Source: Nannocystis sp. RBIL2 | GTDB taxonomy: Bacteria > Myxococcota_A > Polyangia > Nannocystales > Nannocystaceae | Assembly (NCBI RefSeq): GCF_026626745.1 | Contig: NZ_JAPNJW010000002.1 | Span: 1,446,151 to 1,510,150 of the forward strand | Reading direction: 5' to 3' | DNA length: 64,000 bases | In this document: positions 1 through 64,000 of the stretch, piece by piece | Numbering within the stretch: position 1 is the stretch's first letter | How the letters are laid out: every line of letters begins with the position of its first letter | Translations under genes and position numbers: made by a program | Notes under the pieces: model-generated | The model's database searches: none | What the model saw: only the letters and a program-made list of their open reading frames with translations | What the model was told of the DNA's origin: nothing

Positions 1-1
1 C

Positions 2-3000
2 GACATTCCCTACGCCACGCTGGCCCAGGCCTTCGAGGGTCTGATCCGCCAGATCCTGGGCGAGAGCGAAGCGAGGATCGGGCAGTGGCGGGACGCTCTG
101 CGCGAGGCGCTGGGCCCGAGCGGTCAGCTCATGGTGAACCTCGTCCCCGAGCTCGAGCTCGTCATCGGGCCACAGCCGGAGGTCGAGGAGCTGCCGCCCC
201 AGGAGGCGCAGCACCGCTTTCAGATGGTGTTCCGGCGGCTCATTGGCGTCTTCGCCCGGGCCGCGCATCCGCTGGTGCTCTTCCTCGACGACCTGCAGTG
301 GCTGGACGCGGGGACGCTGGCCCTGCTCGCCGATCTGGCGACCCACCCGGACGTGCATCACCTCCTCCTGGTCGGGGCCTACCGCGACAACGAGGTCGAC
401 CGCAGCCACCCGCTGATGCGCAGCCTGGAGGCGATCCGCGAGGCGGGCGGCATGGTGCGGGAGATCGTCCTGGCCCCGCTGGCGCGGGAAGACGTGGAGC
501 GGCTCATCGCCGATGCGCTCCATGGTCCGCCCGAGCGGGCCCGGCCGCTCTCGCAACTGGTGTTCGAGAAGACCGGCGGCAATCCGTTCTTCACCATCCA
601 GTTCCTGACGACCCTGGCCGAGGAGAAGCTATTGCGCTTCGACCCCGGTAGCGGGACCTGGACCTGGGATCTGCCGCGCATCCACGCCAAGGGCTACACG
701 GACAACGTGGTGGACCTGATGCTGGGCAAGCTCGCCCGCCTGCCGGGGGACACGCAGGAGGCCCTGAAACAGTTCGCCTGTCTCGGAAACATCGTGGACT
801 TCGGGACACTCGGCCTCGTGCTCGAGCGACCGGCGGAGGCGATCCACGCCGCCTTCTGGGCGGCCGTGCGGGCGGGCCTCGTCTTCCGGCAAGACGAAGG
901 CTACATCTTTCTCCACGACCGAGTTCAGGAGGCGGCCTATTCGCTGATCCCTGAAGAGCTGCGCGCCGGGACCCACCTGCGCATCGGCCGAATCCTGGCT
1001 TCGAAGCTGACGCCTGACGAGATCGCCGAACAGATCTTCGATGTCGTCAATCAGCTCAATCGCGGCAGCGAGCTGGTCGGGTCGCAAGAGGAGCGGGAGC
1101 GGATCGCCGAGCTCAATCTGATGGCCGGCAAACGCGCCAGGAGGGCGACAGCCTATGCGTCGGCCTTGACCTACCTCGCCGCCGGCGCGGCGCTGCTCAC
1201 CGAGGACCGCTGGGAGCGCCTGTACGGGCTCACCTTCGCGCTGGAGCTCCACCGGGCGGAATGCGAGTTCCTGACCGGCGCGCTGGAGGCGGCGGAGCAG
1301 CGGCTGGCGATGCTCTGGGGTCGGGCCGAAAGCGTCGTCGACCAGGCGGCCGTCACCTGCCTGCGCCTGGATGTGTATATGAACCTCGACCGGAGCGACC
1401 GCGCCGTCGCCGTCGCTCTCGATTACCTCCGACATATGGGCGTCGACTGGTCGCCGCATCCGACAGAAGAGGAAGCGCGACGCGAATACGAGCGGATCTG
1501 GTCCCAGCTCGGGGAGCGCACGATCGAGGAGCTCATCGACCTGCCCTTGATGACCGACCCGGCATCCCTCGCTACTCTGGATGTCCTGACCAAAGTCGCG
1601 TCGCCTGCGGTCCTCACGGATGTGAGGCTGTTCGCCCTGGTCGCCTGCAGGGCCGTGAATTTGAGCCTCGAGCACGGCAACAGCGATGGTTCGTGCCTCG
1701 CATATCCCAACGTCGGCATGGTCGCCGGGCCGCTCTTCAGTCACTCCGAGGCTGGATTCCGGTTCGGTCAGCTCGGCTACGAACTGGTCGAACGACGCGG
1801 GTTGAAGCGCTTCCAGGGCAGGACTTACATGGTCTTCGGAACCATGGTCATGCCGTGGATGAGGCCTGTGCGGGCTGGCCGTGACCTGGCGCGTCGCGCC
1901 TTCGAGGCGGCGAATGAGACCGGTGACCTCACGTTCGCCGCATGCAGCTGTTTCCAGCTGAACAGCATCAGGCTCACGGCAGGAGATCCGCTCGTCGAGG
2001 TGCAACGCGAAGCCGAGGATGGCCTGGAGTTCGCCCAGAAGGCGCGGTTCGGCTTCGCCGCGGACATCATCACCGCGCAGCTCCAGCTCGTCCGGACGCT
2101 GCGCGGCGCGACGCCGACATTCGGCTCCTTCGACGACGGGCAGTTCGACGAGCGGCGGTTCGAGCGCCATTTGGCGAACAATCCGGTGCTGGCGCAGGCC
2201 GAGTGCCGCTACTGGATCGAGAAGCTGCAGGCGCGCTTCTTCGCCGGCGATCATGGGGCCGCCGTCGCGGCAGCATCGAGGGCGCAGCAGTTGCTCTGGA
2301 CATTGCCATCATTCATCGAGACGGCAGACTATCACTTTTACGGCGCGCTGTCTCACGCCGCCTCCTGCGATGCCACCGCGGCCAGCCAACGGCAGCAGCA
2401 TGTCGAAGCTCTGGCCGCCCACCGCGAAGCGCTCGCGAGATGGGCTCGGGATTGCCCGGAGAATTTCGAGAACCGCGCTGCGTTGGTGGACGCCGAGCTC
2501 GCGCGCGTTTCGGGCCGCGACCTCGATGCCATGCGCCTCTACGAGCGGGCCATCCGCTCGGCCCACGACAACGGCTTCGTGCAGAACGAGGCGCTGGCCA
2601 ACGAGCTGGCCGGCCGGTTCTATCTCGACCGCGGCCTCGACAAGAACGGCTTTGCCCATCTCCGCGACGCGCGCGCCTGTTATGCCCTGTGGGGGGCCGA
2701 CGGCAAAGTGAAGCAGCTCGACCGGCAACATCCCCGGCTCTTCGAGCCCAGGACCTTCGCGCCCACCGCCACCGTCGCGGTTCGGCCCGTCGAGCTCGAC
2801 CTCTACTCGGTGACCAAGGCCTCGCAGACCATCTCGAGCGAGATCGTCCTCGACAAGCTGGTGCGCACGCTGCTCGCTATCGTGCTCGAGCAGGGCGGCG
2901 CGCAGAGGGCTTGCCTCGTCCTGTGTCGCGACGAGAGCCTCTCGATCGAGGCGGAGGCGACCCTCGAACACAAGGGGTTGGTGACGACCGTCCTCGAGCC

Positions 3001-4540
3001 CGCGCCCGTGGATGGTTCCCAGCGCCTCCCTGCGTCCGTCGTCCACTATGCGCACCGGACGAAGGAACGCGTCATTTTGAGCGACGCCGCCGCCGACGCC
3101 GATAAGCTCGGCGGCGACGACTACTTCGCCCGGCACCGGCCCAAGTCGGTCCTCTGTATGCCGATCCTGCGGCAGGCCGAGGTGGTCGGGCTGCTCTACC
3201 TCGAGAACAACCTCCTCGCCGGCGCCTTCACGCCCGATCGGCTCGTCGCCCTCTCGCTCTGCGCCACGCAGGCGGCCATCTCGCTCGAGAACGCGTTGCT
3301 CCTCCAGCGCGCGGCCTTCCTGGCCGAGGCCGGGAAGATCCTGTCCGCGTCCCTCGATTACGAGCAGACGCTGGACCGCCTCGGACGGCTGTGCGTGCGA
3401 TCGATCTGCGACTTTTGCCTGATCGACGTCGTGGAGGCCGGGGGGATCCAGCGCGTCTCCGGGGCACACAAGGATCCCGCGAAGGAGCGATTGATCGAGG
3501 AGCTCCAGCGGCGGTATCCCCCTCGCTGGGACTCGCCCCACCCGGCGGCCGTGGTCCTCAGGACGGGTGCGCCGCTCCTGTTCCCTCGGCTCCCCGACGA
3601 GCACATGCGAACGATCACCGTGGACGACGAGCACAAGAGGTTGCTCCGCGAGCTCGGGGCACAGAGCTCCATGATGGTGCCGCTCGTGGCGCGCGGGCAG
3701 ACGCTCGGGGTGCTGAGCATCGTCTCGGCCGTGCCGGGCCGCTACGGGCGCGCCGATCTCGAGCTGGCGCAGGAAGCAGCGTGCCGCGCCGCGACCGCGA
3801 TCGACAACGCACGTCTCTACCGCGCCTCTCAGGAGGCCGTCCGCGCACGGAGCGAGTTCCTCACCGTCGCTTCCCACGAGCTGAACACCCCGGTGACCTC
3901 GCTCATGCTCGCGCTCGAGTCCTTGCGCCGGGCGACGCTCTTGGGGCGGCCCATGGATCCGCAAACCGTCGACAGGCTGGTCGAGCTCGCCGGGCGGCAG
4001 GGAGCCCGACTGACCAGGCTCACCAACGATCTGCTCGACGTCTCGCGGATGGAGGCGGGGCCATTGCCGCTGGAGCTCACCGATGTCGACCTCGTCGCCC
4101 TCGTCCGCGAGGTGGCCGAGCGCTTCGAGATGGATCTTACGCGCGCCCGCTGCCCGGTGTCGATCGATAGCGGCGCTCCGGTCGTGGGGAGATGGGATCG
4201 CTCCCGTATCGACCGGGTCGTGACCAACCTGCTCTCCAATGCCATCAAGTTCGGGGCCGGCGAGCCCATCGAGCTCTTCGTCGGCGCGGAGGGCGGCGTG
4301 GCGCGGCTCGCGGTCCGGGACCACGGCATCGGCATCGCCCCGGAGCAGCGCGACCGGATCTTCGGGCGCTTCGAGCGTGCGGTGTCGGAGAAGCACTACG
4401 GGGGCCTGGGCCTCGGGCTGTACATCAGCCGCAGGCTCGTCGAGGCCCACGGCGGGTCGATCCGATGCGTCAGCCCCCCAGGCGCCGGGGCCACGTTCAT
4501 CGTCGAGCTGCCGGTCTCCGTCGGCCGTGATAAGCCGTGA
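2..4540 (+). CDS. Multidomain sensor kinase, 5'-partial (AAA_16-type ATPase / GAF / HisKA / HATPase_c). The reading frame is open to the window start, so the N-terminus (probably a kinase domain and P-loop) lies outside the window.
   Basis: The frame is continuous from nt 2. A Walker-B-like motif 'VLFLDDLQWLD' is present. The GAF-like region contains 'VLCMPILRQAEVVGLLYLEN'. The H-box is 'SHELNTPVTSL'. The HATPase N/G boxes are 'LLSNAIKFG', 'DHGIGI' and 'GLGLGLYISRRLVEAHGG'. GC3 is high. Confidence 0.8.
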   Translation, partial: DIPYATLAQAFEGLIRQILGESEARIGQWRDALREALGPSGQLMVNLVPELELVIGPQPEVEELPPQEAQHRFQMVFRRLIGVFARAAHPLVLFLDDLQWLDAGTLALLADLATHPDVHHLLLVGAYRDNEVDRSHPLMRSLEAIREAGGMVREIVLAPLAREDVERLIADALHGPPERARPLSQLVFEKTGGNPFFTIQFLTTLAEEKLLRFDPGSGTWTWDLPRIHAKGYTDNVVDLMLGKLARLPGDTQEALKQFACLGNIVDFGTLGLVLERPAEAIHAAFWAAVRAGLVFRQDEGYIFLHDRVQEAAYSLIPEELRAGTHLRIGRILASKLTPDEIAEQIFDVVNQLNRGSELVGSQEERERIAELNLMAGKRARRATAYASALTYLAAGAALLTEDRWERLYGLTFALELHRAECEFLTGALEAAEQRLAMLWGRAESVVDQAAVTCLRLDVYMNLDRSDRAVAVALDYLRHMGVDWSPHPTEEEARREYERIWSQLGERTIEELIDLPLMTDPASLATLDVLTKVASPAVLTDVRLFALVACRAVNLSLEHGNSDGSCLAYPNVGMVAGPLFSHSEAGFRFGQLGYELVERRGLKRFQGRTYMVFGTMVMPWMRPVRAGRDLARRAFEAANETGDLTFAACSCFQLNSIRLTAGDPLVEVQREAEDGLEFAQKARFGFAADIITAQLQLVRTLRGATPTFGSFDDGQFDERRFERHLANNPVLAQAECRYWIEKLQARFFAGDHGAAVAAASRAQQLLWTLPSFIETADYHFYGALSHAASCDATAASQRQQHVEALAAHREALARWARDCPENFENRAALVDAELARVSGRDLDAMRLYERAIRSAHDNGFVQNEALANELAGRFYLDRGLDKNGFAHLRDARACYALWGADGKVKQLDRQHPRLFEPRTFAPTATVAVRPVELDLYSVTKASQTISSEIVLDKLVRTLLAIVLEQGGAQRACLVLCRDESLSIEAEATLEHKGLVTTVLEPAPVDGSQRLPASVVHYAHRTKERVILSDAAADADKLGGDDYFARHRPKSVLCMPILRQAEVVGLLYLENNLLAGAFTPDRLVALSLCATQAAISLENALLLQRAAFLAEAGKILSASLDYEQTLDRLGRLCVRSICDFCLIDVVEAGGIQRVSGAHKDPAKERLIEELQRRYPPRWDSPHPAAVVLRTGAPLLFPRLPDEHMRTITVDDEHKRLLRELGAQSSMMVPLVARGQTLGVLSIVSAVPGRYGRADLELAQEAACRAATAIDNARLYRASQEAVRARSEFLTVASHELNTPVTSLMLALESLRRATLLGRPMDPQTVDRLVELAGRQGARLTRLTNDLLDVSRMEAGPLPLELTDVDLVALVREVAERFEMDLTRARCPVSIDSGAPVVGRWDRSRIDRVVTNLLSNAIKFGAGEPIELFVGAEGGVARLAVRDHGIGIAPEQRDRIFGRFERAVSEKHYGGLGLGLYISRRLVEAHGGSIRCVSPPGAGATFIVELPVSVGRDKP

Positions 4541-5161
4541 TCGAGGCGAGCACCGGCTGCCGAGCAAATCGTCGGACCTCGCCCGGGGACGCGTCGAACG
4601 ACCCGGCCCCGGGCGGCGCGTTCGAGTCGTCCGCGCACGCCGCGAGGACGTCGTCGGACGTCGCTCGGGAGCGGGCGACGTCCGCCTGGACTGGCCTGGG
4701 CATGCCCCTCCAAGATCATATGGGCGCTTTCGCGCAAGCTGGCTCAGCCGTGTCCGAGGGGCCTTGATCCAGTCGCAGAGGATCAAGACGTCATGGACCT
4801 GCTGTGACAGCATGAGCAAGACCATCCGCGAGGCGCTCGCAGCGACCGCGACCTGGGCGCCGAGGCGGCGCCTGCAAGCCCAGGCGCCTCCCGAAGACTC
4901 CTGGTGGGGCGACTCCGGGGGTGTGCGCTGCGCCGCCGCAGGGGGCGCCTCGTTCACGGTTCGGTACGGCGGCCCGGTCGAGTCGAGGAAACCGGCGTAC
5001 CCCGAATGGGAGTAGCGGACCGCACAGGGTCGTTCGTTGTCCGCCAGAGTCCGCCTTCTCTCAGGCGGTGACGACGCTCCCCCGGCGAGCGCGCGAACCG
5101 CCTCGCAGCCACACGAGCCAGACGCGAGCCCGCGCGCAGCGGCTCAGTAGATTTCACGACC

Positions 5162-5722
5162 ATGGACGACATGCTCCGTCATCAGCGCCCCATGGTCATG
5201 GCCAACATCATCACCGGCGCCACCGGCGTAGCCGCGACGGCCATCCCCTCGCGCTCCGTCGAGGCTTCGCGCGCGGCGGCGTCCATCGGCCTGCAATGTG
5301 CCCATCATTGGACCGGCGACGCCGCCCGAGCGACGGCGACCCGGGCCACAATGTCCCATCTCCTGCGAGCCACGATCCGGATCGGTGCAATTGGGCTTGC
5401 CGTCGACGCCACCGTCGGCGCGGTCAAGGGTCTGCTCGCCTACCAGCGCGGAGAGATGACCGGCGAACAAGCGTGTGCGCACGCGGCCGTCGAAGCCGGC
5501 ACCCGCGTCGTATCGACCTCGGCTGGCGTACTCCTCGCGGCCTGCGCGGTCGCCCTCACTGGCGGTCTCGCTGCCCCCGTGCTCCTGACCATCGGGAAAG
5601 GCGGTGCAGCCGCCACGAGGCTCGGTCTACGCCGCCTGCTCGACGCGCGGAGCTCACGGTCACCCCAGGGAGCCTCTGCTGCGGTCGCTACCCCGGATCT
5701 ACGCGTCGTCAACGACGGGTGA
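5162..5722 (+). CDS. Hypothetical small Ala/Gly-rich protein, possibly membrane-associated.
   Basis: ATG-initiated 186-aa ORF with mostly GC-rich third codon positions. No recognisable domain. Shadow ORFs overlap on other frames. Confidence 0.3.
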   Translation: MDDMLRHQRPMVMANIITGATGVAATAIPSRSVEASRAAASIGLQCAHHWTGDAARATATRATMSHLLRATIRIGAIGLAVDATVGAVKGLLAYQRGEMTGEQACAHAAVEAGTRVVSTSAGVLLAACAVALTGGLAAPVLLTIGKGGAAATRLGLRRLLDARSSRSPQGASAAVATPDLRVVNDG

Positions 5723-5808
5723 GCAGCACGCACAGCCAAACCTCGTCGCTGCGGCGCCCGGGCCGAGGTGAGGTGATGTCCAGCGTGCCGCCCCGTGGAC
5801 ATGTCTTA

Positions 5809-6915
5809 TTATTCGCAGGCGACGCGCACGTCGACGACCTCGCCGGAGCGCTGCTGGCCGGCGGTGCGGTAGACGAAGCTGGCGCGCTCGAGGCCGCAGT
5901 TGCCGCGCGCATCGCACTCGCGGCGAGTGGTGAAGCCGAGGTCGATCTCGACGATCTCGAAGCTCGCGAGCGGCAGCATCTCCCACCCGCTCGAGCGACG
6001 GTCGGCGTCGTGGTCGGCCCACAGCATCAGCTCGCCCCAGTGCGCGTCCGCGGCGGTGATCTTGCCGTCGCGGTCGCTGTCGAGCTCGGCGAGGGCCTGG
6101 AAGCCGTTATGCACACCTGACCCGAAGGACAGGCGGGTGGCGGCGCCGAACAGCTCCTGGCCGCCGTCGATGCTGCCGTTGCCGTCGCGGTCGAGCGCGA
6201 GCCACGGGGTGGCGGCGGTCGGCCAGTCGGCGCGGGCGCAGCTGCCCGCGCCGCCGTGGATGTCGAAGTCGGCCGCCGAGGCGGAGGTCGGTGCGAACTC
6301 GATGGCGTCGCCGAAGCTCAGCACCAGCGGGGTGTTGCAGTCTTCCCAGTTCCACACGTGGCGGCCGGTCTCCTCGTCGACCATGCAGCCCATGTCGATG
6401 TCGAATTCTTCCTCGCCGAAGCCGCACGACTGGCTGTCGCCCGGCTTGCACTCGTCGGCCTCGCCGCACTCGCCCCAGCGCGTCTCGCCGGTGTCGGGGG
6501 TCGCCTCGTAAGCGACGCAGTGCTGGGTGCCGCCGTCACAGGCACGCGAGTCGCCCTCCTTGGCGCACGTCTCCGTCAGACAGGCGGTCCAGATGTGGCT
6601 GTACTGATCGAGCGACCAGACGCAGAACTCGAGGCCGGCGACGCCGCCGATCTGACACTCGCCAGACAGCTGGGACTGGTCGCAGATCTCGCCCGCACGG
6701 CCGAAGTCCGCCTTGGGCTCGGGCTCGGGCTCGCCTTCGTCCTCACTCTTGATCTCGCCCTCGCTGTCGCCCTCGCCTTCTTCGGCGCCCTCGCTGTCGG
6801 CCTCGCCGGCCGTGGAGTCGCCGTCGTTCGCGTGGTGACCCTCGACCTTCGAATCACAGGCCGGCAATGCGAGGAAGAGCGAGGACAAGGTGAGGAGGCG
6901 GGTCGTGGTCGTCAT
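5809..6915 (-). CDS. Secreted lipoprotein with EF-hand-like calcium-binding loops.
   Basis: Signal peptide plus lipobox 'LFLALPAC'. Acidic Glu/Asp-rich linker. Two canonical EF-hand loops, 'DRDGNGSIDGGQE' and 'DSDRDGKITAADAHWGE'. Multiple Cys. Strong GC3 bias. Confidence 0.7.
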   Translation of the reverse strand: MTTTTRLLTLSSLFLALPACDSKVEGHHANDGDSTAGEADSEGAEEGEGDSEGEIKSEDEGEPEPEPKADFGRAGEICDQSQLSGECQIGGVAGLEFCVWSLDQYSHIWTACLTETCAKEGDSRACDGGTQHCVAYEATPDTGETRWGECGEADECKPGDSQSCGFGEEEFDIDMGCMVDEETGRHVWNWEDCNTPLVLSFGDAIEFAPTSASAADFDIHGGAGSCARADWPTAATPWLALDRDGNGSIDGGQELFGAATRLSFGSGVHNGFQALAELDSDRDGKITAADAHWGELMLWADHDADRRSSGWEMLPLASFEIVEIDLGFTTRRECDARGNCGLERASFVYRTAGQQRSGEVVDVRVACE

Positions 6916-7340
6916 GCGGATGTCGCCTTAGCAGGGGCCGTGCCAAGCCGCCCAGGGGACGTGCAGGCGACGTGGACGCCGTTTGCAGCGCGGGTCGGAG
7001 AAGCCCCTGCGACGAGGCTGGAGCCCACCGGCGTCCTGGTCTGACGGGAGTGTCGTGCGCTCTCGCCGGGGCGAGCCACGCCAGCGACGGCCGGCGGGCG
7101 TCGGCCAGCATCGCGGCCGAGCGGGTCGAATCGCGGGCGCACATCTTCGAGGGAGCCGAGGCGAGCGGGCACCAGCGCTGGCGACTTCGGGATCTGCGCC
7201 CCCGCCGCGGACGGAGAGGCGGTCCCTCGCTGAGAGCGCGCAGGCGCCCTCGAGCACCTCGCTCCGGTGCAGGTGCGCCCCGCCCCATATTAAAAGCGCG
7301 GGCGCCAAAGCCCCCTGCAGCCGCGCGCAGCCTCGCCTTC

Positions 7341-8567
7341 ATGCCCGAGCCCACCGCCTCCTCGCGTCATCTGACCACGCTCCTCGTGCTCGCCTACCTC
7401 GGCTTTGTCAGCCTCGGGCTGCCCGACGCGGTGCTCGGAGTGGCCTGGCCGTCGCTGCGCGCCGCCTTCTCGCTGCCTCAGGCGGCACTCGGCGCGCCGC
7501 TGGCCGCTCTGGCGGTCTCGTACTTCCTCTCGGGGCTGGCGGCCGGCAGCCTCATGCGCCGCGCGGGGATCGGCGCGCTCCTGGCAGGCAGCACCGCGAT
7601 CGTCACGCTGGCGGTCGCGGGGTTCGCTTCGGCGCCGAGCTTCGGCGTCTTCCTCGCCGCGGCGTGCATCGGAGGCTTCGGCTCCGGCGCCATCGATGCC
7701 GCGCTCAACGCTTACGTCGCGCACAACTTCGGCGCGCGCCACATGACCTGGCTTCACGCGGCCTACAGCTTGGGCGCGGCGCTCGGGCCCGCCCTCATGA
7801 CGGCAGTCCTCGCGCGCGAGGCGGGGTGGCGCACGGGATACGCGGTCCTCGCCGGGGCGCTCGGTGTGCTCGCGGTCGCCTTCATCCTCACCCGCCGGCG
7901 CTGGGACGAAGGCGCCGCCGCCACTGCCCCGGACGCCGCCACCTCCACCGCGAGCGCCGAGCAAGACGCCGGGCCTCACGTGCTGCGCCGCCCTCGCGTG
8001 TGGCTGCAGCTCGGGTTCTTCTTCCTGTACACGGGCCTCGAGATGTCTGCGGGTCAATGGGCCTTCACCGTGCTCACCGAGGCGCGGGGTCTCGACGAAT
8101 CTCAGGCCGGTACCCAGGTCAGCCTCTACTGGGCGAGCCTGTTGGCGGGCCGCATCGTCCTCGGCTTCGTCGTCGAACGCGTGGGCCCGGTGCTCCTCGT
8201 GCGCCTCGCCACCGCGCTCGCCGTGCTCAGCGCGGCCGTGTTCGCTCTCCCCGGCCTGCCGCCGGTGGCGGCATTCACCGGCCTCGCGCTCCTCGGCTTC
8301 GCCCTGGCCCCCATGTACCCGGTTCTGATGGCCGAGACGCCGCGCCGCATGGGGTCGCACGCGGCCCACGCCGTGGGTTTTCAGGTGAGCGCCGCGACCG
8401 CGGGCATCGCCGCCATGCCCAGCCTCGCGGGCCTGCTCGGCCAACGGCTCGGGCTCGGCGCGATCCCGTGGTTCCTGGTGGGCACCGCCGTGGCGCTCGC
8501 GCTCCTGCACGAGACGCTCGTGGCGACCGTGGACCATCCAGGTCACCCTCGCTCATCGCCGCGATGA
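7341..8567 (+). CDS. MFS transporter.
   Basis: ATG at 7341 within the longer ORF 6972..8567. About 12 predicted hydrophobic helices. MFS signature-like 'GLAAGSLMRRAGIG'. Length 408 aa. Confidence 0.8.
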   Translation: MPEPTASSRHLTTLLVLAYLGFVSLGLPDAVLGVAWPSLRAAFSLPQAALGAPLAALAVSYFLSGLAAGSLMRRAGIGALLAGSTAIVTLAVAGFASAPSFGVFLAAACIGGFGSGAIDAALNAYVAHNFGARHMTWLHAAYSLGAALGPALMTAVLAREAGWRTGYAVLAGALGVLAVAFILTRRRWDEGAAATAPDAATSTASAEQDAGPHVLRRPRVWLQLGFFFLYTGLEMSAGQWAFTVLTEARGLDESQAGTQVSLYWASLLAGRIVLGFVVERVGPVLLVRLATALAVLSAAVFALPGLPPVAAFTGLALLGFALAPMYPVLMAETPRRMGSHAAHAVGFQVSAATAGIAAMPSLAGLLGQRLGLGAIPWFLVGTAVALALLHETLVATVDHPGHPRSSPR

Positions 8568-8726
8568 AGGCCAGGCGGCCGCAGCACGACACCGTGGGCG
8601 CGCTTCCTCGTGCCGCCCGCGCCCCAGTGCCGTCACCCTTTGCCAGGGCTTTGCCAGAACCGGCCACTTTGCCAGGGATGGATCGTAGCTGGTGGCGGGA
8701 AGTAGCCCTCGCAGCCGGTCAGCCGC

Positions 8727-10046
8727 TCATCGCTTCGGCGGCCTGTACCCCGACACGATCGTCCGCTTGCGCCCCTCGAGCTTGTCGAGCTGCGCCTCGA
8801 GCCCCTCGCGGCGGGCGTACGCGCGGGCCAAAATCAGCGCCACGTACTCGCCGAGCGAGTCGGCCGCGATCGTGGCCACCAGCGCCTGATCGTGGCGGAA
8901 GCGGATCACCGGCGCCGCGTTCGCCTCCGACTTCGCCCCCGTCGCCAGGAAGAACAGGTCGCCGGACGGATCGCTGCCGAGCGGGATGGCCTTCTTCGCC
9001 GGATCGAAGCCGCGCACGTCGTAGCGCCCGCGGCCGCTCGGCGGGTCGTCTGCCTCCTCCTCGTCGTCCTCGATCGTCCCCCTCATTTCGCGGAACAGCT
9101 GGCGCATGCGCGCCGGCGGCCCGAAGTCGCGCGATCCGAGCGCCGCGTGCGTCGCCAGCAATTGCCTCAATTCCTGCGGCAGCCGGGCGCTCACGTGATT
9201 CGCCAGCGCCTCGATCTCGCGCGCCCGCGCCGGTCCCTTCGCCGCCACCTCGGCCGGCGTCAGCTCCCACGCGGTCATCAGCGCCAGCGCCTCCGCCACC
9301 GTGTGCGGCAGCTGCTTCGGCAGCCTCGCCAGCACGATCCCCGGCGCCATCGCCTTCGGGATGAGCTTCGCCCGCAGCAGCAGCGCTCGCAGCCTGTCCG
9401 CCCCCGAGCCCGTGATCGTGGCAGTCGCCGCCACCAGCCGCGCCAGGGCCACCGGGGCCGCCGGCCCGCGGTTCGCCGGGAGCAGCGAGTTCCCGTCCGC
9501 CAGCACGCGGAACAGCAGCCACAGCCGCTCGTCGTTCCACTCGATCTTCATCAACCCGTCCGCGACCGCCTCGCCGTCCGCGTACGCCAGCAAGCGGCTC
9601 ACCGCCTCGCCCGCCAGCTTGAACCCGACCTCGTTGTTCGGGTTGTACTCGCCGAGCGCTTCGATCGCCGCTCGCGTCGTCCGCCGCAGCCCGCTGTCCA
9701 GCAGCGCCACCAGCAGCGGGATCGCCGACAACCCCAGCGTCGCCGCCGGCCGGAAGCCGTGCGGCACCCCGAGAGTCTCCGGATGGGCCGCGATCGCCCG
9801 CAGGAACGGCCCCGCGAGCCCCTCCAGCGTCGACGATCGATCGGCCCCCTCGACCTCGAGGAACACGTCGAACGCCTTGAACGCCACGCTGCCGGGCCGC
9901 GGCCAGCCCTCGCGGCACGCCGGCGCCGCGGCCAGCGCCTCCAGCTCGCGCATCAGCGATCCAGCCGCCGCCGCGTCCCCGCCCGCGGCCGCCGTCGCCA
10001 ACCCCGTCAATCGCGCCTCGAGCTCCGCGTACGTCCCGGTCTGCAT
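8727..10046 (-). CDS. Hypothetical protein whose C-terminus resembles the SMI1/KNR4 (SUKH) family. The N-terminal part is helical-repeat-like.
   Basis: The C-terminus 'IPLGSDPSGDLFFLATG...VIRFRHDQALVATIAADSLGEYVALIL' matches the SMI1/KNR4 pattern as recalled (G.DG.G...HD....A.SF.EFL). The start is uncertain: M at 10046, or upstream up to 10121. Confidence 0.55.
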   Translation of the reverse strand: MQTGTYAELEARLTGLATAAAGGDAAAAGSLMRELEALAAAPACREGWPRPGSVAFKAFDVFLEVEGADRSSTLEGLAGPFLRAIAAHPETLGVPHGFRPAATLGLSAIPLLVALLDSGLRRTTRAAIEALGEYNPNNEVGFKLAGEAVSRLLAYADGEAVADGLMKIEWNDERLWLLFRVLADGNSLLPANRGPAAPVALARLVAATATITGSGADRLRALLLRAKLIPKAMAPGIVLARLPKQLPHTVAEALALMTAWELTPAEVAAKGPARAREIEALANHVSARLPQELRQLLATHAALGSRDFGPPARMRQLFREMRGTIEDDEEEADDPPSGRGRYDVRGFDPAKKAIPLGSDPSGDLFFLATGAKSEANAAPVIRFRHDQALVATIAADSLGEYVALILARAYARREGLEAQLDKLEGRKRTIVSGYRPPKR

Positions 10047-10190
10047 CGCTGGACGCCAATGTAGCCCGACCCGGCCGTCCTCAGCCAGCGCAGCGCGATC
10101 GACGCGCCTTTGAGCCCGCAATCACCTGTCCCCAAAGCCATCTCCCTCGGCGCCGCCGGGCCGCGATTGGGCATACTCGTCCGACCGAGC

Positions 10191-11498
10191 ATGTCGCGCT
10201 GCCTGTCCCTGGCCCTGGTCCTCGCCCTCGCCGCCCCGCCTGCGGCCGCCCACCCGCTGGCGCGCCCCCCCGGCCCGGGCGCCTGGCAGCCCGCCGGGCC
10301 CTCGGGACATGTCTCGGATGACATGCCCGAGAGGACACCCTCGCTGGCCCTCCCGTCGGCGGCCGCTCCGTCCTCCGCCGCCACCCACCTGTCCCCAGGG
10401 ATATCCGCCCTGGCCGCGGCCCCGACCGTCCCGCCGCCCGCCTCTGCGCACCTGTCCCCAGAGACAGGCCTCCTGACCACGATCCCACCCGCCAACCTGG
10501 CCCTACGGACAGCCGTCACGCCATCGCCCGCCCCGCCCCTCGAAGACACGTCCTCGGGGACAGCCAATCCGGCCGCCCCCGGCGACATGTCCCCCGGGAC
10601 AGCCGCCCCCGCCCCGCTCGATCCCTCCCCAAATGCCCCGGAAGACATGTCCTCCGGGACATCTCCGCCGCCCGTCCCCACCACCCCCGCCGCCGATCCC
10701 CCGCTCCCGCCCGCGCCGCCGGCCCTCCCGCCGCACCTCATGCGCCTGCGGCCGGCCGTCGACGTCCCCGTCATCGCCCTCGGCCTCGTCATGTGGCTCG
10801 GCACCGATCTCGCGGCTCGCGACATGCGCTGGTCCGGCTGTCAGACCTGCGACCGCAGCCACATCAACGGCCTCGATCGGCGCGTCCTCGGCAACGAGAG
10901 CCTCGCGGCCGCCCACGCCTCCGACGCCCTCCTCTACACCGCGATCGCCGCCCCGATCGTCGCCGACCTCGCCGACACCCTCGTCGCCGGCCGCCGCGCC
11001 CCCGGCTCCTACCGCCACGCCGCCGGCGGCTGGGCCCGCGACGTGGTCGTCCTGTTCGAGGTCCTCGCCGTCAACGTCGGCCTCAACAACCTCGTCAAGT
11101 ACGCCGTGCGCCGCCCGCGGCCCTACAGCTACGAGCCCGAGAGCGACCTCGGAGACGTCCAGGCCGAGGAGGCGCGCCTGTCCTTTTATTCAGGTCACAC
11201 CTCGACCGCCTTCGCCATGATGAGCGCCTGGGCCACCCTCTTCACCCTGCGTCACCCGCGGGCCCGCGCCGCCGTCCCGGCCTGGCTGGTCGCAGTCGGC
11301 CTCGCCGCCACCACCGGCGTCCTGCGCGTCGAGGCCGGCAAGCACTTCTGGACCGACGTCTTGTTCGGCTCCGTCGCCGGCACCGCCATCGGCGTCCTCG
11401 TCCCGCTGCTCCACCGCAACGATCGCGGCCGCCGCTTCTCCGCCGGCATGAGCCCCACCCCGCGCGGCGCCCTCGTCAGCCTCACCGGCCGCTTCTGA
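10191..11498 (+). CDS. PAP2-family phosphatase with an N-terminal signal peptide and a Pro-rich low-complexity region. An alternative internal start at 10741 would give a 252-aa membrane PAP2 protein.
   Basis: PAP2 motifs 'KYAVRRPRP', 'SFYSGHTS' and 'HFWTDV'. Signal-like 'MSRCLSLALVLALAAPPAAA'. The Pro-rich segment carries repeated 'DMSPGT' units encoded by palindromic DNA motifs (see findings). Confidence 0.75.
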   Translation: MSRCLSLALVLALAAPPAAAHPLARPPGPGAWQPAGPSGHVSDDMPERTPSLALPSAAAPSSAATHLSPGISALAAAPTVPPPASAHLSPETGLLTTIPPANLALRTAVTPSPAPPLEDTSSGTANPAAPGDMSPGTAAPAPLDPSPNAPEDMSSGTSPPPVPTTPAADPPLPPAPPALPPHLMRLRPAVDVPVIALGLVMWLGTDLAARDMRWSGCQTCDRSHINGLDRRVLGNESLAAAHASDALLYTAIAAPIVADLADTLVAGRRAPGSYRHAAGGWARDVVVLFEVLAVNVGLNNLVKYAVRRPRPYSYEPESDLGDVQAEEARLSFYSGHTSTAFAMMSAWATLFTLRHPRARAAVPAWLVAVGLAATTGVLRVEAGKHFWTDVLFGSVAGTAIGVLVPLLHRNDRGRRFSAGMSPTPRGALVSLTGRF

Positions 11499-11580
11499 CA
11501 GCAGCGGCCTCTGCCGTCGCAATCACAACACTGCGCGATCGACTGGCCGCATTCGCACGCGCGGTGGGGGCATCGGCCGC

Positions 11581-12669
11581 GTGCTAAGCTCCTCGCGCAT
11601 GCTCGGCGACCGTCGACTCTCCCTCTTGTTCGCCTCGCTCCTCGCCGAGGTCACTGCGAGCGGGTGCGGAGCCGACGACCCCTGTACTTACGAACAAGTC
11701 ACTGCGATTGGCGCCAACCGGCTCGCGCCCTACATCGAGGACGGCAACCTCACCCTCGCCGAGTGCCAGGTCCTGTGCCCCATGAATCCTGCGCCGCCGC
11801 CTTCCGCTGGCCCTGACGAGCCGAGCAGCACGAGCTCGAGCACCTCGACCACCGGCGACACCCCCAGCGACACCACCACCGACCCCACCTCGACGACCGC
11901 CGCGACCACCGGCGCCGTCGACGACGACGCCGCCCCGCGCACGTCCACCGTGCTCGGTTGCGCCGCCATTCCCGCCAGCAAGAGCGACATCCGCTGCCAG
12001 TACGAGACCTCCTGCAAGGGCGGTCGGCGCCCCGCCGGCCTCTGCTCCGAGGGTCGCAGCGGCGGCGACGATCCCATCGCGCGGTGGTTCGCCGAGGTCG
12101 CGCACCTCGAGGCCGCCAGCGTCCCCGCCTTCGAGCGCCTCGCCGCCGAACTCCGCGAGCACGACGCCCCCGCCGCTATGATCGCCGCGGCCCTCCGCGC
12201 AGCGGTCGACGAGGCCCGCCACGCTGACCTCCTCGGCGCGATCGCCATCCGCCTCGGCGGTCGCCCCAGCCCCGTCGAGCTCGCGCCCACGCACGGCCGT
12301 TCGCTCGTCGAGCTGGCGATCGAGAACGCAGTCGAGGGCTGCGTCGGCGAGACCTGGGCCGCCCTGCTCGCCGCCCATCAGGCGCGAGCCGCCGAGGACC
12401 CCGAGATCCGCGCCTGCATGATCGAAGTCGCCGCCGACGAGGCCGCCCACGCCGACCTCGCCTGGGCCATCGACGCCTGGATCGCCCCCCTCCTGACCGC
12501 CGACGAACGGACCCGCCTTCTCACAGCCCGCTCGCAGGCCGCCCGCGCCCTCCGCGATCCGCCCCCCCGCGACGAAGCCCTCGAACGGCGCGCCGGCCTG
12601 CCCGCACCCGACCTCGCGCGCCGCCTCTGGAAAACCCTCGACCGCGAACTCTGGTCCGCGGCCGCCTGA
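11581..12669 (+). CDS. Ferritin-like domain lipoprotein.
   Basis: Lipobox-like 'AEVTASGCG'. Thr/Ser-rich linker. The C-terminal half has paired 'E..H' motifs ('DEARHADLLGA', 'DEAAHADLAWA') typical of ferritin-like di-iron folds. An alternative start lies at 11599. Confidence 0.65.
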   Translation: MLSSSRMLGDRRLSLLFASLLAEVTASGCGADDPCTYEQVTAIGANRLAPYIEDGNLTLAECQVLCPMNPAPPPSAGPDEPSSTSSSTSTTGDTPSDTTTDPTSTTAATTGAVDDDAAPRTSTVLGCAAIPASKSDIRCQYETSCKGGRRPAGLCSEGRSGGDDPIARWFAEVAHLEAASVPAFERLAAELREHDAPAAMIAAALRAAVDEARHADLLGAIAIRLGGRPSPVELAPTHGRSLVELAIENAVEGCVGETWAALLAAHQARAAEDPEIRACMIEVAADEAAHADLAWAIDAWIAPLLTADERTRLLTARSQAARALRDPPPRDEALERRAGLPAPDLARRLWKTLDRELWSAAA

Positions 12670-13832
12670 ACCCGGCACGCCACCGAGCTCCAATCACCGA
12701 ATCATGGCACCGCCCACGCGAGCCTCCGTCGCCGGAATCATCATCGTCGTCGCCCTGCCTCCGCGCGCGATGAGGCCTCACACGATCGTCTCCGGAAGAC
12801 GCACGCAGCCCGAATCGTGAATCGCGTCTGTCGGCGGGCCAGCCCTGACCGTCGAATAGACGCTCCTGTCGTCGTCACGCCCCGGACCCGCGCGCCCATG
12901 CGCGAGCGATTTTTTTTCGACCGCGCGCTGCGACAACGGATCCGTCCGCCTGTCATGCCCGCAGGAGGCCGGATCACGCCAGCGTCGTGCTCGACCGCGG
13001 CCTCCGCCTGCGCCACGTCGCGAGCCTGCGCGGCCGTCGACTGCATCGAGCGATACACCTGCACCTCGCTGCCTGACCTGCCGGAACCCCGTCATCCTCA
13101 TCGAGCACGAGCGACGAATCGCCCTGCCCGCTATCGCCATTCGTCATTCTGCGCTTGCCGATGCCCATTGCATGCAGCATCGCGTCAGCTCTCGTCGGCG
13201 CCCACCAGAATATCGGCGCATCGGGCATCCCGCGAGCACGATCGCCCCGATCCCCCATCACGACAATCACGGCACCGAAGCCGAGCACCGTCCCCGAAAA
13301 CATCATCGTCATCTCTCGCCACCCGAGTTCCCCGAGTCCTCACACCAATCGTCTCCGACAGACGCACGCCGCCCGGTTCGTGAAATGGCGTCTGTTCGGC
13401 GGCCAGCCCTGGCCGTCGAACAGACGCCTCGCGCTCTCCGCCAGGCAGCCTCTGCATCGAAGCCCACGACGGCGTGCGGGCCTCTCACGGCTGCAGCCGT
13501 GCCAGGGGTCCGGGGAAGCGGCGGCCGCGAATTAGAGGCGAGATGGGCGCGAGGAACGAGTGTCCATCTCGCCGGTTAACTCGCGGCCGCCGCTTCCCCG
13601 GACCCCCCGCGAGGCGCAGTCGGCAATATGCTGACCGCCGAGCCCCCCGCGCAGAATCCCTCACCCATTCACGAGCGCGACAGCGCCCCGACGATCGGGC
13701 CTTCCGCCCCCAATCGCCGACCCTCCGTGTCCCGCCACGCGCGCGATCTTGCCCACGGTCACCTGTCCGCCCGCAAACCACACGCCAGGGCGGCCGTGGT
13801 ACCTTGGGCGGCCCCGCTCGCGGCCCACGCCC

Positions 13833-16800
13833 ATGCCCGAAACCGCCGTCGCGCCCAAGCGCCAGCCCTCGCCTCACGATCTGCCTTGCCCGCTGCCGCC
13901 CGTGGCTCATGGAGAGCCGCCCGAGCTCGGGGCGTTTCGCGCCAAGCCCAGCGACGACGCCTTCTTGAAGCTGCGACGGGCCTTCCGCGAGGCCGAGAAC
14001 TGGAGCGCCCTCGCCACCTTGCTCGTCGTGCACGCTGCAGCGATCAGTGGCCCGCCGAAGGTCGCCGAGCTGTGCGTCCAGGCCTACGAGCTCTGGTACG
14101 ACCGCGTCAAGGACAAGCCCCAGGCCGCCTACGCCCTCGTGCGCGCCCTCCAGGCCGAGCCGCACAACAGCCGCGCCTACGAGCAACTGCGCAAGGTCTA
14201 CGGCGAGCTCGGCAGCCTCGACGAGCTTGCCACCTTGCTCAAGTTCCGCCTCGACCACCTGCGGCGGCACGATCGGGGCGCGGTCCCTGGCGCGCTCGTC
14301 GAGCTCGGCAAGGTCGACGAGCAGCGCTGTCAGGTCGACGAGGCCATCGCTTGCTACAGGGCCGCGCTCGAGATCAACCCCCAGGAGCGCGACGCCAGCG
14401 ATCAGCTCATCCGGCTTCATCTCCAGGCTGGCGCCTGGCTGCGCGTCATCGATCTGATCAACGCCGAGCTCGCGCGCACCGACAACGTCCGCGAGCGCGA
14501 CCGCTTCGCCGCCCTTCACCTCCGCCTCGCGCGGATCGAGGCCGAGCAGCTCGAGAACATCCCCTCCGCCGCGCTCCACCTGCAGGCCGCGCTCAAGGCC
14601 AACCCTGACGACGTCGCCGCCCTGCGGGCCTTCGGCGCCCTCTACCTCGGCAGCGGCAAGGCCAGCGACGAGGGCCTGCAGAAGGCCGCCGACGTGTTCT
14701 TCCGCGCCGCCAAGCTCGCGCGCAGCCAGGGCGACGACAAGATCGCCTACAGCCTGCTGCGCCGGGCCATGAGCCTGCGTCCCGACCATCACGAGGCCGG
14801 CAACGCCCTCGCCGAGCTGTTGATGGCGCAGGAGAAGTGGATGGAGCTCGACGACCTCTACGGGGCGTGGATCGGCTATGTCACCGAGGCCGACAGCTAC
14901 GGCCTGTGGCTGTCGCGCGGCGAGCTGCTCGAGACTCGCCTCGCCCGCCGCGAGGAGGCCCGCGCCTGCTACGAGCAGGCCTCGCGGCTCGAGCGGCCCG
15001 GCGGCGACGCCTGGCTGCGCCTCGAGGCCTTGCTGGTCGAGCTCGGCGACAACCACGGCCTCGTCAGCCTGTACGAGCGCTGGTCCGAGCAGGACCCCGG
15101 CGGTCTGCCGACCGACAAGCTGCTGTGGGCCGCCCGCGTCGCCCGCGAGGACCTCGGCGACGAGGAGCGGGCCGCGGTCAGCTTCTACCGCGTGCTCGAG
15201 CGCGAGCCCTTCAATCACGAGGCCTTCGAGGGCTACAAGGAGCACTGGCGGCGCAAGAACAACTGGTCGCACCTCGCCGGCCTCATCCTCTACCAGGGCG
15301 ACCAGGCCCTGCAGATGGGCGGCGGCCCGGACAGCCCGCTCGCTCGCTCCGAGTTCGCCGAGCACTTCGTCGAGCTGGCCGAGATCTACGAGCGCCGCCT
15401 CGGCGACCTCGCCGGCGCCCTCGACGCCTGGAACCGGCTCGCCCTCGCCTACCCCAACGACTGGCGCCCGCGCGACCAGATCGCCCGCATCGACAAGCGC
15501 GCGCGCATGCTCGACGCCAACCTCGCCACCCTCGAGGCCGAGCTGCAGCGCACCGTCGATCCGCAGCGCCGCTTCGAGGTGTTGCGCCGGCTGTCGCAGG
15601 CCCACCGCGAGCGCATGACCGACCCCCAGCGCACCATCGTCCTGCTGCAGGAGATGCTGGCGCTCGCGCCCGGCCACGAGGGGGCCCTGCGCGCGCTCGC
15701 CGAGATGTACGAACGGACAGGTGCTTACGACCAGGTCATCGACCTGCTGCGGCGCCAGCACGACGTCACCCGCAGCATCTCGCAGCGCGTGGTCCTGCTG
15801 CGGCGCATGGCCGAGCTGTGGCAGCACGAGCTGCACAGCCCGCGCGAGGCGCTGTGGGCCTGCGAGCAGATCCTCGGCTACAGCCCGTCGGACATGGACG
15901 CGGTCCACCGCATGCAGGGCTTGTGCGCCGAGCTCGGCGACGCCGGCGGCGAGTACGAGGCGCTGTCGCGCGAGCTCGGCCTCGTCGGAGACCCGGCCCA
16001 GCGCACCCGCATCATCCGGCGCATGGCCGATGTCGCCGACCGCAAGCTGCAGGACCCGCAGCGCTCGGCCCAGGCGTGGACGCAGCTGCAGGCCGGCGAC
16101 CCGCACAACCTCGAGGTCACCGACAAGCTGATCGCCGCCTACGAGGCGCTCGGCAACCGCGAGGAGCTCGCCAACCTGCTCGGCAAGGCCGCCAGCTCGG
16201 CCCGCACCCCGCCGATCCGCCAGCTCGACTATCTCATGCGCCTGGGCCACGTCGCCGAGTCGTCGCTCGGCGACGCCGACCTGGCCTGCTCGGCCTTCGA
16301 GCGCGCGCTGCGGATCCACCGCGACCACCGCGGCGCCACCGAGGCGCTGACCCGCCTCTACCGCAACCTCGGCAGCTGGCACGGCCTGGCCGCCTCGCTC
16401 GGCACCCTGCAGGACATGGCCGACAGCGACGAGGAGGCGCTCGGCATCGGCTGGGAGCGCGCCGAGGTCCTGGCCGACCGGCTCGACAACCCGGCCGCCG
16501 CCATCCGCGTGCTCGAGCAGCTCAGCTCGAACGCCGCCGTCGGCAACCGCGACGTCGCCCTCAAGCTGCTCGAGCTGTACGAGCGCGCCGGCCAGTTCGA
16601 CCGCCTGATCCGCCACGCCGAGATCCTCCTGCTCTCGGCGCTCGAGACCGACGAGCGGCGCGAGCTGTTCTCGCTGGTCGCCCGCACCTACGTCGTCAAC
16701 CTCAACGCCCCGCACAAGGCCATCGCCGCCTTCCAGCGGTTCATGCGCGAGGAGCCCGACGACGGCGAGGGCCTCAAGATCCTCGGCGAGCTGCAGGCGC

Positions 16801-19800
16801 TGGCCGGCGACCACCAGGCCACCCTCGACACTCTCGGCAAGCGCCTCGAGAGCCTCACCGACGCCGCCCAGCAGGTCGTCACCCTCGAGCAGATGGCCGA
16901 GGTGTGCGAGTTCGGGCTCGGCCACGCCAAGCGGGCGCTCGCGCTGCTCGGGCGGGCCCTCGGCATCGCCCCCGGCAGCCGCGACCTCAAGCAGAAGATC
17001 GAGGCGTTCGCCGAGCGCCACGGCATGTACAAGGACCTGCTCGTCGTCTACGGCGAGCGCTTCACCGAGATGAGCGGCCGCGCGGAGAGCCGCGGCCAGA
17101 TCGACCTGTGCCTCGGCGCCTCGGCCACCGCCGAGAAGAAGATCGGCGACCCCGACCTCGCCTTCGCCTGGGCCCGCAAGGCCTACTTCGTGGCCCTGCG
17201 CGCCGGCCTCGACGCCGGCACCGTGCTCGACCGCCTCGAGGGCCTGGCCCAGGCCCACGGCCTGTGGCCGCAGATGCTCGACGTCAGCGAGCAGGAGCTG
17301 GCCTTCCAGGAGAAGACCCCCAACTACGGCGACTACGGCACCATCGCCCTGTTGATGTCGGCCGCCGAGATCGCGCGCGAGCGCCTCGGCGACCCCGCGC
17401 GCGCGATCGGCTACCTGCAGCGCGCCTACAAGCTGCGCCCCGACGACGACGACCTCGGGCGCCAGATCGAGGCCCTCGGCGAGGCCCACCAGATGTGGCA
17501 GGCGCTGATCGACCTGCAGGAGCTCAAGCTCGGCCGCGCCAAGACCGGCCTCGGCCGCTTCGACGCCTGCGTCGCCATCGCCAAGATCTACGAGCGCCAC
17601 CTCAACGATCACAAGCGCGCGTTCCAGTGGCTGCGGCGGGCCGAGACCGACCTGCGCCCCGCCGATCCCTCGCTCGCCGAGGAGGCCGCCGGCCTGATGA
17701 CCGAGCTGGCCCAGCGCCACCAGCTCTGGCCCGAGCTCGCCGATCACCACCGCGGCCTCGCGCTCGCCAAGCTGCAGCGCAACGAACGCGGCGGCCTCAA
17801 CCAGCTCAAGGACTCGGCGCGCATCGACTACGAGAAGCGCCAGGACCCGCTCGCGGCCCTGCGCACCCTGCGGCTCGGCGTCGCCTACGACCGCGACGGC
17901 ACCGCGCTGATGCCCGCGATCGAGGCGATGGCCGCCAAGGTCGACGAGAAGCGCAGCCCCGACACCCCGCCGACCGGCGCGCTCACCCTGCTGTCGGTCA
18001 CCCAGCAGATCATCGGCCAGACCGTCGACCCCGCGCTCAAGCTGTCGCTGCTCAAGCGCCGCGCCGAGCTGCGCGCCGGCCTCGGCGACACCGCCGGCGC
18101 CATCGCCGAGTGGCTGCGCGCCCTCTCGCTCCACCCCGGCAGCGAGGAGGCCCGCTTCGAGCTCGACCGCCTGGCCGAGCGCGACAACCTGTGGCACCTG
18201 CTCCTGCTCGCGCCCGCGAGCGAGCTGGCCTTCGGGACAGGCAAGGCCCAGCAGGGCAAGCTCCTGACCCAGATCGCCGAGCTCTACGAGAACTGCCTCG
18301 GCCGGCCCGAGTACGCGCTCAGGGCCCGGATCGCCGCCTGGAAGCTGCAGGGCGACCTGCCCCCCGAGACAGGTGAGCTCGGGCCCGTCCACAGCAAGAT
18401 GTGGCACCTCGCCAGCCTGACCGGCACCTACACCGCCCCGCCGCCGGCCCGCGACCCGCTGCTGTGGCCGCAGATCGTCCCGCCCGAGCTGGCCGACCGC
18501 GACCAGTGGCGCAAGCTCGGCCTCGACCCCGACACGCTCGCCCCGCGCATGGCCGTCAAGGCCCGCAAGAAAGAGGAGTCGAGCGTGATGGAGCTCGACG
18601 ACCTCGAGGAGGTGTCGCGCCCGACCGCCGAGATCCAGCTGTCCGAGCTCGAGCCGCTCGAGGAGCTGCGGCGCGGCGGTGGCAAGGAGGTCGTCGCCCG
18701 CCCGGGCAAGACCGTCCGCAGCGAGACGCACACCAACATCGTCGACCTCGCCGACCTCGAGCCCGTCGAGCTGTCGGCCACCGCGGTCAAGATCCGCGCC
18801 CCGCGGCCGGCCCGCGGCGAGACCGACATCGTCGACATCGCCGACCTCGAGGCCGTCGAGGCGTCCGGCTCGGTCAGCGTGCGCGCGGCCGGCCTGCCGC
18901 GCCAGGAGAGCGGCGTGTTCGACCTCGCCGACCTCGAGCCGATCGAGGACAGCCTGGTCGGCCCGGCGCCGAAGCGCCCCAGCGCCGAGGTCTCGGGCGT
19001 GCTCGACCTCGACGAGATGCTCGAGCTCGACGACGACGCCCCGCGCCCGGTCGCCCACAAGCGCTCGCTGCCGCGGCCCGCCGCCAAGCCGCTCAAGCCG
19101 ACCCCGCCGCGCCCGCCGGGCGGCAAGCCGGTCGCCAAGGCCCCGCCGCCGGCCCGCCGCCCCGCCGCCCCGCCGCCGCCCTCGCGCCCGCCTGAGCCTG
19201 TCCCTGCGGCCAGCTTGCCGCCGCCGCCCCCGGTCGCCAGCCGCGAGCTGATCGACGCCGTCACCGCCGGCCTGCCGGCCCTGCCCGAGCTCGACGCCCC
19301 GGTCCTGCCCGGCCGCCCGTCCGCCAGCTCCGCCTGGCACGAGCTGGCCCACGCCTACGCCTCGGTCGTCCCCGCCAGCAAGTCCGAGCGCGCCGGCCTG
19401 CAGCGCCTGCTCGCTCGCCTGTGGGACGAGGGCGCCGGCATGCCCGACGCCGCGCTCGAGCGCTACGAGGAGGCCCTCGCGCTGGTGCCCGACGACGCGG
19501 TCGCGCTCTCGGGCCTCGTCCACATGGCCGAAAGGACAGCCGACCCGGAGCGCCTGATCGCCGCGCTGTCGCGCCTGCTGTCCGACCTCACCCTGCCCGA
19601 GCACATCGTCGCCTATCACCTGCGCCTCGCCGACCTGTACGAACAGACAGGTCAGCCCGAGCGCGCCGAGGAGCAGTACCGCGGCGTGCTCGCCGTCTCG
19701 GCGAAGCACCTGGGCGCGCTGCGCAGCCTGGCCGCGCTGCACGCCAAGACCGGCCGCGAGCGCGAGGCCGCCGAGGCCTCGGCGCGCCTCTACGACGTCG

Positions 19801-22800
19801 AGGCCGACGGCCTCCCGCTGGACGAGCGGATCCCCCGCGTCCTGCAGCTCGCGCGCGACCTCGCCTACCGCGCCGACCGCTCGCTCGAGGCCATCCGCCG
19901 CCTCGAGGCGCTGGTCAAGGAGACCCCCGAGACCGCCGACGTCCACGCCGAGCTGATCGAGATCCTCCAGCGCGAGGGCCTGTGGGTCCGCGCCGTCGAG
20001 GCCCTGCGCTCCGCCGCCGAGGTCGTGCCCAACCCCGACGCGCGCGTGCGCTGCCTGGCCCGCGCCGCCACCCTCACCGAGGAGCGCCTCGGCCAGCCGG
20101 CCGCCGCGATCGCCGGCTGGTCCGAGGTCCTCGACCACAACCCCGGCGACCCCGACGCCCTGGTGCGCCTGCAGAGCCTCTACCTGCGCACCGAGCAGTA
20201 CGCCAAGCTGCTGCCGATCCTCGACCGCCGCCTGGCCCAGGTCGCGCCCGGCGACCGCGACGCCCGCATCGCCCTCCTCGTCGTCAAGGCCCGCGCCCTG
20301 CAAGAGGGCCAGGGCGACGAGGCCGCCGCGCAAGGGACCCTCGAGACCCTCGCCGCCGAGGCCCCCGAGAACGACGACGTCGTGCTCGGCCTGTCCCGCC
20401 TCTACCGCAAGGGCGGGCGCATGGATGACGGCGTCGAGATGCTGCGCCGGCGCCTGGCCGAGATCGTCAGCGACATGGAGGTCCGCGCCGAGCCGCTCGA
20501 CGAGGAGCCGCTGCCGTTCGACATCCCCGAGCCGGTCTCGCCGGCGCTGGCGGCCCGCCGCGTGCGCATCGCCGAGGCCCTGGCGACCGCCCTGGCCGAA
20601 GAGGCAGGTGACCCCCGCGGCGCGCTCGAGACCCTCGACGAGGCGCTCGCCGCCGCCCCGCCGGAGGCCGCGCTCGGCCTGCAGCAGCGCCGCGTCGCCC
20701 TCGCGCGGACCCTCGGCGACGACCGGGCCCTCACCGTCAGCCTCGCCGCCGTCGGCGAGCCCGACGGCATCCTCGAGGCCGCCGCGATCGCCCGCGACCG
20801 CCTGCACGAGCCCGAGCTGGCCGCCCAGCTGTTCACCCGCGTCCTCGCCGAGCTGGCCCCCGGCGCCCCGCAGCGCAGCCGCCGGCTGTCGCAGGCGATC
20901 GAGGGCCTGGTCGGCCTGCGCCTGGCCGCCGGCGACCTCGACGGCGCCGACGCCCTGCTCGACGCCCAGCTGGCCCAGATCGACGACCCCGAGATCCGCG
21001 CCCGGATCCTCACCGAGAGCGGCCGCGCCCTGCTGCGCGGCGGCCAGGAGCTCGCGCGCGCCCGCCAGCGCTTCGAGGCCGCCCTCGCCGCCGACCCCGA
21101 CTACGCGCCCGCGCGCCTGGCCCTCGGCGCGGCCCTCATCGACGCCGGCCTGCACGCCGAGGCCGAGGCCATCCTCGAGGCCGCGGTCGAGGCGTTCGGC
21201 CTCACCCGCGATCAGCCGCGCCTGGTCGAGGGCCTGCTGATGCTGGCGCACCTGTTCGAACAGACAGACCGCGCCAACGAGGCCTACCGCCGCCTCTCGA
21301 TGGCCCTGCGCCACGTCCCCGACGACCTCGAGATCCGCGCCGCCATGGCCCACAACCGCGCCGCCGCCGGCCGCCACCGCGACGCAGTCGCCGCCCTCGA
21401 GCCGGTCGAGCAGCGCCTCGCCGCCGGCACCCCGGTCCCGCCCGAGCGCGCCCCCGTGGTCGCCGACCTGCTGATCCTCGCCGCCGAGTGCGACGCCAAG
21501 CAGAACGCCCCCGCCGAGCGCCTCGCCGCTCGCTACGCCCGCGCCCTCGAGCTGGCCCCGCGCCACCGCAAGGCCCGCGCGGCCCTGGCCCAGCTGGCCC
21601 AAGAGTCAGGCAGGCTGGTCGACGCCGCCGAGCACACCCTCGCCCTCGCCGACCTCGAGCAGGACCCCGAGGCCCGCGGCCGGGCCCTGCTCGCCGCCGG
21701 CATGCTGTTCCACGAGGCCGCAGGGGCCGCCGCCGAGACCGGCGAGGAGACCGTCGTCAGCGTCTCCGCGCAGAAGATCCTCGGCGCCGCCTTCGACGCC
21801 GTCCAGGCCGGCCTCGCCCTGATCCAGCACATCCCGCACCCGGTCCTCGACCGCCGCCAGCTCGAGGCCGCCTTCTGGACCGCCGTCTCGCGCAACGCCG
21901 GCATCGCCCTCGGCTGCCTCGACCGCCTGCTGCACCACCCCGACCTGCGCGACGCCAAGCGGGCCGGCTTCCTGCTCGAGGGCGTCAAGATCGCCCTCCA
22001 GCGCGGCGAACCCGGCGACCCCGAGCGCGCGCTCGGCTACGCCCGCGCCGCAGTCGAGCTGCTGCCCGACGCCGCCGCCCCGATCCACGGCCTCGTCGAC
22101 GCCCTGCGGGCCGCTGGTACCGTCGACGAGATCGAGCCGGCGGTGCGCGCCTATCTGGCCAAGGACAGCGTCCAGAAGCCGCCTGGTGACCCACGCGAGG
22201 CCCGCGATCGCCAGCGCCTGCTGGTCCGCCTGGCCGACCTCGTGGTCCAGGCCGAGCCCTCGCCTGACCCGAAGGACAGCCGACCCGCGCAGGCGATCCG
22301 GCTGCTCGAGCGGGCCGCCGAGCTCGACCCGACCGGCCTCGGCCTGGCCCCGCGGCGCCAGCTCGCCCGGCTCTACGCCGACGAGAAGATCCAGGGCCCG
22401 CAGGTGCGCAGCAACTCCGACGCCCTGCTCCACCTCGACCCGCTCGACGAGGCCAGCCTGGCCGCGCTCGCCCGCCACTGCGCCGAGAACGGCGAGGAGG
22501 GCCGCGCCCACGCCATCCACCAGCTCTTGCGGATCGTCAGCCCCGGCCACGCCGAGGCCGGCGCCTTCCTCACCAGCCACGAGCTGCTGTCGGTGCGCAG
22601 CGGCAAGCTCGACCCCGCCACGGTCATCGACCCGGCCCCCGCCGACGCCGGCGTCGTCCCGGCTCTCACCGCGCTGTGGGAGGGCGCCGCCGAGCTGCTC
22701 GCCGAAGAGCTGCCGCGCCCGCAGTTCAGCGAGGCCGCCTGGATCGAGGCCGAGACCGACAAGGACACCCTCCTGTGGAAGGTCTGGACCGAGCTCGGCA

Positions 22801-23450
22801 CGCAGATGCCGGCCCAGGGCGTGCGCCTCGCCGACGTCGAGCTGCTCCCCGACATGCGCGTCGAGGGCGGCTGGACCAGCGTCTCGTGCGTGCACCCGCC
22901 GGTGATCCTCGTCGGCCCGGCCGCCCGCGCCGAGACCACCGCCCCGCGGCTGCGCTTCGCCCTCGGGCGCGCGATGTTCTTCACCCGCCCCGCCGCGATC
23001 CTCGTCTCCGGCCTGCCGAAGCCGCTGTTCGCCGGCGTCCTCGCGGCCGCCCTGCAGGCCTTCCACCCGCGCCACACCCGGCGCGTGCGCGCCCGCGACG
23101 AGGCCGACCTGGCCACGCGGCTCGGCCAGACCCTCGCGCGCAAGCTGCCGATCCGCCTGGCCCGCCAGCTCAGCACCGGCTTCAAGGAGCGCGAGCAGGA
23201 GGGCTTCGACAGCCGCGACTGGCGCGCATGGGTCCAGCGCTCCGGCGACCGCGTCGGCCTGTGCCTGTCGCGCAACCTCGGCGCCGCCCTCGACATCCTC
23301 GGCCTGCCCCAAGAGCCAGGCGAACGCAGCGCCGCCCTCAAGGCCCGCGCGGCCTTCGACGCCGACCTGCGCGACCTCCTGGTCTTCGCAGTCAGCCCCG
23401 CCTACGTCGGGGCCCGCCGCGCCCTCGGCTTCGAGGTCAAGTCGCGCTGA
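13833..23450 (+). CDS. Giant tetratricopeptide-repeat (TPR) protein, about 3,205 aa.
   Basis: A single 9.6-kb ORF with consistent GC3 bias. It contains dozens of TPR-like 34-aa units ('A...Y..LG....A...Y...L...P....A'). A central block has 4 tandem ~30-aa repeats '(V/F)DLADLEPVE' followed by a Pro/Ala-rich segment. An in-frame ATG at 13833 carries a short possible extension back to 13749. Confidence 0.85.
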   Translation: MPETAVAPKRQPSPHDLPCPLPPVAHGEPPELGAFRAKPSDDAFLKLRRAFREAENWSALATLLVVHAAAISGPPKVAELCVQAYELWYDRVKDKPQAAYALVRALQAEPHNSRAYEQLRKVYGELGSLDELATLLKFRLDHLRRHDRGAVPGALVELGKVDEQRCQVDEAIACYRAALEINPQERDASDQLIRLHLQAGAWLRVIDLINAELARTDNVRERDRFAALHLRLARIEAEQLENIPSAALHLQAALKANPDDVAALRAFGALYLGSGKASDEGLQKAADVFFRAAKLARSQGDDKIAYSLLRRAMSLRPDHHEAGNALAELLMAQEKWMELDDLYGAWIGYVTEADSYGLWLSRGELLETRLARREEARACYEQASRLERPGGDAWLRLEALLVELGDNHGLVSLYERWSEQDPGGLPTDKLLWAARVAREDLGDEERAAVSFYRVLEREPFNHEAFEGYKEHWRRKNNWSHLAGLILYQGDQALQMGGGPDSPLARSEFAEHFVELAEIYERRLGDLAGALDAWNRLALAYPNDWRPRDQIARIDKRARMLDANLATLEAELQRTVDPQRRFEVLRRLSQAHRERMTDPQRTIVLLQEMLALAPGHEGALRALAEMYERTGAYDQVIDLLRRQHDVTRSISQRVVLLRRMAELWQHELHSPREALWACEQILGYSPSDMDAVHRMQGLCAELGDAGGEYEALSRELGLVGDPAQRTRIIRRMADVADRKLQDPQRSAQAWTQLQAGDPHNLEVTDKLIAAYEALGNREELANLLGKAASSARTPPIRQLDYLMRLGHVAESSLGDADLACSAFERALRIHRDHRGATEALTRLYRNLGSWHGLAASLGTLQDMADSDEEALGIGWERAEVLADRLDNPAAAIRVLEQLSSNAAVGNRDVALKLLELYERAGQFDRLIRHAEILLLSALETDERRELFSLVARTYVVNLNAPHKAIAAFQRFMREEPDDGEGLKILGELQALAGDHQATLDTLGKRLESLTDAAQQVVTLEQMAEVCEFGLGHAKRALALLGRALGIAPGSRDLKQKIEAFAERHGMYKDLLVVYGERFTEMSGRAESRGQIDLCLGASATAEKKIGDPDLAFAWARKAYFVALRAGLDAGTVLDRLEGLAQAHGLWPQMLDVSEQELAFQEKTPNYGDYGTIALLMSAAEIARERLGDPARAIGYLQRAYKLRPDDDDLGRQIEALGEAHQMWQALIDLQELKLGRAKTGLGRFDACVAIAKIYERHLNDHKRAFQWLRRAETDLRPADPSLAEEAAGLMTELAQRHQLWPELADHHRGLALAKLQRNERGGLNQLKDSARIDYEKRQDPLAALRTLRLGVAYDRDGTALMPAIEAMAAKVDEKRSPDTPPTGALTLLSVTQQIIGQTVDPALKLSLLKRRAELRAGLGDTAGAIAEWLRALSLHPGSEEARFELDRLAERDNLWHLLLLAPASELAFGTGKAQQGKLLTQIAELYENCLGRPEYALRARIAAWKLQGDLPPETGELGPVHSKMWHLASLTGTYTAPPPARDPLLWPQIVPPELADRDQWRKLGLDPDTLAPRMAVKARKKEESSVMELDDLEEVSRPTAEIQLSELEPLEELRRGGGKEVVARPGKTVRSETHTNIVDLADLEPVELSATAVKIRAPRPARGETDIVDIADLEAVEASGSVSVRAAGLPRQESGVFDLADLEPIEDSLVGPAPKRPSAEVSGVLDLDEMLELDDDAPRPVAHKRSLPRPAAKPLKPTPPRPPGGKPVAKAPPPARRPAAPPPPSRPPEPVPAASLPPPPPVASRELIDAVTAGLPALPELDAPVLPGRPSASSAWHELAHAYASVVPASKSERAGLQRLLARLWDEGAGMPDAALERYEEALALVPDDAVALSGLVHMAERTADPERLIAALSRLLSDLTLPEHIVAYHLRLADLYEQTGQPERAEEQYRGVLAVSAKHLGALRSLAALHAKTGREREAAEASARLYDVEADGLPLDERIPRVLQLARDLAYRADRSLEAIRRLEALVKETPETADVHAELIEILQREGLWVRAVEALRSAAEVVPNPDARVRCLARAATLTEERLGQPAAAIAGWSEVLDHNPGDPDALVRLQSLYLRTEQYAKLLPILDRRLAQVAPGDRDARIALLVVKARALQEGQGDEAAAQGTLETLAAEAPENDDVVLGLSRLYRKGGRMDDGVEMLRRRLAEIVSDMEVRAEPLDEEPLPFDIPEPVSPALAARRVRIAEALATALAEEAGDPRGALETLDEALAAAPPEAALGLQQRRVALARTLGDDRALTVSLAAVGEPDGILEAAAIARDRLHEPELAAQLFTRVLAELAPGAPQRSRRLSQAIEGLVGLRLAAGDLDGADALLDAQLAQIDDPEIRARILTESGRALLRGGQELARARQRFEAALAADPDYAPARLALGAALIDAGLHAEAEAILEAAVEAFGLTRDQPRLVEGLLMLAHLFEQTDRANEAYRRLSMALRHVPDDLEIRAAMAHNRAAAGRHRDAVAALEPVEQRLAAGTPVPPERAPVVADLLILAAECDAKQNAPAERLAARYARALELAPRHRKARAALAQLAQESGRLVDAAEHTLALADLEQDPEARGRALLAAGMLFHEAAGAAAETGEETVVSVSAQKILGAAFDAVQAGLALIQHIPHPVLDRRQLEAAFWTAVSRNAGIALGCLDRLLHHPDLRDAKRAGFLLEGVKIALQRGEPGDPERALGYARAAVELLPDAAAPIHGLVDALRAAGTVDEIEPAVRAYLAKDSVQKPPGDPREARDRQRLLVRLADLVVQAEPSPDPKDSRPAQAIRLLERAAELDPTGLGLAPRRQLARLYADEKIQGPQVRSNSDALLHLDPLDEASLAALARHCAENGEEGRAHAIHQLLRIVSPGHAEAGAFLTSHELLSVRSGKLDPATVIDPAPADAGVVPALTALWEGAAELLAEELPRPQFSEAAWIEAETDKDTLLWKVWTELGTQMPAQGVRLADVELLPDMRVEGGWTSVSCVHPPVILVGPAARAETTAPRLRFALGRAMFFTRPAAILVSGLPKPLFAGVLAAALQAFHPRHTRRVRARDEADLATRLGQTLARKLPIRLARQLSTGFKEREQEGFDSRDWRAWVQRSGDRVGLCLSRNLGAALDILGLPQEPGERSAALKARAAFDADLRDLLVFAVSPAYVGARRALGFEVKSR

Positions 23451-23472
23451 CGCGCCCCTGAGGCCGTCCTCG

Positions 23473-23504
23473 AGGCCGCGAGCCCGCCAGGGGCTCGCGG
23501 CCTC
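23473..23504 (+). terminator. Stem-loop immediately downstream of the giant TPR gene.
   Basis: Perfect 14-bp stem 'gaggccgcgagccc'/'gggctcgcggcctc' with loop 'gcca', 23 nt after the stop. A 'tctttt' tract follows about 30 nt later. Confidence 0.5.
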
Positions 23505-23595
23505 GTCGCATTCCCACGCCCCTGTCTTTTGATTCAGCTCGCCTCGCCTCGCGCCTCTTGCGGCCCCGGCTGAATCGTGGACAAATCCCTCGAAC

Positions 23596-24804
23596 ATGCC
23601 CACCGCGCCGCGTCTCCGGATCTCGCTGCAACTGAGCGTCACGGCCCTGGCCCTGCAGGCCTGCCTCGACCCCAACGCCAACACCGAGACCGAGTCGACC
23701 GCCACCGGCCCCGGCACCACCACCAGCGTCGACACCACCGGCGTCTCCCCGAGCGACCCGACCACGGGCGAACCGACCACGAGCGAGCCCGCCACCACCG
23801 CCGAGCCCGTGTGCGGCGACGGCTTCGTCGACGCCGACGAGCAGTGCGACCTCGGCCCCGACAACGCCGACGACGGCGCCTGCACCTCCGACTGTCGCAA
23901 CGCCACGTGCGGCGACGGCCTCGTCGCCAAGGACGCCGAGGAGTGCGACCTCGGCCCCGACAACGCCGACGACGGCGCCTGTACCACCGCCTGCCTCCTG
24001 CCCGCCTGCGGTGACGGCGTCCTCAACGGCGACGAGGTCTGCGACGACGGCACCAACGACGGCACCTACGGCAGCTGCCTCGCCGACTGCAGCGCCGCCG
24101 CCCCCGGCTGCGGCGACGGCCAGGTCGATCCCGAGAACGAGGACTGCGAGGACGGCCCCGACTGCCTGCCCACCTGCCGGTACGCCCACAGCTGCCTCGA
24201 GTGGCTGGAGGCCACCCCCGAGGCCGTCAGCGGCGTCTTCAGCGTCCGCCGCGAAGGCATCATGGACCCGATCGACGTCTGGTGCGCCCTCGATCCGGCC
24301 GTCGACGGCGGCGGTTACACCTTCCTCAAGGTCGACGTCGCCGGCGGCATGAACCCCAACCCGGCCACCGCCGCCACCGCCGAGGCCGCCTGCGCCGACT
24401 GGGGCATGCAGCTGTTCGTCCCGCGCAGCCCGGCGCACCTCGGCGTCGCCTACGAGGTCGCCACCGGCGACAATCTCGAGCCGGTCGGGGGCGGCACGGT
24501 GAAGAGCGGCGCCGATTACCTGCAGATTTTGGGGATCTATCCAGTCACCGCGGGCGAGAGCTGCGTCGACGCGCCGCTCAACGGGCTCGACTGTCCCGAG
24601 TGGCGCGCCGGCGACGACCAGGCGTGGTTCGTCAGCGACGTCGCCGTCGGCAGCGGCGAGCCCGACGAGCTCGGGGCGTGCGAGGGCTGTTCGATGCTCT
24701 ACCAGTGGAACCAGGACGGCAGCGTGAAGAGCTACAAGGCCCTGCCCCAGCCGGGCGGCTACAGCTTCCGCTTCCTGTGCGACACGGGCGATAAATTGCC
24801 CTGA
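23596..24804 (+). CDS. Secreted lipoprotein with myxobacterial Cys-rich repeats and a C-terminal globular domain that is possibly fibrinogen-like or lectin-like.
   Basis: Lipobox 'LALQAC'. Thr-rich linker. Four 'CGDG(x)V...E(E/Q)CD.G' repeats (TIGR02232-type as recalled). The C-terminal region contains 'VWCALDPAVDGGGYTFLKV'. Confidence 0.75.
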   Translation: MPTAPRLRISLQLSVTALALQACLDPNANTETESTATGPGTTTSVDTTGVSPSDPTTGEPTTSEPATTAEPVCGDGFVDADEQCDLGPDNADDGACTSDCRNATCGDGLVAKDAEECDLGPDNADDGACTTACLLPACGDGVLNGDEVCDDGTNDGTYGSCLADCSAAAPGCGDGQVDPENEDCEDGPDCLPTCRYAHSCLEWLEATPEAVSGVFSVRREGIMDPIDVWCALDPAVDGGGYTFLKVDVAGGMNPNPATAATAEAACADWGMQLFVPRSPAHLGVAYEVATGDNLEPVGGGTVKSGADYLQILGIYPVTAGESCVDAPLNGLDCPEWRAGDDQAWFVSDVAVGSGEPDELGACEGCSMLYQWNQDGSVKSYKALPQPGGYSFRFLCDTGDKLP

Positions 24805-24836
24805 CGCGCCCCGCGGGTTTATGTCATTTTTTCGCC

Positions 24837-25703
24837 ATGGCTCGCTTACCTCGCAAAATCGCGCTCCTGGCCCTCCTGGGGCTCGCGTCGGCCTGCATCA
24901 TCGGCGGCGGCAACACCACGAACGACTCCGACTCCGACACCGGCGAGTTCGTGTGCGACGACCCCAACTCGTACCTCGACGGCGAGACCTGCTACTGCAA
25001 CGACGGCTTCGAGTACTGCACCGACGACCCGAACGACCTGTCCTGCTGTCCGGTCGAGGACACCACCACGGTCTCGAGCGTCGGCACCACCACCGTCGAG
25101 CCGACCTCGACCAGCGAGCCGACCACCACCACCGGCCCGACCACCGAGTCGACCACGCTGCCGGAGACCAGCTCGACCACGACCACCACCGAGGCGACCG
25201 CGAGCACCACCGAGACCACTGACACCAGCGAGGGCACCACCACCGGCGGCGTCGAGTGCCAGGGCGAGCAGCCGCCGCCCGAGAACTGCCAGAACGGCCA
25301 GTTCTGGTGCACGATGACCGAGGCCTGCGGCCCCGAGGGCAGCCAGGTCTACCGCTGCGACGGCGCCACCTGGGTGCTCGAGCCCAACCTCGCCAAGGAC
25401 AGCTGCAGCTTCGACGGCTACGACTTCGCCTACGGCTGCGTCGACACCGGCAAGACCGTCGAGTTCATCTGCGGCGACGGCCCCGGCACCGCCTGCGAGA
25501 ACAGCGACCCCGCCAGCTGCGAGGACGACACCAACCTCAACACCTGCATCTACGGCAAGCTGTCGCAGTTCGACTGCTTCGTCCAGTGTACCGAGGTCGG
25601 CGACGCCATGATGGCCCTGTACGACCACGGCTTCTGCGGCGACGACATGGGCACCTCCGTCTGCCTCTGCTGCGACATGGGCGAGCCCGGCTGCCCCGTC
25701 TGA
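24837..25703 (+). CDS. Cys-rich secreted lipoprotein with a Thr-rich linker.
   Basis: Signal peptide plus lipobox 'LGLASAC'. A long Thr/Ser/Glu linker. More than 20 Cys in the two globular segments. Confidence 0.7.
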   Translation: MARLPRKIALLALLGLASACIIGGGNTTNDSDSDTGEFVCDDPNSYLDGETCYCNDGFEYCTDDPNDLSCCPVEDTTTVSSVGTTTVEPTSTSEPTTTTGPTTESTTLPETSSTTTTTEATASTTETTDTSEGTTTGGVECQGEQPPPENCQNGQFWCTMTEACGPEGSQVYRCDGATWVLEPNLAKDSCSFDGYDFAYGCVDTGKTVEFICGDGPGTACENSDPASCEDDTNLNTCIYGKLSQFDCFVQCTEVGDAMMALYDHGFCGDDMGTSVCLCCDMGEPGCPV

Positions 25704-25960
25704 CCTGTCCCACAGACCAGGTCCGCCCGCGCGACCGCCACCGCGGGCCGGACCTGTCCCACCGGCCAGGTCCGGCCGCCCCGGGCGGACGCGCGAACGG
25801 CTCCGTGGCCAGAACCTGCCCCATCGGCCAGGTCCGGCCGGACCGGCCGGACGACCGCGCCGCGAGCGAGCAGAGCCGCCCTCGCGCGGCTCCCGGCGGC
25901 CCGTTCGCCCGCCGTCCGACCAGCGTCGCGCCGCCGCCCCGGACCGGCTACCATCCCCGC

Positions 25961-26206
25961 GTGACTCGCCTCTACAACAAGCAGACCGGCGCCCTGATCG
26001 GACCTATCACCGACGACCAGCTGCGCGACCTCATCGATCTCCTCGTCGAGGAGAGCGCCGACGACCGCGACTACTACATCGACCGCGACACCCTCGATTA
26101 CCTCGAGGAGAACCAGGTCGACGCCGAGCTGCTCGCCCTCCTGCGCAAGCACGTGCCCGAGGAGGGCGAGGGCATCGACATCGAGTGGCGCGACGAGCCC
26201 GCCTGA
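25961..26206 (+). CDS. Small acidic hypothetical protein (81 aa, GTG start).
   Basis: GTG at 25961, in frame inside the long ORF 25256..26206. The sequence 'LIGPITDDQLRDLIDLLVEESADDRDYYIDRDTLDYLEENQVDAELLALLRKHVPEEGEGIDIEWRDEPA' is strongly acidic. The gene is flanked by an operator-like palindrome triplet and by 3'-end repeat copies. Confidence 0.5.
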   Translation: MTRLYNKQTGALIGPITDDQLRDLIDLLVEESADDRDYYIDRDTLDYLEENQVDAELLALLRKHVPEEGEGIDIEWRDEPA

Positions 26207-26720
26207 GCTCTTCGCATTGTCGATGCTCTCGCTGCCCGAGGCGACGCGAGCATCGACTTCGAGCGGCCCGACCCGCCGGCGTGACCCGGCCCCGAGCTGC
26301 TCGCAGAGCTGCCCTGAGGAGGGCGAGCGCATCGACTTCGGGTGGCGCGACCCGCCGGCGTGACCCGGGTCCGGACGCATCCCCTTCGCCGGCATCGGCG
26401 CCGAGTCTTCCCACGGCGCGCCTCCTCTCGACCCGTCCTCGCCACGGAAGCGATCGCTGCGCTCCACCTTCGTGGTCCTCGCCTCGCCCGCGTGAGGACC
26501 CGCCGCGCCTGCCGTCTTCTCGTCGCTATCGCGCGGCGGACTGCTCCGACCTGACGGCCGCGTAACGGTCCGCGCACGGACGCGCTGCATCTTTCCTCCG
26601 ACGCTGCTCCGCGGGCGCGGCTTCGGCCGGATGGGTGGGCTCAGGGCGCACCTGCCCGCGGACGTCGCCTGCGGCGGCGCGAGTTGCCGGCCTTCGCTCG
26701 ACTCTCGTACCCTGGCGAGC

Positions 26721-28646
26721 ATGCTCGCTTACAGCTTCGCTTGTCGTTCGCTGGGTCTCGTGATGCTCGCCTCGGCCCTCGCCTGTGGTCGCACCGACAC
26801 TGCAGTGCTCACGGACACCGGCACCGGCACCACCGACACTGACGGCACCACCACTGCAGGCAGCACCACCGGCCCCGACTTGCCGACCACCACCGCGCCG
26901 ACTACCGAGACCGGCACGATCGGCGGCACCGAGACCGGCACCACCCTCGAGCCGACCACCGGGCCTGCCACCGACACCGCGATCACGAGCACCGACGGCA
27001 CGGTCACCGACGGCACCATCACCGACGGCACCACCACCTCGACCACGACTTCGACCTCGACCACCACCACCACCGGCGAGACCGACAGCACCACCGGCCC
27101 GCCGCCGATCTGCGGCGACGGTCAGGTCGATCCGGGCGAGGAGTGCGACGACGGCGACCTCGTCGACCTCAACGCCTGCTCCAACGCCTGCATCGCCGCC
27201 GTGTGCGGCGACGGCATCGTCCAGGAGCTCGTGGGCGAGGAGTGCGACGACGGCAACGACATCGAGGGCGACGGCTGTTCGACCGGCTGTCGCCTCCCCG
27301 TCTGCGGCGACAGCATCGTCCAGATCACCGAGGAGTGCGACGACGGCAACCTCGACGACGGCGACGATTGCACCAACGCCTGCACCACCGCCGTGTGCGG
27401 CGACGGCGTCGTCCAGGTCGGCGTCGAGCCGTGCGACGACGGCAACGACCTCGACAACGACGACTGTCTGGTCGGCTGCATCCTCGCCGAGTGCGGCGAC
27501 GGCATCGTCCACGACCTGCTCGAGGCCTGCGACGACGGCAACGACGTCAACGACGACACCTGCACCAACGAGTGCGCCCTCGCCACCTGCGGCGACGGCA
27601 TCTTGCAGATGGACGAGGAGTGCGACGACGGCAACGCCCTCGACGACGACGCCTGCACCACCCTGTGCAAGCTCGCGGTGTGCGGCGACGGCTTCGTCCT
27701 CGCCGGCACCGAGGCCTGCGACGACGCCGGCAACAGCCCCGCCTGCGACAGCGACTGCACCCTCCCGCAGTGCGGCGACGCCCACCACAACCCGGCCAGC
27801 GGCGAGGCGTGCGACACCGGCGGCGACAGCCCCACGTGCGACAGCGACTGCACCCTCGCGGTGTGCGGCGACAAGACCGTCAACGGCGCCGCCGGCGAGA
27901 CCTGCGACGCCGGCACCGAGACCGCCACCTGCGACGACGACTGCACCGCCGTCGTCTGCGGCGACGAGGTCCTCAACGAGAGCGCCGGCGAGGCCTGCGA
28001 TCACGGCAGCCAGACCTCCACCTGCGACCTCGACTGCACCTTCGCCGCCTGCAACGACGGCGTCATCAACAGCGCCGCCGGCGAGAACTGCGAGGACGGC
28101 AACCTCGCCGAGGGTGACGGCTGCAGCTCGAAGTGCAAGGCGCACAAGGTCGTGTTCGCCACCAGCCAGGGCTTCGACGGCAACCTCGGCGGCCTCGCCG
28201 GCGCCGACATGAAGTGCCAGGCCGCCGCCCAGGCCGCCGGCCTCCCCGGCACCTACCGCGCCTGGCTGAGCGACGACACCGGCACCCCCGTCACCCGCTT
28301 CACCAAGTCGGCCATCCCCTACGCCCGCCGCGACGGCGTCCTCGTCGCCAACAACTGGGCCGACCTCATCGACGGCAACATCGCCGCCGCCATCAACCTC
28401 TCCGAGCTCAAGACCCCGCCCGGCTCCGACGCCAACGTCTGCGGCGGCGTCTCCCAGCTCACCTTCACCAACACGATCACCAACGGCACCATGTTCACGG
28501 ACTTCACCGATTGCCAGAACTGGACCAGCAACGCCCCCGGCTTCACCGGCGGCGGCCAGTGGAACAAGGCCGACGGCCTGTGGACGCAATTCGTCTGCCA
28601 GCAATCGTGCGCCTGGAAGAAGCCGATCTACTGCTTCATGCAATAG
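26721..28646 (+). CDS. Lipoprotein with about 12 myxobacterial Cys-rich repeats and a C-terminal DUF1554-like domain.
   Basis: Lipobox 'ASALAC'. Thr-rich linker. Reiterated 'CGDG.V...EECDDGN...DGC...C' units. The C-terminal 'KVVFATSQGFDGNLGGLAGADMKCQAAAQAAGL...YRAWLSD' matches the DUF1554 pattern as recalled. Confidence 0.8.
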   Translation: MLAYSFACRSLGLVMLASALACGRTDTAVLTDTGTGTTDTDGTTTAGSTTGPDLPTTTAPTTETGTIGGTETGTTLEPTTGPATDTAITSTDGTVTDGTITDGTTTSTTTSTSTTTTTGETDSTTGPPPICGDGQVDPGEECDDGDLVDLNACSNACIAAVCGDGIVQELVGEECDDGNDIEGDGCSTGCRLPVCGDSIVQITEECDDGNLDDGDDCTNACTTAVCGDGVVQVGVEPCDDGNDLDNDDCLVGCILAECGDGIVHDLLEACDDGNDVNDDTCTNECALATCGDGILQMDEECDDGNALDDDACTTLCKLAVCGDGFVLAGTEACDDAGNSPACDSDCTLPQCGDAHHNPASGEACDTGGDSPTCDSDCTLAVCGDKTVNGAAGETCDAGTETATCDDDCTAVVCGDEVLNESAGEACDHGSQTSTCDLDCTFAACNDGVINSAAGENCEDGNLAEGDGCSSKCKAHKVVFATSQGFDGNLGGLAGADMKCQAAAQAAGLPGTYRAWLSDDTGTPVTRFTKSAIPYARRDGVLVANNWADLIDGNIAAAINLSELKTPPGSDANVCGGVSQLTFTNTITNGTMFTDFTDCQNWTSNAPGFTGGGQWNKADGLWTQFVCQQSCAWKKPIYCFMQ

Positions 28647-28719
28647 GGCCTGGGCTTTGAGAATCGCGTGACTGCGCTCGCAGTTCGTCTGAGGCAGACA
28701 TTCTGCCGACACACGAGAG

Positions 28720-28744
28720 CCCGCGAGTCCCCAGGACTCGCGGG
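28720..28744 (+). terminator. Stem-loop downstream of the DUF1554 lipoprotein gene.
   Basis: Perfect 11-bp stem 'cccgcgagtcc'/'ggactcgcggg' with a 3-nt loop, 74 nt after the stop. No clear T-tract follows. Confidence 0.4.
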
Positions 28745-28773
28745 CGTCGACCTGCGTCCGCAGCTTCGAGCAG

Positions 28774-29280
28774 GTGCAGCACGAGCGACATGGCCGCGCG
28801 AGCTCGATGAGCGCTGCGGCCCCCGACTCTCACCAGAAAATTTCGACTCCGCGTCGGGGGCAGCCGCTCATCGTCATGATCGCGGTGCCGCTGACGCCGC
28901 TCCTCTTCTTCCTCATGGTGTGGTTGCAGCTGCCCATGTGGACCCTGCTCCTCGCGGGGACCGTGTGGCCGCAACTGGTGTGCGGCCTCGTGGAACGGCG
29001 CATCCGTGGCGAGCTCCGTCTTCGAGCGCTCGACGCGGGTCTTCACGCGCTCGCGCCGTTACCCGCGGAGCCGCTGCGGTCGAGCGAGCTCGCGTTCATC
29101 CTGCTCGCCGGTCTCGGGGCCCTCGGAAGTACCCTCGCGGTCGCTGCGGCCTGGGGCGTAGGGCCGGCGCTCCTGACCGCGCTGGTCCTGGTGGTGGTCG
29201 AACGTCACTTCGTACGGCGACGCGACGTAGCAACCGCAGAAGCTCAATCGCGGCGCAACGACGCTTGCATCAGCCCGTGA
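28774..29280 (+). CDS. Hypothetical membrane protein.
   Basis: 168-aa ORF with 3-4 hydrophobic helices ('LIVMIAVPLTPLLFFLMVWLQLPMWTLLLAG'). No recognisable domain. Confidence 0.3.
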   Translation: MQHERHGRASSMSAAAPDSHQKISTPRRGQPLIVMIAVPLTPLLFFLMVWLQLPMWTLLLAGTVWPQLVCGLVERRIRGELRLRALDAGLHALAPLPAEPLRSSELAFILLAGLGALGSTLAVAAAWGVGPALLTALVLVVVERHFVRRRDVATAEAQSRRNDACISP

Positions 29281-29338
29281 GCCCGCCGCGCCGGCCTGCC
29301 CGCCGCGCGTCCGCGACTGAAAATGATAGGCTGCCCGG

Positions 29339-30634
29339 ATGTCGCCCTCCCGTCGTCCGGGCCCCTGCACTCTCGCCGCGCTGGCCCTGTTCGCCTGCGG
29401 CCCGACCCCCGGCAGCGACCCGACCACCGACGCGAGCACGACGACCGCCACGAGCTCCACCGAGCCGTTCGTCGACACGACGACGACCGGCACACCGATG
29501 ACCGGTGAGCCGACGACCAGCTCCGACACGACCGTCGCCACGACCGTCGACCCGACGACGACCGGCATCGACCCGGGCACCACGAGCGACACGACCACCA
29601 CCACGACCAGCGACGGCTCGACCACCGCCGATGCCGACTGCACCGTCGTCGAGTTCACCGAGCCCGCGCTCGAGGCCGCAGTGCGCCTGGCCTACGGTCT
29701 ACCGCCCGGACCGATCGCCGGCGACGCGCTGACCGGCCCGGGGGGGATCGTCGTCGCCAAGCTCCAGCATGGCCCGATCGCCGACCTCACCGGGCTGGAG
29801 TGTGCGACCGGGGTCGTGAGTCTGACCCTGGTGGGCCACGAGGCCTTGACCGACATCTCGCGGATCGCGGGGCTGACCAAGCTCGAGTGGCTCGAGCTCT
29901 CGGAGACCGCGGTCACCGACCTCTCGCCGCTGGCAGGGCTGACGGCCCTGAAGAATCTCTACCTCGGCAGCATCCCGGCGACTGACATCAGCCCGATCGC
30001 CGGTCTGTCCGCCCTCGAAGTTCTCAGCCTGCGAGCCTCGCCGAGCACCGACATCTCGCCCTTGCAGGGCCTCGCGGCGCTCAGGCGGCTCGACCTCGGC
30101 CATACCCTCCCCGTCGACCTCTCCCCCCTCACCGGCCTCGTCACCCTCGAGGAGCTCGACCTCGCCGAGTCCGAGGTCACCGACCTCGCGCCGCTCGCCG
30201 GCCTGCCGGCGCTCGTCCGGCTCGACCTGACCCACTCCGCGGTCACCGACCTCGGGCCGCTCGCCGGCGTGCCCAAGCTCGAGCGGCTGTTCATGGCCGA
30301 CACCGAGGTCGCCGACCTGTCGCCCCTGACGGGCCTGCCGATCCTCTACCTCTACGCCCCGTCGTGTGCGATCACCGACCTGAGCCCGATCGCCAGCTTC
30401 CCGATCCCGGAAGTGATCGACCTCAGCGACAACATGATCGTCGAGGTCGACGCTCTCGCCGGCGTCGACTGGATGGTCCCCGAGAATACGTGCGCCATGC
30501 TCCTGCTGGCTGGCAATCCGCTGTCCGCCGAGGCCAAGCAGCAGCTCCCCGCCATGTGCGAGGCCACCGGTGTCAGCTTCGAGGCCGGCGTCCTGCAGTG
30601 CATCACCGACGCCTGCATCCCCCCGCCGCCCTGA
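29339..30634 (+). CDS. Leucine-rich-repeat (LRR) lipoprotein.
   Basis: Lipobox 'ALFAC'. Thr-rich linker. At least 9 tandem ~22-aa LRR units of the form 'L..L.LS.T.VTDLSPLAGL'. Confidence 0.8.
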   Translation: MSPSRRPGPCTLAALALFACGPTPGSDPTTDASTTTATSSTEPFVDTTTTGTPMTGEPTTSSDTTVATTVDPTTTGIDPGTTSDTTTTTTSDGSTTADADCTVVEFTEPALEAAVRLAYGLPPGPIAGDALTGPGGIVVAKLQHGPIADLTGLECATGVVSLTLVGHEALTDISRIAGLTKLEWLELSETAVTDLSPLAGLTALKNLYLGSIPATDISPIAGLSALEVLSLRASPSTDISPLQGLAALRRLDLGHTLPVDLSPLTGLVTLEELDLAESEVTDLAPLAGLPALVRLDLTHSAVTDLGPLAGVPKLERLFMADTEVADLSPLTGLPILYLYAPSCAITDLSPIASFPIPEVIDLSDNMIVEVDALAGVDWMVPENTCAMLLLAGNPLSAEAKQQLPAMCEATGVSFEAGVLQCITDACIPPPP

Positions 30635-30913
30635 GCTGCCGTCGAACCCGGCTGATCCGCTCAGCCCGCGGCGCCCTGTTGCAGCGCAGTGAACACCTTC
30701 GCACAGCGCAGCGTGGGAACCCCACGCAAGACGGAGGTGGGCGGCTCCACGTCGAACCGTTCCAGATCCGGCTCGCACACCACCGGCAAGCGGCGCCCAA
30801 ATCGCGCACGACCGCACGTTCGTGCATCCGGCATTCGCGCTCGAGGCCGCCGAAAAAAATCTGCCCTCGCCTTTGCAACACTCGCCCGCGCGGTGGCATG
30901 CCGGCGGTGAACG

Positions 30914-33900
30914 ATGACCCACTCCGGAGCGACCGCCGCTTTCGCGGACATGAATTGGCTGCAACGCCTGGCCGCCGCCCTCGCACGAGACGCCGACGAC
31001 GCCGCCGACCTCGTGCAGGACACGCTCGTGACCGCATGGTCCCACCCGCCGGCCGACGACGGCCAGCCGCTGCGCCCGTGGCTGGCGACGGTCCTTCGCA
31101 ACCGTTTCCGCATGCAGCTGCGCACGCAGGCGCGTCGCGAGCGGCGCGAGCAGGCTGGGGCGTCGACGAGGGCGATCGCCGCCGAGCCCGACCGGGAGTT
31201 GCTGCGCCTGGAGCTGCTCCGTGTGCTCCTCGCCGAGCTCGAGCGGCTCGCGCCCGAGGACCAGAAGATCATCGTCCGTAGGTTCTTCGAGGGTGAGAGC
31301 GCGGCCGAGATCGCCCGCGGGCTCGCCATTCCTGCGGCGACCGTCCGCTCGCGCCTCCACCGCTCGCTCCAGCGCCTGCGTGCTCGACTCGACGAGCAAT
31401 TCGGCGGGCGTTCGGCCTGGTGTGTCGTGGTCCTGCCCGCGCCTCACGGCGCGTCGCTCCCGTCCGCGAGCCCAAGCAGCTCCATGAGCATCGCCGCGAA
31501 AGTCATTCTCGTGACGAGCCTCGGCATCGTCGGTGTGGCCGGCTGGCTCGCGCTCACGGAGCCATCCCCGGCGGGGCCTCCCTCCGCGGGACCGACTGCC
31601 TCGCAAACCGTCCTGCGGTCTCCGGTGGAGGGACCGGCGAGGACGCCGATCGACCCGCGCCGTGCAGACCGGGCGGCCATCTCCGGGCACGTGCGCGATC
31701 CCGAGGGCCACCCGGTGCCGGCTGCGACGGTGTGCGCGGCGTCGTCGTCGGAGACGCTCGGCGCGTCCGAGCGGCGCGCGAGGCCTTGCACGATCGCGGC
31801 GGCGGACGGCTCTTATCGCCTGGACGGCCTGCTGGCAGTGCCGCATCGGATCACCGCGAGCGCGCCGCATTTCATCCCGCGGGCGCACCGGAGCGGCTCC
31901 GGGGCCCTGGCGCGCGAGCTGGTGCCCCTGCGCTTCGGGCAGGAAGAGCGTGGCATCGACATCACCCTGCTGCCCGGCGGGGTGAAGCTCGTCGGCATCG
32001 TGCGCGACCTCGGCGGCGGAGAGGTCGATGGCGCGCTCCTCGAAGCGGGCGACGCGGCCGGGCGCTCGGGCGCGGACGGCAGCTTCTCGCTGTGGGTCCG
32101 CCCGGGCGAGGTGCTGGTGACGGCGACGGCGGAGGGCTATGCGGACGCGCAAACCTCCGGACGCGCACCGGGATTGACGCTCGAGATCCTCATGATTCCG
32201 GAGTCGGTGCTGCTCGGCCGGGTGGTGCGCGCCGACGACGGGTCGCCGGTCGCGGGCGCCGAGGTGAGCGCGCTCAACGGCGGCGGCTGGGGTCGCCAAG
32301 GACCGGCCTTCACCGACGCGTCCGGAAACTTCAGGATCGACGCGTTGCGACCCGGTGCCTACAAGGCGCGGGCGCTGCATGACGAGGGATATGGTGCTGC
32401 GGAGGCGCTGGTGGTGCTCGGCCTCGGTGAAACCTCCGCGCCGGTGGAGGTCCGCATGCACCCGGCTTTCCTGGTCGAAGGGACAGTCGTGGTCGCCGGC
32501 GGGGGCACGTGCGATCGCGGCTCGATCATCCTCTCGGACCCCCAAGGCCAGCGTCATGCGACTATCTCACCCGACGGCCGGGTGCGGGTCCCGGGGCTGC
32601 TGCCCGGGAGTTACAAGGTGGACGTCCGGTGCGAAGGGTTCGTGTCGGCGCCGAGCTACCCGCCCCTGGCGATCGCCGACCGCAGCCTCCGCGAGCTACG
32701 CTGGGAGGTCCGACCGGGCCAGGCGATTCGCGGTACGGTCGTCGCTACGACCAGGGATCCCGTCACTGCGATGACGGTGACGGTGAACCCGCAGGTCGAC
32801 CCGAGCCGTTCGAATGCGCAGTCGACCAGCGGAATCGCAGAGGCCGACAACGCCGGACGGTTCGAGGTCAAAGGCCTGTTGCCGGGGCGCTATGCATTGC
32901 GCGTGTTCGCCGGAGATCCACCGCAGCTCCTCCAGGGGCCCGAAGTCGAGGTTCGTGACGGACATGACCTCGAAGACATCCGTATCGAGCTGCCGGCGGC
33001 CGGCGAGGTCCGTGGCGAGGTCCACGACGTCCACGGCCGCGCCATCCCCGGGGCGAGGGTCTTGCTGCGTGGGCCGACCTACGCGCAGACGACCAGCCTC
33101 GACGACGGGAGCTTCCGCCTCTCCGGCCTCGCTGCCGGCGCGTACCAGGCGAGCGTGAACAAGAGCTACCAGCCGCTGCGCATGCACGACGCCAAGGACG
33201 GCGAAGCGCCGCGCGTGGAGGTCGAGACCGGCGAGGCCGCTGTCCTCGACCTCGTCGTCGAGGCCCCGGACGGGAAGATCTCTGGACGGGTCGTGGATAG
33301 CGACGAGGCAGCGCAGGACGACGTCTTCGTCGAGGTCTTGCACGAGCCGGAGAGCGGCTCACCAGGGGCCACCTTGCGCGACATGCGGTGGAGCATGGAC
33401 CGCGGCCTGCGGCCGCGGATGACCGACGTCGACGGAAGGTTCGAGTTTGGCGACCTGCCTGAAGGGACATATACGCTCGTGGCCCACCGGCGTGACGGCG
33501 GCGAGGGGATCGTCGAGCGGGTGGCCGTGGGCAGCGAGGTCGTCGTCAAGATAGCCGCGCCGGGCTCGCTGGTCGGGCGGGTACGCTTGCCCGGCGGCGG
33601 CGGACCAGAGCGATTCTCGGTGGAGCTCCGCGATGCGGCGACCGGCTACCAGGTACGCGACAGCTTCTTCCGCACCGACGGGACGTTCGCGTTCCCGCAG
33701 GTGCCTGCAGGTAATTTCGTGGTCGCAGTCGAGGCGCCGGAAGGCGCGGGCAAGGCCGAGGTCGCGCTGGCGACGGGCGAGCGCGGACAGGTCGAGGTCA
33801 CGCTGGCGGGCCGCGTCACCGTCCGCGGCCGCGTGCTCGACCTCGACACCGGCGAGCCGGTGCCGGGAATGCGCGTGAAGTTCGGCGCGGAAGGGAGAGA

Positions 33901-34405
33901 GGCGTTCATCAGCTCGGCGGACCACGTCGACGAGCGCTCGGTGTCCGACGCGGACGGCCGATTCGAGGTCGCCGACGTGCCTGTCGGCCATGCGACGGTG
34001 ATCGTCACCGCCAGGAGCTTCGGAGCGACGAGCGACCACGAGACTATCTGGACGCGTGTACGGATCTCGAACGGTAGCGTGGTCGAACTGGCGCCGCTCG
34101 AGGTGCCGCGAAGCCGGCTTCAGCCCGGCGACGAGGCCGGCGAGCTCGGCATGACGATGCGACGAGACGTTCCGACCGAGGGAGCGGAAGCGCGGCCGCC
34201 GACAATCGCGTTCGTGCAGCCTGGCGGCCCAGCCGCGCACGCCGGGCTGCGGGTCGGCGACGCGATCGTCGCGGTCGACGGACATGACGTCACCGGCGAC
34301 CACGTGCATCGCTTCGATGCCCTGACACGGGTGCCCGTGGGGACCGAGCTCCGCCTCGAGCTCGAGCGTGGAGGCAGCGTCACGCTCACCGCCGCACGCC
34401 GATGA
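30914..34405 (+). CDS. ECF sigma-70 factor fused in one polypeptide to a TM helix, a large extracytoplasmic region with carboxypeptidase-regulatory-like (Ig-like) repeats, and a C-terminal PDZ domain.
   Basis: Region 2 'DLVQDTLVTAWSH...PWLATVLRNRFRMQLR'. Region 4 HTH 'LAPEDQKIIVRRFFEGESAAEIARGLAIPAATVRSRLHRSLQRLRARL'. Hydrophobic helix 'IAAKVILVTSLGIVGVAGWLAL'. Repeated ~80-aa beta-rich units of the form 'G.V.D..G.P..GA.V.......T.(D/A)GSFR..GL..G.Y'. C-terminal PDZ-like 'IAFVQPGGPAAHAGLRVGDAIVAVDG'. The frame is continuous with no stop. Confidence 0.75.
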   Translation: MTHSGATAAFADMNWLQRLAAALARDADDAADLVQDTLVTAWSHPPADDGQPLRPWLATVLRNRFRMQLRTQARRERREQAGASTRAIAAEPDRELLRLELLRVLLAELERLAPEDQKIIVRRFFEGESAAEIARGLAIPAATVRSRLHRSLQRLRARLDEQFGGRSAWCVVVLPAPHGASLPSASPSSSMSIAAKVILVTSLGIVGVAGWLALTEPSPAGPPSAGPTASQTVLRSPVEGPARTPIDPRRADRAAISGHVRDPEGHPVPAATVCAASSSETLGASERRARPCTIAAADGSYRLDGLLAVPHRITASAPHFIPRAHRSGSGALARELVPLRFGQEERGIDITLLPGGVKLVGIVRDLGGGEVDGALLEAGDAAGRSGADGSFSLWVRPGEVLVTATAEGYADAQTSGRAPGLTLEILMIPESVLLGRVVRADDGSPVAGAEVSALNGGGWGRQGPAFTDASGNFRIDALRPGAYKARALHDEGYGAAEALVVLGLGETSAPVEVRMHPAFLVEGTVVVAGGGTCDRGSIILSDPQGQRHATISPDGRVRVPGLLPGSYKVDVRCEGFVSAPSYPPLAIADRSLRELRWEVRPGQAIRGTVVATTRDPVTAMTVTVNPQVDPSRSNAQSTSGIAEADNAGRFEVKGLLPGRYALRVFAGDPPQLLQGPEVEVRDGHDLEDIRIELPAAGEVRGEVHDVHGRAIPGARVLLRGPTYAQTTSLDDGSFRLSGLAAGAYQASVNKSYQPLRMHDAKDGEAPRVEVETGEAAVLDLVVEAPDGKISGRVVDSDEAAQDDVFVEVLHEPESGSPGATLRDMRWSMDRGLRPRMTDVDGRFEFGDLPEGTYTLVAHRRDGGEGIVERVAVGSEVVVKIAAPGSLVGRVRLPGGGGPERFSVELRDAATGYQVRDSFFRTDGTFAFPQVPAGNFVVAVEAPEGAGKAEVALATGERGQVEVTLAGRVTVRGRVLDLDTGEPVPGMRVKFGAEGREAFISSADHVDERSVSDADGRFEVADVPVGHATVIVTARSFGATSDHETIWTRVRISNGSVVELAPLEVPRSRLQPGDEAGELGMTMRRDVPTEGAEARPPTIAFVQPGGPAAHAGLRVGDAIVAVDGHDVTGDHVHRFDALTRVPVGTELRLELERGGSVTLTAARR

Positions 34406-34462
34406 ATCGCCGGGCTGACGCGACAGCGCCTTCACTCGAGCCGCCTGCCGCAAGAGGCTGCC

Positions 34463-34831
34463 TCAGCCCCAGGAGTCATGCAGCACCCGGTGACCGAACG
34501 CCTCGATGAGCGCCCGCATGCACTCAGTGCCGCCAAACGGCCCCGCATACGGGTCGAACTCGAGGCGCGCCGTCGTCGGCGAAATCCGACGGCAGCCCAG
34601 GATCTCGTACTCGCCGTTGCGGAACGCGTCGAGCATCGACCCGAAATCCCAGGGTGTCTCGAGGCCCGGGTCGTACGGTCGCTCCGAGGCCGGGGTCGCA
34701 TCCCAGCGGCGACGGTACGCCGCCAAATCCGCCGCGGTCGGCCACCAGAAAAAGGCCCTCGCCTCGGCATCGAAGAAGCCGAGCCAGAAATCGTCGTCCG
34801 GCCACACGTCCTCCTGCTTGCTGAGGCGCAA
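34463..34831 (-). CDS. Hypothetical small Trp-rich protein. It has a TTG start as annotated. The true N-terminus may lie 26 codons upstream, across an in-frame TAG.
   Basis: 122-aa ORF. Directly upstream and in the same frame is ATG(34907)-'MTAFFLEFEVVREDR'-TAG(34860-34862), then the ORF continues. Confidence 0.4.
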   Translation of the reverse strand: MRLSKQEDVWPDDDFWLGFFDAEARAFFWWPTAADLAAYRRRWDATPASERPYDPGLETPWDFGSMLDAFRNGEYEILGCRRISPTTARLEFDPYAGPFGGTECMRALIEAFGHRVLHDSWG

Positions 34832-35071
34832 GGCCTCGACGACCCCGACGAGGGGCGCCTAGCGGTCCTCGCGGACGACTTCGAACTCGAGGAAGAAGGC
34901 AGTCATCGACGCTCTGCGGAGGGCGGAGGATCACACGGCCCCGCCGGTCCCTCAACTGCGGCTTGCCGCTTCGGGCGTGAGACCGACGCGACACAGCTCA
35001 GCATCGCCAAGATGCTGAGTCACAGCTCGCCACTGTGCTCCCGAGGTGCAGGGGTCCACCTCGACGGCGAT

Positions 35072-36784
35072 TCACTCGGCGCGGGGCTCGAGGTCGGGGT
35101 CGATCAGCGCGCGCACGTAGGCGTGGTAGTGCGTGGCGATCGCCGCCTCGAACCTGGCCTGAAGTTCAGGCGACATGCCGAACGGCCCGTCGGCCCAGAA
35201 GCTGAAGTCGGCGATGAAGTCGTCCTCGGAGCGGTCGTAGACGCGCCAGTCGATCGCGGGGAACGGCGGGAGGTTGTAGGACAGCGGGAACTCGAGCCAC
35301 GCGCGCAGGCTGGTGCTGCTGGCGCTCGGCTCGTCGTCGTCGTCGTCGTCCGCGTCGCGCGGGTCGGTGTACACGACGTCGAGGCCGTTGCGATCGAGCA
35401 GCTCGCGCCAGAACCGGGCGACGATCCGGAACAGCGCCGCGTCGCCGTCGATCGGCATCACGTGGCCGTTCCACGGGTCGCTCATCAGGATCGTCTCGAA
35501 CTCCCCGCCGGGCGGGCACAGCTCGATCCGGTCCTCCTGGAACGTCCCGGGCTCCGGGCGGTGGCACGGGCAGAACAGCACGGTCCAGCCGTCGAGCTCG
35601 AGCGCCGCGAGCAGCTGGTCGTCGACGCTCTCGCGCAGCGCGTCGGTCTCGGCCTCGTCGAGCAGCCGGACGCGCGTCGCGGCCGCGGCGAGCCGCTCCT
35701 CGCTCAGCCTCGCCCGCGGCGACGGAGGCGGCGCCGCGCCGGGCGGGCCCTCTGCGACCCATACCGCCAGCAGGCCCAACGGTTGCGACGCCCTCAGGAA
35801 CCCGTTGAACATGAACACGACGTCGACCTCGACGTCCTCGCGGGCGAGGTACTCCTGCGCCGCGGCCCGCCACGCCGCGACGGCCGCGTGCGCCGCCGCT
35901 TCGTCAGTCGGCGCGGGGGCCAGGTAGTCCTCCACCGCGAGCGAGCCCACGAACACCTCGCGCTCGTGGATGTCGACCAACTCGCCGCCCTCGTGCGTGT
36001 CGACGCGCACCAGCCAGCGCAAGAGGCCGTACTGGGGCGCCTCGTCCTCGTGCCGGACCGACAACAGGTGCAGCGTGTGGCGCGTATCGCCGGCGACCGC
36101 CTCGGCGAGCGGACGCTCGCCGCCGATGCCGAGCAGCTCGAGCCCGCGGGTCAACAGCCACCCGGCTCGCCCGCCGACCTCCTCGGGGATCAGCGCCTGC
36201 ACCAGCGCGTCGGCGATCGACTCGGGAGAGCGCGGGTGCGGAGCGGCGAGCGCCGAGCGCAGCGCCGCCTCGGCCCGCGCGCGCCAGTCCGGCGCGACCG
36301 GGAGGTCGTTGGCGATGTACGACGGCATGCGGGCCAGGCCGCGCGCCCGCTGCTCGACGCCGCCGCCGCTCCAGCGCATCACGACGTGCACCCTGCCCTC
36401 GCTGCCGCGCAGGTGCGGCCGCAGCCAGTCGACCTGCAGCGCCCGCGCGCCGTCGGCGACGCGCAGGCCGTCGAACACCCGGGCCTTCAGCGCCGCGCCG
36501 ACGCTACCTGTCTCCAAGGACAGTTCGGCGAACTCGTCGCCGACGAGCGCAGCGAGCTCGGCCCGCAGCGCCGGGTCGGCCGCGTCGCCCGCCTCGGCGA
36601 GCGCGACGATCGCCAGCTCGGGGCCGCGAGGGAGGCACTGAGTGTGCCGCAATTCCTCGGCGAGCGCGTCGCGGTCGAGCATCGGCACGTTCGCCGGCGG
36701 CCACGCGACGTGCTGGTCTCGCGGCAGCGCGGCCGCCCGTGACAGCGCCTCGATCAGGGCGTCGGACCATTCGACGGAGCTCAT
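35072..36784 (-). CDS. Hypothetical protein, 571 aa.
   Basis: ATG at 36784, 'MSSVEWSDALIEALSR...'. The annotated longer ORF extends to 37837, but its first ~350 codons are Arg/Ser/Ala-rich off-frame-like sequence overlapping a better + strand gene. An acidic 'DADDDDDDE' tract lies near the C-terminus. No recognisable domain. Confidence 0.55.
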   Translation of the reverse strand: MSSVEWSDALIEALSRAAALPRDQHVAWPPANVPMLDRDALAEELRHTQCLPRGPELAIVALAEAGDAADPALRAELAALVGDEFAELSLETGSVGAALKARVFDGLRVADGARALQVDWLRPHLRGSEGRVHVVMRWSGGGVEQRARGLARMPSYIANDLPVAPDWRARAEAALRSALAAPHPRSPESIADALVQALIPEEVGGRAGWLLTRGLELLGIGGERPLAEAVAGDTRHTLHLLSVRHEDEAPQYGLLRWLVRVDTHEGGELVDIHEREVFVGSLAVEDYLAPAPTDEAAAHAAVAAWRAAAQEYLAREDVEVDVVFMFNGFLRASQPLGLLAVWVAEGPPGAAPPPSPRARLSEERLAAAATRVRLLDEAETDALRESVDDQLLAALELDGWTVLFCPCHRPEPGTFQEDRIELCPPGGEFETILMSDPWNGHVMPIDGDAALFRIVARFWRELLDRNGLDVVYTDPRDADDDDDDEPSASSTSLRAWLEFPLSYNLPPFPAIDWRVYDRSEDDFIADFSFWADGPFGMSPELQARFEAAIATHYHAYVRALIDPDLEPRAE

Positions 36785-37001
36785 CGCGCCGACTATAGCG
36801 AATCCGGGCGCCGATCCCCACGGCACGCCGCCTGAACGATGCACTTGCGGATCGCCGGCGCCTCCCCGTGGAAGACGCCGTCGGTCGCGGCCGACGTCTC
36901 GCCGCCGCCATGCCGGCCTGGGCGCCGACGCACCCGCGCGCCATCGTCTCCCGGTCCGCGCAGGGCGTCCCGGTGCGGCGTCGGGACGCCCGCGCCTCGT
37001 C

Positions 37002-38213
37002 ATGGTGGTGAGATCGGCTTCCGCGTGCGTCGAGCGTGTTGACGAGGCGCGAGGGCTCGTCGAGGCTTCACCCGTGCTCCTCCGCGACGACGATCCCCGC
37101 GCGTCGATCCTCCTGACCTGGCTCGTGACGCGGCGGCTGCTCGCCCCGGTCGCGGCCGACATGCAGCGCGTCCGGGAAGTACGACTGCCCGCCGACGCCG
37201 AGCTCTGGATCTCGCGCTGGGACGGGCTCACCGACGATCTCGCCGCGCCGCCGGCAGCCGCCTTTCTCGTGGCGTTCCACGGCCGACCGCTCGAGGCAGT
37301 TCTGGCGCGCGAGTGCGGGAGCACCCGCCCTGAGCTCGCCACGCTCGACGTGGAGCGCTTCGAGCGTATCGCGCGCGCGATCGATCGCGCGTTCGCCACT
37401 GCACCTGCCGACGCGCCCCGGCCCCTCGATGTGTCGCTGCTCGCGGCGCCCGTACGCGCGACCCTCGAGGGCCTCGGGCTCGTCTGGGTCGCGCACGAGC
37501 ACGCGTTCGTGCGCGCATCGGCGGAGCTCGTGCAGCGCGTGGAGGTCACCTCCTGGCGGCGCTCGCCTGCCGCGCCCGGACACTCTCTGCGAGCGAGCGC
37601 GAGCGTGCGAGCCCCACGCCTCGATCGGCTGCGTGACGCGCTCACACGCGAGGGCGTGACCTTCGACGCGACCCTCCTCGTGTCACCTCTGCTCGGGCGC
37701 TCCGGCCCCACGCACGAGCTCACGTCCACGCGACGCATCGACGCCCTCGTCGCACCGCTCTCGCACGAGCTGGAGGGGCTCGCGCGCTGGGTCGTCACTT
37801 TCGACTCACCCGTGAAAGTCCTCGCCGCCTTCGCCATCGACGATCCCGCCTGGTGGTCGACGTGGGTGCCGGGCAGCGACGCCGCATGGCCGGAGCGACG
37901 CGCCCTGCTCTCGGTGCTCCACGGAGGCGTGAGCCCCGCGGACGCGCTCGCGTCGGCCGACGCGATCTACGTGCGGCTCGGGCGGACGGCGCTTCGCCGG
38001 CGTCACGATCTCGAACGACTCCGACGCTTGCTCGAGCATGCGACGCGACACGATGCCCTCGCAGAGGCGGCCGCCCCGCCATCGCCTCGCCGGGTGCGTC
38101 ACGCCAAGTTCGGCACCGGCACCGTACGCGCCGAGCGAGAGGGCAAGCTCGTGATCGCGTTCGACGACGGCGTCGAGCGCGTCCTGCTCCCGCGCTTCTG
38201 CTCACCCGAGTGA
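37002..38213 (+). CDS. Hypothetical protein whose C-terminus resembles the UvrD-helicase C-terminal Tudor-like domain (DUF3553-like).
   Basis: ATG at 37002, 'MVVRSASACVERVDEARGL...'. The C-terminal motif 'RVRHAKFGTGTVRAEREGKLVIAFDDGVERVLLPRF' matches the recalled '(R/H)..FG.G.V.......G...V.F...G.K.L' pattern. It is divergent from the 35072..36784 gene. Confidence 0.55.
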   Translation: MVVRSASACVERVDEARGLVEASPVLLRDDDPRASILLTWLVTRRLLAPVAADMQRVREVRLPADAELWISRWDGLTDDLAAPPAAAFLVAFHGRPLEAVLARECGSTRPELATLDVERFERIARAIDRAFATAPADAPRPLDVSLLAAPVRATLEGLGLVWVAHEHAFVRASAELVQRVEVTSWRRSPAAPGHSLRASASVRAPRLDRLRDALTREGVTFDATLLVSPLLGRSGPTHELTSTRRIDALVAPLSHELEGLARWVVTFDSPVKVLAAFAIDDPAWWSTWVPGSDAAWPERRALLSVLHGGVSPADALASADAIYVRLGRTALRRRHDLERLRRLLEHATRHDALAEAAAPPSPRRVRHAKFGTGTVRAEREGKLVIAFDDGVERVLLPRFCSPE

Positions 38214-38408
38214 GTCCGCCGGGCTGCGAGCGCAGGCTGAAAGCGCGTCGCCATGACGATGGACACACCGAGGGTCCGAGTGGCCTGACCCGTGCAAGAC
38301 GGCGAGACCATGATCGACGGCGTGCAGAAGATGCGCCTCGTGAAGCAGGGCAGCTGACCCTGCGACGACCGGCGGGCCGGCGCGCGCTTCGCTTCGAGCT
38401 CGGACGCG

Positions 38409-38885
38409 CTACGCGACCGGCAGCGCCTCGTCCCCGCCCGCCTTCACGCCTCTTCGCCGGGGGCGGGTCGTGCGTCGCTCGACGGCTTCGCCGCGGAGGC
38501 TGCGTCCGCGCTGAAACACGAACACCCTGCCGAAAACGCCGATGGCGACGGTCGCGTCCCCGGTGGTCGCCGAGACGAGGAGGTAATCTCCGTGGATGAG
38601 CACTGGATCGCTCAATGAGGCGGCCGCGCGCAGCGCCGTCAAATGCTGCGTCCGGTCCGGCTTCGTGAGCAGGGCCAACATCACCAGCGCCATCACTGCC
38701 GACTTGTCGAGCCAGCGAGGGCGGGCCCGGTGCCGCGCGCGCAACGCGAACCAGAGCAGCGCCAGGAAGGCGACAAAGACCGGAATGACGACCGCCTGCT
38801 TCATGAGAGGGCTGATCGCGCCTCCCGTCAGCGCAGCGCTGATCAGGGTCGGAACGGACTGTGAGTCCAACAGGTTGGGTAGCAT
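38409..38885 (-). CDS. Hypothetical membrane protein.
   Basis: M at 38885, 'MLPNLLDSQSVPTLISAALTGG...'. Two hydrophobic helices and a C-terminal beta-rich tail. No motif recognised. Confidence 0.35.
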   Translation of the reverse strand: MLPNLLDSQSVPTLISAALTGGAISPLMKQAVVIPVFVAFLALLWFALRARHRARPRWLDKSAVMALVMLALLTKPDRTQHLTALRAAASLSDPVLIHGDYLLVSATTGDATVAIGVFGRVFVFQRGRSLRGEAVERRTTRPRRRGVKAGGDEALPVA

Positions 38886-39459
38886 CGGGATCGTCTTCCG
38901 CGATCGCTCCTGCGATCTGCGGAATGGCGGCCCGACCACTCCAGAACCTGTGACGGACCTCCCGCCACACCCTACGCGGATACGCACCCGCGTAGTCCGT
39001 AGGTACCGCACCAAGGCTCAGCATGCAAGCGGCTTTGCGACTCACACGAGCCAAGCGCCCCTGGCGCCCCGCCCAGGCCCCACTCGCTGGATTGGATTAC
39101 CCGAATGTCATCTTCGGATCGAGGCCGTGGCGCTCGCGCAGGCGGCTCCACGGCCCCACGTCGTCGCTCGCGGCGCCGCTCCGCGCCCCCGGGGCCCGCG
39201 CCGGCCGCGAGGCATCGCCGGCCGCCCCTGTCAGGCGGCGCAGCCCCCGCGGCCCCTGGGATAGCCTTGCGGACCGCAGGATCGGGGCCTGGAGCTCATC
39301 GAGGACCTCGGCACGCCGGCGCCCCCGCGGCCTCGACGGACCCTCCAGGGACGAACGCGAGGTCATTGTTCCCCGCGCGGCTCGAAGAGCGCTCGCGGCT
39401 GCGGTGGACCGGCCGCGAGCCCTCGGCGCAGGCGTCCGGGCACGGCCTGCTCTGCGGAA

Positions 39460-40491
39460 TCATGGCTCGAGCGAGCCCGGGACCACGCACGCGCCGAGCG
39501 TCGCGAATGACGGGTCCTCCTCCATCCACACCGGAAAATCATCGCAGCTCGCGGCCGGGTCGCTGCAATCCGGCGCCGCGAGGTCACACCATTCGCTGCA
39601 GCAGCGCTCCTCGGCGCAGCCGGGCACGTGCTCGGCGGGGAGGCACAGCTTGCCCTGCCCACATTGATCATAGTCGCAGTCGGCGCCGAGCGGCAGCTCG
39701 CCCGGCGGGACCTCCCAGCAGAAGTTCGTCCCGTACAGGAACGCCGGGTAAAAGAGGCACTGCAGATCGGCCGGGCACGTCTCCGGCGCCTGCGGGTTGC
39801 ACTCGAAGTGCAGGCAGGCGTGCGGGAAGATCGAGCCGTTCTCGGTCGCGTACTGCGTGCCCGGGAAATCGCTGCAATCCTGGCTCCCGGGCTTCGGATA
39901 CGGCGCGCAGAAGCCGTGGTCCGTGACCCCGAACGCCTCGAGGCAGAACGACTCGGGGCCGCAATCGTCGCTGACATTGAGCCAGATCCCGTTCGGCAGC
40001 GAGCACGCCGCGAACGGTGCGCCGTCGCCGACGACGTCGACGCAGCGCGCGTGGTCGCGGCGGCGCATCTCGCCCGGCGTCGCGTACCACACGCATTTCT
40101 GCCCGGCCGGACAGTCCTGCGCCATCGGGTCGCACTGCGGGATCTCTGGGCCCATGTCCGGGGGGCACACGAATTCGCACCCCGTCGTCGCGCTGCCCTC
40201 GCCGGGCTCGCTCGCGCTGGCGCTGCCGGTATTCGAGGTGCCGGACGCCTCCTCGGTCGTGCCGACCCCGGTCGTGATGCCGTCCGTGACGCCGCTGCCG
40301 GGGCCCGAGCTCGTCCATTCGCCGGAGCTCGACATGCCCTCGGTGCCGCCTGCTGTCTCGCTCGCTCCCGGGTTGTCGCCGGTGCTCGCATCGGTGGCGG
40401 TGAGCAGGTCTTTATAAATGGAGCAGGCCGGCGCGACGATCGACACGGCGAGCGTCACGCACGAGAGGAGGCGAACTTGGCTTGCGGTCAT
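39460..40491 (-). CDS. Cys-rich secreted lipoprotein.
   Basis: Lipobox 'SIVAPAC'. Gly/Ser/Thr-rich linker. About 30 Cys in the globular C-terminal 230 aa. Confidence 0.65.
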   Translation of the reverse strand: MTASQVRLLSCVTLAVSIVAPACSIYKDLLTATDASTGDNPGASETAGGTEGMSSSGEWTSSGPGSGVTDGITTGVGTTEEASGTSNTGSASASEPGEGSATTGCEFVCPPDMGPEIPQCDPMAQDCPAGQKCVWYATPGEMRRRDHARCVDVVGDGAPFAACSLPNGIWLNVSDDCGPESFCLEAFGVTDHGFCAPYPKPGSQDCSDFPGTQYATENGSIFPHACLHFECNPQAPETCPADLQCLFYPAFLYGTNFCWEVPPGELPLGADCDYDQCGQGKLCLPAEHVPGCAEERCCSEWCDLAAPDCSDPAASCDDFPVWMEEDPSFATLGACVVPGSLEP

Positions 40492-40557
40492 GTCCCTGCT
40501 TCTCCGCCACGTCGGGGTTTCTGTTGCGCGTCCGCAGGATTTTTTTCGCCGCAGGAA

Positions 40558-41640
40558 TCACCGGCCGACGCAGGTGGAGTCGAGCTGCGCGCGCACGCGC
40601 TGACGCGCCGGCTCCGACATGCCCGCTGCGACCGCGCGGGCCTCGTCCGCGCGCCCGAGCTCGCACAGCGCGCGCACCCGCGTCAGCGACCGCGCCTCCG
40701 CCAGCGGACTCTGCGAGAAGCTGCGCTCGTGGCGATCGAGCTCGGCGAGGGCGGTCGTCGCGTCGCCGGCCTGCAACGCGGCCACTGCGGTCGCCAGAAG
40801 CCCCGCGCCGAGCTCGTCGGGAGCATCCATCCTCTGCGACAGCATCGCCTCGAACCGACTGCCGGGCGGCGGCGGCGGCAACACGATCGGCGCGCTCGTG
40901 TTCGCCGATGAGGCCACGCGCGAAGCAGTCGGGCCGCTCGCGCCCGCCGGGGCGGCATCCGGCGCCTCGGCCGGCGAGCGGAGGACCACCGGCAGCGCGA
41001 CCGCGGCCGCGACCACCAGCACGCCGATGCTGCCCTTCGCCTTGACGAGCCCCGCCACCAGCCACCCGCTCGCGCCGGCCGGCTCTCCCAGGCGCGGCAG
41101 CAGCACCAGCCACGCGCGCTGCGTCACCGCCGGGTCGGGCGCCGGCTCTCGCGCGGCGTCGGCGAGCAGCGCCCGCTCGAACAGGCTCCGCGTCGCCCGC
41201 AGCCGCGTGTACACCGTGTCCAGCGGCACCCCCAGCCGCGCCGCGATCTCGGGCCCCGTCAGGCCGTGCAGCTCGCCCAGCACGAACACCTCGCGCCGGT
41301 CCGCGCCGAGCTGGTCGAAAAAGCGCCGCAGGAACCGCTCGGCCTCGACGCGCATCCACGGCCGCTCCTCGACCGCGCCGACGGCCACCTCGCACCACGC
41401 CGCGAGCTTGCGCTGGCGGCGACCGTGCGCGCGGCGGTAGCGAAAGGCGACGCGCCGGGCGATGCCGACCAGCCACGGCTCGGCCGCCCGCGCCGCGTCG
41501 AACTCGGCCCGCCGGCGGTAGAGCACCACGAACACGTCCTGCACCGCGTCGTCGACCGCCGCTGCCGGCACCCCGAGGCGCGCGATCACGCTGCGCACCA
41601 GGCCGTGGGACGCCCGGTACAGCCGGCCGAAGCTCGCCAT
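40558..41640 (-). CDS. ECF sigma-70 factor with a C-terminal transmembrane anchor and a ~140-aa extracytoplasmic tail.
   Basis: ATG at 41640 confirmed on the sequence. Region 2 'DAVQDVFVVLYRRRAEFD...EPWLVGIARRVAFRYRR'. Region 4 'ADRREVFVLGELHGLTGPEIAARLGVPLDTVYTRLRATRSLFERAL'. Hydrophobic helix 'SIGVLVVAAAVALPVVL'. Pro-rich tail, then a helical C-terminus. Confidence 0.75.
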   Translation of the reverse strand: MASFGRLYRASHGLVRSVIARLGVPAAAVDDAVQDVFVVLYRRRAEFDAARAAEPWLVGIARRVAFRYRRAHGRRQRKLAAWCEVAVGAVEERPWMRVEAERFLRRFFDQLGADRREVFVLGELHGLTGPEIAARLGVPLDTVYTRLRATRSLFERALLADAAREPAPDPAVTQRAWLVLLPRLGEPAGASGWLVAGLVKAKGSIGVLVVAAAVALPVVLRSPAEAPDAAPAGASGPTASRVASSANTSAPIVLPPPPPGSRFEAMLSQRMDAPDELGAGLLATAVAALQAGDATTALAELDRHERSFSQSPLAEARSLTRVRALCELGRADEARAVAAGMSEPARQRVRAQLDSTCVGR

Positions 41641-41690
41641 GTCCTCGAGGCCGCGCGAAACCGGGCGAAATTCCGCTGCAGGCTGGTCCG

Positions 41691-42860
41691 TCACGGGCCC
41701 TTCTTCTCCGGCCGCCCGCTCTTCTGGGGTCCCAGGGCGATCGTCAGGCCGACCGACCCCCGCACCCCGTAGCGCCCCTCCGGCGCCAGCAGCACGCCGC
41801 CGATCGCGTAAGTGGTCGCGACCGGCGCCGCGAACCCGTCGACCGCCACGTGGACCCCGACCTGCGGCGAGAACCACCCGTCGAGCGCCCCGCCCAGCGC
41901 GAATGCGAGCCACGGACCGCCGGCTCGGCGCTCCGGCACCAGCCCGACGCTCGTGGCCCGGCTGCCGCCTGCCTCGACCGCGCCGCACACCGCCAGCTCG
42001 AGCGACCCACCGAGGAACCGCGGGCACGCGCGCAGCACCCCGGCCGCCATGCGGAGCGTCCCGCCGCGGCCCGAGCCGTCGCCGAGCGCGAGCCCCTGCC
42101 CCGGCAACACCAGCGCGCCGCCCTCGACCCGCACCCGATCGAACATCCACCCGGCCGTCACCGCGAGGCCGAAGTCGCCGCGTGGAAACGCCCCGTACCC
42201 CGCGACCGCCACCAGCCGCGCCACCGGGCCCTGCCGTCGCACCCGTCGCGGCTGCGGGCGTGGAGCGGCCGGCGCGACCGCCTCGGCTGCCGCGGGCTCG
42301 ATCCGAGCGGGCACCGGCGCCGCCATCGCCTCGCCCTCCGGGACGCTCGCCGCCGCGACCTCGGGCACGAGCGCCGGCGGCTCCGCAGTCATCGCCGGCG
42401 GCTCCGCAGTCCCCGGCGGCTCCGCCTCCGTCAAAATCGCTACAGGCGGCGCGTCCGCGCTCGGCACCACCAGGCGCTTCGACGCCGCCAGCGGCTCTGC
42501 GAGCACTGCCACCAGCACGACCGTCGCCTGTGCCAACATTTCGCAATCCTCGGCGACCAGGTCGCGCTCGAGACTGCCACCATTCCAGCGCAGCCGCAGC
42601 GACAGGCGAAATCGATCGACCGTCGCGCCGCTGTCGATCACGCGCGCCCGCGCCTCGAGCACCAGCGGCTGCTCCCCGAGCAGCGGCTTCATTCGCCGCA
42701 GCAGCGTCGCGCGATCGGGGCACGCGCTCGCCGGCGCATCCCACGACAATCGCACCCCCGTCGTCGCTGTCTCGCCCGCCGCAGTCACCGGCGCGGCCGC
42801 GACGGCGATCCCGAGGCCCGCGGTCCGCCACGACTGCCCGGTGCTCTTCGTCCCGCGCAC
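41691..42860 (-). CDS. Hypothetical secreted protein with a Gly/Ala-rich C-terminal half, upstream of and co-directional with the anchored ECF gene.
   Basis: Signal-like N-terminus 'TAGLGIAVAAAPVTAAG'. Pro/Ala-rich middle. The C-terminal half has alternating Gly/hydrophobic residues, suggesting a beta-barrel or beta-rich fold. Confidence 0.45.
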   Translation of the reverse strand: MRGTKSTGQSWRTAGLGIAVAAAPVTAAGETATTGVRLSWDAPASACPDRATLLRRMKPLLGEQPLVLEARARVIDSGATVDRFRLSLRLRWNGGSLERDLVAEDCEMLAQATVVLVAVLAEPLAASKRLVVPSADAPPVAILTEAEPPGTAEPPAMTAEPPALVPEVAAASVPEGEAMAAPVPARIEPAAAEAVAPAAPRPQPRRVRRQGPVARLVAVAGYGAFPRGDFGLAVTAGWMFDRVRVEGGALVLPGQGLALGDGSGRGGTLRMAAGVLRACPRFLGGSLELAVCGAVEAGGSRATSVGLVPERRAGGPWLAFALGGALDGWFSPQVGVHVAVDGFAAPVATTYAIGGVLLAPEGRYGVRGSVGLTIALGPQKSGRPEKKGP

Positions 42861-42909
42861 GGCGAAGCGACGTTACCCCCTCCCGCCCGACGGGGAAAGG
42901 CCATCGCCA

Positions 42910-43869
42910 CTATCCCGCGAGCTCTGCCACGAGCCGCCTCGCCTCCTCGCGCACGCTGGCCTCCGGATCGTCGAGGAACCGCCGCATCCTCTCGAGGCAA
43001 TCGGCAGGGCGCCGCTGAAACACAGCCTGAAGCACCGCCAGGCGGATGTTGTCTGCTTCGTCGCGGCGAAACGACCAGAGCAGCTCCAGGGCGCCCGGGT
43101 GCGGGTTGGCGCCGAGCCCGAGCACGACCTCGTACGAGCGATACGCCGGCGAGACGAGCGCCTGGCCGAGGGCCTGCAGCGCTTCGTCGGTCCCGTGGCG
43201 ACACAATCGCTTCAGCGCCACGAAGGGCCGCTCCCCGGGGCCTTGCAGCAGCCGCACGTAGTGCGAGACCACGCGGCCGTCTTCGACGGTGGCGAGCGCC
43301 TGCTCCGCCTCGCGCCAGACCGTGTCGTCCGCGGACAGCGTCCGGTGTCCCAGCTCGTCGATGACCGAGCCCAGCGCCGCGCGATCGGGCGGCTGGACCG
43401 CGAGCGTCGTCGCGACCTGGACGCCGATCTCCGCTGCCGGTCTTCGCAGGCTCTCCGCGGACCACGGCTCTTCCGCGCATCGCAGCTGCTTGGCGATCTC
43501 GATCCTGTGCGCCCCGGCGGCCTCGAAGCGGACCCAGTGCGCGAGCAACAGCCGCCTCCGGAACGGCTTGTCGACCGACAGACGCCGGCCGCCGACCACG
43601 CCTCCCAGCTGGGGCCCTGCGTCGCGGATCGGGAGGCTGCGCCCGCGCTCGACGTCGATCGCCGCCACTGCGTAGCTCTCGGGCCGGCCCAGGCGGTTGC
43701 GGTAGTCGCCGCCCTCGATCAGGATGAGCGGCTCGCCCGCGACGAGCCGCACCTCGAAGGTCAGATAGAGCGGCTCGTCCTGTCGAAGCGTCCGCCGATC
43801 GGGCGCGACAGACACGGCGAGCTCGCGCGCACGCACGTCCACGTGAACCGCCGACTCGGTGGGCGTCAT
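42910..43869 (-). CDS. Hypothetical protein with HEAT-like helical repeats at its C-terminus.
   Basis: 319-aa ORF. The C-terminal 'LAVLQAVFQRRPADCLERMRRFLDDPEASVREEARRLVAEL' is HEAT/PBS-lyase-like. It is the first gene of a co-directional trio ending in the ECF gene. Confidence 0.45.
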   Translation of the reverse strand: MTPTESAVHVDVRARELAVSVAPDRRTLRQDEPLYLTFEVRLVAGEPLILIEGGDYRNRLGRPESYAVAAIDVERGRSLPIRDAGPQLGGVVGGRRLSVDKPFRRRLLLAHWVRFEAAGAHRIEIAKQLRCAEEPWSAESLRRPAAEIGVQVATTLAVQPPDRAALGSVIDELGHRTLSADDTVWREAEQALATVEDGRVVSHYVRLLQGPGERPFVALKRLCRHGTDEALQALGQALVSPAYRSYEVVLGLGANPHPGALELLWSFRRDEADNIRLAVLQAVFQRRPADCLERMRRFLDDPEASVREEARRLVAELAG

Positions 43870-44156
43870 GCCCCGAGGATGTCAGATTCGTCGGACGCCC
43901 GCCATCCAGGTGGATCGTCGCGCTCTATCCGTGTTCTGCGGTCCGGCGAAAGAGTCACGCAGGTGCATGCAATGGCTCGTTCGAGAGAGTTCGACGCGGC
44001 GCTGTCGATCCTCGACCGTGGATGGGCCCGCTCGGTCCAGGCGCTGCCGTACGCATTGACGGGGCGAGCGTTCTCGCTCAAACTGCCGCTGCCCGGGCCC
44101 AGGACCATCCCCACGGAGGGCGAGGCTCCGCAACAGCCCGGGCGAGGGAGGATCGC

Positions 44157-44810
44157 ATGATCACGCTCTACGGCTTCGGCCGGGTCCATCGAAAGGTCAT
44201 CGGCGAGACGCGCGACCTGCGGGTGCAGTGGGCGCTCGAGGAGCTCGGGCTGCCCTACCGTGTCCATCCGCTCGATCACACCGGCGGCGAGTTCAACGGC
44301 CCGGCGTTCGCGGCGATCAGCCCGTTCCATCAGGCCCCGGTGATCGACGACGACGGCGTCGTCATCGCCGAGACGGGCGCCATCCTGCTCTACCTGGCGG
44401 AGAAGGCCGGCGCGCTGCCGGCCGACGCCGTCGCTCGGGCCGCGGTGAACCAGTGGTGCTTCGCCGCGCTCACCACGGTCGAGCCGCCGGTCGCCATGAT
44501 TCAGCTGTCCGACGCCGGCGGCCTGCCGAGCACCGTCGAACAGAGGGCCGCGCTGGTCCGCTGGTCCCACCGCGTGCTCGACGGGATCGAGCGCCGGCTC
44601 GACGGACGGACCTGGATCGCCGCCGACGACTTCACAGTCGCCGACATCCTCCTCACGTGCGTCCTGCGCGAGATCCGTCGGACCGACCTCCTCGCCGACT
44701 ACCCGCGGCTGCGGGCCTATTTCGATCGGACCCAGGCGCGCCCCGCCTGGCAGCGGACGCTCGAGCGCTACGCCGAGCGGCTCGGCGTGACCGTCGCGGA
44801 CATCCGCTGA
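44157..44810 (+). CDS. Glutathione S-transferase family protein.
   Basis: ATG at 44157 preceded by 'gggagg'. The N-terminal thioredoxin-like portion reads 'MITLYGFGRV...VQWALEELGLPY', and the C-terminal helical portion follows. Confidence 0.8.
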   Translation: MITLYGFGRVHRKVIGETRDLRVQWALEELGLPYRVHPLDHTGGEFNGPAFAAISPFHQAPVIDDDGVVIAETGAILLYLAEKAGALPADAVARAAVNQWCFAALTTVEPPVAMIQLSDAGGLPSTVEQRAALVRWSHRVLDGIERRLDGRTWIAADDFTVADILLTCVLREIRRTDLLADYPRLRAYFDRTQARPAWQRTLERYAERLGVTVADIR

Positions 44811-44844
44811 TCACGAGCGGGCGCAGCCGCGAAGGCGTGGTGGT

Positions 44845-45504
44845 TCAGGCGCAGCAGCCTTCGAGGCGTTCCGCCGCGAGCTCGGCGTCCTGACAAACAC
44901 CCGACGGTGTGCATCCCATCACCAAGGGCACCCCGTCGATTTCGCAGACACACGTCGCCTGGTCGCATACCAGGCGCCGTTTTTGGGGCGCCTCGAGGCA
45001 CTCCTGGTTGAAGGCGCAGCCGTCGGCCGGCACGTCTTCGCCGAACTCCTGCGAGATCTCGCAGCTCTCGTCCCCGCAGATCGTCGCCTTTGCGAAATCC
45101 TTCCAACACGGCGACGTGCCCGCTTCGAGCGACTCGCAACTATCGATCCAGAAGCACTCCAGGGTCAGTTTCCACTGTTGAGAGCACTTGGCCTCGGTCG
45201 GCGTGCACGGACAGCCATTGAAGGCGTCGCCGAGACCGCACGCCACCAGTCGGTCACAGACCGCCTGGCACAGTCTCTCCCCCTCCCCCATGGTCGTCGA
45301 CGTGCTGCTGTCGGTCGTCGTCGGTTCCAACCCGATCGTCGTCGTCGTCGTACCCGGGCCGAGAGTCGCGTCGGTCGTGCTCGACACGCCCGGACCGCCC
45401 GACGCGGTCGAGGCGTCCGTCGCGGAATCCTCGTCCTGCGGGTCGCCGTTTTTCTGCTCGCAGCCGAGCATCGCCATCGCTACCACGAGGACCGCTCGCC
45501 CCAT
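44845..45504 (-). CDS. Cys-rich lipoprotein.
   Basis: Lipobox 'AMAMLGC'. Thr/Ser-rich linker. About 22 Cys in the C-terminal 140 aa. Confidence 0.6.
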   Translation of the reverse strand: MGRAVLVVAMAMLGCEQKNGDPQDEDSATDASTASGGPGVSSTTDATLGPGTTTTTIGLEPTTTDSSTSTTMGEGERLCQAVCDRLVACGLGDAFNGCPCTPTEAKCSQQWKLTLECFWIDSCESLEAGTSPCWKDFAKATICGDESCEISQEFGEDVPADGCAFNQECLEAPQKRRLVCDQATCVCEIDGVPLVMGCTPSGVCQDAELAAERLEGCCA

Positions 45505-45592
45505 ACGGCAAGGGTAGCACGCCGCGGCCTCGTCCATGGCGCTGGTCCGGCCTGCATGCGCGACGAGCTTTGGCGAGCCGGCGAGGCCGTCC

Positions 45593-46516
45593 TCAGGTCG
45601 CGCTCCGACGGAGCGTGCCCGTCGCCCCTCGCCGCCGCGCCCGCAGGAACTCCACCAGCGCGCGCAGCTTCGGCGGCACCTGCGTGCGGCTCGGGTAATA
45701 CAAGAACAGCCCCGGGAACGGCGGGCAGTACGTCGTCAGCACCCGGACCAGGCGCTTCTCGGCCAGCGCCTCCGTCACCGAGTTCTCGAGCAGGTACGCC
45801 AGCCCGACCCCGTCGAGGGCCGCGCGCACCATCACGTCGTACTCGTTCGTGACCAGCCGACCTTCGACCGCCAGGCTGATGTCGCGACCCTTCTCGGTGA
45901 ACTCCCAGCGGTACACCGCCCCGCTGGAGACCCGGCGGTAGTTGATGCATTCGTGCTCGAGCAGCTCGCGCGGGTGCTTCGGCTTCGGGTGCGTGGCGAA
46001 GTACGCCGGCGAGCCGACCACCGCCGAGCGCATGTCGCCCGTCAGGCGGACCGCCACGACGTCCTTGTCGAGCATCTCGCCGATCCGGACGCCCGCGTCG
46101 AAGCCCTGCGCGACGATGTCGGCGAACCCGTCGTCGGTCGTGATCTCGAGGCGGATCTCCGGGTGCGCCGCCAGGAACGGGGCCAGGATCGGCTCCAGCA
46201 CCCAGCGGCTGGCCACCCGCGGCACGTTCAGGCGCAGCGTCCCGGTCGGCCGCCCGCGCACCTGATCCAGCGCTTCGAACGCCGCCTCGACCCCGGCCAT
46301 CGCCGGCCGCAGCTGGCCGACGAAGCGCTCCCCCGCCTCGGTCAGCCCGACGCTCCGGGTCGTGCGCTGCAGCAGCCGCACCCCCACGCGCTCCTCGAGC
46401 GCGCGGACGCTCTGGCTCACCGCCGACGGGGTCACGCGCAGCTCCGCCGCCGCGGCCGTGAAGCTGCGCTTGTCTGCCACCACCAGCAACGCCGTCAGGC
46501 CCGAGAGATCGTGCAT
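45593..46516 (-). CDS. LysR-family transcriptional regulator.
   Basis: N-terminal wHTH 'LSGLTALLVVADKRSFTAAAAELRVTPSAVSQSVRALEERVGVRLLQRTTRSV'. C-terminal substrate-binding domain. Divergent from an SDR gene. Confidence 0.9.
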   Translation of the reverse strand: MHDLSGLTALLVVADKRSFTAAAAELRVTPSAVSQSVRALEERVGVRLLQRTTRSVGLTEAGERFVGQLRPAMAGVEAAFEALDQVRGRPTGTLRLNVPRVASRWVLEPILAPFLAAHPEIRLEITTDDGFADIVAQGFDAGVRIGEMLDKDVVAVRLTGDMRSAVVGSPAYFATHPKPKHPRELLEHECINYRRVSSGAVYRWEFTEKGRDISLAVEGRLVTNEYDVMVRAALDGVGLAYLLENSVTEALAEKRLVRVLTTYCPPFPGLFLYYPSRTQVPPKLRALVEFLRARRRGATGTLRRSAT

Positions 46517-46528
46517 CGCCGTCACTTG

Positions 46529-46541
46529 TTAGCAGAACTAA
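46529..46541. promoter_or_regulatory. LysR-type T-N11-A box in the LysR/SDR divergent intergenic region.
   Basis: 'TTAGCAGAACTAA' has a 4-bp inverted repeat TTAG/CTAA and fits T-N11-A. It lies 13 bp upstream of the LysR start, in a locally AT-rich patch. Confidence 0.55.
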
Positions 46542-46613
46542 AAAGCGAGCGGCAATTCGCGCGCTTCTCCGCCGCGGCGCGGGCGCCTAGCTTCTTCCGC
46601 CAGGAGACCGCCA

Positions 46614-47479
46614 TGAGCACCCGCCCCGCCCCCACCGCCGAGACCGCCAAGGTCTGGTTCGTCACCGGTTCGTCCTCCGGCTTCGGCCGCGCCCTCGTCG
46701 AGGAGGTCCTCGCCCGCGGCGACAGCGTCGTCGCCACCGCGCGCCGACCCGACGCCCTCGCCGACCTGGCCGCCCGCGCCCCCGATCGCGTCCAGCTCGC
46801 CGAGCTCGACGTCACCCGCCCCGAGCAGGTGCGCGCCGCAGTCACCGCCGCCCTGGCCCGCTTCGGCCGCATCGACGTCCTCGTCAACAACGCGGGCTTT
46901 AGCATCCTCGGCGCGCTCGAAGAGACCGACGACGACGCGCTGCGGGCGACGATGGAGCTGATGTTCTTCGCCGCGATCGGCACCACCCGCGAGGTCCTGC
47001 CGCACATGCGCGCGCGCCGGAGCGGCACGATCGTCCAGATCACCAGCGTCGGCGGCATCACCACCGCGCCCGGGTTCGGGGCCTACTGCGCGGCCAAGCA
47101 CGCGCTCGAGGCAGCGTCCGAGAGCCTCGCCGCCGAGCTCGAGCCGCACGGCGTCCGCGTCCTCGTGGTCGAGCCGGGCGCCTTCCGCACCGCCCTGTTC
47201 GGCCCCGCCTTCCGCCACATGCCGGCCATGGACGCCTACGCCGCCACCGTCGGGGCGATGCGCTCGTGGGTGACGCAGACCCACGGCGAACAGGGCGGCG
47301 ACCCGGCCAAGGCCGCGCGCGCGATCGTCGACGTGGTCGGCCGCTCCGCCGTCCCGCTGCGCCTCCCCCTCGGCGGCGACGCTGTCGACCAGATCCGCGC
47401 CAAGCTGGCCAAGATCGCCGCAGACGTCGACCACGCCGAAGCGCTGGCCCGCGCCACCGACTTCGATCCGCAGACCTGA
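46614..47479 (+). CDS. SDR-family oxidoreductase.
   Basis: 'VWFVTGSSSGFGRAL' (TGxxxGxG). 'NNAG'. Catalytic 'YCAAK' (YxxxK). ATG at 46614 preceded by 'ggagac'. Confidence 0.9.
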
Positions 47480-47785
47480 GCCGCCGGCCCAGCGCTCACC
47501 GACCGCAGCGGTTCGCGAGCACCTCGACCGCTCCGAAGCGACCGCCGCGCCACGACCCCGTCATTGCGCGGACGGCGTCGCATCAGTCGCCGCGGTTCGC
47601 TAGCGGCCGCGCCCGCGTGCGACCGCATGCACCACGCACCTGCTCGTGCTGCATCACGCGCGTAGAGCCCTCGCCCGCGGTTTGCCGCTCATTCGCCCTG
47701 CCGGGTCCGAAGCCCGTCCGATCGTTCGCGCGCACGGCCGGCAAATCGGTGAGCCGCCGCGATCCGCTCGCGCGACTGCAGCATC

Positions 47786-49264
47786 ATGATTCGCCCTCAC
47801 CACCGCCAACCGCGCCACCTGCTCGGCGCCGTGCTCCTCGTCCTCGGCGCTTGCAAGCCCGCCGAGCTCGACCCCTTCGACACCGACGGCGCCACCGACC
47901 CCGGCGGCACCGTCGACCCCGGCGGCACCGTCGACCCCGGCACCACGAGCACCGACACCGGCCCCGCCGAATCGACCTCCGGCGTGAGCACGACCGCCGA
48001 CCTGACCACCACCGACACCACCGGCGACGAGCCGCTGCCGAGCTGCGAGGGTCCGGTCACCGACTGCAAGCTGGACCTGGATCGCGACGGCGTGATGTTC
48101 CACTGCGACAACGCCCCCGATCACTTCAACCCTGACCAGTCGGACGTCGACGGTGACGGCTTCGGCGACGTCGCCGATCTGTGCCCGACCCTCCCGGTCG
48201 GCGAGCCCAAGGCCGACAGCGACAAGGACGGCATCGGCAACGCCTGCGACCTGTGCGTGAAGGCGGCCGCGCACTACAACGACACCGACGCGCCGATCTC
48301 CGAGCGCATGAAGGTGCGCAACATCCCGAGCACCGCCGACAGCGATCGCGACGGCATCGGCGACGCCTGCGACAACTGCGTGCGCACCCCCAATTGCCAG
48401 GACTACGGCGAGGGCCTCGATCCATACGAGCTCGGCGACCCGATCGCGTTCGACGGCGACGACTGCCAGATCGACGCCGACAAGGATCTCGTCGGCGACG
48501 CCTGCGCCGGCACCATGCTGCCGGGCGCTGCCGGCCCGGTCGGCTTCGGCCTCGACGACGACTTCGACCAGGACGGCCTGCGCAACGGGGACGACGGCTG
48601 CCCGCGCCAGCCCGTGGCGCTGCAGGCGTGCGACGACGACGCCGACTGCCCGGCCGCCAGCAAGTGCGTCCAGGGCCAGTGCGGCCACGCCGACTTCGAC
48701 GGAGACGACATCGGCGACATCTGCGACACCTGCCCCTACGTCGGCAACCCGCAGCAAGTGCAGATGGGCCATGCGGAGGAGAACGACCAGGACGGCGACT
48801 TCGTCGGCTTCAACTGCGAGACCACGCTGGACGCCGACCTCACCCCCGACCCGCGCCGGATCGGCTTCTACGACCTCAGCGCCAACGGCTATTGCTGCGT
48901 CCGCCTCCACCCCGCCGGCACCACTCTCGATCCCGACGGCGACACGGTGCCGCTGCCCGCCAAAGTCCTCAACCAACCAGGCGTCGTCCAACTCCCGCCC
49001 GGCTGCGCGCAGGAGGGCCAGCCGCTGAACGGCACCGTCGACCTCGCCACCTTGTGGGCCAGCTTCTGCCTCATGCCGCAATCGGACCAGGACTTCGACG
49101 GCCTCGGCGACGTGGTCGACCTGTGCCCCTTCTCGTTCGACCCCGCCAACACCGTCTACGTCGACGACGAGAACATGCAATGGGAGAACTACGGCGAGTT
49201 CTGCCTCGGGGAGTACAGCCCGGAGCACCTCGACCCGGCGATGATGTGCCTCCCGGGCACCTGA
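47786..49264 (+). CDS. Lipoprotein with thrombospondin type-3 (calcium-binding) repeats.
   Basis: Lipobox 'LVLGAC'. Thr-rich linker. At least 7 'DxDxDGxxDxCD(N/L)C' units, for example 'DLDRDGVMFHCDNAPD', 'DSDKDGIGNACDLC' and 'DSDRDGIGDACDNC'. Confidence 0.8.
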   Translation: MIRPHHRQPRHLLGAVLLVLGACKPAELDPFDTDGATDPGGTVDPGGTVDPGTTSTDTGPAESTSGVSTTADLTTTDTTGDEPLPSCEGPVTDCKLDLDRDGVMFHCDNAPDHFNPDQSDVDGDGFGDVADLCPTLPVGEPKADSDKDGIGNACDLCVKAAAHYNDTDAPISERMKVRNIPSTADSDRDGIGDACDNCVRTPNCQDYGEGLDPYELGDPIAFDGDDCQIDADKDLVGDACAGTMLPGAAGPVGFGLDDDFDQDGLRNGDDGCPRQPVALQACDDDADCPAASKCVQGQCGHADFDGDDIGDICDTCPYVGNPQQVQMGHAEENDQDGDFVGFNCETTLDADLTPDPRRIGFYDLSANGYCCVRLHPAGTTLDPDGDTVPLPAKVLNQPGVVQLPPGCAQEGQPLNGTVDLATLWASFCLMPQSDQDFDGLGDVVDLCPFSFDPANTVYVDDENMQWENYGEFCLGEYSPEHLDPAMMCLPGT

Positions 49265-49443
49265 TCGACGAGCCCGCCGCGGCGCGGACGACCGGGCCGC
49301 GGCGTCGACCGCCGCTCGGCAAAAATGCCTTTACCGCGACCCGGACCGGGAGCCTCGGCGCGGTATGATGAATGGACGGATTCCGACGACACCGCAGCCC
49401 TCTCGGCGCCGGGCCCGCGAATCGCCGCAACGCAAAACGACGC

Positions 49444-49479
49444 GGCGCGCCTGCAGGTCACGGGACCTGCAGACGCGCC
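49444..49479 (-). terminator. Rho-independent-type terminator downstream of csbD, possibly bidirectional.
   Basis: 16-bp stem with one mismatch, 'ggcgcgcctgcaggtc'/'gacctgcagacgcgcc', and loop 'acgg'. On the minus strand it is followed by 'CGTCGTTTTGCG'. It lies 39 nt after the csbD stop. Confidence 0.6.
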
Positions 49480-49517
49480 GAATCGCATCGCAGAGCGGCG
49501 CGGAGCGCCCACATTCG

Positions 49518-49724
49518 TCACAGGTTGCTGTTGTTTTCGGCCTTGTAGCCCAGCTTGCGCTCGATCTCTTCGCGGCGCTCCCCCGAGCGCTCCTGAATGA
49601 TCCCGCACAGCTTGTCGGCGTTGCCTTCGGCCTTGAGGAAATCGTCGTCGGTCAGGTTCCCCCAGAACTGCTTCGCCTTGCCCTTGAGCTGCTCCCACTT
49701 CCCCTGGATCTGATCGCGGTTCAT
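49518..49724 (-). CDS. csbD: CsbD-family stress-response protein.
   Basis: '[58 protein letters not shown]' matches the CsbD consensus closely. Length 68 aa. Confidence 0.85.
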
Positions 49725-50227
49725 GGTCGGTTTCTCCGCCCACCAGTTTGATCGCGGTTGCACCGCGCGCTCGCCCGACTAGCGCCAGCAAACGGCGCCA
49801 GGCGCTCGTCACGGCCCTTGTCATGCCGTCGATTTCGGCGGCGCGTTCGCCATTCCCACCGTTCGCGCGCACGACGCAGCCCGATCGTACGAATCACGGG
49901 CGCAGCGGACTCGGCCGTGTGAACCGCCTCCGCCTCGGCCTCGGCGCCGTTCTGCCGGGGATGCGGGCGTGGAGACGGGGGTATCGCCTGGCCCGCAGGG
50001 GAGACACCGATCGTCGCAGCGCCCTTTCATACGCGTCATGCGAAACATCACCCGCCCTGCCGCGCTCGGCCTCCCTGCGCGTCCCGCCACGAATCATGCT
50101 TCGTGCGAATGATATACCCTCACGGGCTGCGGCGGCCGGACCGGCCACGCGCTCGTCGGAGGTTCGCCGCGCAGCGGCCATCGGCCGGCGGGGCGCCTCG
50201 GACACCGCGGACACTAAGGAGCATCGG

Positions 50228-53200
50228 GTGAACCTCAGCAGGGACGAGCAGCGCACGTCGCTCACCAAGCGGCTCACAGTCGCGATCGCCACGCCGATCG
50301 CCCTCCTGTTGCTGCTCGGCGTCGTCCTCGGCCGGCAGATCCTCCTGATGGCCGACGACGCCGCCTGGGTCAACCACAGCAACGAGGTCCTCTCGCAGGC
50401 CAACGCGACGATGCTCGAGATCGTCGATCAGGAGACCGCGCTGCGCGGCTACCTACTGACCGGCGATCGTCAGTACCTGGGCCCGTTCGAGCGGGCGCAC
50501 CCGGACGGCAAGTTCGAGCGCCTGCACGAGCTCATCGCCGACAGCGCCGCGCAGCAGGCCCAGTTCGATCAGGCCCACCAGCACTACCGCGAGTGGTACG
50601 CCACCTGCGAGGCCGCGCTGAGCGGCCACGACCTCGACCAGGCGCGCAGCCCCGCCGCCATGCTCGCGCGCAAGGCCCGGATGGACGACATCCGCGACGC
50701 GATGACCGTGGCCACCGACATCGAGAAGGACCTGCTGGTCGCGCGCGCCGTCGCCTCGGAGCGCTCGACCGCGATCGCCCGGTCCGCCTTCGTCGCGCTG
50801 CTCGCCGGCGTCGCCCTCCTGCTCGCGTTCCTCTCGCGCCGTCAGCTCGCCTCGATCGCCAGCACCTTCGGCACCGCCCTCGACGCCGAGCAGCAGGCCC
50901 GCGCCGCGCTCGAGGCCGAGGCCTGGATCCGCGAGGGTCACACGCGCGTCGCCGAGGTCGTGCAGGGCGAGAAGAGCACCGTGCAGGTCGGCCACGACTG
51001 CCTGGCCGCGCTCGCCGCCCACGCTGGCGCCGACGTCGGCGCCTTCTTCGTGCGCGACGGCGGCGACTGGGTGCGGCGCGTCGGCCTCGCGCTCGACTCG
51101 CGAGCCGCCGGGCCGGAGACCTTCGCCGCCGGCGAGGGCGTCATCGGCCGCGCCGCCGCCGGCGGCCAGGTCGTCGAGCTGCGCGACGCCGACGAGCTGC
51201 CCCTGCGCACCGGCACCAGCGAACGCTTCCCCGCCCACGTGCTCGTCCTGCCCGCGCGGGTCGACGGCGTCACCATCGCAGTGCTCGAGCTCGGCTTCCT
51301 GCGCCCGGCCGAGCCGCGCGTGCGCGCCCTGCTCGAGCGGATCGGCGAGACGGTCGCGCTCGCGGTCCGCAGCTCCGAGCAGAAGGAGCGGCTCGCCGCC
51401 CTGCTCGAGGAGACCCAGCGCCAGGCCGAGGAGCTGCAGACCCAGCAAGAAGAGCTGCGGGTGCAGAACGAGGAGCTCGAGCAGCAGACCCGCGCGCTCG
51501 AGGAGTCGCGGGCGCGCCTCGGCAATCAGCAGGCCGAGCTCGAGCAGATCAACGCCCACCTCGAGGAGCAGACGCAGGCGCTGCAGGCCGAGCGCGACAC
51601 CCTCACGCAGGCGCAGATCCAGCTCAAGCGGACCTCCGCCTTCAAGTCCGAGTTCCTCGCCAACATGTCGCACGAGCTGCGCACCCCGCTCAACAGCTCG
51701 CTGATCTTGGCCCGGCTGCTGGCCGACAACCGCCAGGGCAACCTCGACGCCGAGCAGGTCAAGTTCGCCGAGACCATCTACTCCGCCGGCAACGACCTCC
51801 TCACCCTCATCAACGACATCCTCGACCTGTCGAAGATCGAGGCCGGCATGCTCGACGTCCGGCCCGAGACCATCTCGCTGGCGCGGCTCACCGATCAGCT
51901 GACGACGACCTTCCGCCCGGTCGCCCGCGACCGGCGGCTCGCGCTCGACCTCGACGTCCAGCGCGACGTCCCGGGCGCCCTCCAGACCGATCCGACGCGG
52001 CTGTCGCAGATCCTGCGCAACCTGCTGTCGAACGCGCTCAAGTTCACCGAGCAGGGCGGCGTCAAGCTCACGGTGCGCGCCGCCGGGGCCGGCGCGGTCG
52101 CCTTCGACGTCACCGACACCGGCATCGGCATCCCGCCCGATCAGCAGGAGCTGATCTTCGAAGCGTTCCGCCAGGCCGACGGCACGACCAACCGCAAGTA
52201 CGGCGGCACCGGCCTCGGTCTTTCGATCTCACGCGACCTGGCGCGCCTGCTCGGCGGCGAGCTCACCGTCGCCAGCGTCGTCGGCCGCGGCAGCACCTTC
52301 ACCCTCACCATCCCCGCGCAGCTCGTCGCCCCCGGTTCGGCCGCGGCGCCGACCCTCGCGCCGCTCCCGAGCCCGACGCCGATCCCTCCCTTGCGTCGCC
52401 TCCCCGCGCCGCCGCCCCCGCCGCAGGCGCCGACCGCCGCGCGCTCGATCCTCCTCGTCGAGGACGACCCCGCGTTCGCCGGAATCCTCGCCGGCCTCGC
52501 GCGCGAGCTCGACTTCCACCCCCTCCTCGCCGACACCGCCGAGGAGGGCCTGGCGCTCGCGCGTCAGCAGCGGCCGAGCGCCATCGTCCTCGACGTCTCC
52601 CTGCCCGACCGCTCCGGCCTCAGCGTCCTCGACGCGCTCAAGCACGACCCCGCGACCCGGCACATCCCGGTCCACGTCATCTCCGCCAGCGACCACACCC
52701 GCATCGCCCTCGAGATGGGCGCCGTCGCCTACGCCATCAAGCCCGTCGTCCGCGACCAGTTGGTCGCGGCCCTGCGGCGGCTCGAGTCGAAGGCCGCGCA
52801 GTCGCTGCGGCGGGTCCTCGTCGTCGAGGACGACGTCGTCCACCGCGAGAGCACCTGCAAGCTGCTCGCGGCCGACGACGTCGAGACAGTGCCGGTCGGC
52901 ACCGCCGACGACGCGCTCCGCGCGTTGCGCACCACCACCTTCGACTGCATGGTCCTCGACCTCAGCCTGCCCGACAGGTCAGGTTTCGAACTCTTGCGGG
53001 AGATGGCCCAGGGCGAGCAGTACGGGTTCCCGCCCGTCATCGTCTACACCGGCCGGGCGATCAGCCGCGTCGAGGAGCAGGAGCTCGGGCGCTTCTCGCA
53101 GTCCATCATCATCAAGGGCGCGCGCTCGCCGGAGCGGCTGCTCGACGAGGTCACCCTGTTCCTCCACCAGGTCGAGACCAGCCTCCCGCCCGAGCGGCAG

Positions 53201-53611
53201 CGCATGCTGCGGGACGCTCGCCACCGCGACGCGGTGTTCGAGGGTCGGCGCGTGCTCGTCGTCGAGGACGACGTCCGCAACGTGTTCGCCTTGACCAGCG
53301 TGCTCGAGCCGCGCGGGGCCAAGGTGGAGATCGCGCGCAACGGCAAGGAGGCGCTGCAGCACCTGAAACTCAAGCCGGGCGTCGACCTGATCCTGATGGA
53401 CCTGATGATGCCGGAGATGGACGGTCTCACCGCCACGCGGGCGGTCCGCGCCGACCCTGCGACCGCCAAGATCCCGATCATCGCCCTCACCGCCAAGGCC
53501 ATGGCCGACGATCGCGCCAGCTGCCTCGCCGCCGGCGCCAACGACTACATCGCCAAGCCGCTCGACGTCGACAAGCTGCTGTCGCTGGCGCGGGTGTGGA
53601 TGCCCAAATGA
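50228..53611 (+). CDS. Hybrid sensor histidine kinase: CHASE3, GAF, Q/E-rich coiled coil, HisKA, HATPase_c, and 3 receiver domains.
   Basis: GTG at 50228 with 'aaggag' 6 nt upstream. TM helix '[16 protein letters not shown]'. CHASE3-like '[26 protein letters not shown]'. H-box '[10 protein letters not shown]'. N/G boxes 'LLSNALKFT', 'DTGIGI' and 'GTGLGLSI'. Three REC blocks, each with 'D...(L/M)D' and a Lys. Confidence 0.85.
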
Positions 53612-54423
53612 CGACGTCGCCCGACCCCGAGCTGAGCGCGCTGCTCGACGCGGTCTACCACCGCTATCACTACGACTTCCGCGGCTACGCCGAGGCCTCG
53701 CTGCGCCGGCGGATCGGCGCCGCACTGACCCACCTCCGCTGCCCCTCGCTCGCCGAGCTGCGCGAGCGCGTGCTCGCCGAGCCGCGCGGCTTCAGCGAGC
53801 TGCTCCGCTTCCTCACCGTCCAGGTCAGCGACCTGTTCCGCGACCCCTCGTATTATCGATCGCTCCGCGAACGCGTCGTGCCGTACCTGCGCACTTATCC
53901 CTCGCTCAAGGTGTGGGTCGCCGGCTGCGCCACCGGCGAGGAGGCCTACTCGCTCGCCATCGTGTTCGCCGAGGAGGGCCTGCTCGACCGCACCCTCATC
54001 TACGCCACCGACATCCACCCCGAGAGCCTGCGCGCCGCCGAGGCCGGCGTCTACGACCTCGAGCGCTTCGCCCGCTTCTCCGACAGCTACCGCCAGGCCG
54101 GCGGGCGCGGCTCGCTGTCCGACTTCTACACCGCGCAGTATTCCTCGGCGATCCTCGACCGTCGGCTCAAGCAGGCGATCCTGTTCTCCGACCACAGCCT
54201 CGCCACCGACGTCGCCTTCGCCGAGGTCGAGCTGGTGTCGTGTCGCAACGTCCTGATCTACTTCGACCGCCCGCTGCAGGACCGGGCGATCGGCATCTTG
54301 CGCGACTCGGTGCGGCGCAAGGGCTTCCTCGGCCTGGGCGCCAAGGAGACCCTGCGGTTCTCGGCGCACGCCGAGGCGTTCACCGAGCTCGTCCCCGAGG
54401 ACCGGATCTATCAACGGCGGTAG
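53608..54423 (+). CDS. cheR: CheR-type protein-glutamate O-methyltransferase.
   Basis: The ATG overlaps the HK stop (ATGA). CheR N-domain 'YHYDFRGYAEASLRRRI'. SAM-binding 'LKVWVAGCATGEEAYSLAI'. 'CRNVLIYFD'. Confidence 0.85.
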   Translation: MTTSPDPELSALLDAVYHRYHYDFRGYAEASLRRRIGAALTHLRCPSLAELRERVLAEPRGFSELLRFLTVQVSDLFRDPSYYRSLRERVVPYLRTYPSLKVWVAGCATGEEAYSLAIVFAEEGLLDRTLIYATDIHPESLRAAEAGVYDLERFARFSDSYRQAGGRGSLSDFYTAQYSSAILDRRLKQAILFSDHSLATDVAFAEVELVSCRNVLIYFDRPLQDRAIGILRDSVRRKGFLGLGAKETLRFSAHAEAFTELVPEDRIYQRR

Positions 54424-54426
54424 ACC

Positions 54427-55023
54427 ATGGCGACGCGCAACATTCACATGATCGTGATCGGCGGCTCGTCGGGGGCGCTCGACGCTCTCGCCGCCCTGCT
54501 GCCGGCGCTGCCGCCGGGTTATCCGCTGCCGCTGGCCGTGGTCCTGCACCTGCCGCCGACCCAGCCCAGCCACCTCGTCGAGGTCCTGCGAACCAAGGCC
54601 TCGCTGCCGACGCGGGAGCCCGACGACAAGGAGCCCATCGTGCCCAGCACGGTCTACGTCGCCCCGCCGAACTACCACCTGCTCGTCGAGCGCGGGCGCA
54701 GCTTCTCGCTCTCGGTCGACCGCCCCGTGCTGTTCTCGCGGCCCTCGATCGACGTCCTGTTCGAGTCGGCCGCCGACGCCTTCGGGCCGCACCTCGCCGG
54801 CGTCCTGCTCAGCGGCGCCAACGAGGACGGCGCCCGCGGCCTCGGGCGCATCGCCGAGGCCGGCGGCCTCACGATCGTCGAGTCGCCGGCCACCGCCGCG
54901 GTCCCGATCATGCCGGCGGCCGCGCTGCAGCGCGTCGCCATCGACCACGCCGTGCCGGCGGCCGCCATCGGCACCTTGCTCGCGCGGCTCGCCGCGCCCA
55001 CGCGCTCCGGGGAGGCGACATGA
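54427..55023 (+). CDS. cheB: CheB-type methylesterase, catalytic domain only (no receiver domain).
   Basis: 'IVIGGSSGALDALAALLPALP' (catalytic Ser region). 'LVVLHLPP'. 'GVLLSGANEDGARGL'. Only 198 aa. It starts 4 nt after the CheR stop. Confidence 0.8.
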   Translation: MATRNIHMIVIGGSSGALDALAALLPALPPGYPLPLAVVLHLPPTQPSHLVEVLRTKASLPTREPDDKEPIVPSTVYVAPPNYHLLVERGRSFSLSVDRPVLFSRPSIDVLFESAADAFGPHLAGVLLSGANEDGARGLGRIAEAGGLTIVESPATAAVPIMPAAALQRVAIDHAVPAAAIGTLLARLAAPTRSGEAT

Positions 55024-56492
55024 ACCTCGAACCGATCAACTTCCTCCTCGTCGACGACACCGAGCAGAACCTCATCGCCCTCGAGGCGCTCCTGCGGCGC
55101 GACGGCCTCGACATCCTCACCGCGCGCAGCGGCTTCGAGGCGCTCGAGCTGCTGCTCGTCCACGACGTCGCCCTGGCCTTCCTCGACGTGCAGATGCCGG
55201 GGATGGACGGCTTCGAGCTGGCCGAATTGATGCGAGGCACCGAGCGCACCAAGAACGTGCCGATCATCTTCATCACCGCCGGCGCGCGCGACAGCGAGCG
55301 GGTGTTCCAGGGCTACGAGTCCGGCGCGGTCGACTTCCTGCACAAGCCGATCGACCCGCGGGTGCTGCGGAGCAAGGCCGACGTGTTCTTCGAGCTGTCG
55401 CGGCAGCGACGCGACTGCACCCACGCCCTGCGTCTCAACGAGATGTTCGTCGGGATCCTCGGCCACGACCTGCGCACCCCGCTGTCGGCGATCCAGACCG
55501 GCACCGAGATCCTCGAGCAGCTGGTGATCGACGACGACCAGCGCGGCATCTTGCGGCGCATGTTCGTCTCGAGCCACCGCATGAACGAGATGATCGAGCA
55601 GCTGCTCGACCTGACGCGCGCGCGGCTGGCCGGCGGCCTCGGCTTCGCGCGCGCGCGCCAGCGGGTCGACGTCGTCGAGCTCGTGCAGCGCGCCGTCGAC
55701 GAGCTGCGCACCACGCATTCGCAGCGCGAGGTCCGGGTCGAGACCCTCGGCGACACCGTCACCGCCGGCGACCCCGACCGCCTGGTCCAGGCGCTGTCGA
55801 ACCTGATCGGCAACGCGATCCAGCACGGCCACGCGGACGGCCCGATCGGCATCCGCGTGTTCGAGGACGGCCACCAGATCGCGGTCGAGATCCGCAACCG
55901 CGGCGTCATCCCGACCGAGCTCGTGCCGGTGCTGTTCGACCCGTTCCGCGGCCGCGACCACTCGCCCTCGCGCACCAACGCCCGCGGCCTCGGCCTCGGC
56001 CTCTATATCGCCCAGCAGATCGCCCAGGCCCACGGCGGCACCGTCTCCGTGATCTCGAGCGACGAGACCGACACCGTGTTCACGCTCCGCCTGCCGCGCG
56101 CCTCGCCCGAGCCCACGCTCGCCGATCGCCCGCATCGCGGCCACACCGTGCTGATCGCCGACGACGACGAGGCGACCCGCGAGAGCCTGCGCGAGGCCTT
56201 CGCCGGCGAGGGTTACGCGACCATGACCGCGGCCAACGGGCGCGACGCGCTCGATCAATTGCTGCACGCGCGGGTCAAGCCCGACCTCGTCATCCTCGAT
56301 CTGGTGATGCCGCTGCTCGAGGGCGGGCAGGTCTATCAGGCCATGCAGGCCGTCCCCGAGCTGGCGCGGATCCCCGTGATCGTGTCGACCTCCGATCCGG
56401 CCCGCGCCCCCGCCGGCACGATCCTGATCCCCAAGCCGGTCAAGCTCGGCCGCCTGCTCGACACCGCCGCGCGCCTCGTCCGCTCGCCCTGA
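55020..56492 (+). CDS. REC-HisKA-HATPase_c-REC hybrid histidine kinase / response regulator.
   Basis: The ATG overlaps the CheB stop (ATGA), with 'ggagg' upstream. N-terminal REC 'FLLVDDTEQN...FLDVQMPGMDG'. H-box 'GHDLRTPLSA'. 'LIGNAIQHG' and 'GLGLGLYIAQQIAQAHGG'. C-terminal REC 'VLIADDDEATRE...DLVILDLVMP'. Confidence 0.85.
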   Translation: MNLEPINFLLVDDTEQNLIALEALLRRDGLDILTARSGFEALELLLVHDVALAFLDVQMPGMDGFELAELMRGTERTKNVPIIFITAGARDSERVFQGYESGAVDFLHKPIDPRVLRSKADVFFELSRQRRDCTHALRLNEMFVGILGHDLRTPLSAIQTGTEILEQLVIDDDQRGILRRMFVSSHRMNEMIEQLLDLTRARLAGGLGFARARQRVDVVELVQRAVDELRTTHSQREVRVETLGDTVTAGDPDRLVQALSNLIGNAIQHGHADGPIGIRVFEDGHQIAVEIRNRGVIPTELVPVLFDPFRGRDHSPSRTNARGLGLGLYIAQQIAQAHGGTVSVISSDETDTVFTLRLPRASPEPTLADRPHRGHTVLIADDDEATRESLREAFAGEGYATMTAANGRDALDQLLHARVKPDLVILDLVMPLLEGGQVYQAMQAVPELARIPVIVSTSDPARAPAGTILIPKPVKLGRLLDTAARLVRSP

Positions 56493-56496
56493 CGCG

Positions 56497-57018
56497 CTAC
56501 TTCTGCCCCGCCTCGACGAGCGAGCGGGCCGCCTCGGGGCCGAGCATGCCGAGCACGCGGAAGCGCTTGCCCTCGAGCTCGTTGTAGTGGACGAAGAATT
56601 GCTCGAGGTCGGCCAGCGCGCGCGGGCTGATGTCCTGCACGCGCCGCAATTGCTCGTACGTGCGGGACGCCGCGCTGACCGCGAGGAAGCGGTCGTTGCG
56701 GACCGGCTCCTCGCCGGCGGCCGATTGCTCGGCGGTCATCACCCCGAGCAAGCGCGCCCGCACCAGGCAGCCGGCGAACGTCGGTTCGTCGGTGAGGACG
56801 AGCGCGTCGAGCGGGTCGCCGTCGCCGCCCTTGGTGCCGGGGATGAACCCGAACTCGAGCGGGAACGCCATCCCGGCCGGCAGCACCTTGTGAAGGGTGA
56901 AGGTCTCGAGCGCCGGGTCCCACTTGAATTTGCTGCGACTGCCGGCCGGCGACTCGATCACTGCGTGGACATCGCCTTCGACGAACGCCGGAATCCTTGC
57001 GAATCTGTCCCGCCACAT
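56497..57018 (-). CDS. ppa: Inorganic pyrophosphatase (family I).
   Basis: 'DGDPLDALV' and 'EFGFIPGTKGGDGDPLD' core motifs. Length 173 aa. ATG at 57018. Convergent with the upstream HK, with a 4-nt gap. Confidence 0.85.
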   Translation of the reverse strand: MWRDRFARIPAFVEGDVHAVIESPAGSRSKFKWDPALETFTLHKVLPAGMAFPLEFGFIPGTKGGDGDPLDALVLTDEPTFAGCLVRARLLGVMTAEQSAAGEEPVRNDRFLAVSAASRTYEQLRRVQDISPRALADLEQFFVHYNELEGKRFRVLGMLGPEAARSLVEAGQK

Positions 57019-57153
57019 GCTCGCCTCATAGCACTCGCCCGCAGGGCGTCGAATCGCCGGACTCATCCTTGAATGCCCCGACGAGCGAGCGGACGGCCGA
57101 GTCCGCACCGGGAACGTTCCCGGGCGTCCTACCGTCCAGGCCGCACTCGAGTC

Positions 57154-58335
57154 ATGCAGTGTCCCATGAAAGCACTGCGCTACCACGGGGCCCGCGACGT
57201 GCGGGTCGAGACCGTCCCCGATCCGCAGCTGGCAGACGCCAAGGACATGATCGTCAAGGTCACGGCTTGCGCGATCTGCGGCTCGGACCTCCACCTCTAC
57301 GACGGCCTGATTCCGACGCTGCAGAAGGGCGACATCCTCGGCCACGAGTTCATGGGCGAAGTGCTCGAGGTCGGCCGCGAGGTGCGCGACGTGCAGAAGG
57401 GCGACCGCGTGGTCGTGCCGTTCAACATCAGCTGCGGCGACTGCTTCTTCTGCAAGCGCCAGCTGTGGTCGCTGTGCGATCGCAGCAACCCCAACGCCGC
57501 CCTGGCGACCAAGCAATTCGGCGCCGCGCCGGCCGGCCTGTTCGGCTATTCGCACATGTTCGGCGGCTACCCGGGCGGCCAGGCCGAGTATGTGCGGGTG
57601 CCGTTCGCCGACGTCAACCACGTCAAGATCGAGACCGACCTCAGCGACGAGCAGGTGCTGTTCATCGGCGACATCTTCTCCACCGGCTTCATGGCGGTCG
57701 ACGTGTGCGACGTCCAGGAGGGCGACGTCGTCGCGGTGTGGGGCTGCGGGCCGGTCGGGCTGTTCGCGCTGAAGAGCGCCCTGATGCTGGGCGCCAAGCG
57801 GGTCATCGCCATCGACCGCTTCCCCGAGCGGCTCGAGCTGGCGCGGACGAAGTGCGACGCCACCCCGATCGACTACGAGAAGTCCGACGTCATCGAGGTC
57901 CTCAAGGAGCTGACCAGCGGGCGCGGGCCCGACATCTGCATCGACGCTGTCGGCATGGAGGCGCACGGCCACGGCCTCGAGTTCTGGTACGACCGGGTCA
58001 AGCAGGCGGTCGGCCTGCAGACCGACCGTCCGACCGCCCTGCGCCAGGCCGTCATGGCCTGCCGCAAGGGCGGCACCGTCTCGGTCCCCGGCGTCTACGG
58101 CGGCCCCATCGACCACTTCCCGTTCGGCGCCGCCTTCAACAAGGGGCTGACGCTCAAGATGGGCCAGACCCACACCCACCGCTACGCCCCGGCCCTGCTG
58201 CAGCGGATCGCCGCCGGCGAGATCGACCCGTCCTTCATCATCACCCACCGCCTCCACCTCGAGGAGGCGCCGAAGGGCTACGACATCTTCCAGCACAAGA
58301 AAGAAGGCTGCATCAAGGTCGTGCTCAAGCCGTGA
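57154..58335 (+). CDS. Zn-dependent alcohol dehydrogenase family protein (MDR superfamily, formaldehyde-dehydrogenase-like).
   Basis: 'CAICGSDLH' zinc motif. 'GHEFMGEV'. Structural-Zn Cys cluster '[15 protein letters not shown]'. Rossmann 'VWGCGPVGL'. An alternative ATG lies at 57166. Confidence 0.85.
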
Positions 58336-58414
58336 GCCACGACGTGAACGAGAGAGCATGTCTCCATGGACATGCCCTATCGCGCATGTCCTGAAGTTCA
58401 TCTCGTCGCCCGGC

Positions 58415-59698
58415 TCACTCCGGGCGCTCGCTCGGCCCGTCCTGCCCGCTCGCCGGCTCGTACAGCGGCAGCGCCAGGCGGAAGCAGGCCCCGGGCCCGT
58501 CCGCGTCCTCGACCACCAGCGTGCCGCCGTGCGCCTGCACGATGCTGCGCGCCAGGTAGAGGCCGAGGCCGAGGCCGAACGACTTCGGCCCGAGGGCGAA
58601 GCGGTCGAACAGCGTCGGCAGGAGCTCGACGGGGATGCCGGGCCCGAAGTCGCGGACGCGGACGAGGCTCCAGTTGGCGCCGTCGAACCGGTCGCGCCGG
58701 ATCGTCAGCGACAGCCCCGCCCCCTCCGGAGAGTGGGTGATCGCGTTGTGCAGCAGGTTCTCGAGCGCCTGCCTCAGCGCGTCGGGGTCGGCCCGCGCCA
58801 TCACCTGCGGCGGCGCCTCGATCTCGATCGCCTGCCCGCCGACGGCGAACAGCGCGGCGGTGCTGCGGGTGAGCTCGACGAGGTCGACGACCTGCAGCCG
58901 GAGGTCGAACAGGCCGCGCTCGATCCGCTCGACGCTGAGGAGGTTGGACAGCACCCGCCCCAGCCGCTCGACCCCGCGGCGCGCCTTGCTCAGCTCGTCG
59001 ACGTCCGCCGCCCGCGCCTCCGCCTCCGCCCGCACCGTCAGCACGTCCAGCCGCGCGGCCAGCGGCGCGATCAGGTTGCGCAGGTCGTGCGCCACGACCG
59101 ACACCAGCTCCTCGGCCGTCCGCTGGCGCGCGCGCTCGGCGGCCACGCGGGTGGCCTCCTCGACCAGCTCAGCGCGGTGCGTCACCACCCCGACCCAGTG
59201 GGCGACTGCGGCCAGGAACTCGAGGTCGCTCCAGCGGTACTTGTTCCGGGTCGCGGCCGTCACCATCAGCACCCCGCGGCGCTTGCCTTGCACCTCGATC
59301 GGCACTGCGATCGTCGACTGCACCTTGAGCCCCTCCTTGATCCCCTGCAGCTCGCCGGCGTCGGCCTGCACGTCGTCGCAGAAGTAGCGCTCGCCGGTCT
59401 GGAACACCTCGACGGCGCGGCCCCCGTTGCTCATCGGCACGCGATCGAGGCCGAGCGCGCGCTGGCGGCGGGACATCGGCGAATCATTGGTCCCGAGCGC
59501 CACCAGCGAATCGCGTGCGGCGTCGTGCAGGAACGCGTCGACCTTGTCCGTCTCGACCACGGACGCCACGACCTCGCAGGCCTCGACGAGGGTCTCGCGG
59601 ACCGACGTGACCGGCAACGCGAGCAGCCGCGTCAGCGCCACGAACAGCGGCGGTTGGGGCGCGCAGGCACTGGTGGCAGTGTCGAGCTGTTCGATCAT
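58415..59698 (-). CDS. GAF-domain sensor histidine kinase.
   Basis: ATG at 59698 confirmed on the sequence. GAF-like N-terminus. H-box 'AHDLRNLIAPL'. N box 'LLHNAITHS'. G boxes 'DFGPGIP' and 'GLGLGLYLARSIVQAHGG'. Confidence 0.85.
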   Translation of the reverse strand: MIEQLDTATSACAPQPPLFVALTRLLALPVTSVRETLVEACEVVASVVETDKVDAFLHDAARDSLVALGTNDSPMSRRQRALGLDRVPMSNGGRAVEVFQTGERYFCDDVQADAGELQGIKEGLKVQSTIAVPIEVQGKRRGVLMVTAATRNKYRWSDLEFLAAVAHWVGVVTHRAELVEEATRVAAERARQRTAEELVSVVAHDLRNLIAPLAARLDVLTVRAEAEARAADVDELSKARRGVERLGRVLSNLLSVERIERGLFDLRLQVVDLVELTRSTAALFAVGGQAIEIEAPPQVMARADPDALRQALENLLHNAITHSPEGAGLSLTIRRDRFDGANWSLVRVRDFGPGIPVELLPTLFDRFALGPKSFGLGLGLYLARSIVQAHGGTLVVEDADGPGACFRLALPLYEPASGQDGPSERPE

Positions 59699-60060
59699 GG
59701 AGCGCACGGGCGTCGTGCAGGCCTGACCGTAGGGCCAACCTCGGTGGATGGCGAGCCGCGCTCCCCGGCGGCCGGCGGGCGCAGGGAGGAACTCCGCCCG
59801 CCGAATCATCGCGGGGATGCGGGGGGTCCGGGCGCAGGAGACGCCCCGTCCGCCGCTTGCGCCACCGCCGGGAAAATCCCCGGGGGACCGACGCCGCAAA
59901 CCGACTGCCCTGCTGGATCGATCTGGCCCGCCGCGCGCCCCGGCCGCCTCGGCTCCCTGCTGTGATTGCCTCGAGGACATGTCCGATCGACCCTATCGTA
60001 CATGGCCGAACCCGCCGGCCCTCGCTGGCGCGCCCACGAATCGCCCGCATACTGCGCGGG

Positions 60061-61053
60061 ATGAGGCGCGTGGGCGAATCGAGGGTCGCGGTCGTCACCG
60101 GCGCGTCGAGCGGGCTCGGGCGGGCGACCGCGTACGGCCTGGCGGAGCGCGGCTGGCGGGTCGCTCTGGCCGCGCGCCGCGAGGGCGAGCTCGAGCGCAC
60201 CGCCGCGGGCTGCCGCGAGCGCGGCGGCGAGGCGCTGGTGGTCCCGACCGACGTCACCCACGAGGACGCGGTGATGCACCTGGCCGAGGCGACCCTGTCG
60301 ACCTGGGGCCGCATCGACGCGTGGATCAACAACGCCGGCGTGACCCTGTTCGCCCCGCTCGAGGGCGGCTCGCTCGCGGATCACCGCCAGGTGATCGAGA
60401 CCAACCTCCACGGCGCCCTGCACGGCGCGCGCGCGGTGGTCCCGGTGTTTCGCCGTCAGGGTCGCGGCACGCTGATCAACATCGGCTCGGTGCTCAGCAA
60501 GATCGGCCACGCCTTCGTGCCGTCCTACGTGATCAGCAAGTTCGCGCTGCACGGCCTGTCCGAGGCGCTGCGCGTCGAGCTGGCCGAGTGCCCCGACATC
60601 CACGTCTGCACCGTCTTCCCCTACGCGATCGACACGCCGCACTTCCAGGTCGCGGCCAACGACCTCGGTCGCCACGTCAACGCCATGCCCCCGGTGCAGT
60701 CGCCCGACCAGGTCGCGTGCGCCGTGGTCGACCTCGTCGAACACCCCCGGCGCCAGCGCTTCGTGCCGCGGATCGCCGAGCTCGGCCTGGTCATCCACCG
60801 CGTCTTCCCGCGCACCATGGAGCGGCTGCTCTACCGCGCGCTCGGACGGTTTCACCTCGGCGCACCCGAGCCGCCCGTCGAGGGCAACCTGTTCCGCCCC
60901 ACGGGCGAGCACGCGGCGGTCCGCGGCCACCGCCCGCCGCGGCTCGGCACCCCGGCGTTCCTCGCCTGGACCGCGCGCGAGCTGCTGCGCATCGAACTCG
61001 ACGCCGCCCGCCACCGCCTCAAAAAATGGCACGTGACGCGTATGACGCAGTGA
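60061..61053 (+). CDS. SDR-family oxidoreductase.
   Basis: '[14 protein letters not shown]'. 'NNAGV'. Catalytic 'YVISK'. Confidence 0.85.
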
Positions 61054-62450
61054 TCGTCGGCGCCGGGCCCAACGGCCTGGCCGCCGCGATCACCCTGGCC
61101 GCCGCGGGCCTTTCGACCCTCGTCGTCGAGGCCGGCGCGACCCCGGGCGGCGGCTGTCGCTCGGCCGAGCTCACCCTGCCCGGCTTCGTCCACGATCCCT
61201 GCGCCTCGATCCACCCGCTCGGCGTGGCCTCGCCGTACTTCCGCACCTTGCCGCTCGCGCGTCACGGCCTGGCGTGGATCGAGCCGCCGACCCCGCTCGT
61301 GCACCTCCTGAACGACGGCCGGGCCGTGCGCCTCGAGCGGTCGATCGCCGCCACCGCGGAGCAGTTCGGCGCCGACGCCCAGGCCTACAGCGACCTCGTC
61401 GCGCCGTTCGTCGAGCGCTTCGACGCCCTGCTGCCGATGATCCTCGGCCCGCTGCGCTGGCCCGCAGATCCGCTGCTCCTGGCCCGCTTCGGCGTGTACG
61501 GCCTGCGGTCGATGCAGGGCCTCGCGCGGCGCTTCGCCGAAGAGCCCGCGCGCGGCTTGCTGGCCGGCATCGCCGCCCACGCGATGGTCCCTCTCGACGC
61601 CCCCGCCACCGCCGCGTTCGCCCTGGTGCTGACGATCGCCGCGCACGCGGTGGGCTGGCCGCTCGCCCGCGGCGGCTCGCAGGCGATCGTCGACGCCCTC
61701 GTCGCGCACCTGCGCGAGCTCGGCGGCGAGCTCGAGCTGAACCACGAGGTCGCCCACGTCTCCGAGCTGCCGCCGGCCCGCGCCTACCTGTTCGACGTCT
61801 CGCCGCGGCGCCTCGCCACCATCACCGCCGGCCGCCTGCCCTCCGCCTACCTGCGCCGCCTCGGCCGCTTCCGCTACGGCCCCGGCGTCTACAAGCTCGA
61901 CTGGGCCCTGCAGGCGCCGATCCCCTGGCGCGATCCGGCCTGTGCGCGCGCCGGCACCGTCCACCTCTCGGGCTCCCTCGAGGCAGTCGCCGACACCCTC
62001 GTCCACGTCCACCGCGGCGCCGTCGCGGCCGAGCCGTTCGTCTTGCTCGCGCAGCCGACCCTGTTCGACGCCGGCCGCGCACCGCCGGGCATGCACACCG
62101 CCTGGGCCTACTGTCACGTGCCGCACGGCTCGGCCATCGACGTCGGCGCGCGGATCGAGGCCCACGTCGAGCGCTTCGCCCCCGGCTTCCGCGACGTCAT
62201 CGTCGCCCGCTCGGCCCGCACCGCCGTCGACATGGCCCGCTACAACCCCAACTACGTGGGCGGCGACATCAACGGCGGCCTCGCCGATCTGCGCCAGCTG
62301 TTCTTTCGCCCGCTCGTCCGCGCCGATCCGTACACCACCCCCGCACCCGACATCTTCCTCTGCTCCTCGTCGACGCCCCCGGGCGGCGGCGTCCACGGGA
62401 TGTGCGGCCACGCCTGCGCGCGCAGCGTGCTCGCGCGGGTGTTCGCGTGA
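61026..62450 (+). CDS. NAD(P)/FAD-dependent oxidoreductase of the phytoene-desaturase / amine-oxidase-like family.
   Basis: Dinucleotide-binding motif '[29 protein letters not shown]'. It overlaps the SDR 3' end by 28 nt in a different frame. Confidence 0.75.
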
Positions 62451-62468
62451 TCGATCACCCTGTCGGGC

Positions 62469-63275
62469 ATGACGCGGATCCTGTCCCTCAACATCGGCGG
62501 CTACGACGAGCGGCACGGCCCGTGGAGCGCTCGCCGGCCGCTCGTCGCCGCCGTGCTCGCCGAGCAGCGGCCCGACCTCGTCGCCTTGCAGGCCGTCGCG
62601 CGCGACCCGGCGATCGAAGGCGGCAGCGACCAGGCGAGCCAGCTCGCGCGCGACGTCGGCGGTTACGAGGTCGTCTACCGCCCCGCCGCGGCGGACGCGG
62701 ACGGCCGTGAACTCGGCCTCGCCTTGCTGTCGCCGGCGCCCGCGCTGGCCGTGCACGTCCGCCCGCTGACGCGCCGCGACGGCGACGACGACCCGTTCGA
62801 CCGCGTCCTGCTGCACTGCGTGTTCGCGTGGCCGCGCGGCCCGCTGCACGTCCTGTGTGCCCATTTGTCGTGGACCGAGGCGCAGGCGCGCGACAACGTC
62901 GGCGAGCTCCTCGGATACCTCGCCGCGGTCCCCGGCCCCAGGCTGCTCCTCGGCGACTTCAACCAGACGCCCACCAGCGACGCGCTCGCCCGCCTGCTGC
63001 GCGCCGGCCTCGTCGACGCCTGGGCCGCGCTGCGCCCCGACCTCCCGGGTCACACCTTTTACGAGCACGGCGCCCTGCGCAAACGCATCGATTATCTGCT
63101 GCTCGACCGCGGCCTCGCCTCGCGCCTCTGCGACGTCTCGCTCGTCCTCGACGGGCCGGGCGAGCGGCGGGCCTCCGATCACGCCGGCCTGCTCGCGCGG
63201 CTCGCCAGCGGCGACGAGCGGGCGGACGTCAGCGAATCGACGGACCAGGGTTTAGGTCAGCCCGCGCCCCGCTGA
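62469..63275 (+). CDS. Endonuclease/exonuclease/phosphatase (EEP) family protein.
   Basis: 'ILSLNIGGY', 'LVALQAV', 'LLLGDFNQTP' and the C-terminal 'SDHAGLLARL' are EEP catalytic motifs. Confidence 0.75.
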   Translation: MTRILSLNIGGYDERHGPWSARRPLVAAVLAEQRPDLVALQAVARDPAIEGGSDQASQLARDVGGYEVVYRPAAADADGRELGLALLSPAPALAVHVRPLTRRDGDDDPFDRVLLHCVFAWPRGPLHVLCAHLSWTEAQARDNVGELLGYLAAVPGPRLLLGDFNQTPTSDALARLLRAGLVDAWAALRPDLPGHTFYEHGALRKRIDYLLLDRGLASRLCDVSLVLDGPGERRASDHAGLLARLASGDERADVSESTDQGLGQPAPR

Positions 63276-63366
63276 CCCCAATCGGCGCAGTCGGCGAAAA
63301 TCACACGACCCCGCGATATGGGCCGACCGGGCGGGATTCGACTGGCCCCATCCGATCGACCGTGTC

Positions 63367-63849
63367 ATGAACGGCCCGATGATCGAAACCGCTCAAGACC
63401 CCACCATCTACCAGGTGATCCGCGAGCAGCACCGCGTCGTCGCGGAGCTGCTCGCCGCGCTGGCGCGCGAGCAGGACGTCGCGCGCGGGCAGCAGCTGTT
63501 CGGCCAGGTCCGCGACGCGCTCGAGCGCCACGCGCGGGCCGAGGAGGCCGTGTTCTACGACATCCTCGCCCAGCAGGACGCGCAGGGCAAAGCGCTGGTC
63601 AAGGACGCCGAGCGCGACCACGCGCAAGTCCGGCAGCAGCTCGCCGAGCTCGAGGCGATGCGGGCCGACGACGACAAATGGGCGACGAAGGTCGAGGCGC
63701 TCACGCGCAGCGTCAGCGAGCACGTCGAATTCGAGGAGAGCACGATCTTCGCCGCGGTCGAGGCCATCCTCGACGACGATCAGGCGCGCACGCTCGCCGA
63801 GACCTTCGAGGCGCTCGAGTCGCGGGTCGAGCCCGAGGCCGCCGCGTGA
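63367..63849 (+). CDS. Hemerythrin HHE cation-binding domain protein.
   Basis: Paired 'H..EE' motifs 'LERHARAEEAVFYD' and 'VSEHVEFEESTIF' in a 4-helix arrangement. Confidence 0.7.
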   Translation: MNGPMIETAQDPTIYQVIREQHRVVAELLAALAREQDVARGQQLFGQVRDALERHARAEEAVFYDILAQQDAQGKALVKDAERDHAQVRQQLAELEAMRADDDKWATKVEALTRSVSEHVEFEESTIFAAVEAILDDDQARTLAETFEALESRVEPEAAA

Positions 63850-63894
63850 TCGTCCGACTGTGATGATTGACGATTCGCCGGGCAGAGGTCGCCA

Positions 63895-64000
63895 ATGAGC
63901 GGAGTCGTATCACCGGAGTTCGCGCTCGCCTCGCCGGCGAGGGAGCCGGACCTGCGCTTGCGGATCGGCGGACAGGTCCGCCCGCCGCGCGAGGTCGTGG
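63895..64000 (+). CDS. Start of an unidentified ORF, 3'-truncated by the window.
   Basis: ATG at 63895. The frame is open to the window end. Too short to classify. Confidence 0.25.
   Translation, partial: MSGVVSPEFALASPAREPDLRLRIGGQVRPPREVV

Follow-up and report, generated by a model that had tools for sequence, protein, structure and literature searches.

Genes at the locus and layout of the ECF2 protein

The window analyzed here, a stretch of 64,000 nucleotides from Nannocystis sp. RBIL2, contains two genes for membrane-anchored ECF sigma factors, denoted ECF1 and ECF2 (Table 1). ECF2 is the last of three minus-strand ORFs, all of which are present as an earlier, sequence-only reading of this DNA had described them. 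The other two encode an outer-membrane barrel protein and a HEAT-like protein.

Table 1. Features of the window discussed in the text; ECF2 residues are counted from GTG 41694.
Feature	Position	Strand	Remarks
ECF1, second membrane-anchored ECF	30914..34405	+	sigma, helix, 9 CarboxypepD_reg and PDZ (Pfam)
Cys-rich lipoprotein-like gene (+1)	39460..40491	-	66 bp downstream of ECF2
ECF2, putative ECF sigma/anti-sigma-like fusion	40558..41694	-	378 aa from GTG 41694
ECF2 sigma region 2	41380..41640	-	aa 19-105
ECF2 sigma region 4	41149..41361	-	aa 112-182
ECF2 cytoplasmic juxtamembrane linker	41065..41148	-	aa 183-210; conserved motif R-x-W-L-L-L-L-P-R-L
ECF2 single transmembrane helix (predicted)	40981..41064	-	aa 211-238
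ECF2 Pro/Ala/Ser-rich disordered periplasmic spacer	40813..40980	-	aa 239-294
ECF2 putative periplasmic mini-TPR domain	40561..40812	-	aa 295-378; two invariant Cys (C344, C375)
Partner barrel gene	41691..42860	-	signal peptide, N-domain, Pro/Ala linker, barrel
Barrel-protein N-domain	42471..42764	-	aa 33-130
Barrel-protein Pro/Ala linker			aa 131-205; ~75 aa
8-stranded OmpA-like outer-membrane barrel	41733..42245	-	aa 206-376
HEAT-like protein gene	42910..43869	-	49 bp upstream of barrel gene; outside conserved module

The ECF2 protein matches, at 100% identity, a sigma factor annotated in Nannocystis sp. RBIL2, for which NCBI gives 360 residues and a start at ATG 41640. The sequences of related loci indicate that GTG 41694 is the likely start instead. 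This codon overlaps the stop of the upstream barrel gene by 4 nt (GTGA), as also seen in L081, L082, L083, L085, L087, L089 and L091; in the six closest orthologous loci, the overlap is kept and the ECF N-termini align upstream of Met19. Pfam recognizes Sigma70_r2 (E 5e-11) and Sigma70_r4_2 (E 1.5e-10) and no further domain, and the NCBIfam model TIGR02937 (sigma70-ECF) matches at 57 bits, well above its cut-off of 42.9. That is, the sigma part consists of regions 2 and 4 only, without region 1 or 3, which defines it as an ECF (group 4) sigma-70 factor.

ECF2 has one hydrophobic segment, at residues 220-238 (19-residue Kyte-Doolittle mean of 2.17), and AlphaFold places a helix at 211-237; the segment is thus predicted to span the membrane, as the earlier reading had proposed. 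Among 56 fused homologues the median Kyte-Doolittle peak is 2.16. Region 4 had been thought to run straight into this helix, but a conserved linker of ~45 residues separates the two. The description of a Pro-rich, helical tail of ~140 residues is accurate: the 140 residues that follow the helix form a Pro-rich spacer and a helical domain (297-372, AlphaFold pLDDT about 96). The spacer, of 57 residues including 11 Pro and 12 Ala, has a pLDDT below 50, and differs in length and sequence between homologues. With a single helix, a spacer and a tail domain after the sigma regions, ECF2 does have the plan of a membrane-anchored sigma factor with an extracytoplasmic tail.

The positive-inside rule gives no topology signal (Lys+Arg 1.5 versus 1.5 across the helix). 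A periplasmic location of the tail is supported, however, because a Cys pair is kept C-terminal to the helix in all 56 homologues (53 of which have exactly two Cys), and because the barrel protein also has conserved Cys pairs. The whole architecture, i.e., linker motif, helix and two-Cys tail, is common to at least 30 homologues of 370-440 residues, which rules out that the fusion is a sequencing artefact.

Split relatives and the nature of the extension

In related loci the ECF, of ~190 residues, ends after region 4, and a separate +1 gene, whose ORF begins at or overlaps the ECF stop, encodes the linker, helix, spacer and tail. This split arrangement is found in at least 21 Polyangia loci by tblastn, and in 36 by HMM profile search. 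The sequence-only reading had named a separately encoded tail in homologues as grounds for its own refutation, and the split loci show exactly this. The view that the sigma factor does without an anti-sigma factor is therefore not supported; the extension matches the stand-alone +1 membrane proteins of the split loci. In the window itself no separate anti-sigma gene follows ECF2, as had been noted, the next gene being lipoprotein-like, Cys-rich and without a family match.

The alignments show that the ECF2 extension is colinear with the stand-alone +1 proteins from their residue 1, and that the linker aligns with their N-termini without gaps. A profile of the linker yields weak, in-register matches, 7 at E<0.01 versus 0 in the reversed control. 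A further match to this profile, beyond the 7, is P0051, a probable truncated fusion. In a neighbor-joining tree of sigma cores, fused and split forms are interleaved; therefore, by Rosetta-stone reasoning, the sigma factor and the +1 protein would act as a physical pair. Fusion and fission between the two partners appear to have occurred more than once.

Sigma/anti-sigma fusions are known from IutY of Pseudomonas putida, which was shown experimentally to be released by Prc and RseP (PMC5411451; PMC8999054). ECF2 has the general architecture of such fusions, in that a single polypeptide combines a sigma factor, one transmembrane helix and a periplasmic domain, and its extension is the counterpart of a membrane protein encoded at +1 of related ECFs. 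Because the extension aligns with this separately encoded protein, we conclude from the sequences that ECF2 is a sigma factor fused to its putative cognate anti-sigma factor, a fusion of the IutY kind. The proposal of a conserved, lineage-restricted family is borne out: the best 80 loci are all from Polyangia, Nannocystaceae among them, and the genomes carry several paralogues each.

As the counterpart of the N-terminal end of the separate +1 proteins, the linker is a putative short anti-sigma element. Class I anti-sigma domains comprise ~90 residues in four helices, with HxxxCxxC in ZAS domains; the ~45-residue cytoplasmic segment has no such domain and no counterpart among Pfam families or PDB sequences, and the ZAS motif is found in none of 96 stand-alone relatives. 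Class II (CnrY/NepR-like) anti-sigma factors are short two-helix peptides that bind across sigma-2 and sigma-4. The length of the linker and its predicted helix (188-203, pLDDT about 80) are compatible with this class, without a match in sequence.

It is also conceivable that the fused sigma factor works while membrane-bound, recruiting RNA polymerase to promoters near the membrane as a one-component regulator like ToxR or CadC, with no proteolytic release. This alternative is favored by the lack of a detectable canonical anti-sigma domain in the linker and of a protease gene linked to the module across the loci, and extended ECFs have been termed one-component systems of the sigma family in a published title. 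No sigma factor is known to be active while tethered, however, and we consider the alternative improbable, since the sister loci encode the extension as a separate +1 membrane protein. In those loci the sigma factor is free, and the membrane protein can therefore act only by binding it. Moreover, the only characterized sigma/anti-sigma fusion requires cleavage (PMC5411451).

The tail is a putative two-Cys mini-TPR domain, whose nearest matches, in structure as well as in sequence, are the N-terminal TPRs of BamD and the TPR domain of YbgF. BamD and YbgF are periplasmic proteins of envelope machinery. The domain occurs in about 26,000 protein clusters, mostly as stand-alone proteins; the tail profile matched 8,377 cluster representatives at E<=1e-10, and stand-alone proteins at E down to 1e-24. 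Among the top 145 new matches, 96 are stand-alone (median 258 residues, with a helix near residue 64) and 26 are fused.

The earlier reading had grouped ECF1 and ECF2 into one lineage-specific family of self-tethered sigma factors; on this view, they would lack any anti-sigma function. Both proteins indeed consist of a sigma factor, one helix (Kyte-Doolittle peak at residue 197 in ECF1) and a module in the periplasm, neither gene is followed by one for an anti-sigma factor, and a relative of ECF1 in L012 has the same plan with another periplasmic domain. However, identity between the sigma cores is as low as 30% (E 1e-3), the two periplasmic modules are not alike, and on the linker profile of the ECF2 family the ECF1 linker does not outscore its reversed control. 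With cores so divergent and linkers unrelated, a shared family was rejected. For ECF2, self-tethering without anti-sigma function is also contradicted by the split loci, in which its extension has a stand-alone +1 counterpart, and we regard this explanation as very improbable.

The barrel protein and the conserved neighborhood

The product of the gene upstream of ECF2, previously described as possibly a beta-barrel, has a signal peptide and eight antiparallel membrane-spanning strands, which strongly supports an 8-stranded OmpA-like fold. Its N-terminal domain is predicted to be of a disulfide type and to hang in the periplasm on the Pro/Ala linker. For 31 of 40 fused ECFs and 32 of 36 split ECFs, the barrel gene is the immediate upstream neighbor in the same orientation, and its family is the sole other gene family conserved across the loci. 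About a quarter of the members have no barrel gene upstream, some of them on long contigs such as L008, L031, L033 and L070; hence the barrel protein is not an obligate partner. A word-indexed search for its relatives returned only 7-11, probably because it was swamped by Ala/Pro-rich words.

The unit is not one of three genes, as first proposed: the conserved module, common in Nannocystaceae and other Polyangia, is that of barrel and ECF. The HEAT-like gene has no homologue in the 80 related loci, nor in those contigs of the closest orthologues that extend beyond the barrel gene on its upstream side. Its HEAT-like character is weakly supported, for the C-terminal ~140 residues: HEAT_2 scores 23.7 bits, under the cut-off of 27.7, and alphaRep (PDB) matches at E 6.5e-4. 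The PADLOC model HEAT-ARM also gives a weak match (E 3.5e-4). The PADLOC anti-phage defense models do not match the barrel, ECF2 or lipoprotein-like genes.

The lipoprotein-like product has a signal-like hydrophobic N-terminus. This N-terminus, with the motif C-x-x-x-[KE]-[DN]-L-L, is common to the +1 genes of the closest orthologues, while the body is not conserved. No minus-strand terminator is predicted between it and the ECF2 gene, and it is possible that the gene is a target of ECF2. Because neither has a homologue in the related loci, the HEAT-like and lipoprotein-like genes were rejected as members of the conserved unit.

The promoter motif suggested by the earlier reading, searched as GGAAC-N15-18-CGTC, is not found near either ECF gene; in the window it has 2 matches, below the 4.2 expected by chance. 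Regions upstream of 42 barrel genes, compared for bipartite words, enriched 6-mers and shared k-mers, gave only GC-rich noise, and no ECF-type promoter motif was found upstream of the module. Autoregulation and the regulon of the module are thus unsupported. AACGAGC-type words, present in 4 of 6 upstream regions compared among orthologous loci, are a weak lead on the promoter: their -10 spacing is inconsistent, and they are not enriched family-wide, occurring in 7 of 42 loci where the background is 0.25 per region. A 12-mer, CTCGAACGAGCC, is common to the regions upstream of the L082 barrel gene and of the HEAT-like gene in the window.

Proposed signaling and comparison with known systems

Taken together, we favor, with some confidence, an envelope-spanning signaling module of two genes, in which a sigma factor fused to its +1 anti-sigma-like protein has the barrel protein as partner. 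What the analysis establishes is the architecture of ECF2, the relationship of its extension to the stand-alone +1 proteins, the fold of the barrel and the conserved pairing of the two genes, which are translationally coupled. The extension comprises a short cytoplasmic two-helix segment, the transmembrane helix, the Pro-rich spacer and the periplasmic two-Cys mini-TPR domain, and at rest it would keep the sigma factor inactive at the inner membrane. The TPR domain would sense a signal, most plausibly through the N-domain or the tail of the barrel protein. Periplasmic trimming and intramembrane (RseP-type) cleavage would follow, and the freed sigma domain would direct RNA polymerase to its own operon, probably also to the adjacent variable lipoprotein gene. 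Release by regulated proteolysis is inferred from the analogy with IutY.

A more modest role for the barrel protein is less probable in our view, but deserves serious consideration: it may be a co-expressed product or a target rather than a signaling partner, in which case the TPR tail would sense another periplasmic cue, for instance unassembled outer-membrane proteins or a peptide, as in sigma-E/RseA/DegS. The quarter of modules without a barrel gene, the likeness of the tail to the TPRs of two periplasmic proteins, BamD and YbgF, and a spread of the tail far wider than its demonstrable association with barrels are in keeping with such a role. Against it, the barrel is the sole conserved neighbor, and its periplasmic N-domain, on a long and flexible linker, is well suited to contact with an inner-membrane partner. 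Furthermore, in most split and fused members the barrel gene is upstream of, and coupled to, the sigma gene, which is the arrangement expected for a stoichiometric partner, not for a downstream target.

The two-gene signaling module most resembles IutY (ECF243), in which a cytosolic ECF, one transmembrane helix and a periplasmic anti-sigma-type domain also form one polypeptide with an outer-membrane protein as partner, and whose related systems likewise encode sigma and anti-sigma separately. The parts differ, however. IutY combines a FecI-type sigma with a FecR-type periplasmic domain and the 22-stranded TonB-dependent receptor IutA, whereas in the window system the periplasmic domain is a two-Cys mini-TPR and the partner an OmpA-like barrel of 8 strands that carries an N-terminal domain. 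On ECF2, the FecI models of NCBIfam reach about 40-45 bits, versus cut-offs of 185-260, and the unit has no FecR or TonB-receptor Pfam domain. FecI/FecR/FecA cell-surface signaling was rejected on these grounds and because the partner is 8-stranded.

The family may correspond to ECF220, a catalogued but unstudied group. ECF220 is described as restricted to Proteobacteria and extended at the C-terminus, with 'transmembrane proteins in +1 and -1' (Casas-Pastor et al. 2021, PMC7826278, Table 2); an example is WP_061622786.1 of Sorangium cellulosum (PMC8999054). This description would suit ECF2, which is myxobacterial, has an extension and is preceded by a -1 gene whose product has a signal peptide and a hydrophobic helix. 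The description is silent on a membrane-spanning extension, on a match to stand-alone +1 proteins and on a -1 outer-membrane barrel, and the database names of the fused homologues are generic, with no link to ECF220.

The actinobacterial ECF48, ECF52 and ECF53 (e.g., SCO4117) also have a C-terminal extension with transmembrane helices and a Pro-rich extracytoplasmic region, and their activation by proteolysis has been predicted. A zinc-finger (ZAS) anti-sigma domain is part of their extensions, joined in ECF52 by a carbohydrate-binding domain, and ECF2 has neither; they belong to another phylum and have no outer-membrane partner. Membership in these groups was rejected, as the ECF2 extension has no ZAS zinc finger and its relatives are Polyangia, not Actinobacteria. 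In the sigma-E/RseA/DegS-RseP pathway, a single-pass inner-membrane anti-sigma factor, whose periplasmic part reports on the state of the outer membrane and periplasm, releases sigma through two-step proteolysis. RseA, however, contains an anti-sigma domain of class I and never occurs as a fusion with sigma, sensing involves the DegS PDZ domain and RseB, and the operon has no dedicated barrel gene. Overall, the locus would seem to represent a myxobacterial variant, as yet unstudied, of known envelope-to-gene signaling and not a new kind of system.

A more far-reaching interpretation, which we put forward tentatively and think somewhat unlikely in all its details jointly, is that the barrel and the TPR-tailed anti-sigma factor, fused or split, form an unrecognized TonB-independent analogue of cell-surface signaling. 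A small dedicated barrel would relay a signal from the outer membrane or the cell surface, through its tethered periplasmic N-domain, to the mini-TPR of the inner-membrane anti-sigma factor, the paralogues would each control a different adjacent secreted lipoprotein, and the ~45-residue segment would represent a new minimal class of anti-sigma factor.

Polyangia myxobacteria have very large sets of ECF sigma factors, whose regulation is almost entirely unstudied. The unannotated two-Cys mini-TPR ranks among the most frequent periplasmic sensors in the putative anti-sigma factors of these bacteria, and most copies of the module are paired with a dedicated OmpA-like barrel protein. If this protein is the signal input, it would provide a second, TonB-independent wiring of the outer membrane to transcription, and the fused forms would lend themselves to its study as single-gene reporters. 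Otherwise, the assignments would still provide useful annotation for thousands of 'sigma-70 family' and 'hypothetical' proteins. Compared with the 8-stranded outer-membrane barrels of the OmpA/OprF/NspA/OmpW family, the barrel protein itself has no sequence-level family match. Relative to OmpA its domain order is reversed, with the periplasmic domain N-terminal; it has conserved Cys pairs, and its last strand is followed by a short basic tail with no terminal aromatic residue.

Architecture and start codon of ECF2

An ORF scan of the region (G+C ~72%) places four head-to-tail ORFs on the minus strand: the HEAT-like gene, the barrel gene, the fused sigma gene ECF2 and a lipoprotein-like gene. 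The first two are spaced by 49 bp, barrel gene and ECF2 overlap by 4 nt, and 66 bp separate ECF2 from the lipoprotein-like gene. ECF2 matches an annotated Nannocystis sp. RBIL2 sigma factor with 100% protein identity. Its start is most likely GTG 41694 (378 aa) rather than the annotated ATG 41640, because the GTGA overlaps the stop of the upstream barrel gene, because this 4-nt overlap is common to all closest orthologous loci, and because orthologue N-termini align upstream of Met19. In the alignment, the orthologues have Leu at the position of Met19.

Genes of the ECF2 region and predicted parts of their products
Feature	Position	Strand	Description
HEAT-like ORF	42910..43869	-	319 aa
Barrel gene	41691..42860	-	389 aa, Gly/Ala-rich
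ECF2	40558..41640/41694	-	378 aa from GTG 41694
Cys-rich ORF with lipoprotein-like signal	39460..40491	-	343 aa
ECF2, sigma-2	aa 19-105		AlphaFold2
ECF2, sigma-4	aa 112-182		AlphaFold2
ECF2, juxtamembrane helix	aa 188-203		AlphaFold2, pLDDT ~80
ECF2, membrane helix	aa 211-237		AlphaFold2
ECF2, disordered stretch	between membrane helix and end domain		AlphaFold2
ECF2, helical end domain	aa 297-372		AlphaFold2, pLDDT ~96, confident
Barrel protein, N-terminus			signal-like (AlphaFold2)
Barrel protein, beta-alpha-beta-beta-beta-alpha domain	aa 33-130		AlphaFold2, confident
Barrel protein, Pro/Ala linker	aa 131-205		disordered (AlphaFold2)
Barrel protein, 8-stranded barrel	aa 206-376		AlphaFold2

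Sigma70_r2 and Sigma70_r4_2 are the only Pfam matches in ECF2, which lies above the cut-off of the general ECF model TIGR02937 (NCBIfam); no specific NCBIfam subfamily passes its cut-off. The structure was modeled with AlphaFold2, using 30 homologues as input. The transmembrane helix proposed in the sequence-only reading is borne out by this model and by the protein's one hydrophobic segment (aa 220-238, Kyte-Doolittle mean 2.17), and, as that reading also held, no separate anti-sigma gene follows ECF2. Region 4 was said to run straight into the helix; instead, a conserved linker of ~45 aa separates the two. Within the proposed Pro-rich helical tail, proline enrichment is confined to the initial ~57 residues (11 Pro), and the remainder is a folded domain. 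Full-length homologues (30, of 370-440 aa and 28-64% identity) share the sigma core, a linker with the consensus R-x-W-L-L-L-L-P-R-L, the membrane helix, a Pro-rich spacer of variable length, and an end domain of ~85 aa with two invariant cysteines. This end domain is probably a mini-TPR: Pfam TPR_19 matches below threshold (E 8e-4), and the BamD N-terminal TPRs give a marginal profile match (E 0.002). In 53 of 56 fused homologues there are exactly two Cys beyond the membrane helix, which is compatible with a periplasmic disulfide.

Fused and split forms in the Polyangia

Scanning a single genome for each species yielded 392 relatives. The best 80 of these all belong to Nannocystaceae or other Polyangia (Nannocystis, Enhygromyxa, Paraliomyxa, Polyangium, Sorangium, Labilithrix and MAGs), and several genomes carry more than one copy. 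The related locus L082 has two fused-ECF modules (2..1009 and 6269..7597) within 9 kb of one contig, the first being followed by a Cys-rich lipoprotein.

A tail encoded separately in homologues had been set in advance against a self-tethered factor, and sister loci do encode it so: 21 by tblastn, among the best 80 of the 392 relatives, and, when searched with profiles, 36 ECF genes. In these split forms the ECF stops ~15 residues past region 4, and a separate ORF, beginning at or overlapping the stop codon, codes for a protein made up of a short segment at the N-terminus, a single hydrophobic helix, a spacer rich in Pro and the two-Cys end domain. This does not make ECF2 an artefact; rather, because sister loci encode the tail as a separate protein, we conclude that ECF2 is a sigma/anti-sigma-type fusion.

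The alignment of the ECF2 extension with the stand-alone +1 proteins is gap-free and begins at the first residues of the latter. The first helix of these proteins (A-R-A-L-L-x-A-A-R) falls where the final sigma-4 helix of fused forms ends, and their second (D-R-x-R-V-[W/R]-x-x-L-x-x-R-L) on the W-L-L-L-L-P-R-L motif. The N-terminal similarity is statistically weak, with 7 in-register profile matches at E<0.01 versus 0 in the reversed control, a count that leaves out the apparently truncated fusion P0051; that of the end domains is strong (E down to 1e-24). Run against 1.84 billion proteins, the end-domain profile matched 25,959 cluster representatives at E<=1e-3, of which 8,377 reached E<=1e-10. 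Of the 145 best new matches, 26 have a sigma core, 23 are fragments and the other 96 stand alone, with a median length of 258 aa and the membrane helix near residue 64. The top match, P0050 (422 aa), has five tandem two-Cys mini-TPR copies and lacks a sigma core.

Because fused and split forms interleave in several clades of a neighbour-joining tree of sigma cores, built without bootstrap support, fusion or fission probably occurred more than once. In the ~45-aa cytoplasmic segment, searches found neither a ZAS motif nor a relative in Pfam or PDB. We regard it as a putative anti-sigma element on the grounds of its place at +1 of an ECF, a single-pass topology with the N-terminus inside, and fusions to sigma that recur, rather than of any recognised domain.

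Both sigma/anti-sigma fusions and ECFs whose extensions span the membrane are already known (PMC5411451, PMC8999054, PMC7826278), and gene fusion is one accepted origin of ECF extensions (PMC7671368). Compared by published description only, the ECF2 family may well be ECF220, which in the 2021 classification comprises 55 proteins, all from Proteobacteria, that have a C-terminal extension and are flanked by transmembrane proteins at +1 and -1 (PMC7826278); an example comes from Sorangium cellulosum (PMC8999054). We found no functional work on ECF220 in the literature. Three features appear to be undescribed: that the extension is equivalent to stand-alone +1 proteins with a TPR tail, which make up a very large family; that the -1 partner resembles OmpA; and the short unclassified cytoplasmic element.

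The barrel protein as a putative partner, and a proposed release mechanism

The barrel protein has no family match in Pfam or NCBIfam; the AlphaFold2 model supports the earlier suggestion of a beta-barrel. A homologue lies immediately 5' of the ECF, on the same strand, for 69 of 92 family ECF genes, including 31/40 fused and 32/36 split ECFs. ECF itself excepted, this is the sole neighbour conserved across related loci, and judged from gene order it is a real conserved partner of ECF2. A rival explanation is that the barrel protein is a product, and that the TPR reads the general envelope state; the barrel gene is missing in about a quarter of modules, some of them on long contigs.

We favour the partnership. 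Given the observed architecture, homology to split systems, barrel fold and gene pairing, the most likely mechanism is one in which the fused extension would hold sigma inactive at the inner membrane, while the TPR in the periplasm, held on a ~57-aa spacer, would contact the N-domain or basic C-tail of the barrel protein, which a ~75-aa linker suspends from the outer membrane. A change at this contact would leave the extension open to trimming on the periplasmic side and to intramembrane site-2 cleavage, setting sigma free. The same mechanism has been demonstrated for IutY, the P. putida fusion of sigma and anti-sigma that Prc and RseP set free (PMC5411451), and the fused groups ECF48, ECF52 and ECF53 are proposed to use it too (PMC8999054). 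Alternatively, the sigma of ECF2 could be active while still tethered.

Variable neighbours, promoter clues and ECF1

The proposed three-gene unit stands as to collinearity on the minus strand; the HEAT-like gene does not belong to it by conservation, as neither it nor the downstream lipoprotein has a counterpart in any related locus. In the closest orthologues the gene upstream of the barrel gene is divergent or unrelated. A lipoprotein gene follows the fused ECF in the window and in the three closest orthologous loci (L081 2118-2645, L082 7594-8973, L083 7200-7883). The four products share an N-terminus (Cys, x-x-x-[K/E]-[D/N]-L-L-[T/D], then a Thr/Ser/Gly-rich stretch) and have unrelated Cys-rich bodies. 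They look like variable cargo behind a conserved leader, and because the N-terminus is conserved while the bodies are unrelated, these genes of the window clade are plausible sigma targets.

No ECF-type promoter could be defined upstream of the module in the window or its relatives. The 391-bp intergenic region 5' of the orthologous barrel gene in L082 (4597..4988) includes an AT-rich island amid GC-rich DNA, and its repeats ACATGTCC / ACATGTCT / GGACATAT could be an operator. The 12-mer CTCGAACGAGCC occurs 5' of the HEAT-like gene in the window (43930..43990, -) and 5' of the barrel gene in L082 (~4665..4680), with no enrichment across the family. It could be a -35-type element, in which case the window promoter would lie before the HEAT-like gene.

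The only recurrent neighbour other than the barrel gene is an ORF family of ~600-790 aa, found in eight loci (L011, L030, L035, L041, L044, L047, L053, L071); in several it adjoins the split anti-sigma-like gene 3' (e.g. L044 7215..8990), and in the rest it lies elsewhere or on the opposite strand. L083 carries, 3.5 kb upstream of its orthologous module, DarT and Macro-domain genes (814..2347), which form a DarTG-like toxin-antitoxin pair.

ECF1 (30914..34405, +; 1163 aa) joins sigma and one membrane helix to nine CarboxypepD_reg domains and a C-terminal PDZ. The two anchored ECFs had been taken for one lineage-specific family. Anchoring does recur in the lineage, but ECF1 and ECF2 belong to separate families: their cores are 30% identical (E 1e-3), the ECF1 linker scores no higher than the reversed control against the ECF2-family linker profile, and no barrel gene lies upstream of ECF1. 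A relative in locus L012 (2401..3924, -) is 46% identical over sigma, linker and helix, with a different periplasmic domain. By sequence comparison, the ECF1 group forms a second anchored sigma family, whose sensor modules are swappable. Upstream of ECF1, the gene 26631..28646 (+) encodes a secreted protein that carries seven Cys-rich DUF4215 repeats and, at its end, a sub-threshold endostatin-like match; a leucine-rich-repeat lipoprotein (29339..30634, +) comes next, immediately before ECF1.

Follow-up and report, generated by a model that had tools for sequence, protein, structure and literature searches.

A widespread histidine kinase-CheR-CheB cassette and a candidate methyl-accepting coiled coil outside chemoreceptors

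Which protein is modified by a CheR methyltransferase and a CheB methylesterase that are encoded between two histidine kinases is the question raised by a locus in Nannocystis sp. RBIL2. The window analyzed here is a 64,000-nucleotide stretch of this genome, and positions 50228-56492 of its (+) strand hold four ORFs, i.e., HK1, CheR, CheB and HK2, which by translation and Pfam encode, in this order, a CHASE3-GAF-HisKA-HATPase-3xREC kinase, a CheR, a receiver-less CheB (198 aa) and a REC-HisKA-HATPase-REC kinase (Table 1). The original prediction, made from the DNA alone, was of four genes linked through two ATGA overlaps and one gap of 3 nt, and all four ORFs and their junctions read as it had claimed: the start of cheR lies on the HK1 stop (ATGA, 53608-53611), the start of HK2 lies on the cheB stop (ATGA, 55020-55023), and between cheR and cheB the sequence runs from a TAG stop through ACC, the 3-nt gap, to ATG. 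In a scan for promoters and terminators no signal exceeded chance, which is what one would expect at a GC content of ~72%, and exact-sequence look-ups with the window CheR and CheB matched no contig.

Table 1. Features of the locus; positions are counted from the first nucleotide of the window and residues are those of the encoded protein.
Feature	Position	Strand	Basis and remarks
AAGGAG, Shine-Dalgarno-like	50217..50222	+	6 nt 5' of the HK1 GTG start; read in the sequence
HK1, hybrid histidine kinase, 1127 aa	50228..53611	+	GTG start; translation, Pfam
CHASE3, aa 45-173, flanked by two hydrophobic segments	50360..50746	+	Pfam PF05227, E = 3.4e-24
GAF (GAF_2), aa 257-380	50996..51367	+	Pfam PF13185, 30.6 bits; AF2 fold, pLDDT > 90
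Predicted continuous alpha-helix, aa 363-499	51314..51724	+	AF2 model, fragment residues 148-284, mean pLDDT 87.9
Candidate methyl-accepting segment, four heptads, aa 393-420	51404..51487	+	Heptad layout, conservation, covariation with CheR/CheB adjacency
HisKA of HK1, aa 473-540			Pfam
Phospho-accepting H482, H-box SHELRTP	51671..51673	+	68 residues (5 mod 7) past N414
HATPase_c of HK1, aa 587-698	51986..52321	+	Pfam, E = 1.9e-31
Three receivers of HK1, ~aa 740-855, 862-982, 1008-1127	52445..53608	+	Pfam Response_reg, 3 stretches, E = 8.9e-60; boundaries read in the sequence
CheR, protein-glutamate O-methyltransferase type, 271 aa	53608..54423	+	Pfam CheR_N + CheR
CheB, methylesterase/deamidase type, without receiver, 198 aa	54427..55023	+	Pfam CheB_methylest only
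HK2, soluble REC-HisKA-HATPase_c-REC kinase, 490 aa	55020..56492	+	Pfam; counterpart of CfcD

Canonical chemotaxis has an MCP, CheW and CheA, whereas the window encodes none of them. When E. coli Tar, Tap, CheW and CheA (the last as P1-P2, P3 and P5) were searched by tblastn against the whole 64 kb in six frames, no match was found (best E = 0.34), and Pfam annotation of 18 further window ORFs showed no MCP (MCPsignal), CheA or CheW family; the few GC3-predicted window ORFs beyond those annotated were covered by the six-frame tblastn. In Pfam, the DHp domains of both HK1 and HK2 are of the HisKA type, not of the CheA architecture. The claim that no MCP, CheA or CheW lies nearby holds across the 64 kb by tblastn and in the annotated ORFs by Pfam, and no significant match was found in the related loci considered below either.

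The window CheR scores above the Pfam gathering thresholds for PF01739 (115.8 bits; cut-off 27) and PF03705 (41.9 bits; cut-off 27), and its nearest solved structure is that of B. subtilis CheR (5FTW, E = 4.5e-23). Residues R78, E112, D135 and Y218 align to the catalytic and SAM-binding residues R98, E129, D154 and Y235 of E. coli CheR, in columns invariant in 54 homologues. The window CheB, which is 100% identical to a Nannocystis sp. ILAH1 protein, matches PF01339 (CheB_methylest) at 173 bits, and its S14, H41 and D134 align to the E. coli triad S164, H190 and D286, invariant in 56 homologues. As predicted, it has no receiver: CheB_methylest is its only Pfam domain and the protein begins at the catalytic domain, whereas canonical CheB carries an N-terminal receiver. 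With this receiver-less CheB as query more than 5,700 homologues were scored, and the best 120 were all ~190-215 aa, with the CheB_methylest domain only. Both enzyme families and their catalytic residues are shared with the Tar/Tsr adaptation system of E. coli. Both proteins nevertheless fall far under the NCBIfam chemotaxis equivalog cut-offs (for CheR, 56.1 bits against the 435 set for NF007902). It is extremely improbable that the two proteins are non-catalytic, i.e., degenerate scaffolds or coil-binding proteins: the divergence from the chemotaxis enzymes is all that might be cited for this, nothing specific speaking for it, and the Ser-His-Asp of CheB and the Arg/Tyr/Asp/Glu of CheR are retained in every homologue examined.

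HK1 is the counterpart of Pseudomonas CfcA/BmsA. It is a membrane-bound protein with the order TM1, CHASE3, TM2, GAF, long coiled coil, HisKA, HATPase_c and three REC, the predicted TM segments (aa 16-40 and aa 187-203) having been read from the sequence. In the AF2 model, the last GAF helix, the coil and the first DHp helix run on unbroken as a predicted helix of 137 residues. The Gln/Glu-rich coil that had been quoted ahead of the DHp was located at HK1 residues 393-452. Signalling-helix coiled coils join sensor domains to the DHp in histidine kinases, and the HK1 coil resembles them: it is long and parallel, and its heptads keep a fixed phase relative to the DHp. It differs from them in bearing a near-invariant E-E-L motif, the presence of which tracks that of CheR/CheB.

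This motif is a near-invariant heptad, (Q/N)-E-E-L, with Q/N mostly at position a and leucine at position d, so that the E-E pairs (E394/395, E401/402, E408/409 and E415/416) occupy positions b and c. Among 62 homologues, E409, L410, N414 and L417 are invariant (62/62), and conservation is 90% or higher at E401, E402, L403, E408, E415 and E416. Identity to the window HK1 is 50-67% over the coil against 22-38% over CHASE3 and GAF in the same proteins; by this comparison, no other element on the sensor side is as well conserved as the coil. The motif is retained in proteins that have 4HB_MCP_1-GAF, poly-HAMP-GAF or only CHASE3 as their sensor instead, and the distance from motif to His, which ranges from 26 to 96 residues, is 5 mod 7 in 130/130 motifs from 73 distinct kinases. 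When the coil by itself was the query of a protein search, no more than 7 fragments came back, an outcome probably due to a word index ill suited to low-complexity sequence, and a full-text literature search with the peptides NEELEEQ, QQEELR, SNEELQ and TNEELE found no paper. PF28019, reported on some homologues, was considered as a dedicated coil family and dropped, since it is HmpF and the match to it is a faint coiled-coil match.

The original prediction had further likened 'EEQTxA-like' pairs in the coil to MCP methylation and deamidation sites. The MCP methylation consensus, said to have been set out by Alexander and Zhulin in 2007, is reportedly [ASTG][ASTG]-x-x-[EQ][EQ]-x-x-[ASTG][ASTG]. 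As a control, this pattern recovered all four Tar sites; it gave 0 matches in the HK1 coil and in 0/39 related coils. Alignment of a coil profile to Tar by hhalign gave a probability of 0.09%, i.e., no detectable homology to MCP adaptation helices. A coil without MCP consensus heptads is what the prediction had itself named as counting against it, and the proposed likeness to MCP sites fails, as does homology of the coil with the MCP adaptation helices. The likeness to MCPs is one of layout: the proposed target, although its sites lie outside the MCP consensus, would consist of Glu/Gln pairs one heptad apart, lying on an exposed side of a long helical coil through which a histidine kinase is controlled. 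The window coil is expected to form a two-helix dimer joined directly to the DHp, whereas MCPs are four-helix bundles that act through CheA.

Conservation of the gene neighbourhood was assessed in 58 loci from at least 14 phyla, seeded by CheB alone. CheR adjoins CheB in nearly all of them, and a kinase with the coil motif is adjacent in ~46 of the ~50 loci with enough flank. No significant match to MCP, CheW or CheA was found within ~10 kb in the 58 loci, the queries being E. coli sequences. An HK2-type kinase is kept downstream of cheB in related loci, and the same cassette is seen in the Pfam-annotated contexts of six homologues, three of them seeded by CheB and three by the kinase. Conservation of the neighbourhood, which the prediction had offered as a check, is borne out by the recurrence of kinase-CheR-CheB-kinase in at least 14 phyla. 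On the evidence of gene content, this is a widespread cassette of four genes that would work without a chemoreceptor, and the window holds its Nannocystis copy.

It is very common for CheR and CheB to be encoded far from chemoreceptor genes, and the pair could be orphan adaptation enzymes that act in trans on chemoreceptors encoded elsewhere, their position reflecting co-expression only. They do belong to the CheR and CheB_methylest families and their active sites are intact, the large Nannocystis genome beyond the window was outside view, and in one related locus (L006) an ORF with a sub-threshold MCPsignal match lies ~5 kb off. We nevertheless consider this very unlikely. Against it stand the synteny with the coil kinase in at least 14 phyla and the surroundings free of MCP, CheW and CheA matches in the 58 loci, together with the low equivalog scores of both enzymes, and also the covariation of the E-E motif with CheR/CheB and the fusion of CheR to the same heptads in other proteins (see below). 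In P. putida, a chemotaxis role for CheR3/CheB has been ruled out (PMC4951495).

The relation between motif and enzymes was analyzed in 80 metagenome loci seeded by DHp only, in which the motif occurred with adjacent CheR/CheB in 18 cases, the motif alone in 5, CheR/CheB alone in 3 and neither in 36 (Fisher p = 1.7e-8, i.e., ~2e-8, uncorrected for phylogeny, many of the motif-less kinases being closely related). The median number of E-E pairs at positions b and c was ~3.5 with CheR/CheB and 0 without (p = 2e-6, also uncorrected for phylogeny). Homologues with CheR/CheB read QEEL-NEEL, those without read QKEL-NEQL; kinases without the enzymes keep the coil and its register and lose precisely the E-E pairs. 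The five motif kinases without adjacent CheR/CheB, and the three cases of the reverse, are exceptions to a reading in which the coil is the substrate. It is conceivable that the coil is conserved merely as a signalling helix and that CheR/CheB target HK2, a receiver domain or an unlinked protein; a fixed register and a long helix would be expected for signal transmission anyway, and the coil is outside the MCP consensus. This is unlikely, however, given that exactly the E-E pairs disappear with the enzymes while coil and register stay, that in CheR fusions the heptad array itself travels with CheR, and that the E+Q fraction is 0.32 in the HK1 coil against ~0.10 in HK2. The prediction had named both flanking kinases as plausible substrates: for HK1 this gained support from the motif, register, covariation and fusions, and HK2, since it has no Glu/Gln-rich segment, is an unlikely substrate.

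The comparison with fusion proteins that the prediction had called for showed CheR-PAS-coil proteins with the same heptads as the HK1 coil. At five loci, CheR is fused to PAS_10, followed by tandem NEELxxT heptads. In the 'CheBR' fusions of cyanobacteria and actinomycetes (CheB / CheR-PAS-coiled-coil-PAS), tandem N-E-E-L-x-(S/T)-T heptads are found as in HK1, with N at a, E-E at b and c, and L at d. In CheBR, the heptads lie on the CheR polypeptide and cheB precedes cheR, whereas in the window the heptads lie on the kinase and CheR is separate.

Motif conservation, fixed register, covariation and the CheR-coil fusions together support the HK1 coil as the best substrate candidate, and the CheR and CheB of the cassette probably act on this Glu-rich coil by methylation and its reversal. 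In its general form, to which we assign a probability of about 0.55, the reading is that (N/Q)-E-E-L heptads in phase with the DHp His constitute a methyl-accepting coiled coil outside chemoreceptors, fused to CheR in CheR-PAS-coil proteins, through which CheR and a receiver-less CheB give kinases chemotaxis-style adaptation in at least 14 phyla. In the literature searched, there is no biochemical report of methylation of any histidine kinase; we infer that modification falls on the E-E pairs, that it affects kinase activity, and the route taken by phosphate.

According to this proposal, HK1 would sense through its periplasmic CHASE3 and cytoplasmic GAF, and the signal would pass down one long parallel coiled coil to the DHp helix with H482. 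The targets would be the Glu-Glu pairs that face the solvent at positions b and c of three to four heptads in a row; CheR would methylate these coil glutamates with SAM, and CheB would remove the methyl groups and possibly deamidate neighbouring glutamines. The change of charge may affect how stable the coil is or how it is rotated and thereby reset the kinase/phosphatase balance, the outcome being a chemotaxis-like adaptation loop within a two-component kinase. With no receiver on CheB, feedback would have to arise from a preference of CheR/CheB for particular coil conformations, not from CheB phosphorylation. Phosphate would pass from HK1 to its own receivers and on to partners, the HK2 receiver being one example. 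If true, reversible glutamate methylation would be a general sensitivity setting for two-component kinases, beyond chemoreceptors, and the CfcA/CfcR biofilm and c-di-GMP pathway of Pseudomonas would gain an adaptation layer. The four E-E pairs given above, plus their CfcA equivalents, are now specific candidate residues.

The arrangement is not as novel as the prediction had implied, as the same cluster is already known in P. putida as cfcABCDE (in KT2440: CfcA = PP_3761, CfcB = CheR3, CfcC = CheB, and CfcD) (PMC4951495), and it also lies around bmsA orthologues in Pseudomonas, including the bmsA cluster of P. alkylphenolica (PMC8175716). In Pseudomonas, characterization is limited to CfcA and CfcR. 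According to an unpublished remark, mutants in the other cfc genes still show the CfcA-dependent crinkly phenotype (PMC4951495), and output under that condition can therefore do without CheR and CheB; the observation is in keeping with a modulator role and is no proof of it. The window ORFs that were scanned with Pfam include no CfcR-like REC-GGDEF-EAL partner. The window locus and the cfc/bms clusters have a CHASE3/GAF hybrid kinase, CheR, receiver-less CheB and REC-kinase in identical order; the window differs in being myxobacterial and in the extra C-terminal receiver of its HK2. Compared with the window, a P. fluorescens locus (L011) gives 52% for CheR, 54% for CheB and 52% for the coil, and the NEEL motif is common to both.

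Four co-directional genes, encoding the histidine kinases HK1 and HK2 with CheR and CheB between them, occupy 50228-56492 on the plus strand of the window, where GC content is ~72%. Two ATGA overlaps and one 3-nt gap join these genes, exactly as described in the original prediction. Its further claim that no MCP, CheA or CheW is encoded nearby also held: tblastn with the genuine E. coli Tar, Tap, CheW and CheA detected no chemoreceptor, CheA or CheW in the window, and a Pfam scan of 18 other window ORFs was equally empty for these families. Among the 18 are dehydrogenases, further GAF kinases, a LysR regulator, a protein with TSP_3 repeats and the 3271-aa TPR protein. Nannocystis sp. ILAH1 has a protein that matches the CheB of the window at 100% identity.

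Coordinates of the cassette genes and of further features in the window and in related loci
Feature	Source	Position	Strand	Description
HK1	window	50228-53611	+	GTG start, AAGGAG 6 nt upstream; 1127 aa; CHASE3, GAF, HisKA, HATPase_c, three receivers
CheR	window	53608-54423	+	domains CheR_N and CheR
CheB	window	54427-55023	+	198 aa; methylesterase domain only
HK2	window	55020-56492	+	REC-HisKA-HATPase_c-REC
Second kinase	window	58415-59980	-	soluble; GAF-HisKA-HATPase_c; 521 aa
AAA_16 protein	window	2-4540	+	AAA_16 - GAF - GAF - HisKA - HATPase_c; >1500 aa
TPR protein	window	13635-23450	+	single ORF, 3271 aa, mostly TPR repeats; third-position GC 0.97
Sigma-70/PDZ ORF	window	30911-34405	+	stop-to-stop; N-terminal sigma-70 regions 2 and 4, eight CarboxypepD_reg repeats, C-terminal PDZ
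MCP-like region	L006 (Rhizobium sp. Root482)	2138-4597		~5 kb upstream of cassette; second CheB_methylest domain on the minus strand
CheR-CheB product	L146 (long-read MAG)	10593-11879		CheR_N, CheR and CheB_methylest in one predicted 428-aa product
EEL-heptad histidine kinase	L049 (Chlorogloeopsis)	12604-13983	-	immediately adjoins CheR-PAS-coil fusion gene
Motif-less homologous kinase	L118	4860-7516	-	one CheR and three CheB matches come after it on the opposite strand

The gene arrangement is shared with clusters of Pseudomonas. In P. putida KT2440 the matching arrangement was named cfcABCDE; CfcA (PP_3761) is a CHASE3/GAF hybrid kinase that the diguanylate cyclase CfcR needs for its activation, the receiver of CfcD is similar to that of CfcR, and the crinkly phenotype is retained in mutants of the other cfc genes (PMC4951495). 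The orthologous context of bmsA in P. alkylphenolica consists of a kinase, CheR, CheB and a hybrid kinase (PMC8175716). The genes in the window are a Myxococcota addition to this already known cassette. With the CheB protein as the sole seed and one genome per species scanned, 58 loci were found in Myxococcota, Alpha-, Beta- and Gammaproteobacteria, Verrucomicrobiota, Planctomycetota, Bacteroidota, Armatimonadota, Cyanobacteria, Spirochaetota (Leptospira), Nitrospirota, Bdellovibrionota, Desulfobacterota, Gemmatimonadota, Acidobacteriota and Actinomycetota. CheR directly adjoins CheB in nearly all of them, and none of the 58 gave a significant match to MCP, CheW or CheA within ~10 kb; L006 is the one marginal case. 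The four-gene cassette recurs in all six Pfam-annotated contexts (three reached via CheB and three via the kinase), with unrelated flanking genes. At L006 the second CheB_methylest domain overlaps a plus-strand ORF of 664 aa whose MCPsignal score is below threshold (20.5 bits, cut-off 34.6), the sole MCP-like signal across the 58 loci, and a ParA-like ATPase adjoins this pair. The single product at L146 is either a genuine CheR-CheB fusion or a frameshift artefact.

The sensors of CheR/CheB-adjacent kinases vary (CHASE3-GAF, CHASE3 without GAF, 4HB_MCP_1-GAF, or GAF together with approximately ten HAMP domains), and a Glu/Gln-rich segment, referred to here as the coil, is always present upstream of an almost invariant H-box. 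Its consensus reads LLExTQxQxEELQxQQEELRxxNEELExQ, and in many cases a second copy, QQEELxQxNEELEE, comes after it. Relative to the window protein, the same homologues show 50-67% identity in the coil versus 22-38% in CHASE3 and GAF. Among 62 homologues, E409, L410, N414 and L417 are invariant, and conservation is at least 90% at E401, E402, L403, E408, E415 and E416. In three Leptospira loci (L018, L037 and L038) the genes run in a permuted order (CheR, CheB, kinase), the sensor is 4HB_MCP_1-GAF in place of CHASE3-GAF, and the coil carries two complete QQEEL..NEELEEQ copies.

Read as heptads, the motif has N or Q as its a residue, the E-E pair at positions b and c, and L at d; between residue 386 and the H-box of HK1 there are 14 consecutive heptads, of which 12 have Leu at d, and position a is for the most part polar. 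Across the 130 motifs of 73 distinct kinases, the a residue lies 26 to 96 residues away from the phospho-accepting His, and this spacing is always 5 modulo 7; each insertion or deletion therefore adds or removes complete heptads. With an alignment of 62 sequences as input, AlphaFold2 predicted a single unbroken helix for HK1 residues 363-499, which leaves the GAF domain, spans the coil and continues into DHp helix 1 (model mean pLDDT 87.9).

The coil is tied to CheR and CheB by four independent lines, namely motif specificity, covariation, CheR fusions and enzyme integrity. Across the 58 CheB-seeded loci (~1.1 Mb in total) the motif is confined to three settings: the CheR/CheB-adjacent kinase, CheR fusion proteins, and one kinase beside such a fusion. 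Covariation was assessed in 80 homologous kinases from a metagenome scan seeded by DHp patterns only, counting those with flanking sequence sufficient to judge. CheR/CheB were adjacent for 18 motif-bearing kinases and not adjacent for 5, versus 3 and 36, respectively, for kinases lacking the motif (Fisher's exact p = 1.7e-8, not corrected for shared ancestry). Similarly, the median number of in-register E-E pairs at b,c was ~3.5 with CheR/CheB versus 0 without (Mann-Whitney p = 2e-6, likewise uncorrected for ancestry). Kinases without CheR/CheB retain the coil, with QKEL-NEQL, QSEL-NEQL or QDEL-NAEL replacing QEEL-NEEL. The loss of the E-E pairs speaks against conservation of the coil for signalling only, with CheR and CheB acting on another substrate, which we regard as rather unlikely. 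Less probable still is action of the two enzymes in trans, on MCPs encoded elsewhere; the kinase motif that accompanies CheR/CheB speaks against it. The L118 kinase was entered in the count as not adjacent.

Five cyanobacterial and actinomycete loci encode fusions in which CheR is followed by PAS_10, then tandem NEELETT/NEELQST heptads and then a further PAS domain. With respect to enzyme integrity, the Ser-His-Asp triad of CheB is invariant in 56 homologues, and all 54 CheR homologues compared have the Arg, Glu, Asp and Tyr that correspond to E. coli R98, E129, D154 and Y235. Scores far below the cut-offs of the NCBIfam chemotaxis equivalogs (CheR 56 bits, cut-off 435; CheB 126 bits, cut-off 342) might be taken to indicate non-catalytic proteins, a reading that these intact active sites make very improbable. 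CheR and CheB are a divergent group, and a different site specificity would be compatible with that divergence.

Resemblance of the coil pairs to MCP methylation sites, the argument on which the original prediction had relied, was not upheld: the consensus matches all four Tar sites, and neither the HK1 coil nor any of 39 related coils contains a match. Homology of the coil to Tar was rejected by profile comparison (0.09% probability). The proposal of the kinase as substrate is partly supported, on better grounds than its own, i.e., the ties of the coil to CheR/CheB.

The best-supported reading, which we infer from these comparisons, is that CheR and CheB would reversibly modify the b,c glutamates on the HK1 signalling helix, E394/395, E401/402, E408/409 and E415/416, with the flanking glutamines perhaps deamidated as well. 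The coil should be marginally stable because it has just one hydrophobic core position per heptad; if as many as eight charges were neutralized on each chain, its packing could shift, and this shift could reach the DHp domain via the fixed register. Since CheB has no receiver and no phosphorylation switch, feedback on HK1 modification would have to come through conformation-dependent access to the substrate. In E. coli chemotaxis, such access already contributes to adaptation. The searchable literature yielded no report of a methylated kinase; the comparative signature of E-E-L heptads phased to the His, covariation with CheR/CheB and CheR fusion makes the hypothesis directly testable.

Elsewhere in the window, the 521-aa kinase, convergent with HK2 and ~2 kb downstream of it, gave no match in the H-box or coil-motif scan. 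The AAA_16 protein is truncated by the window start. The ORF combining sigma-70 regions with a PDZ domain is either a genuine fusion or a pair of genes merged in reading.
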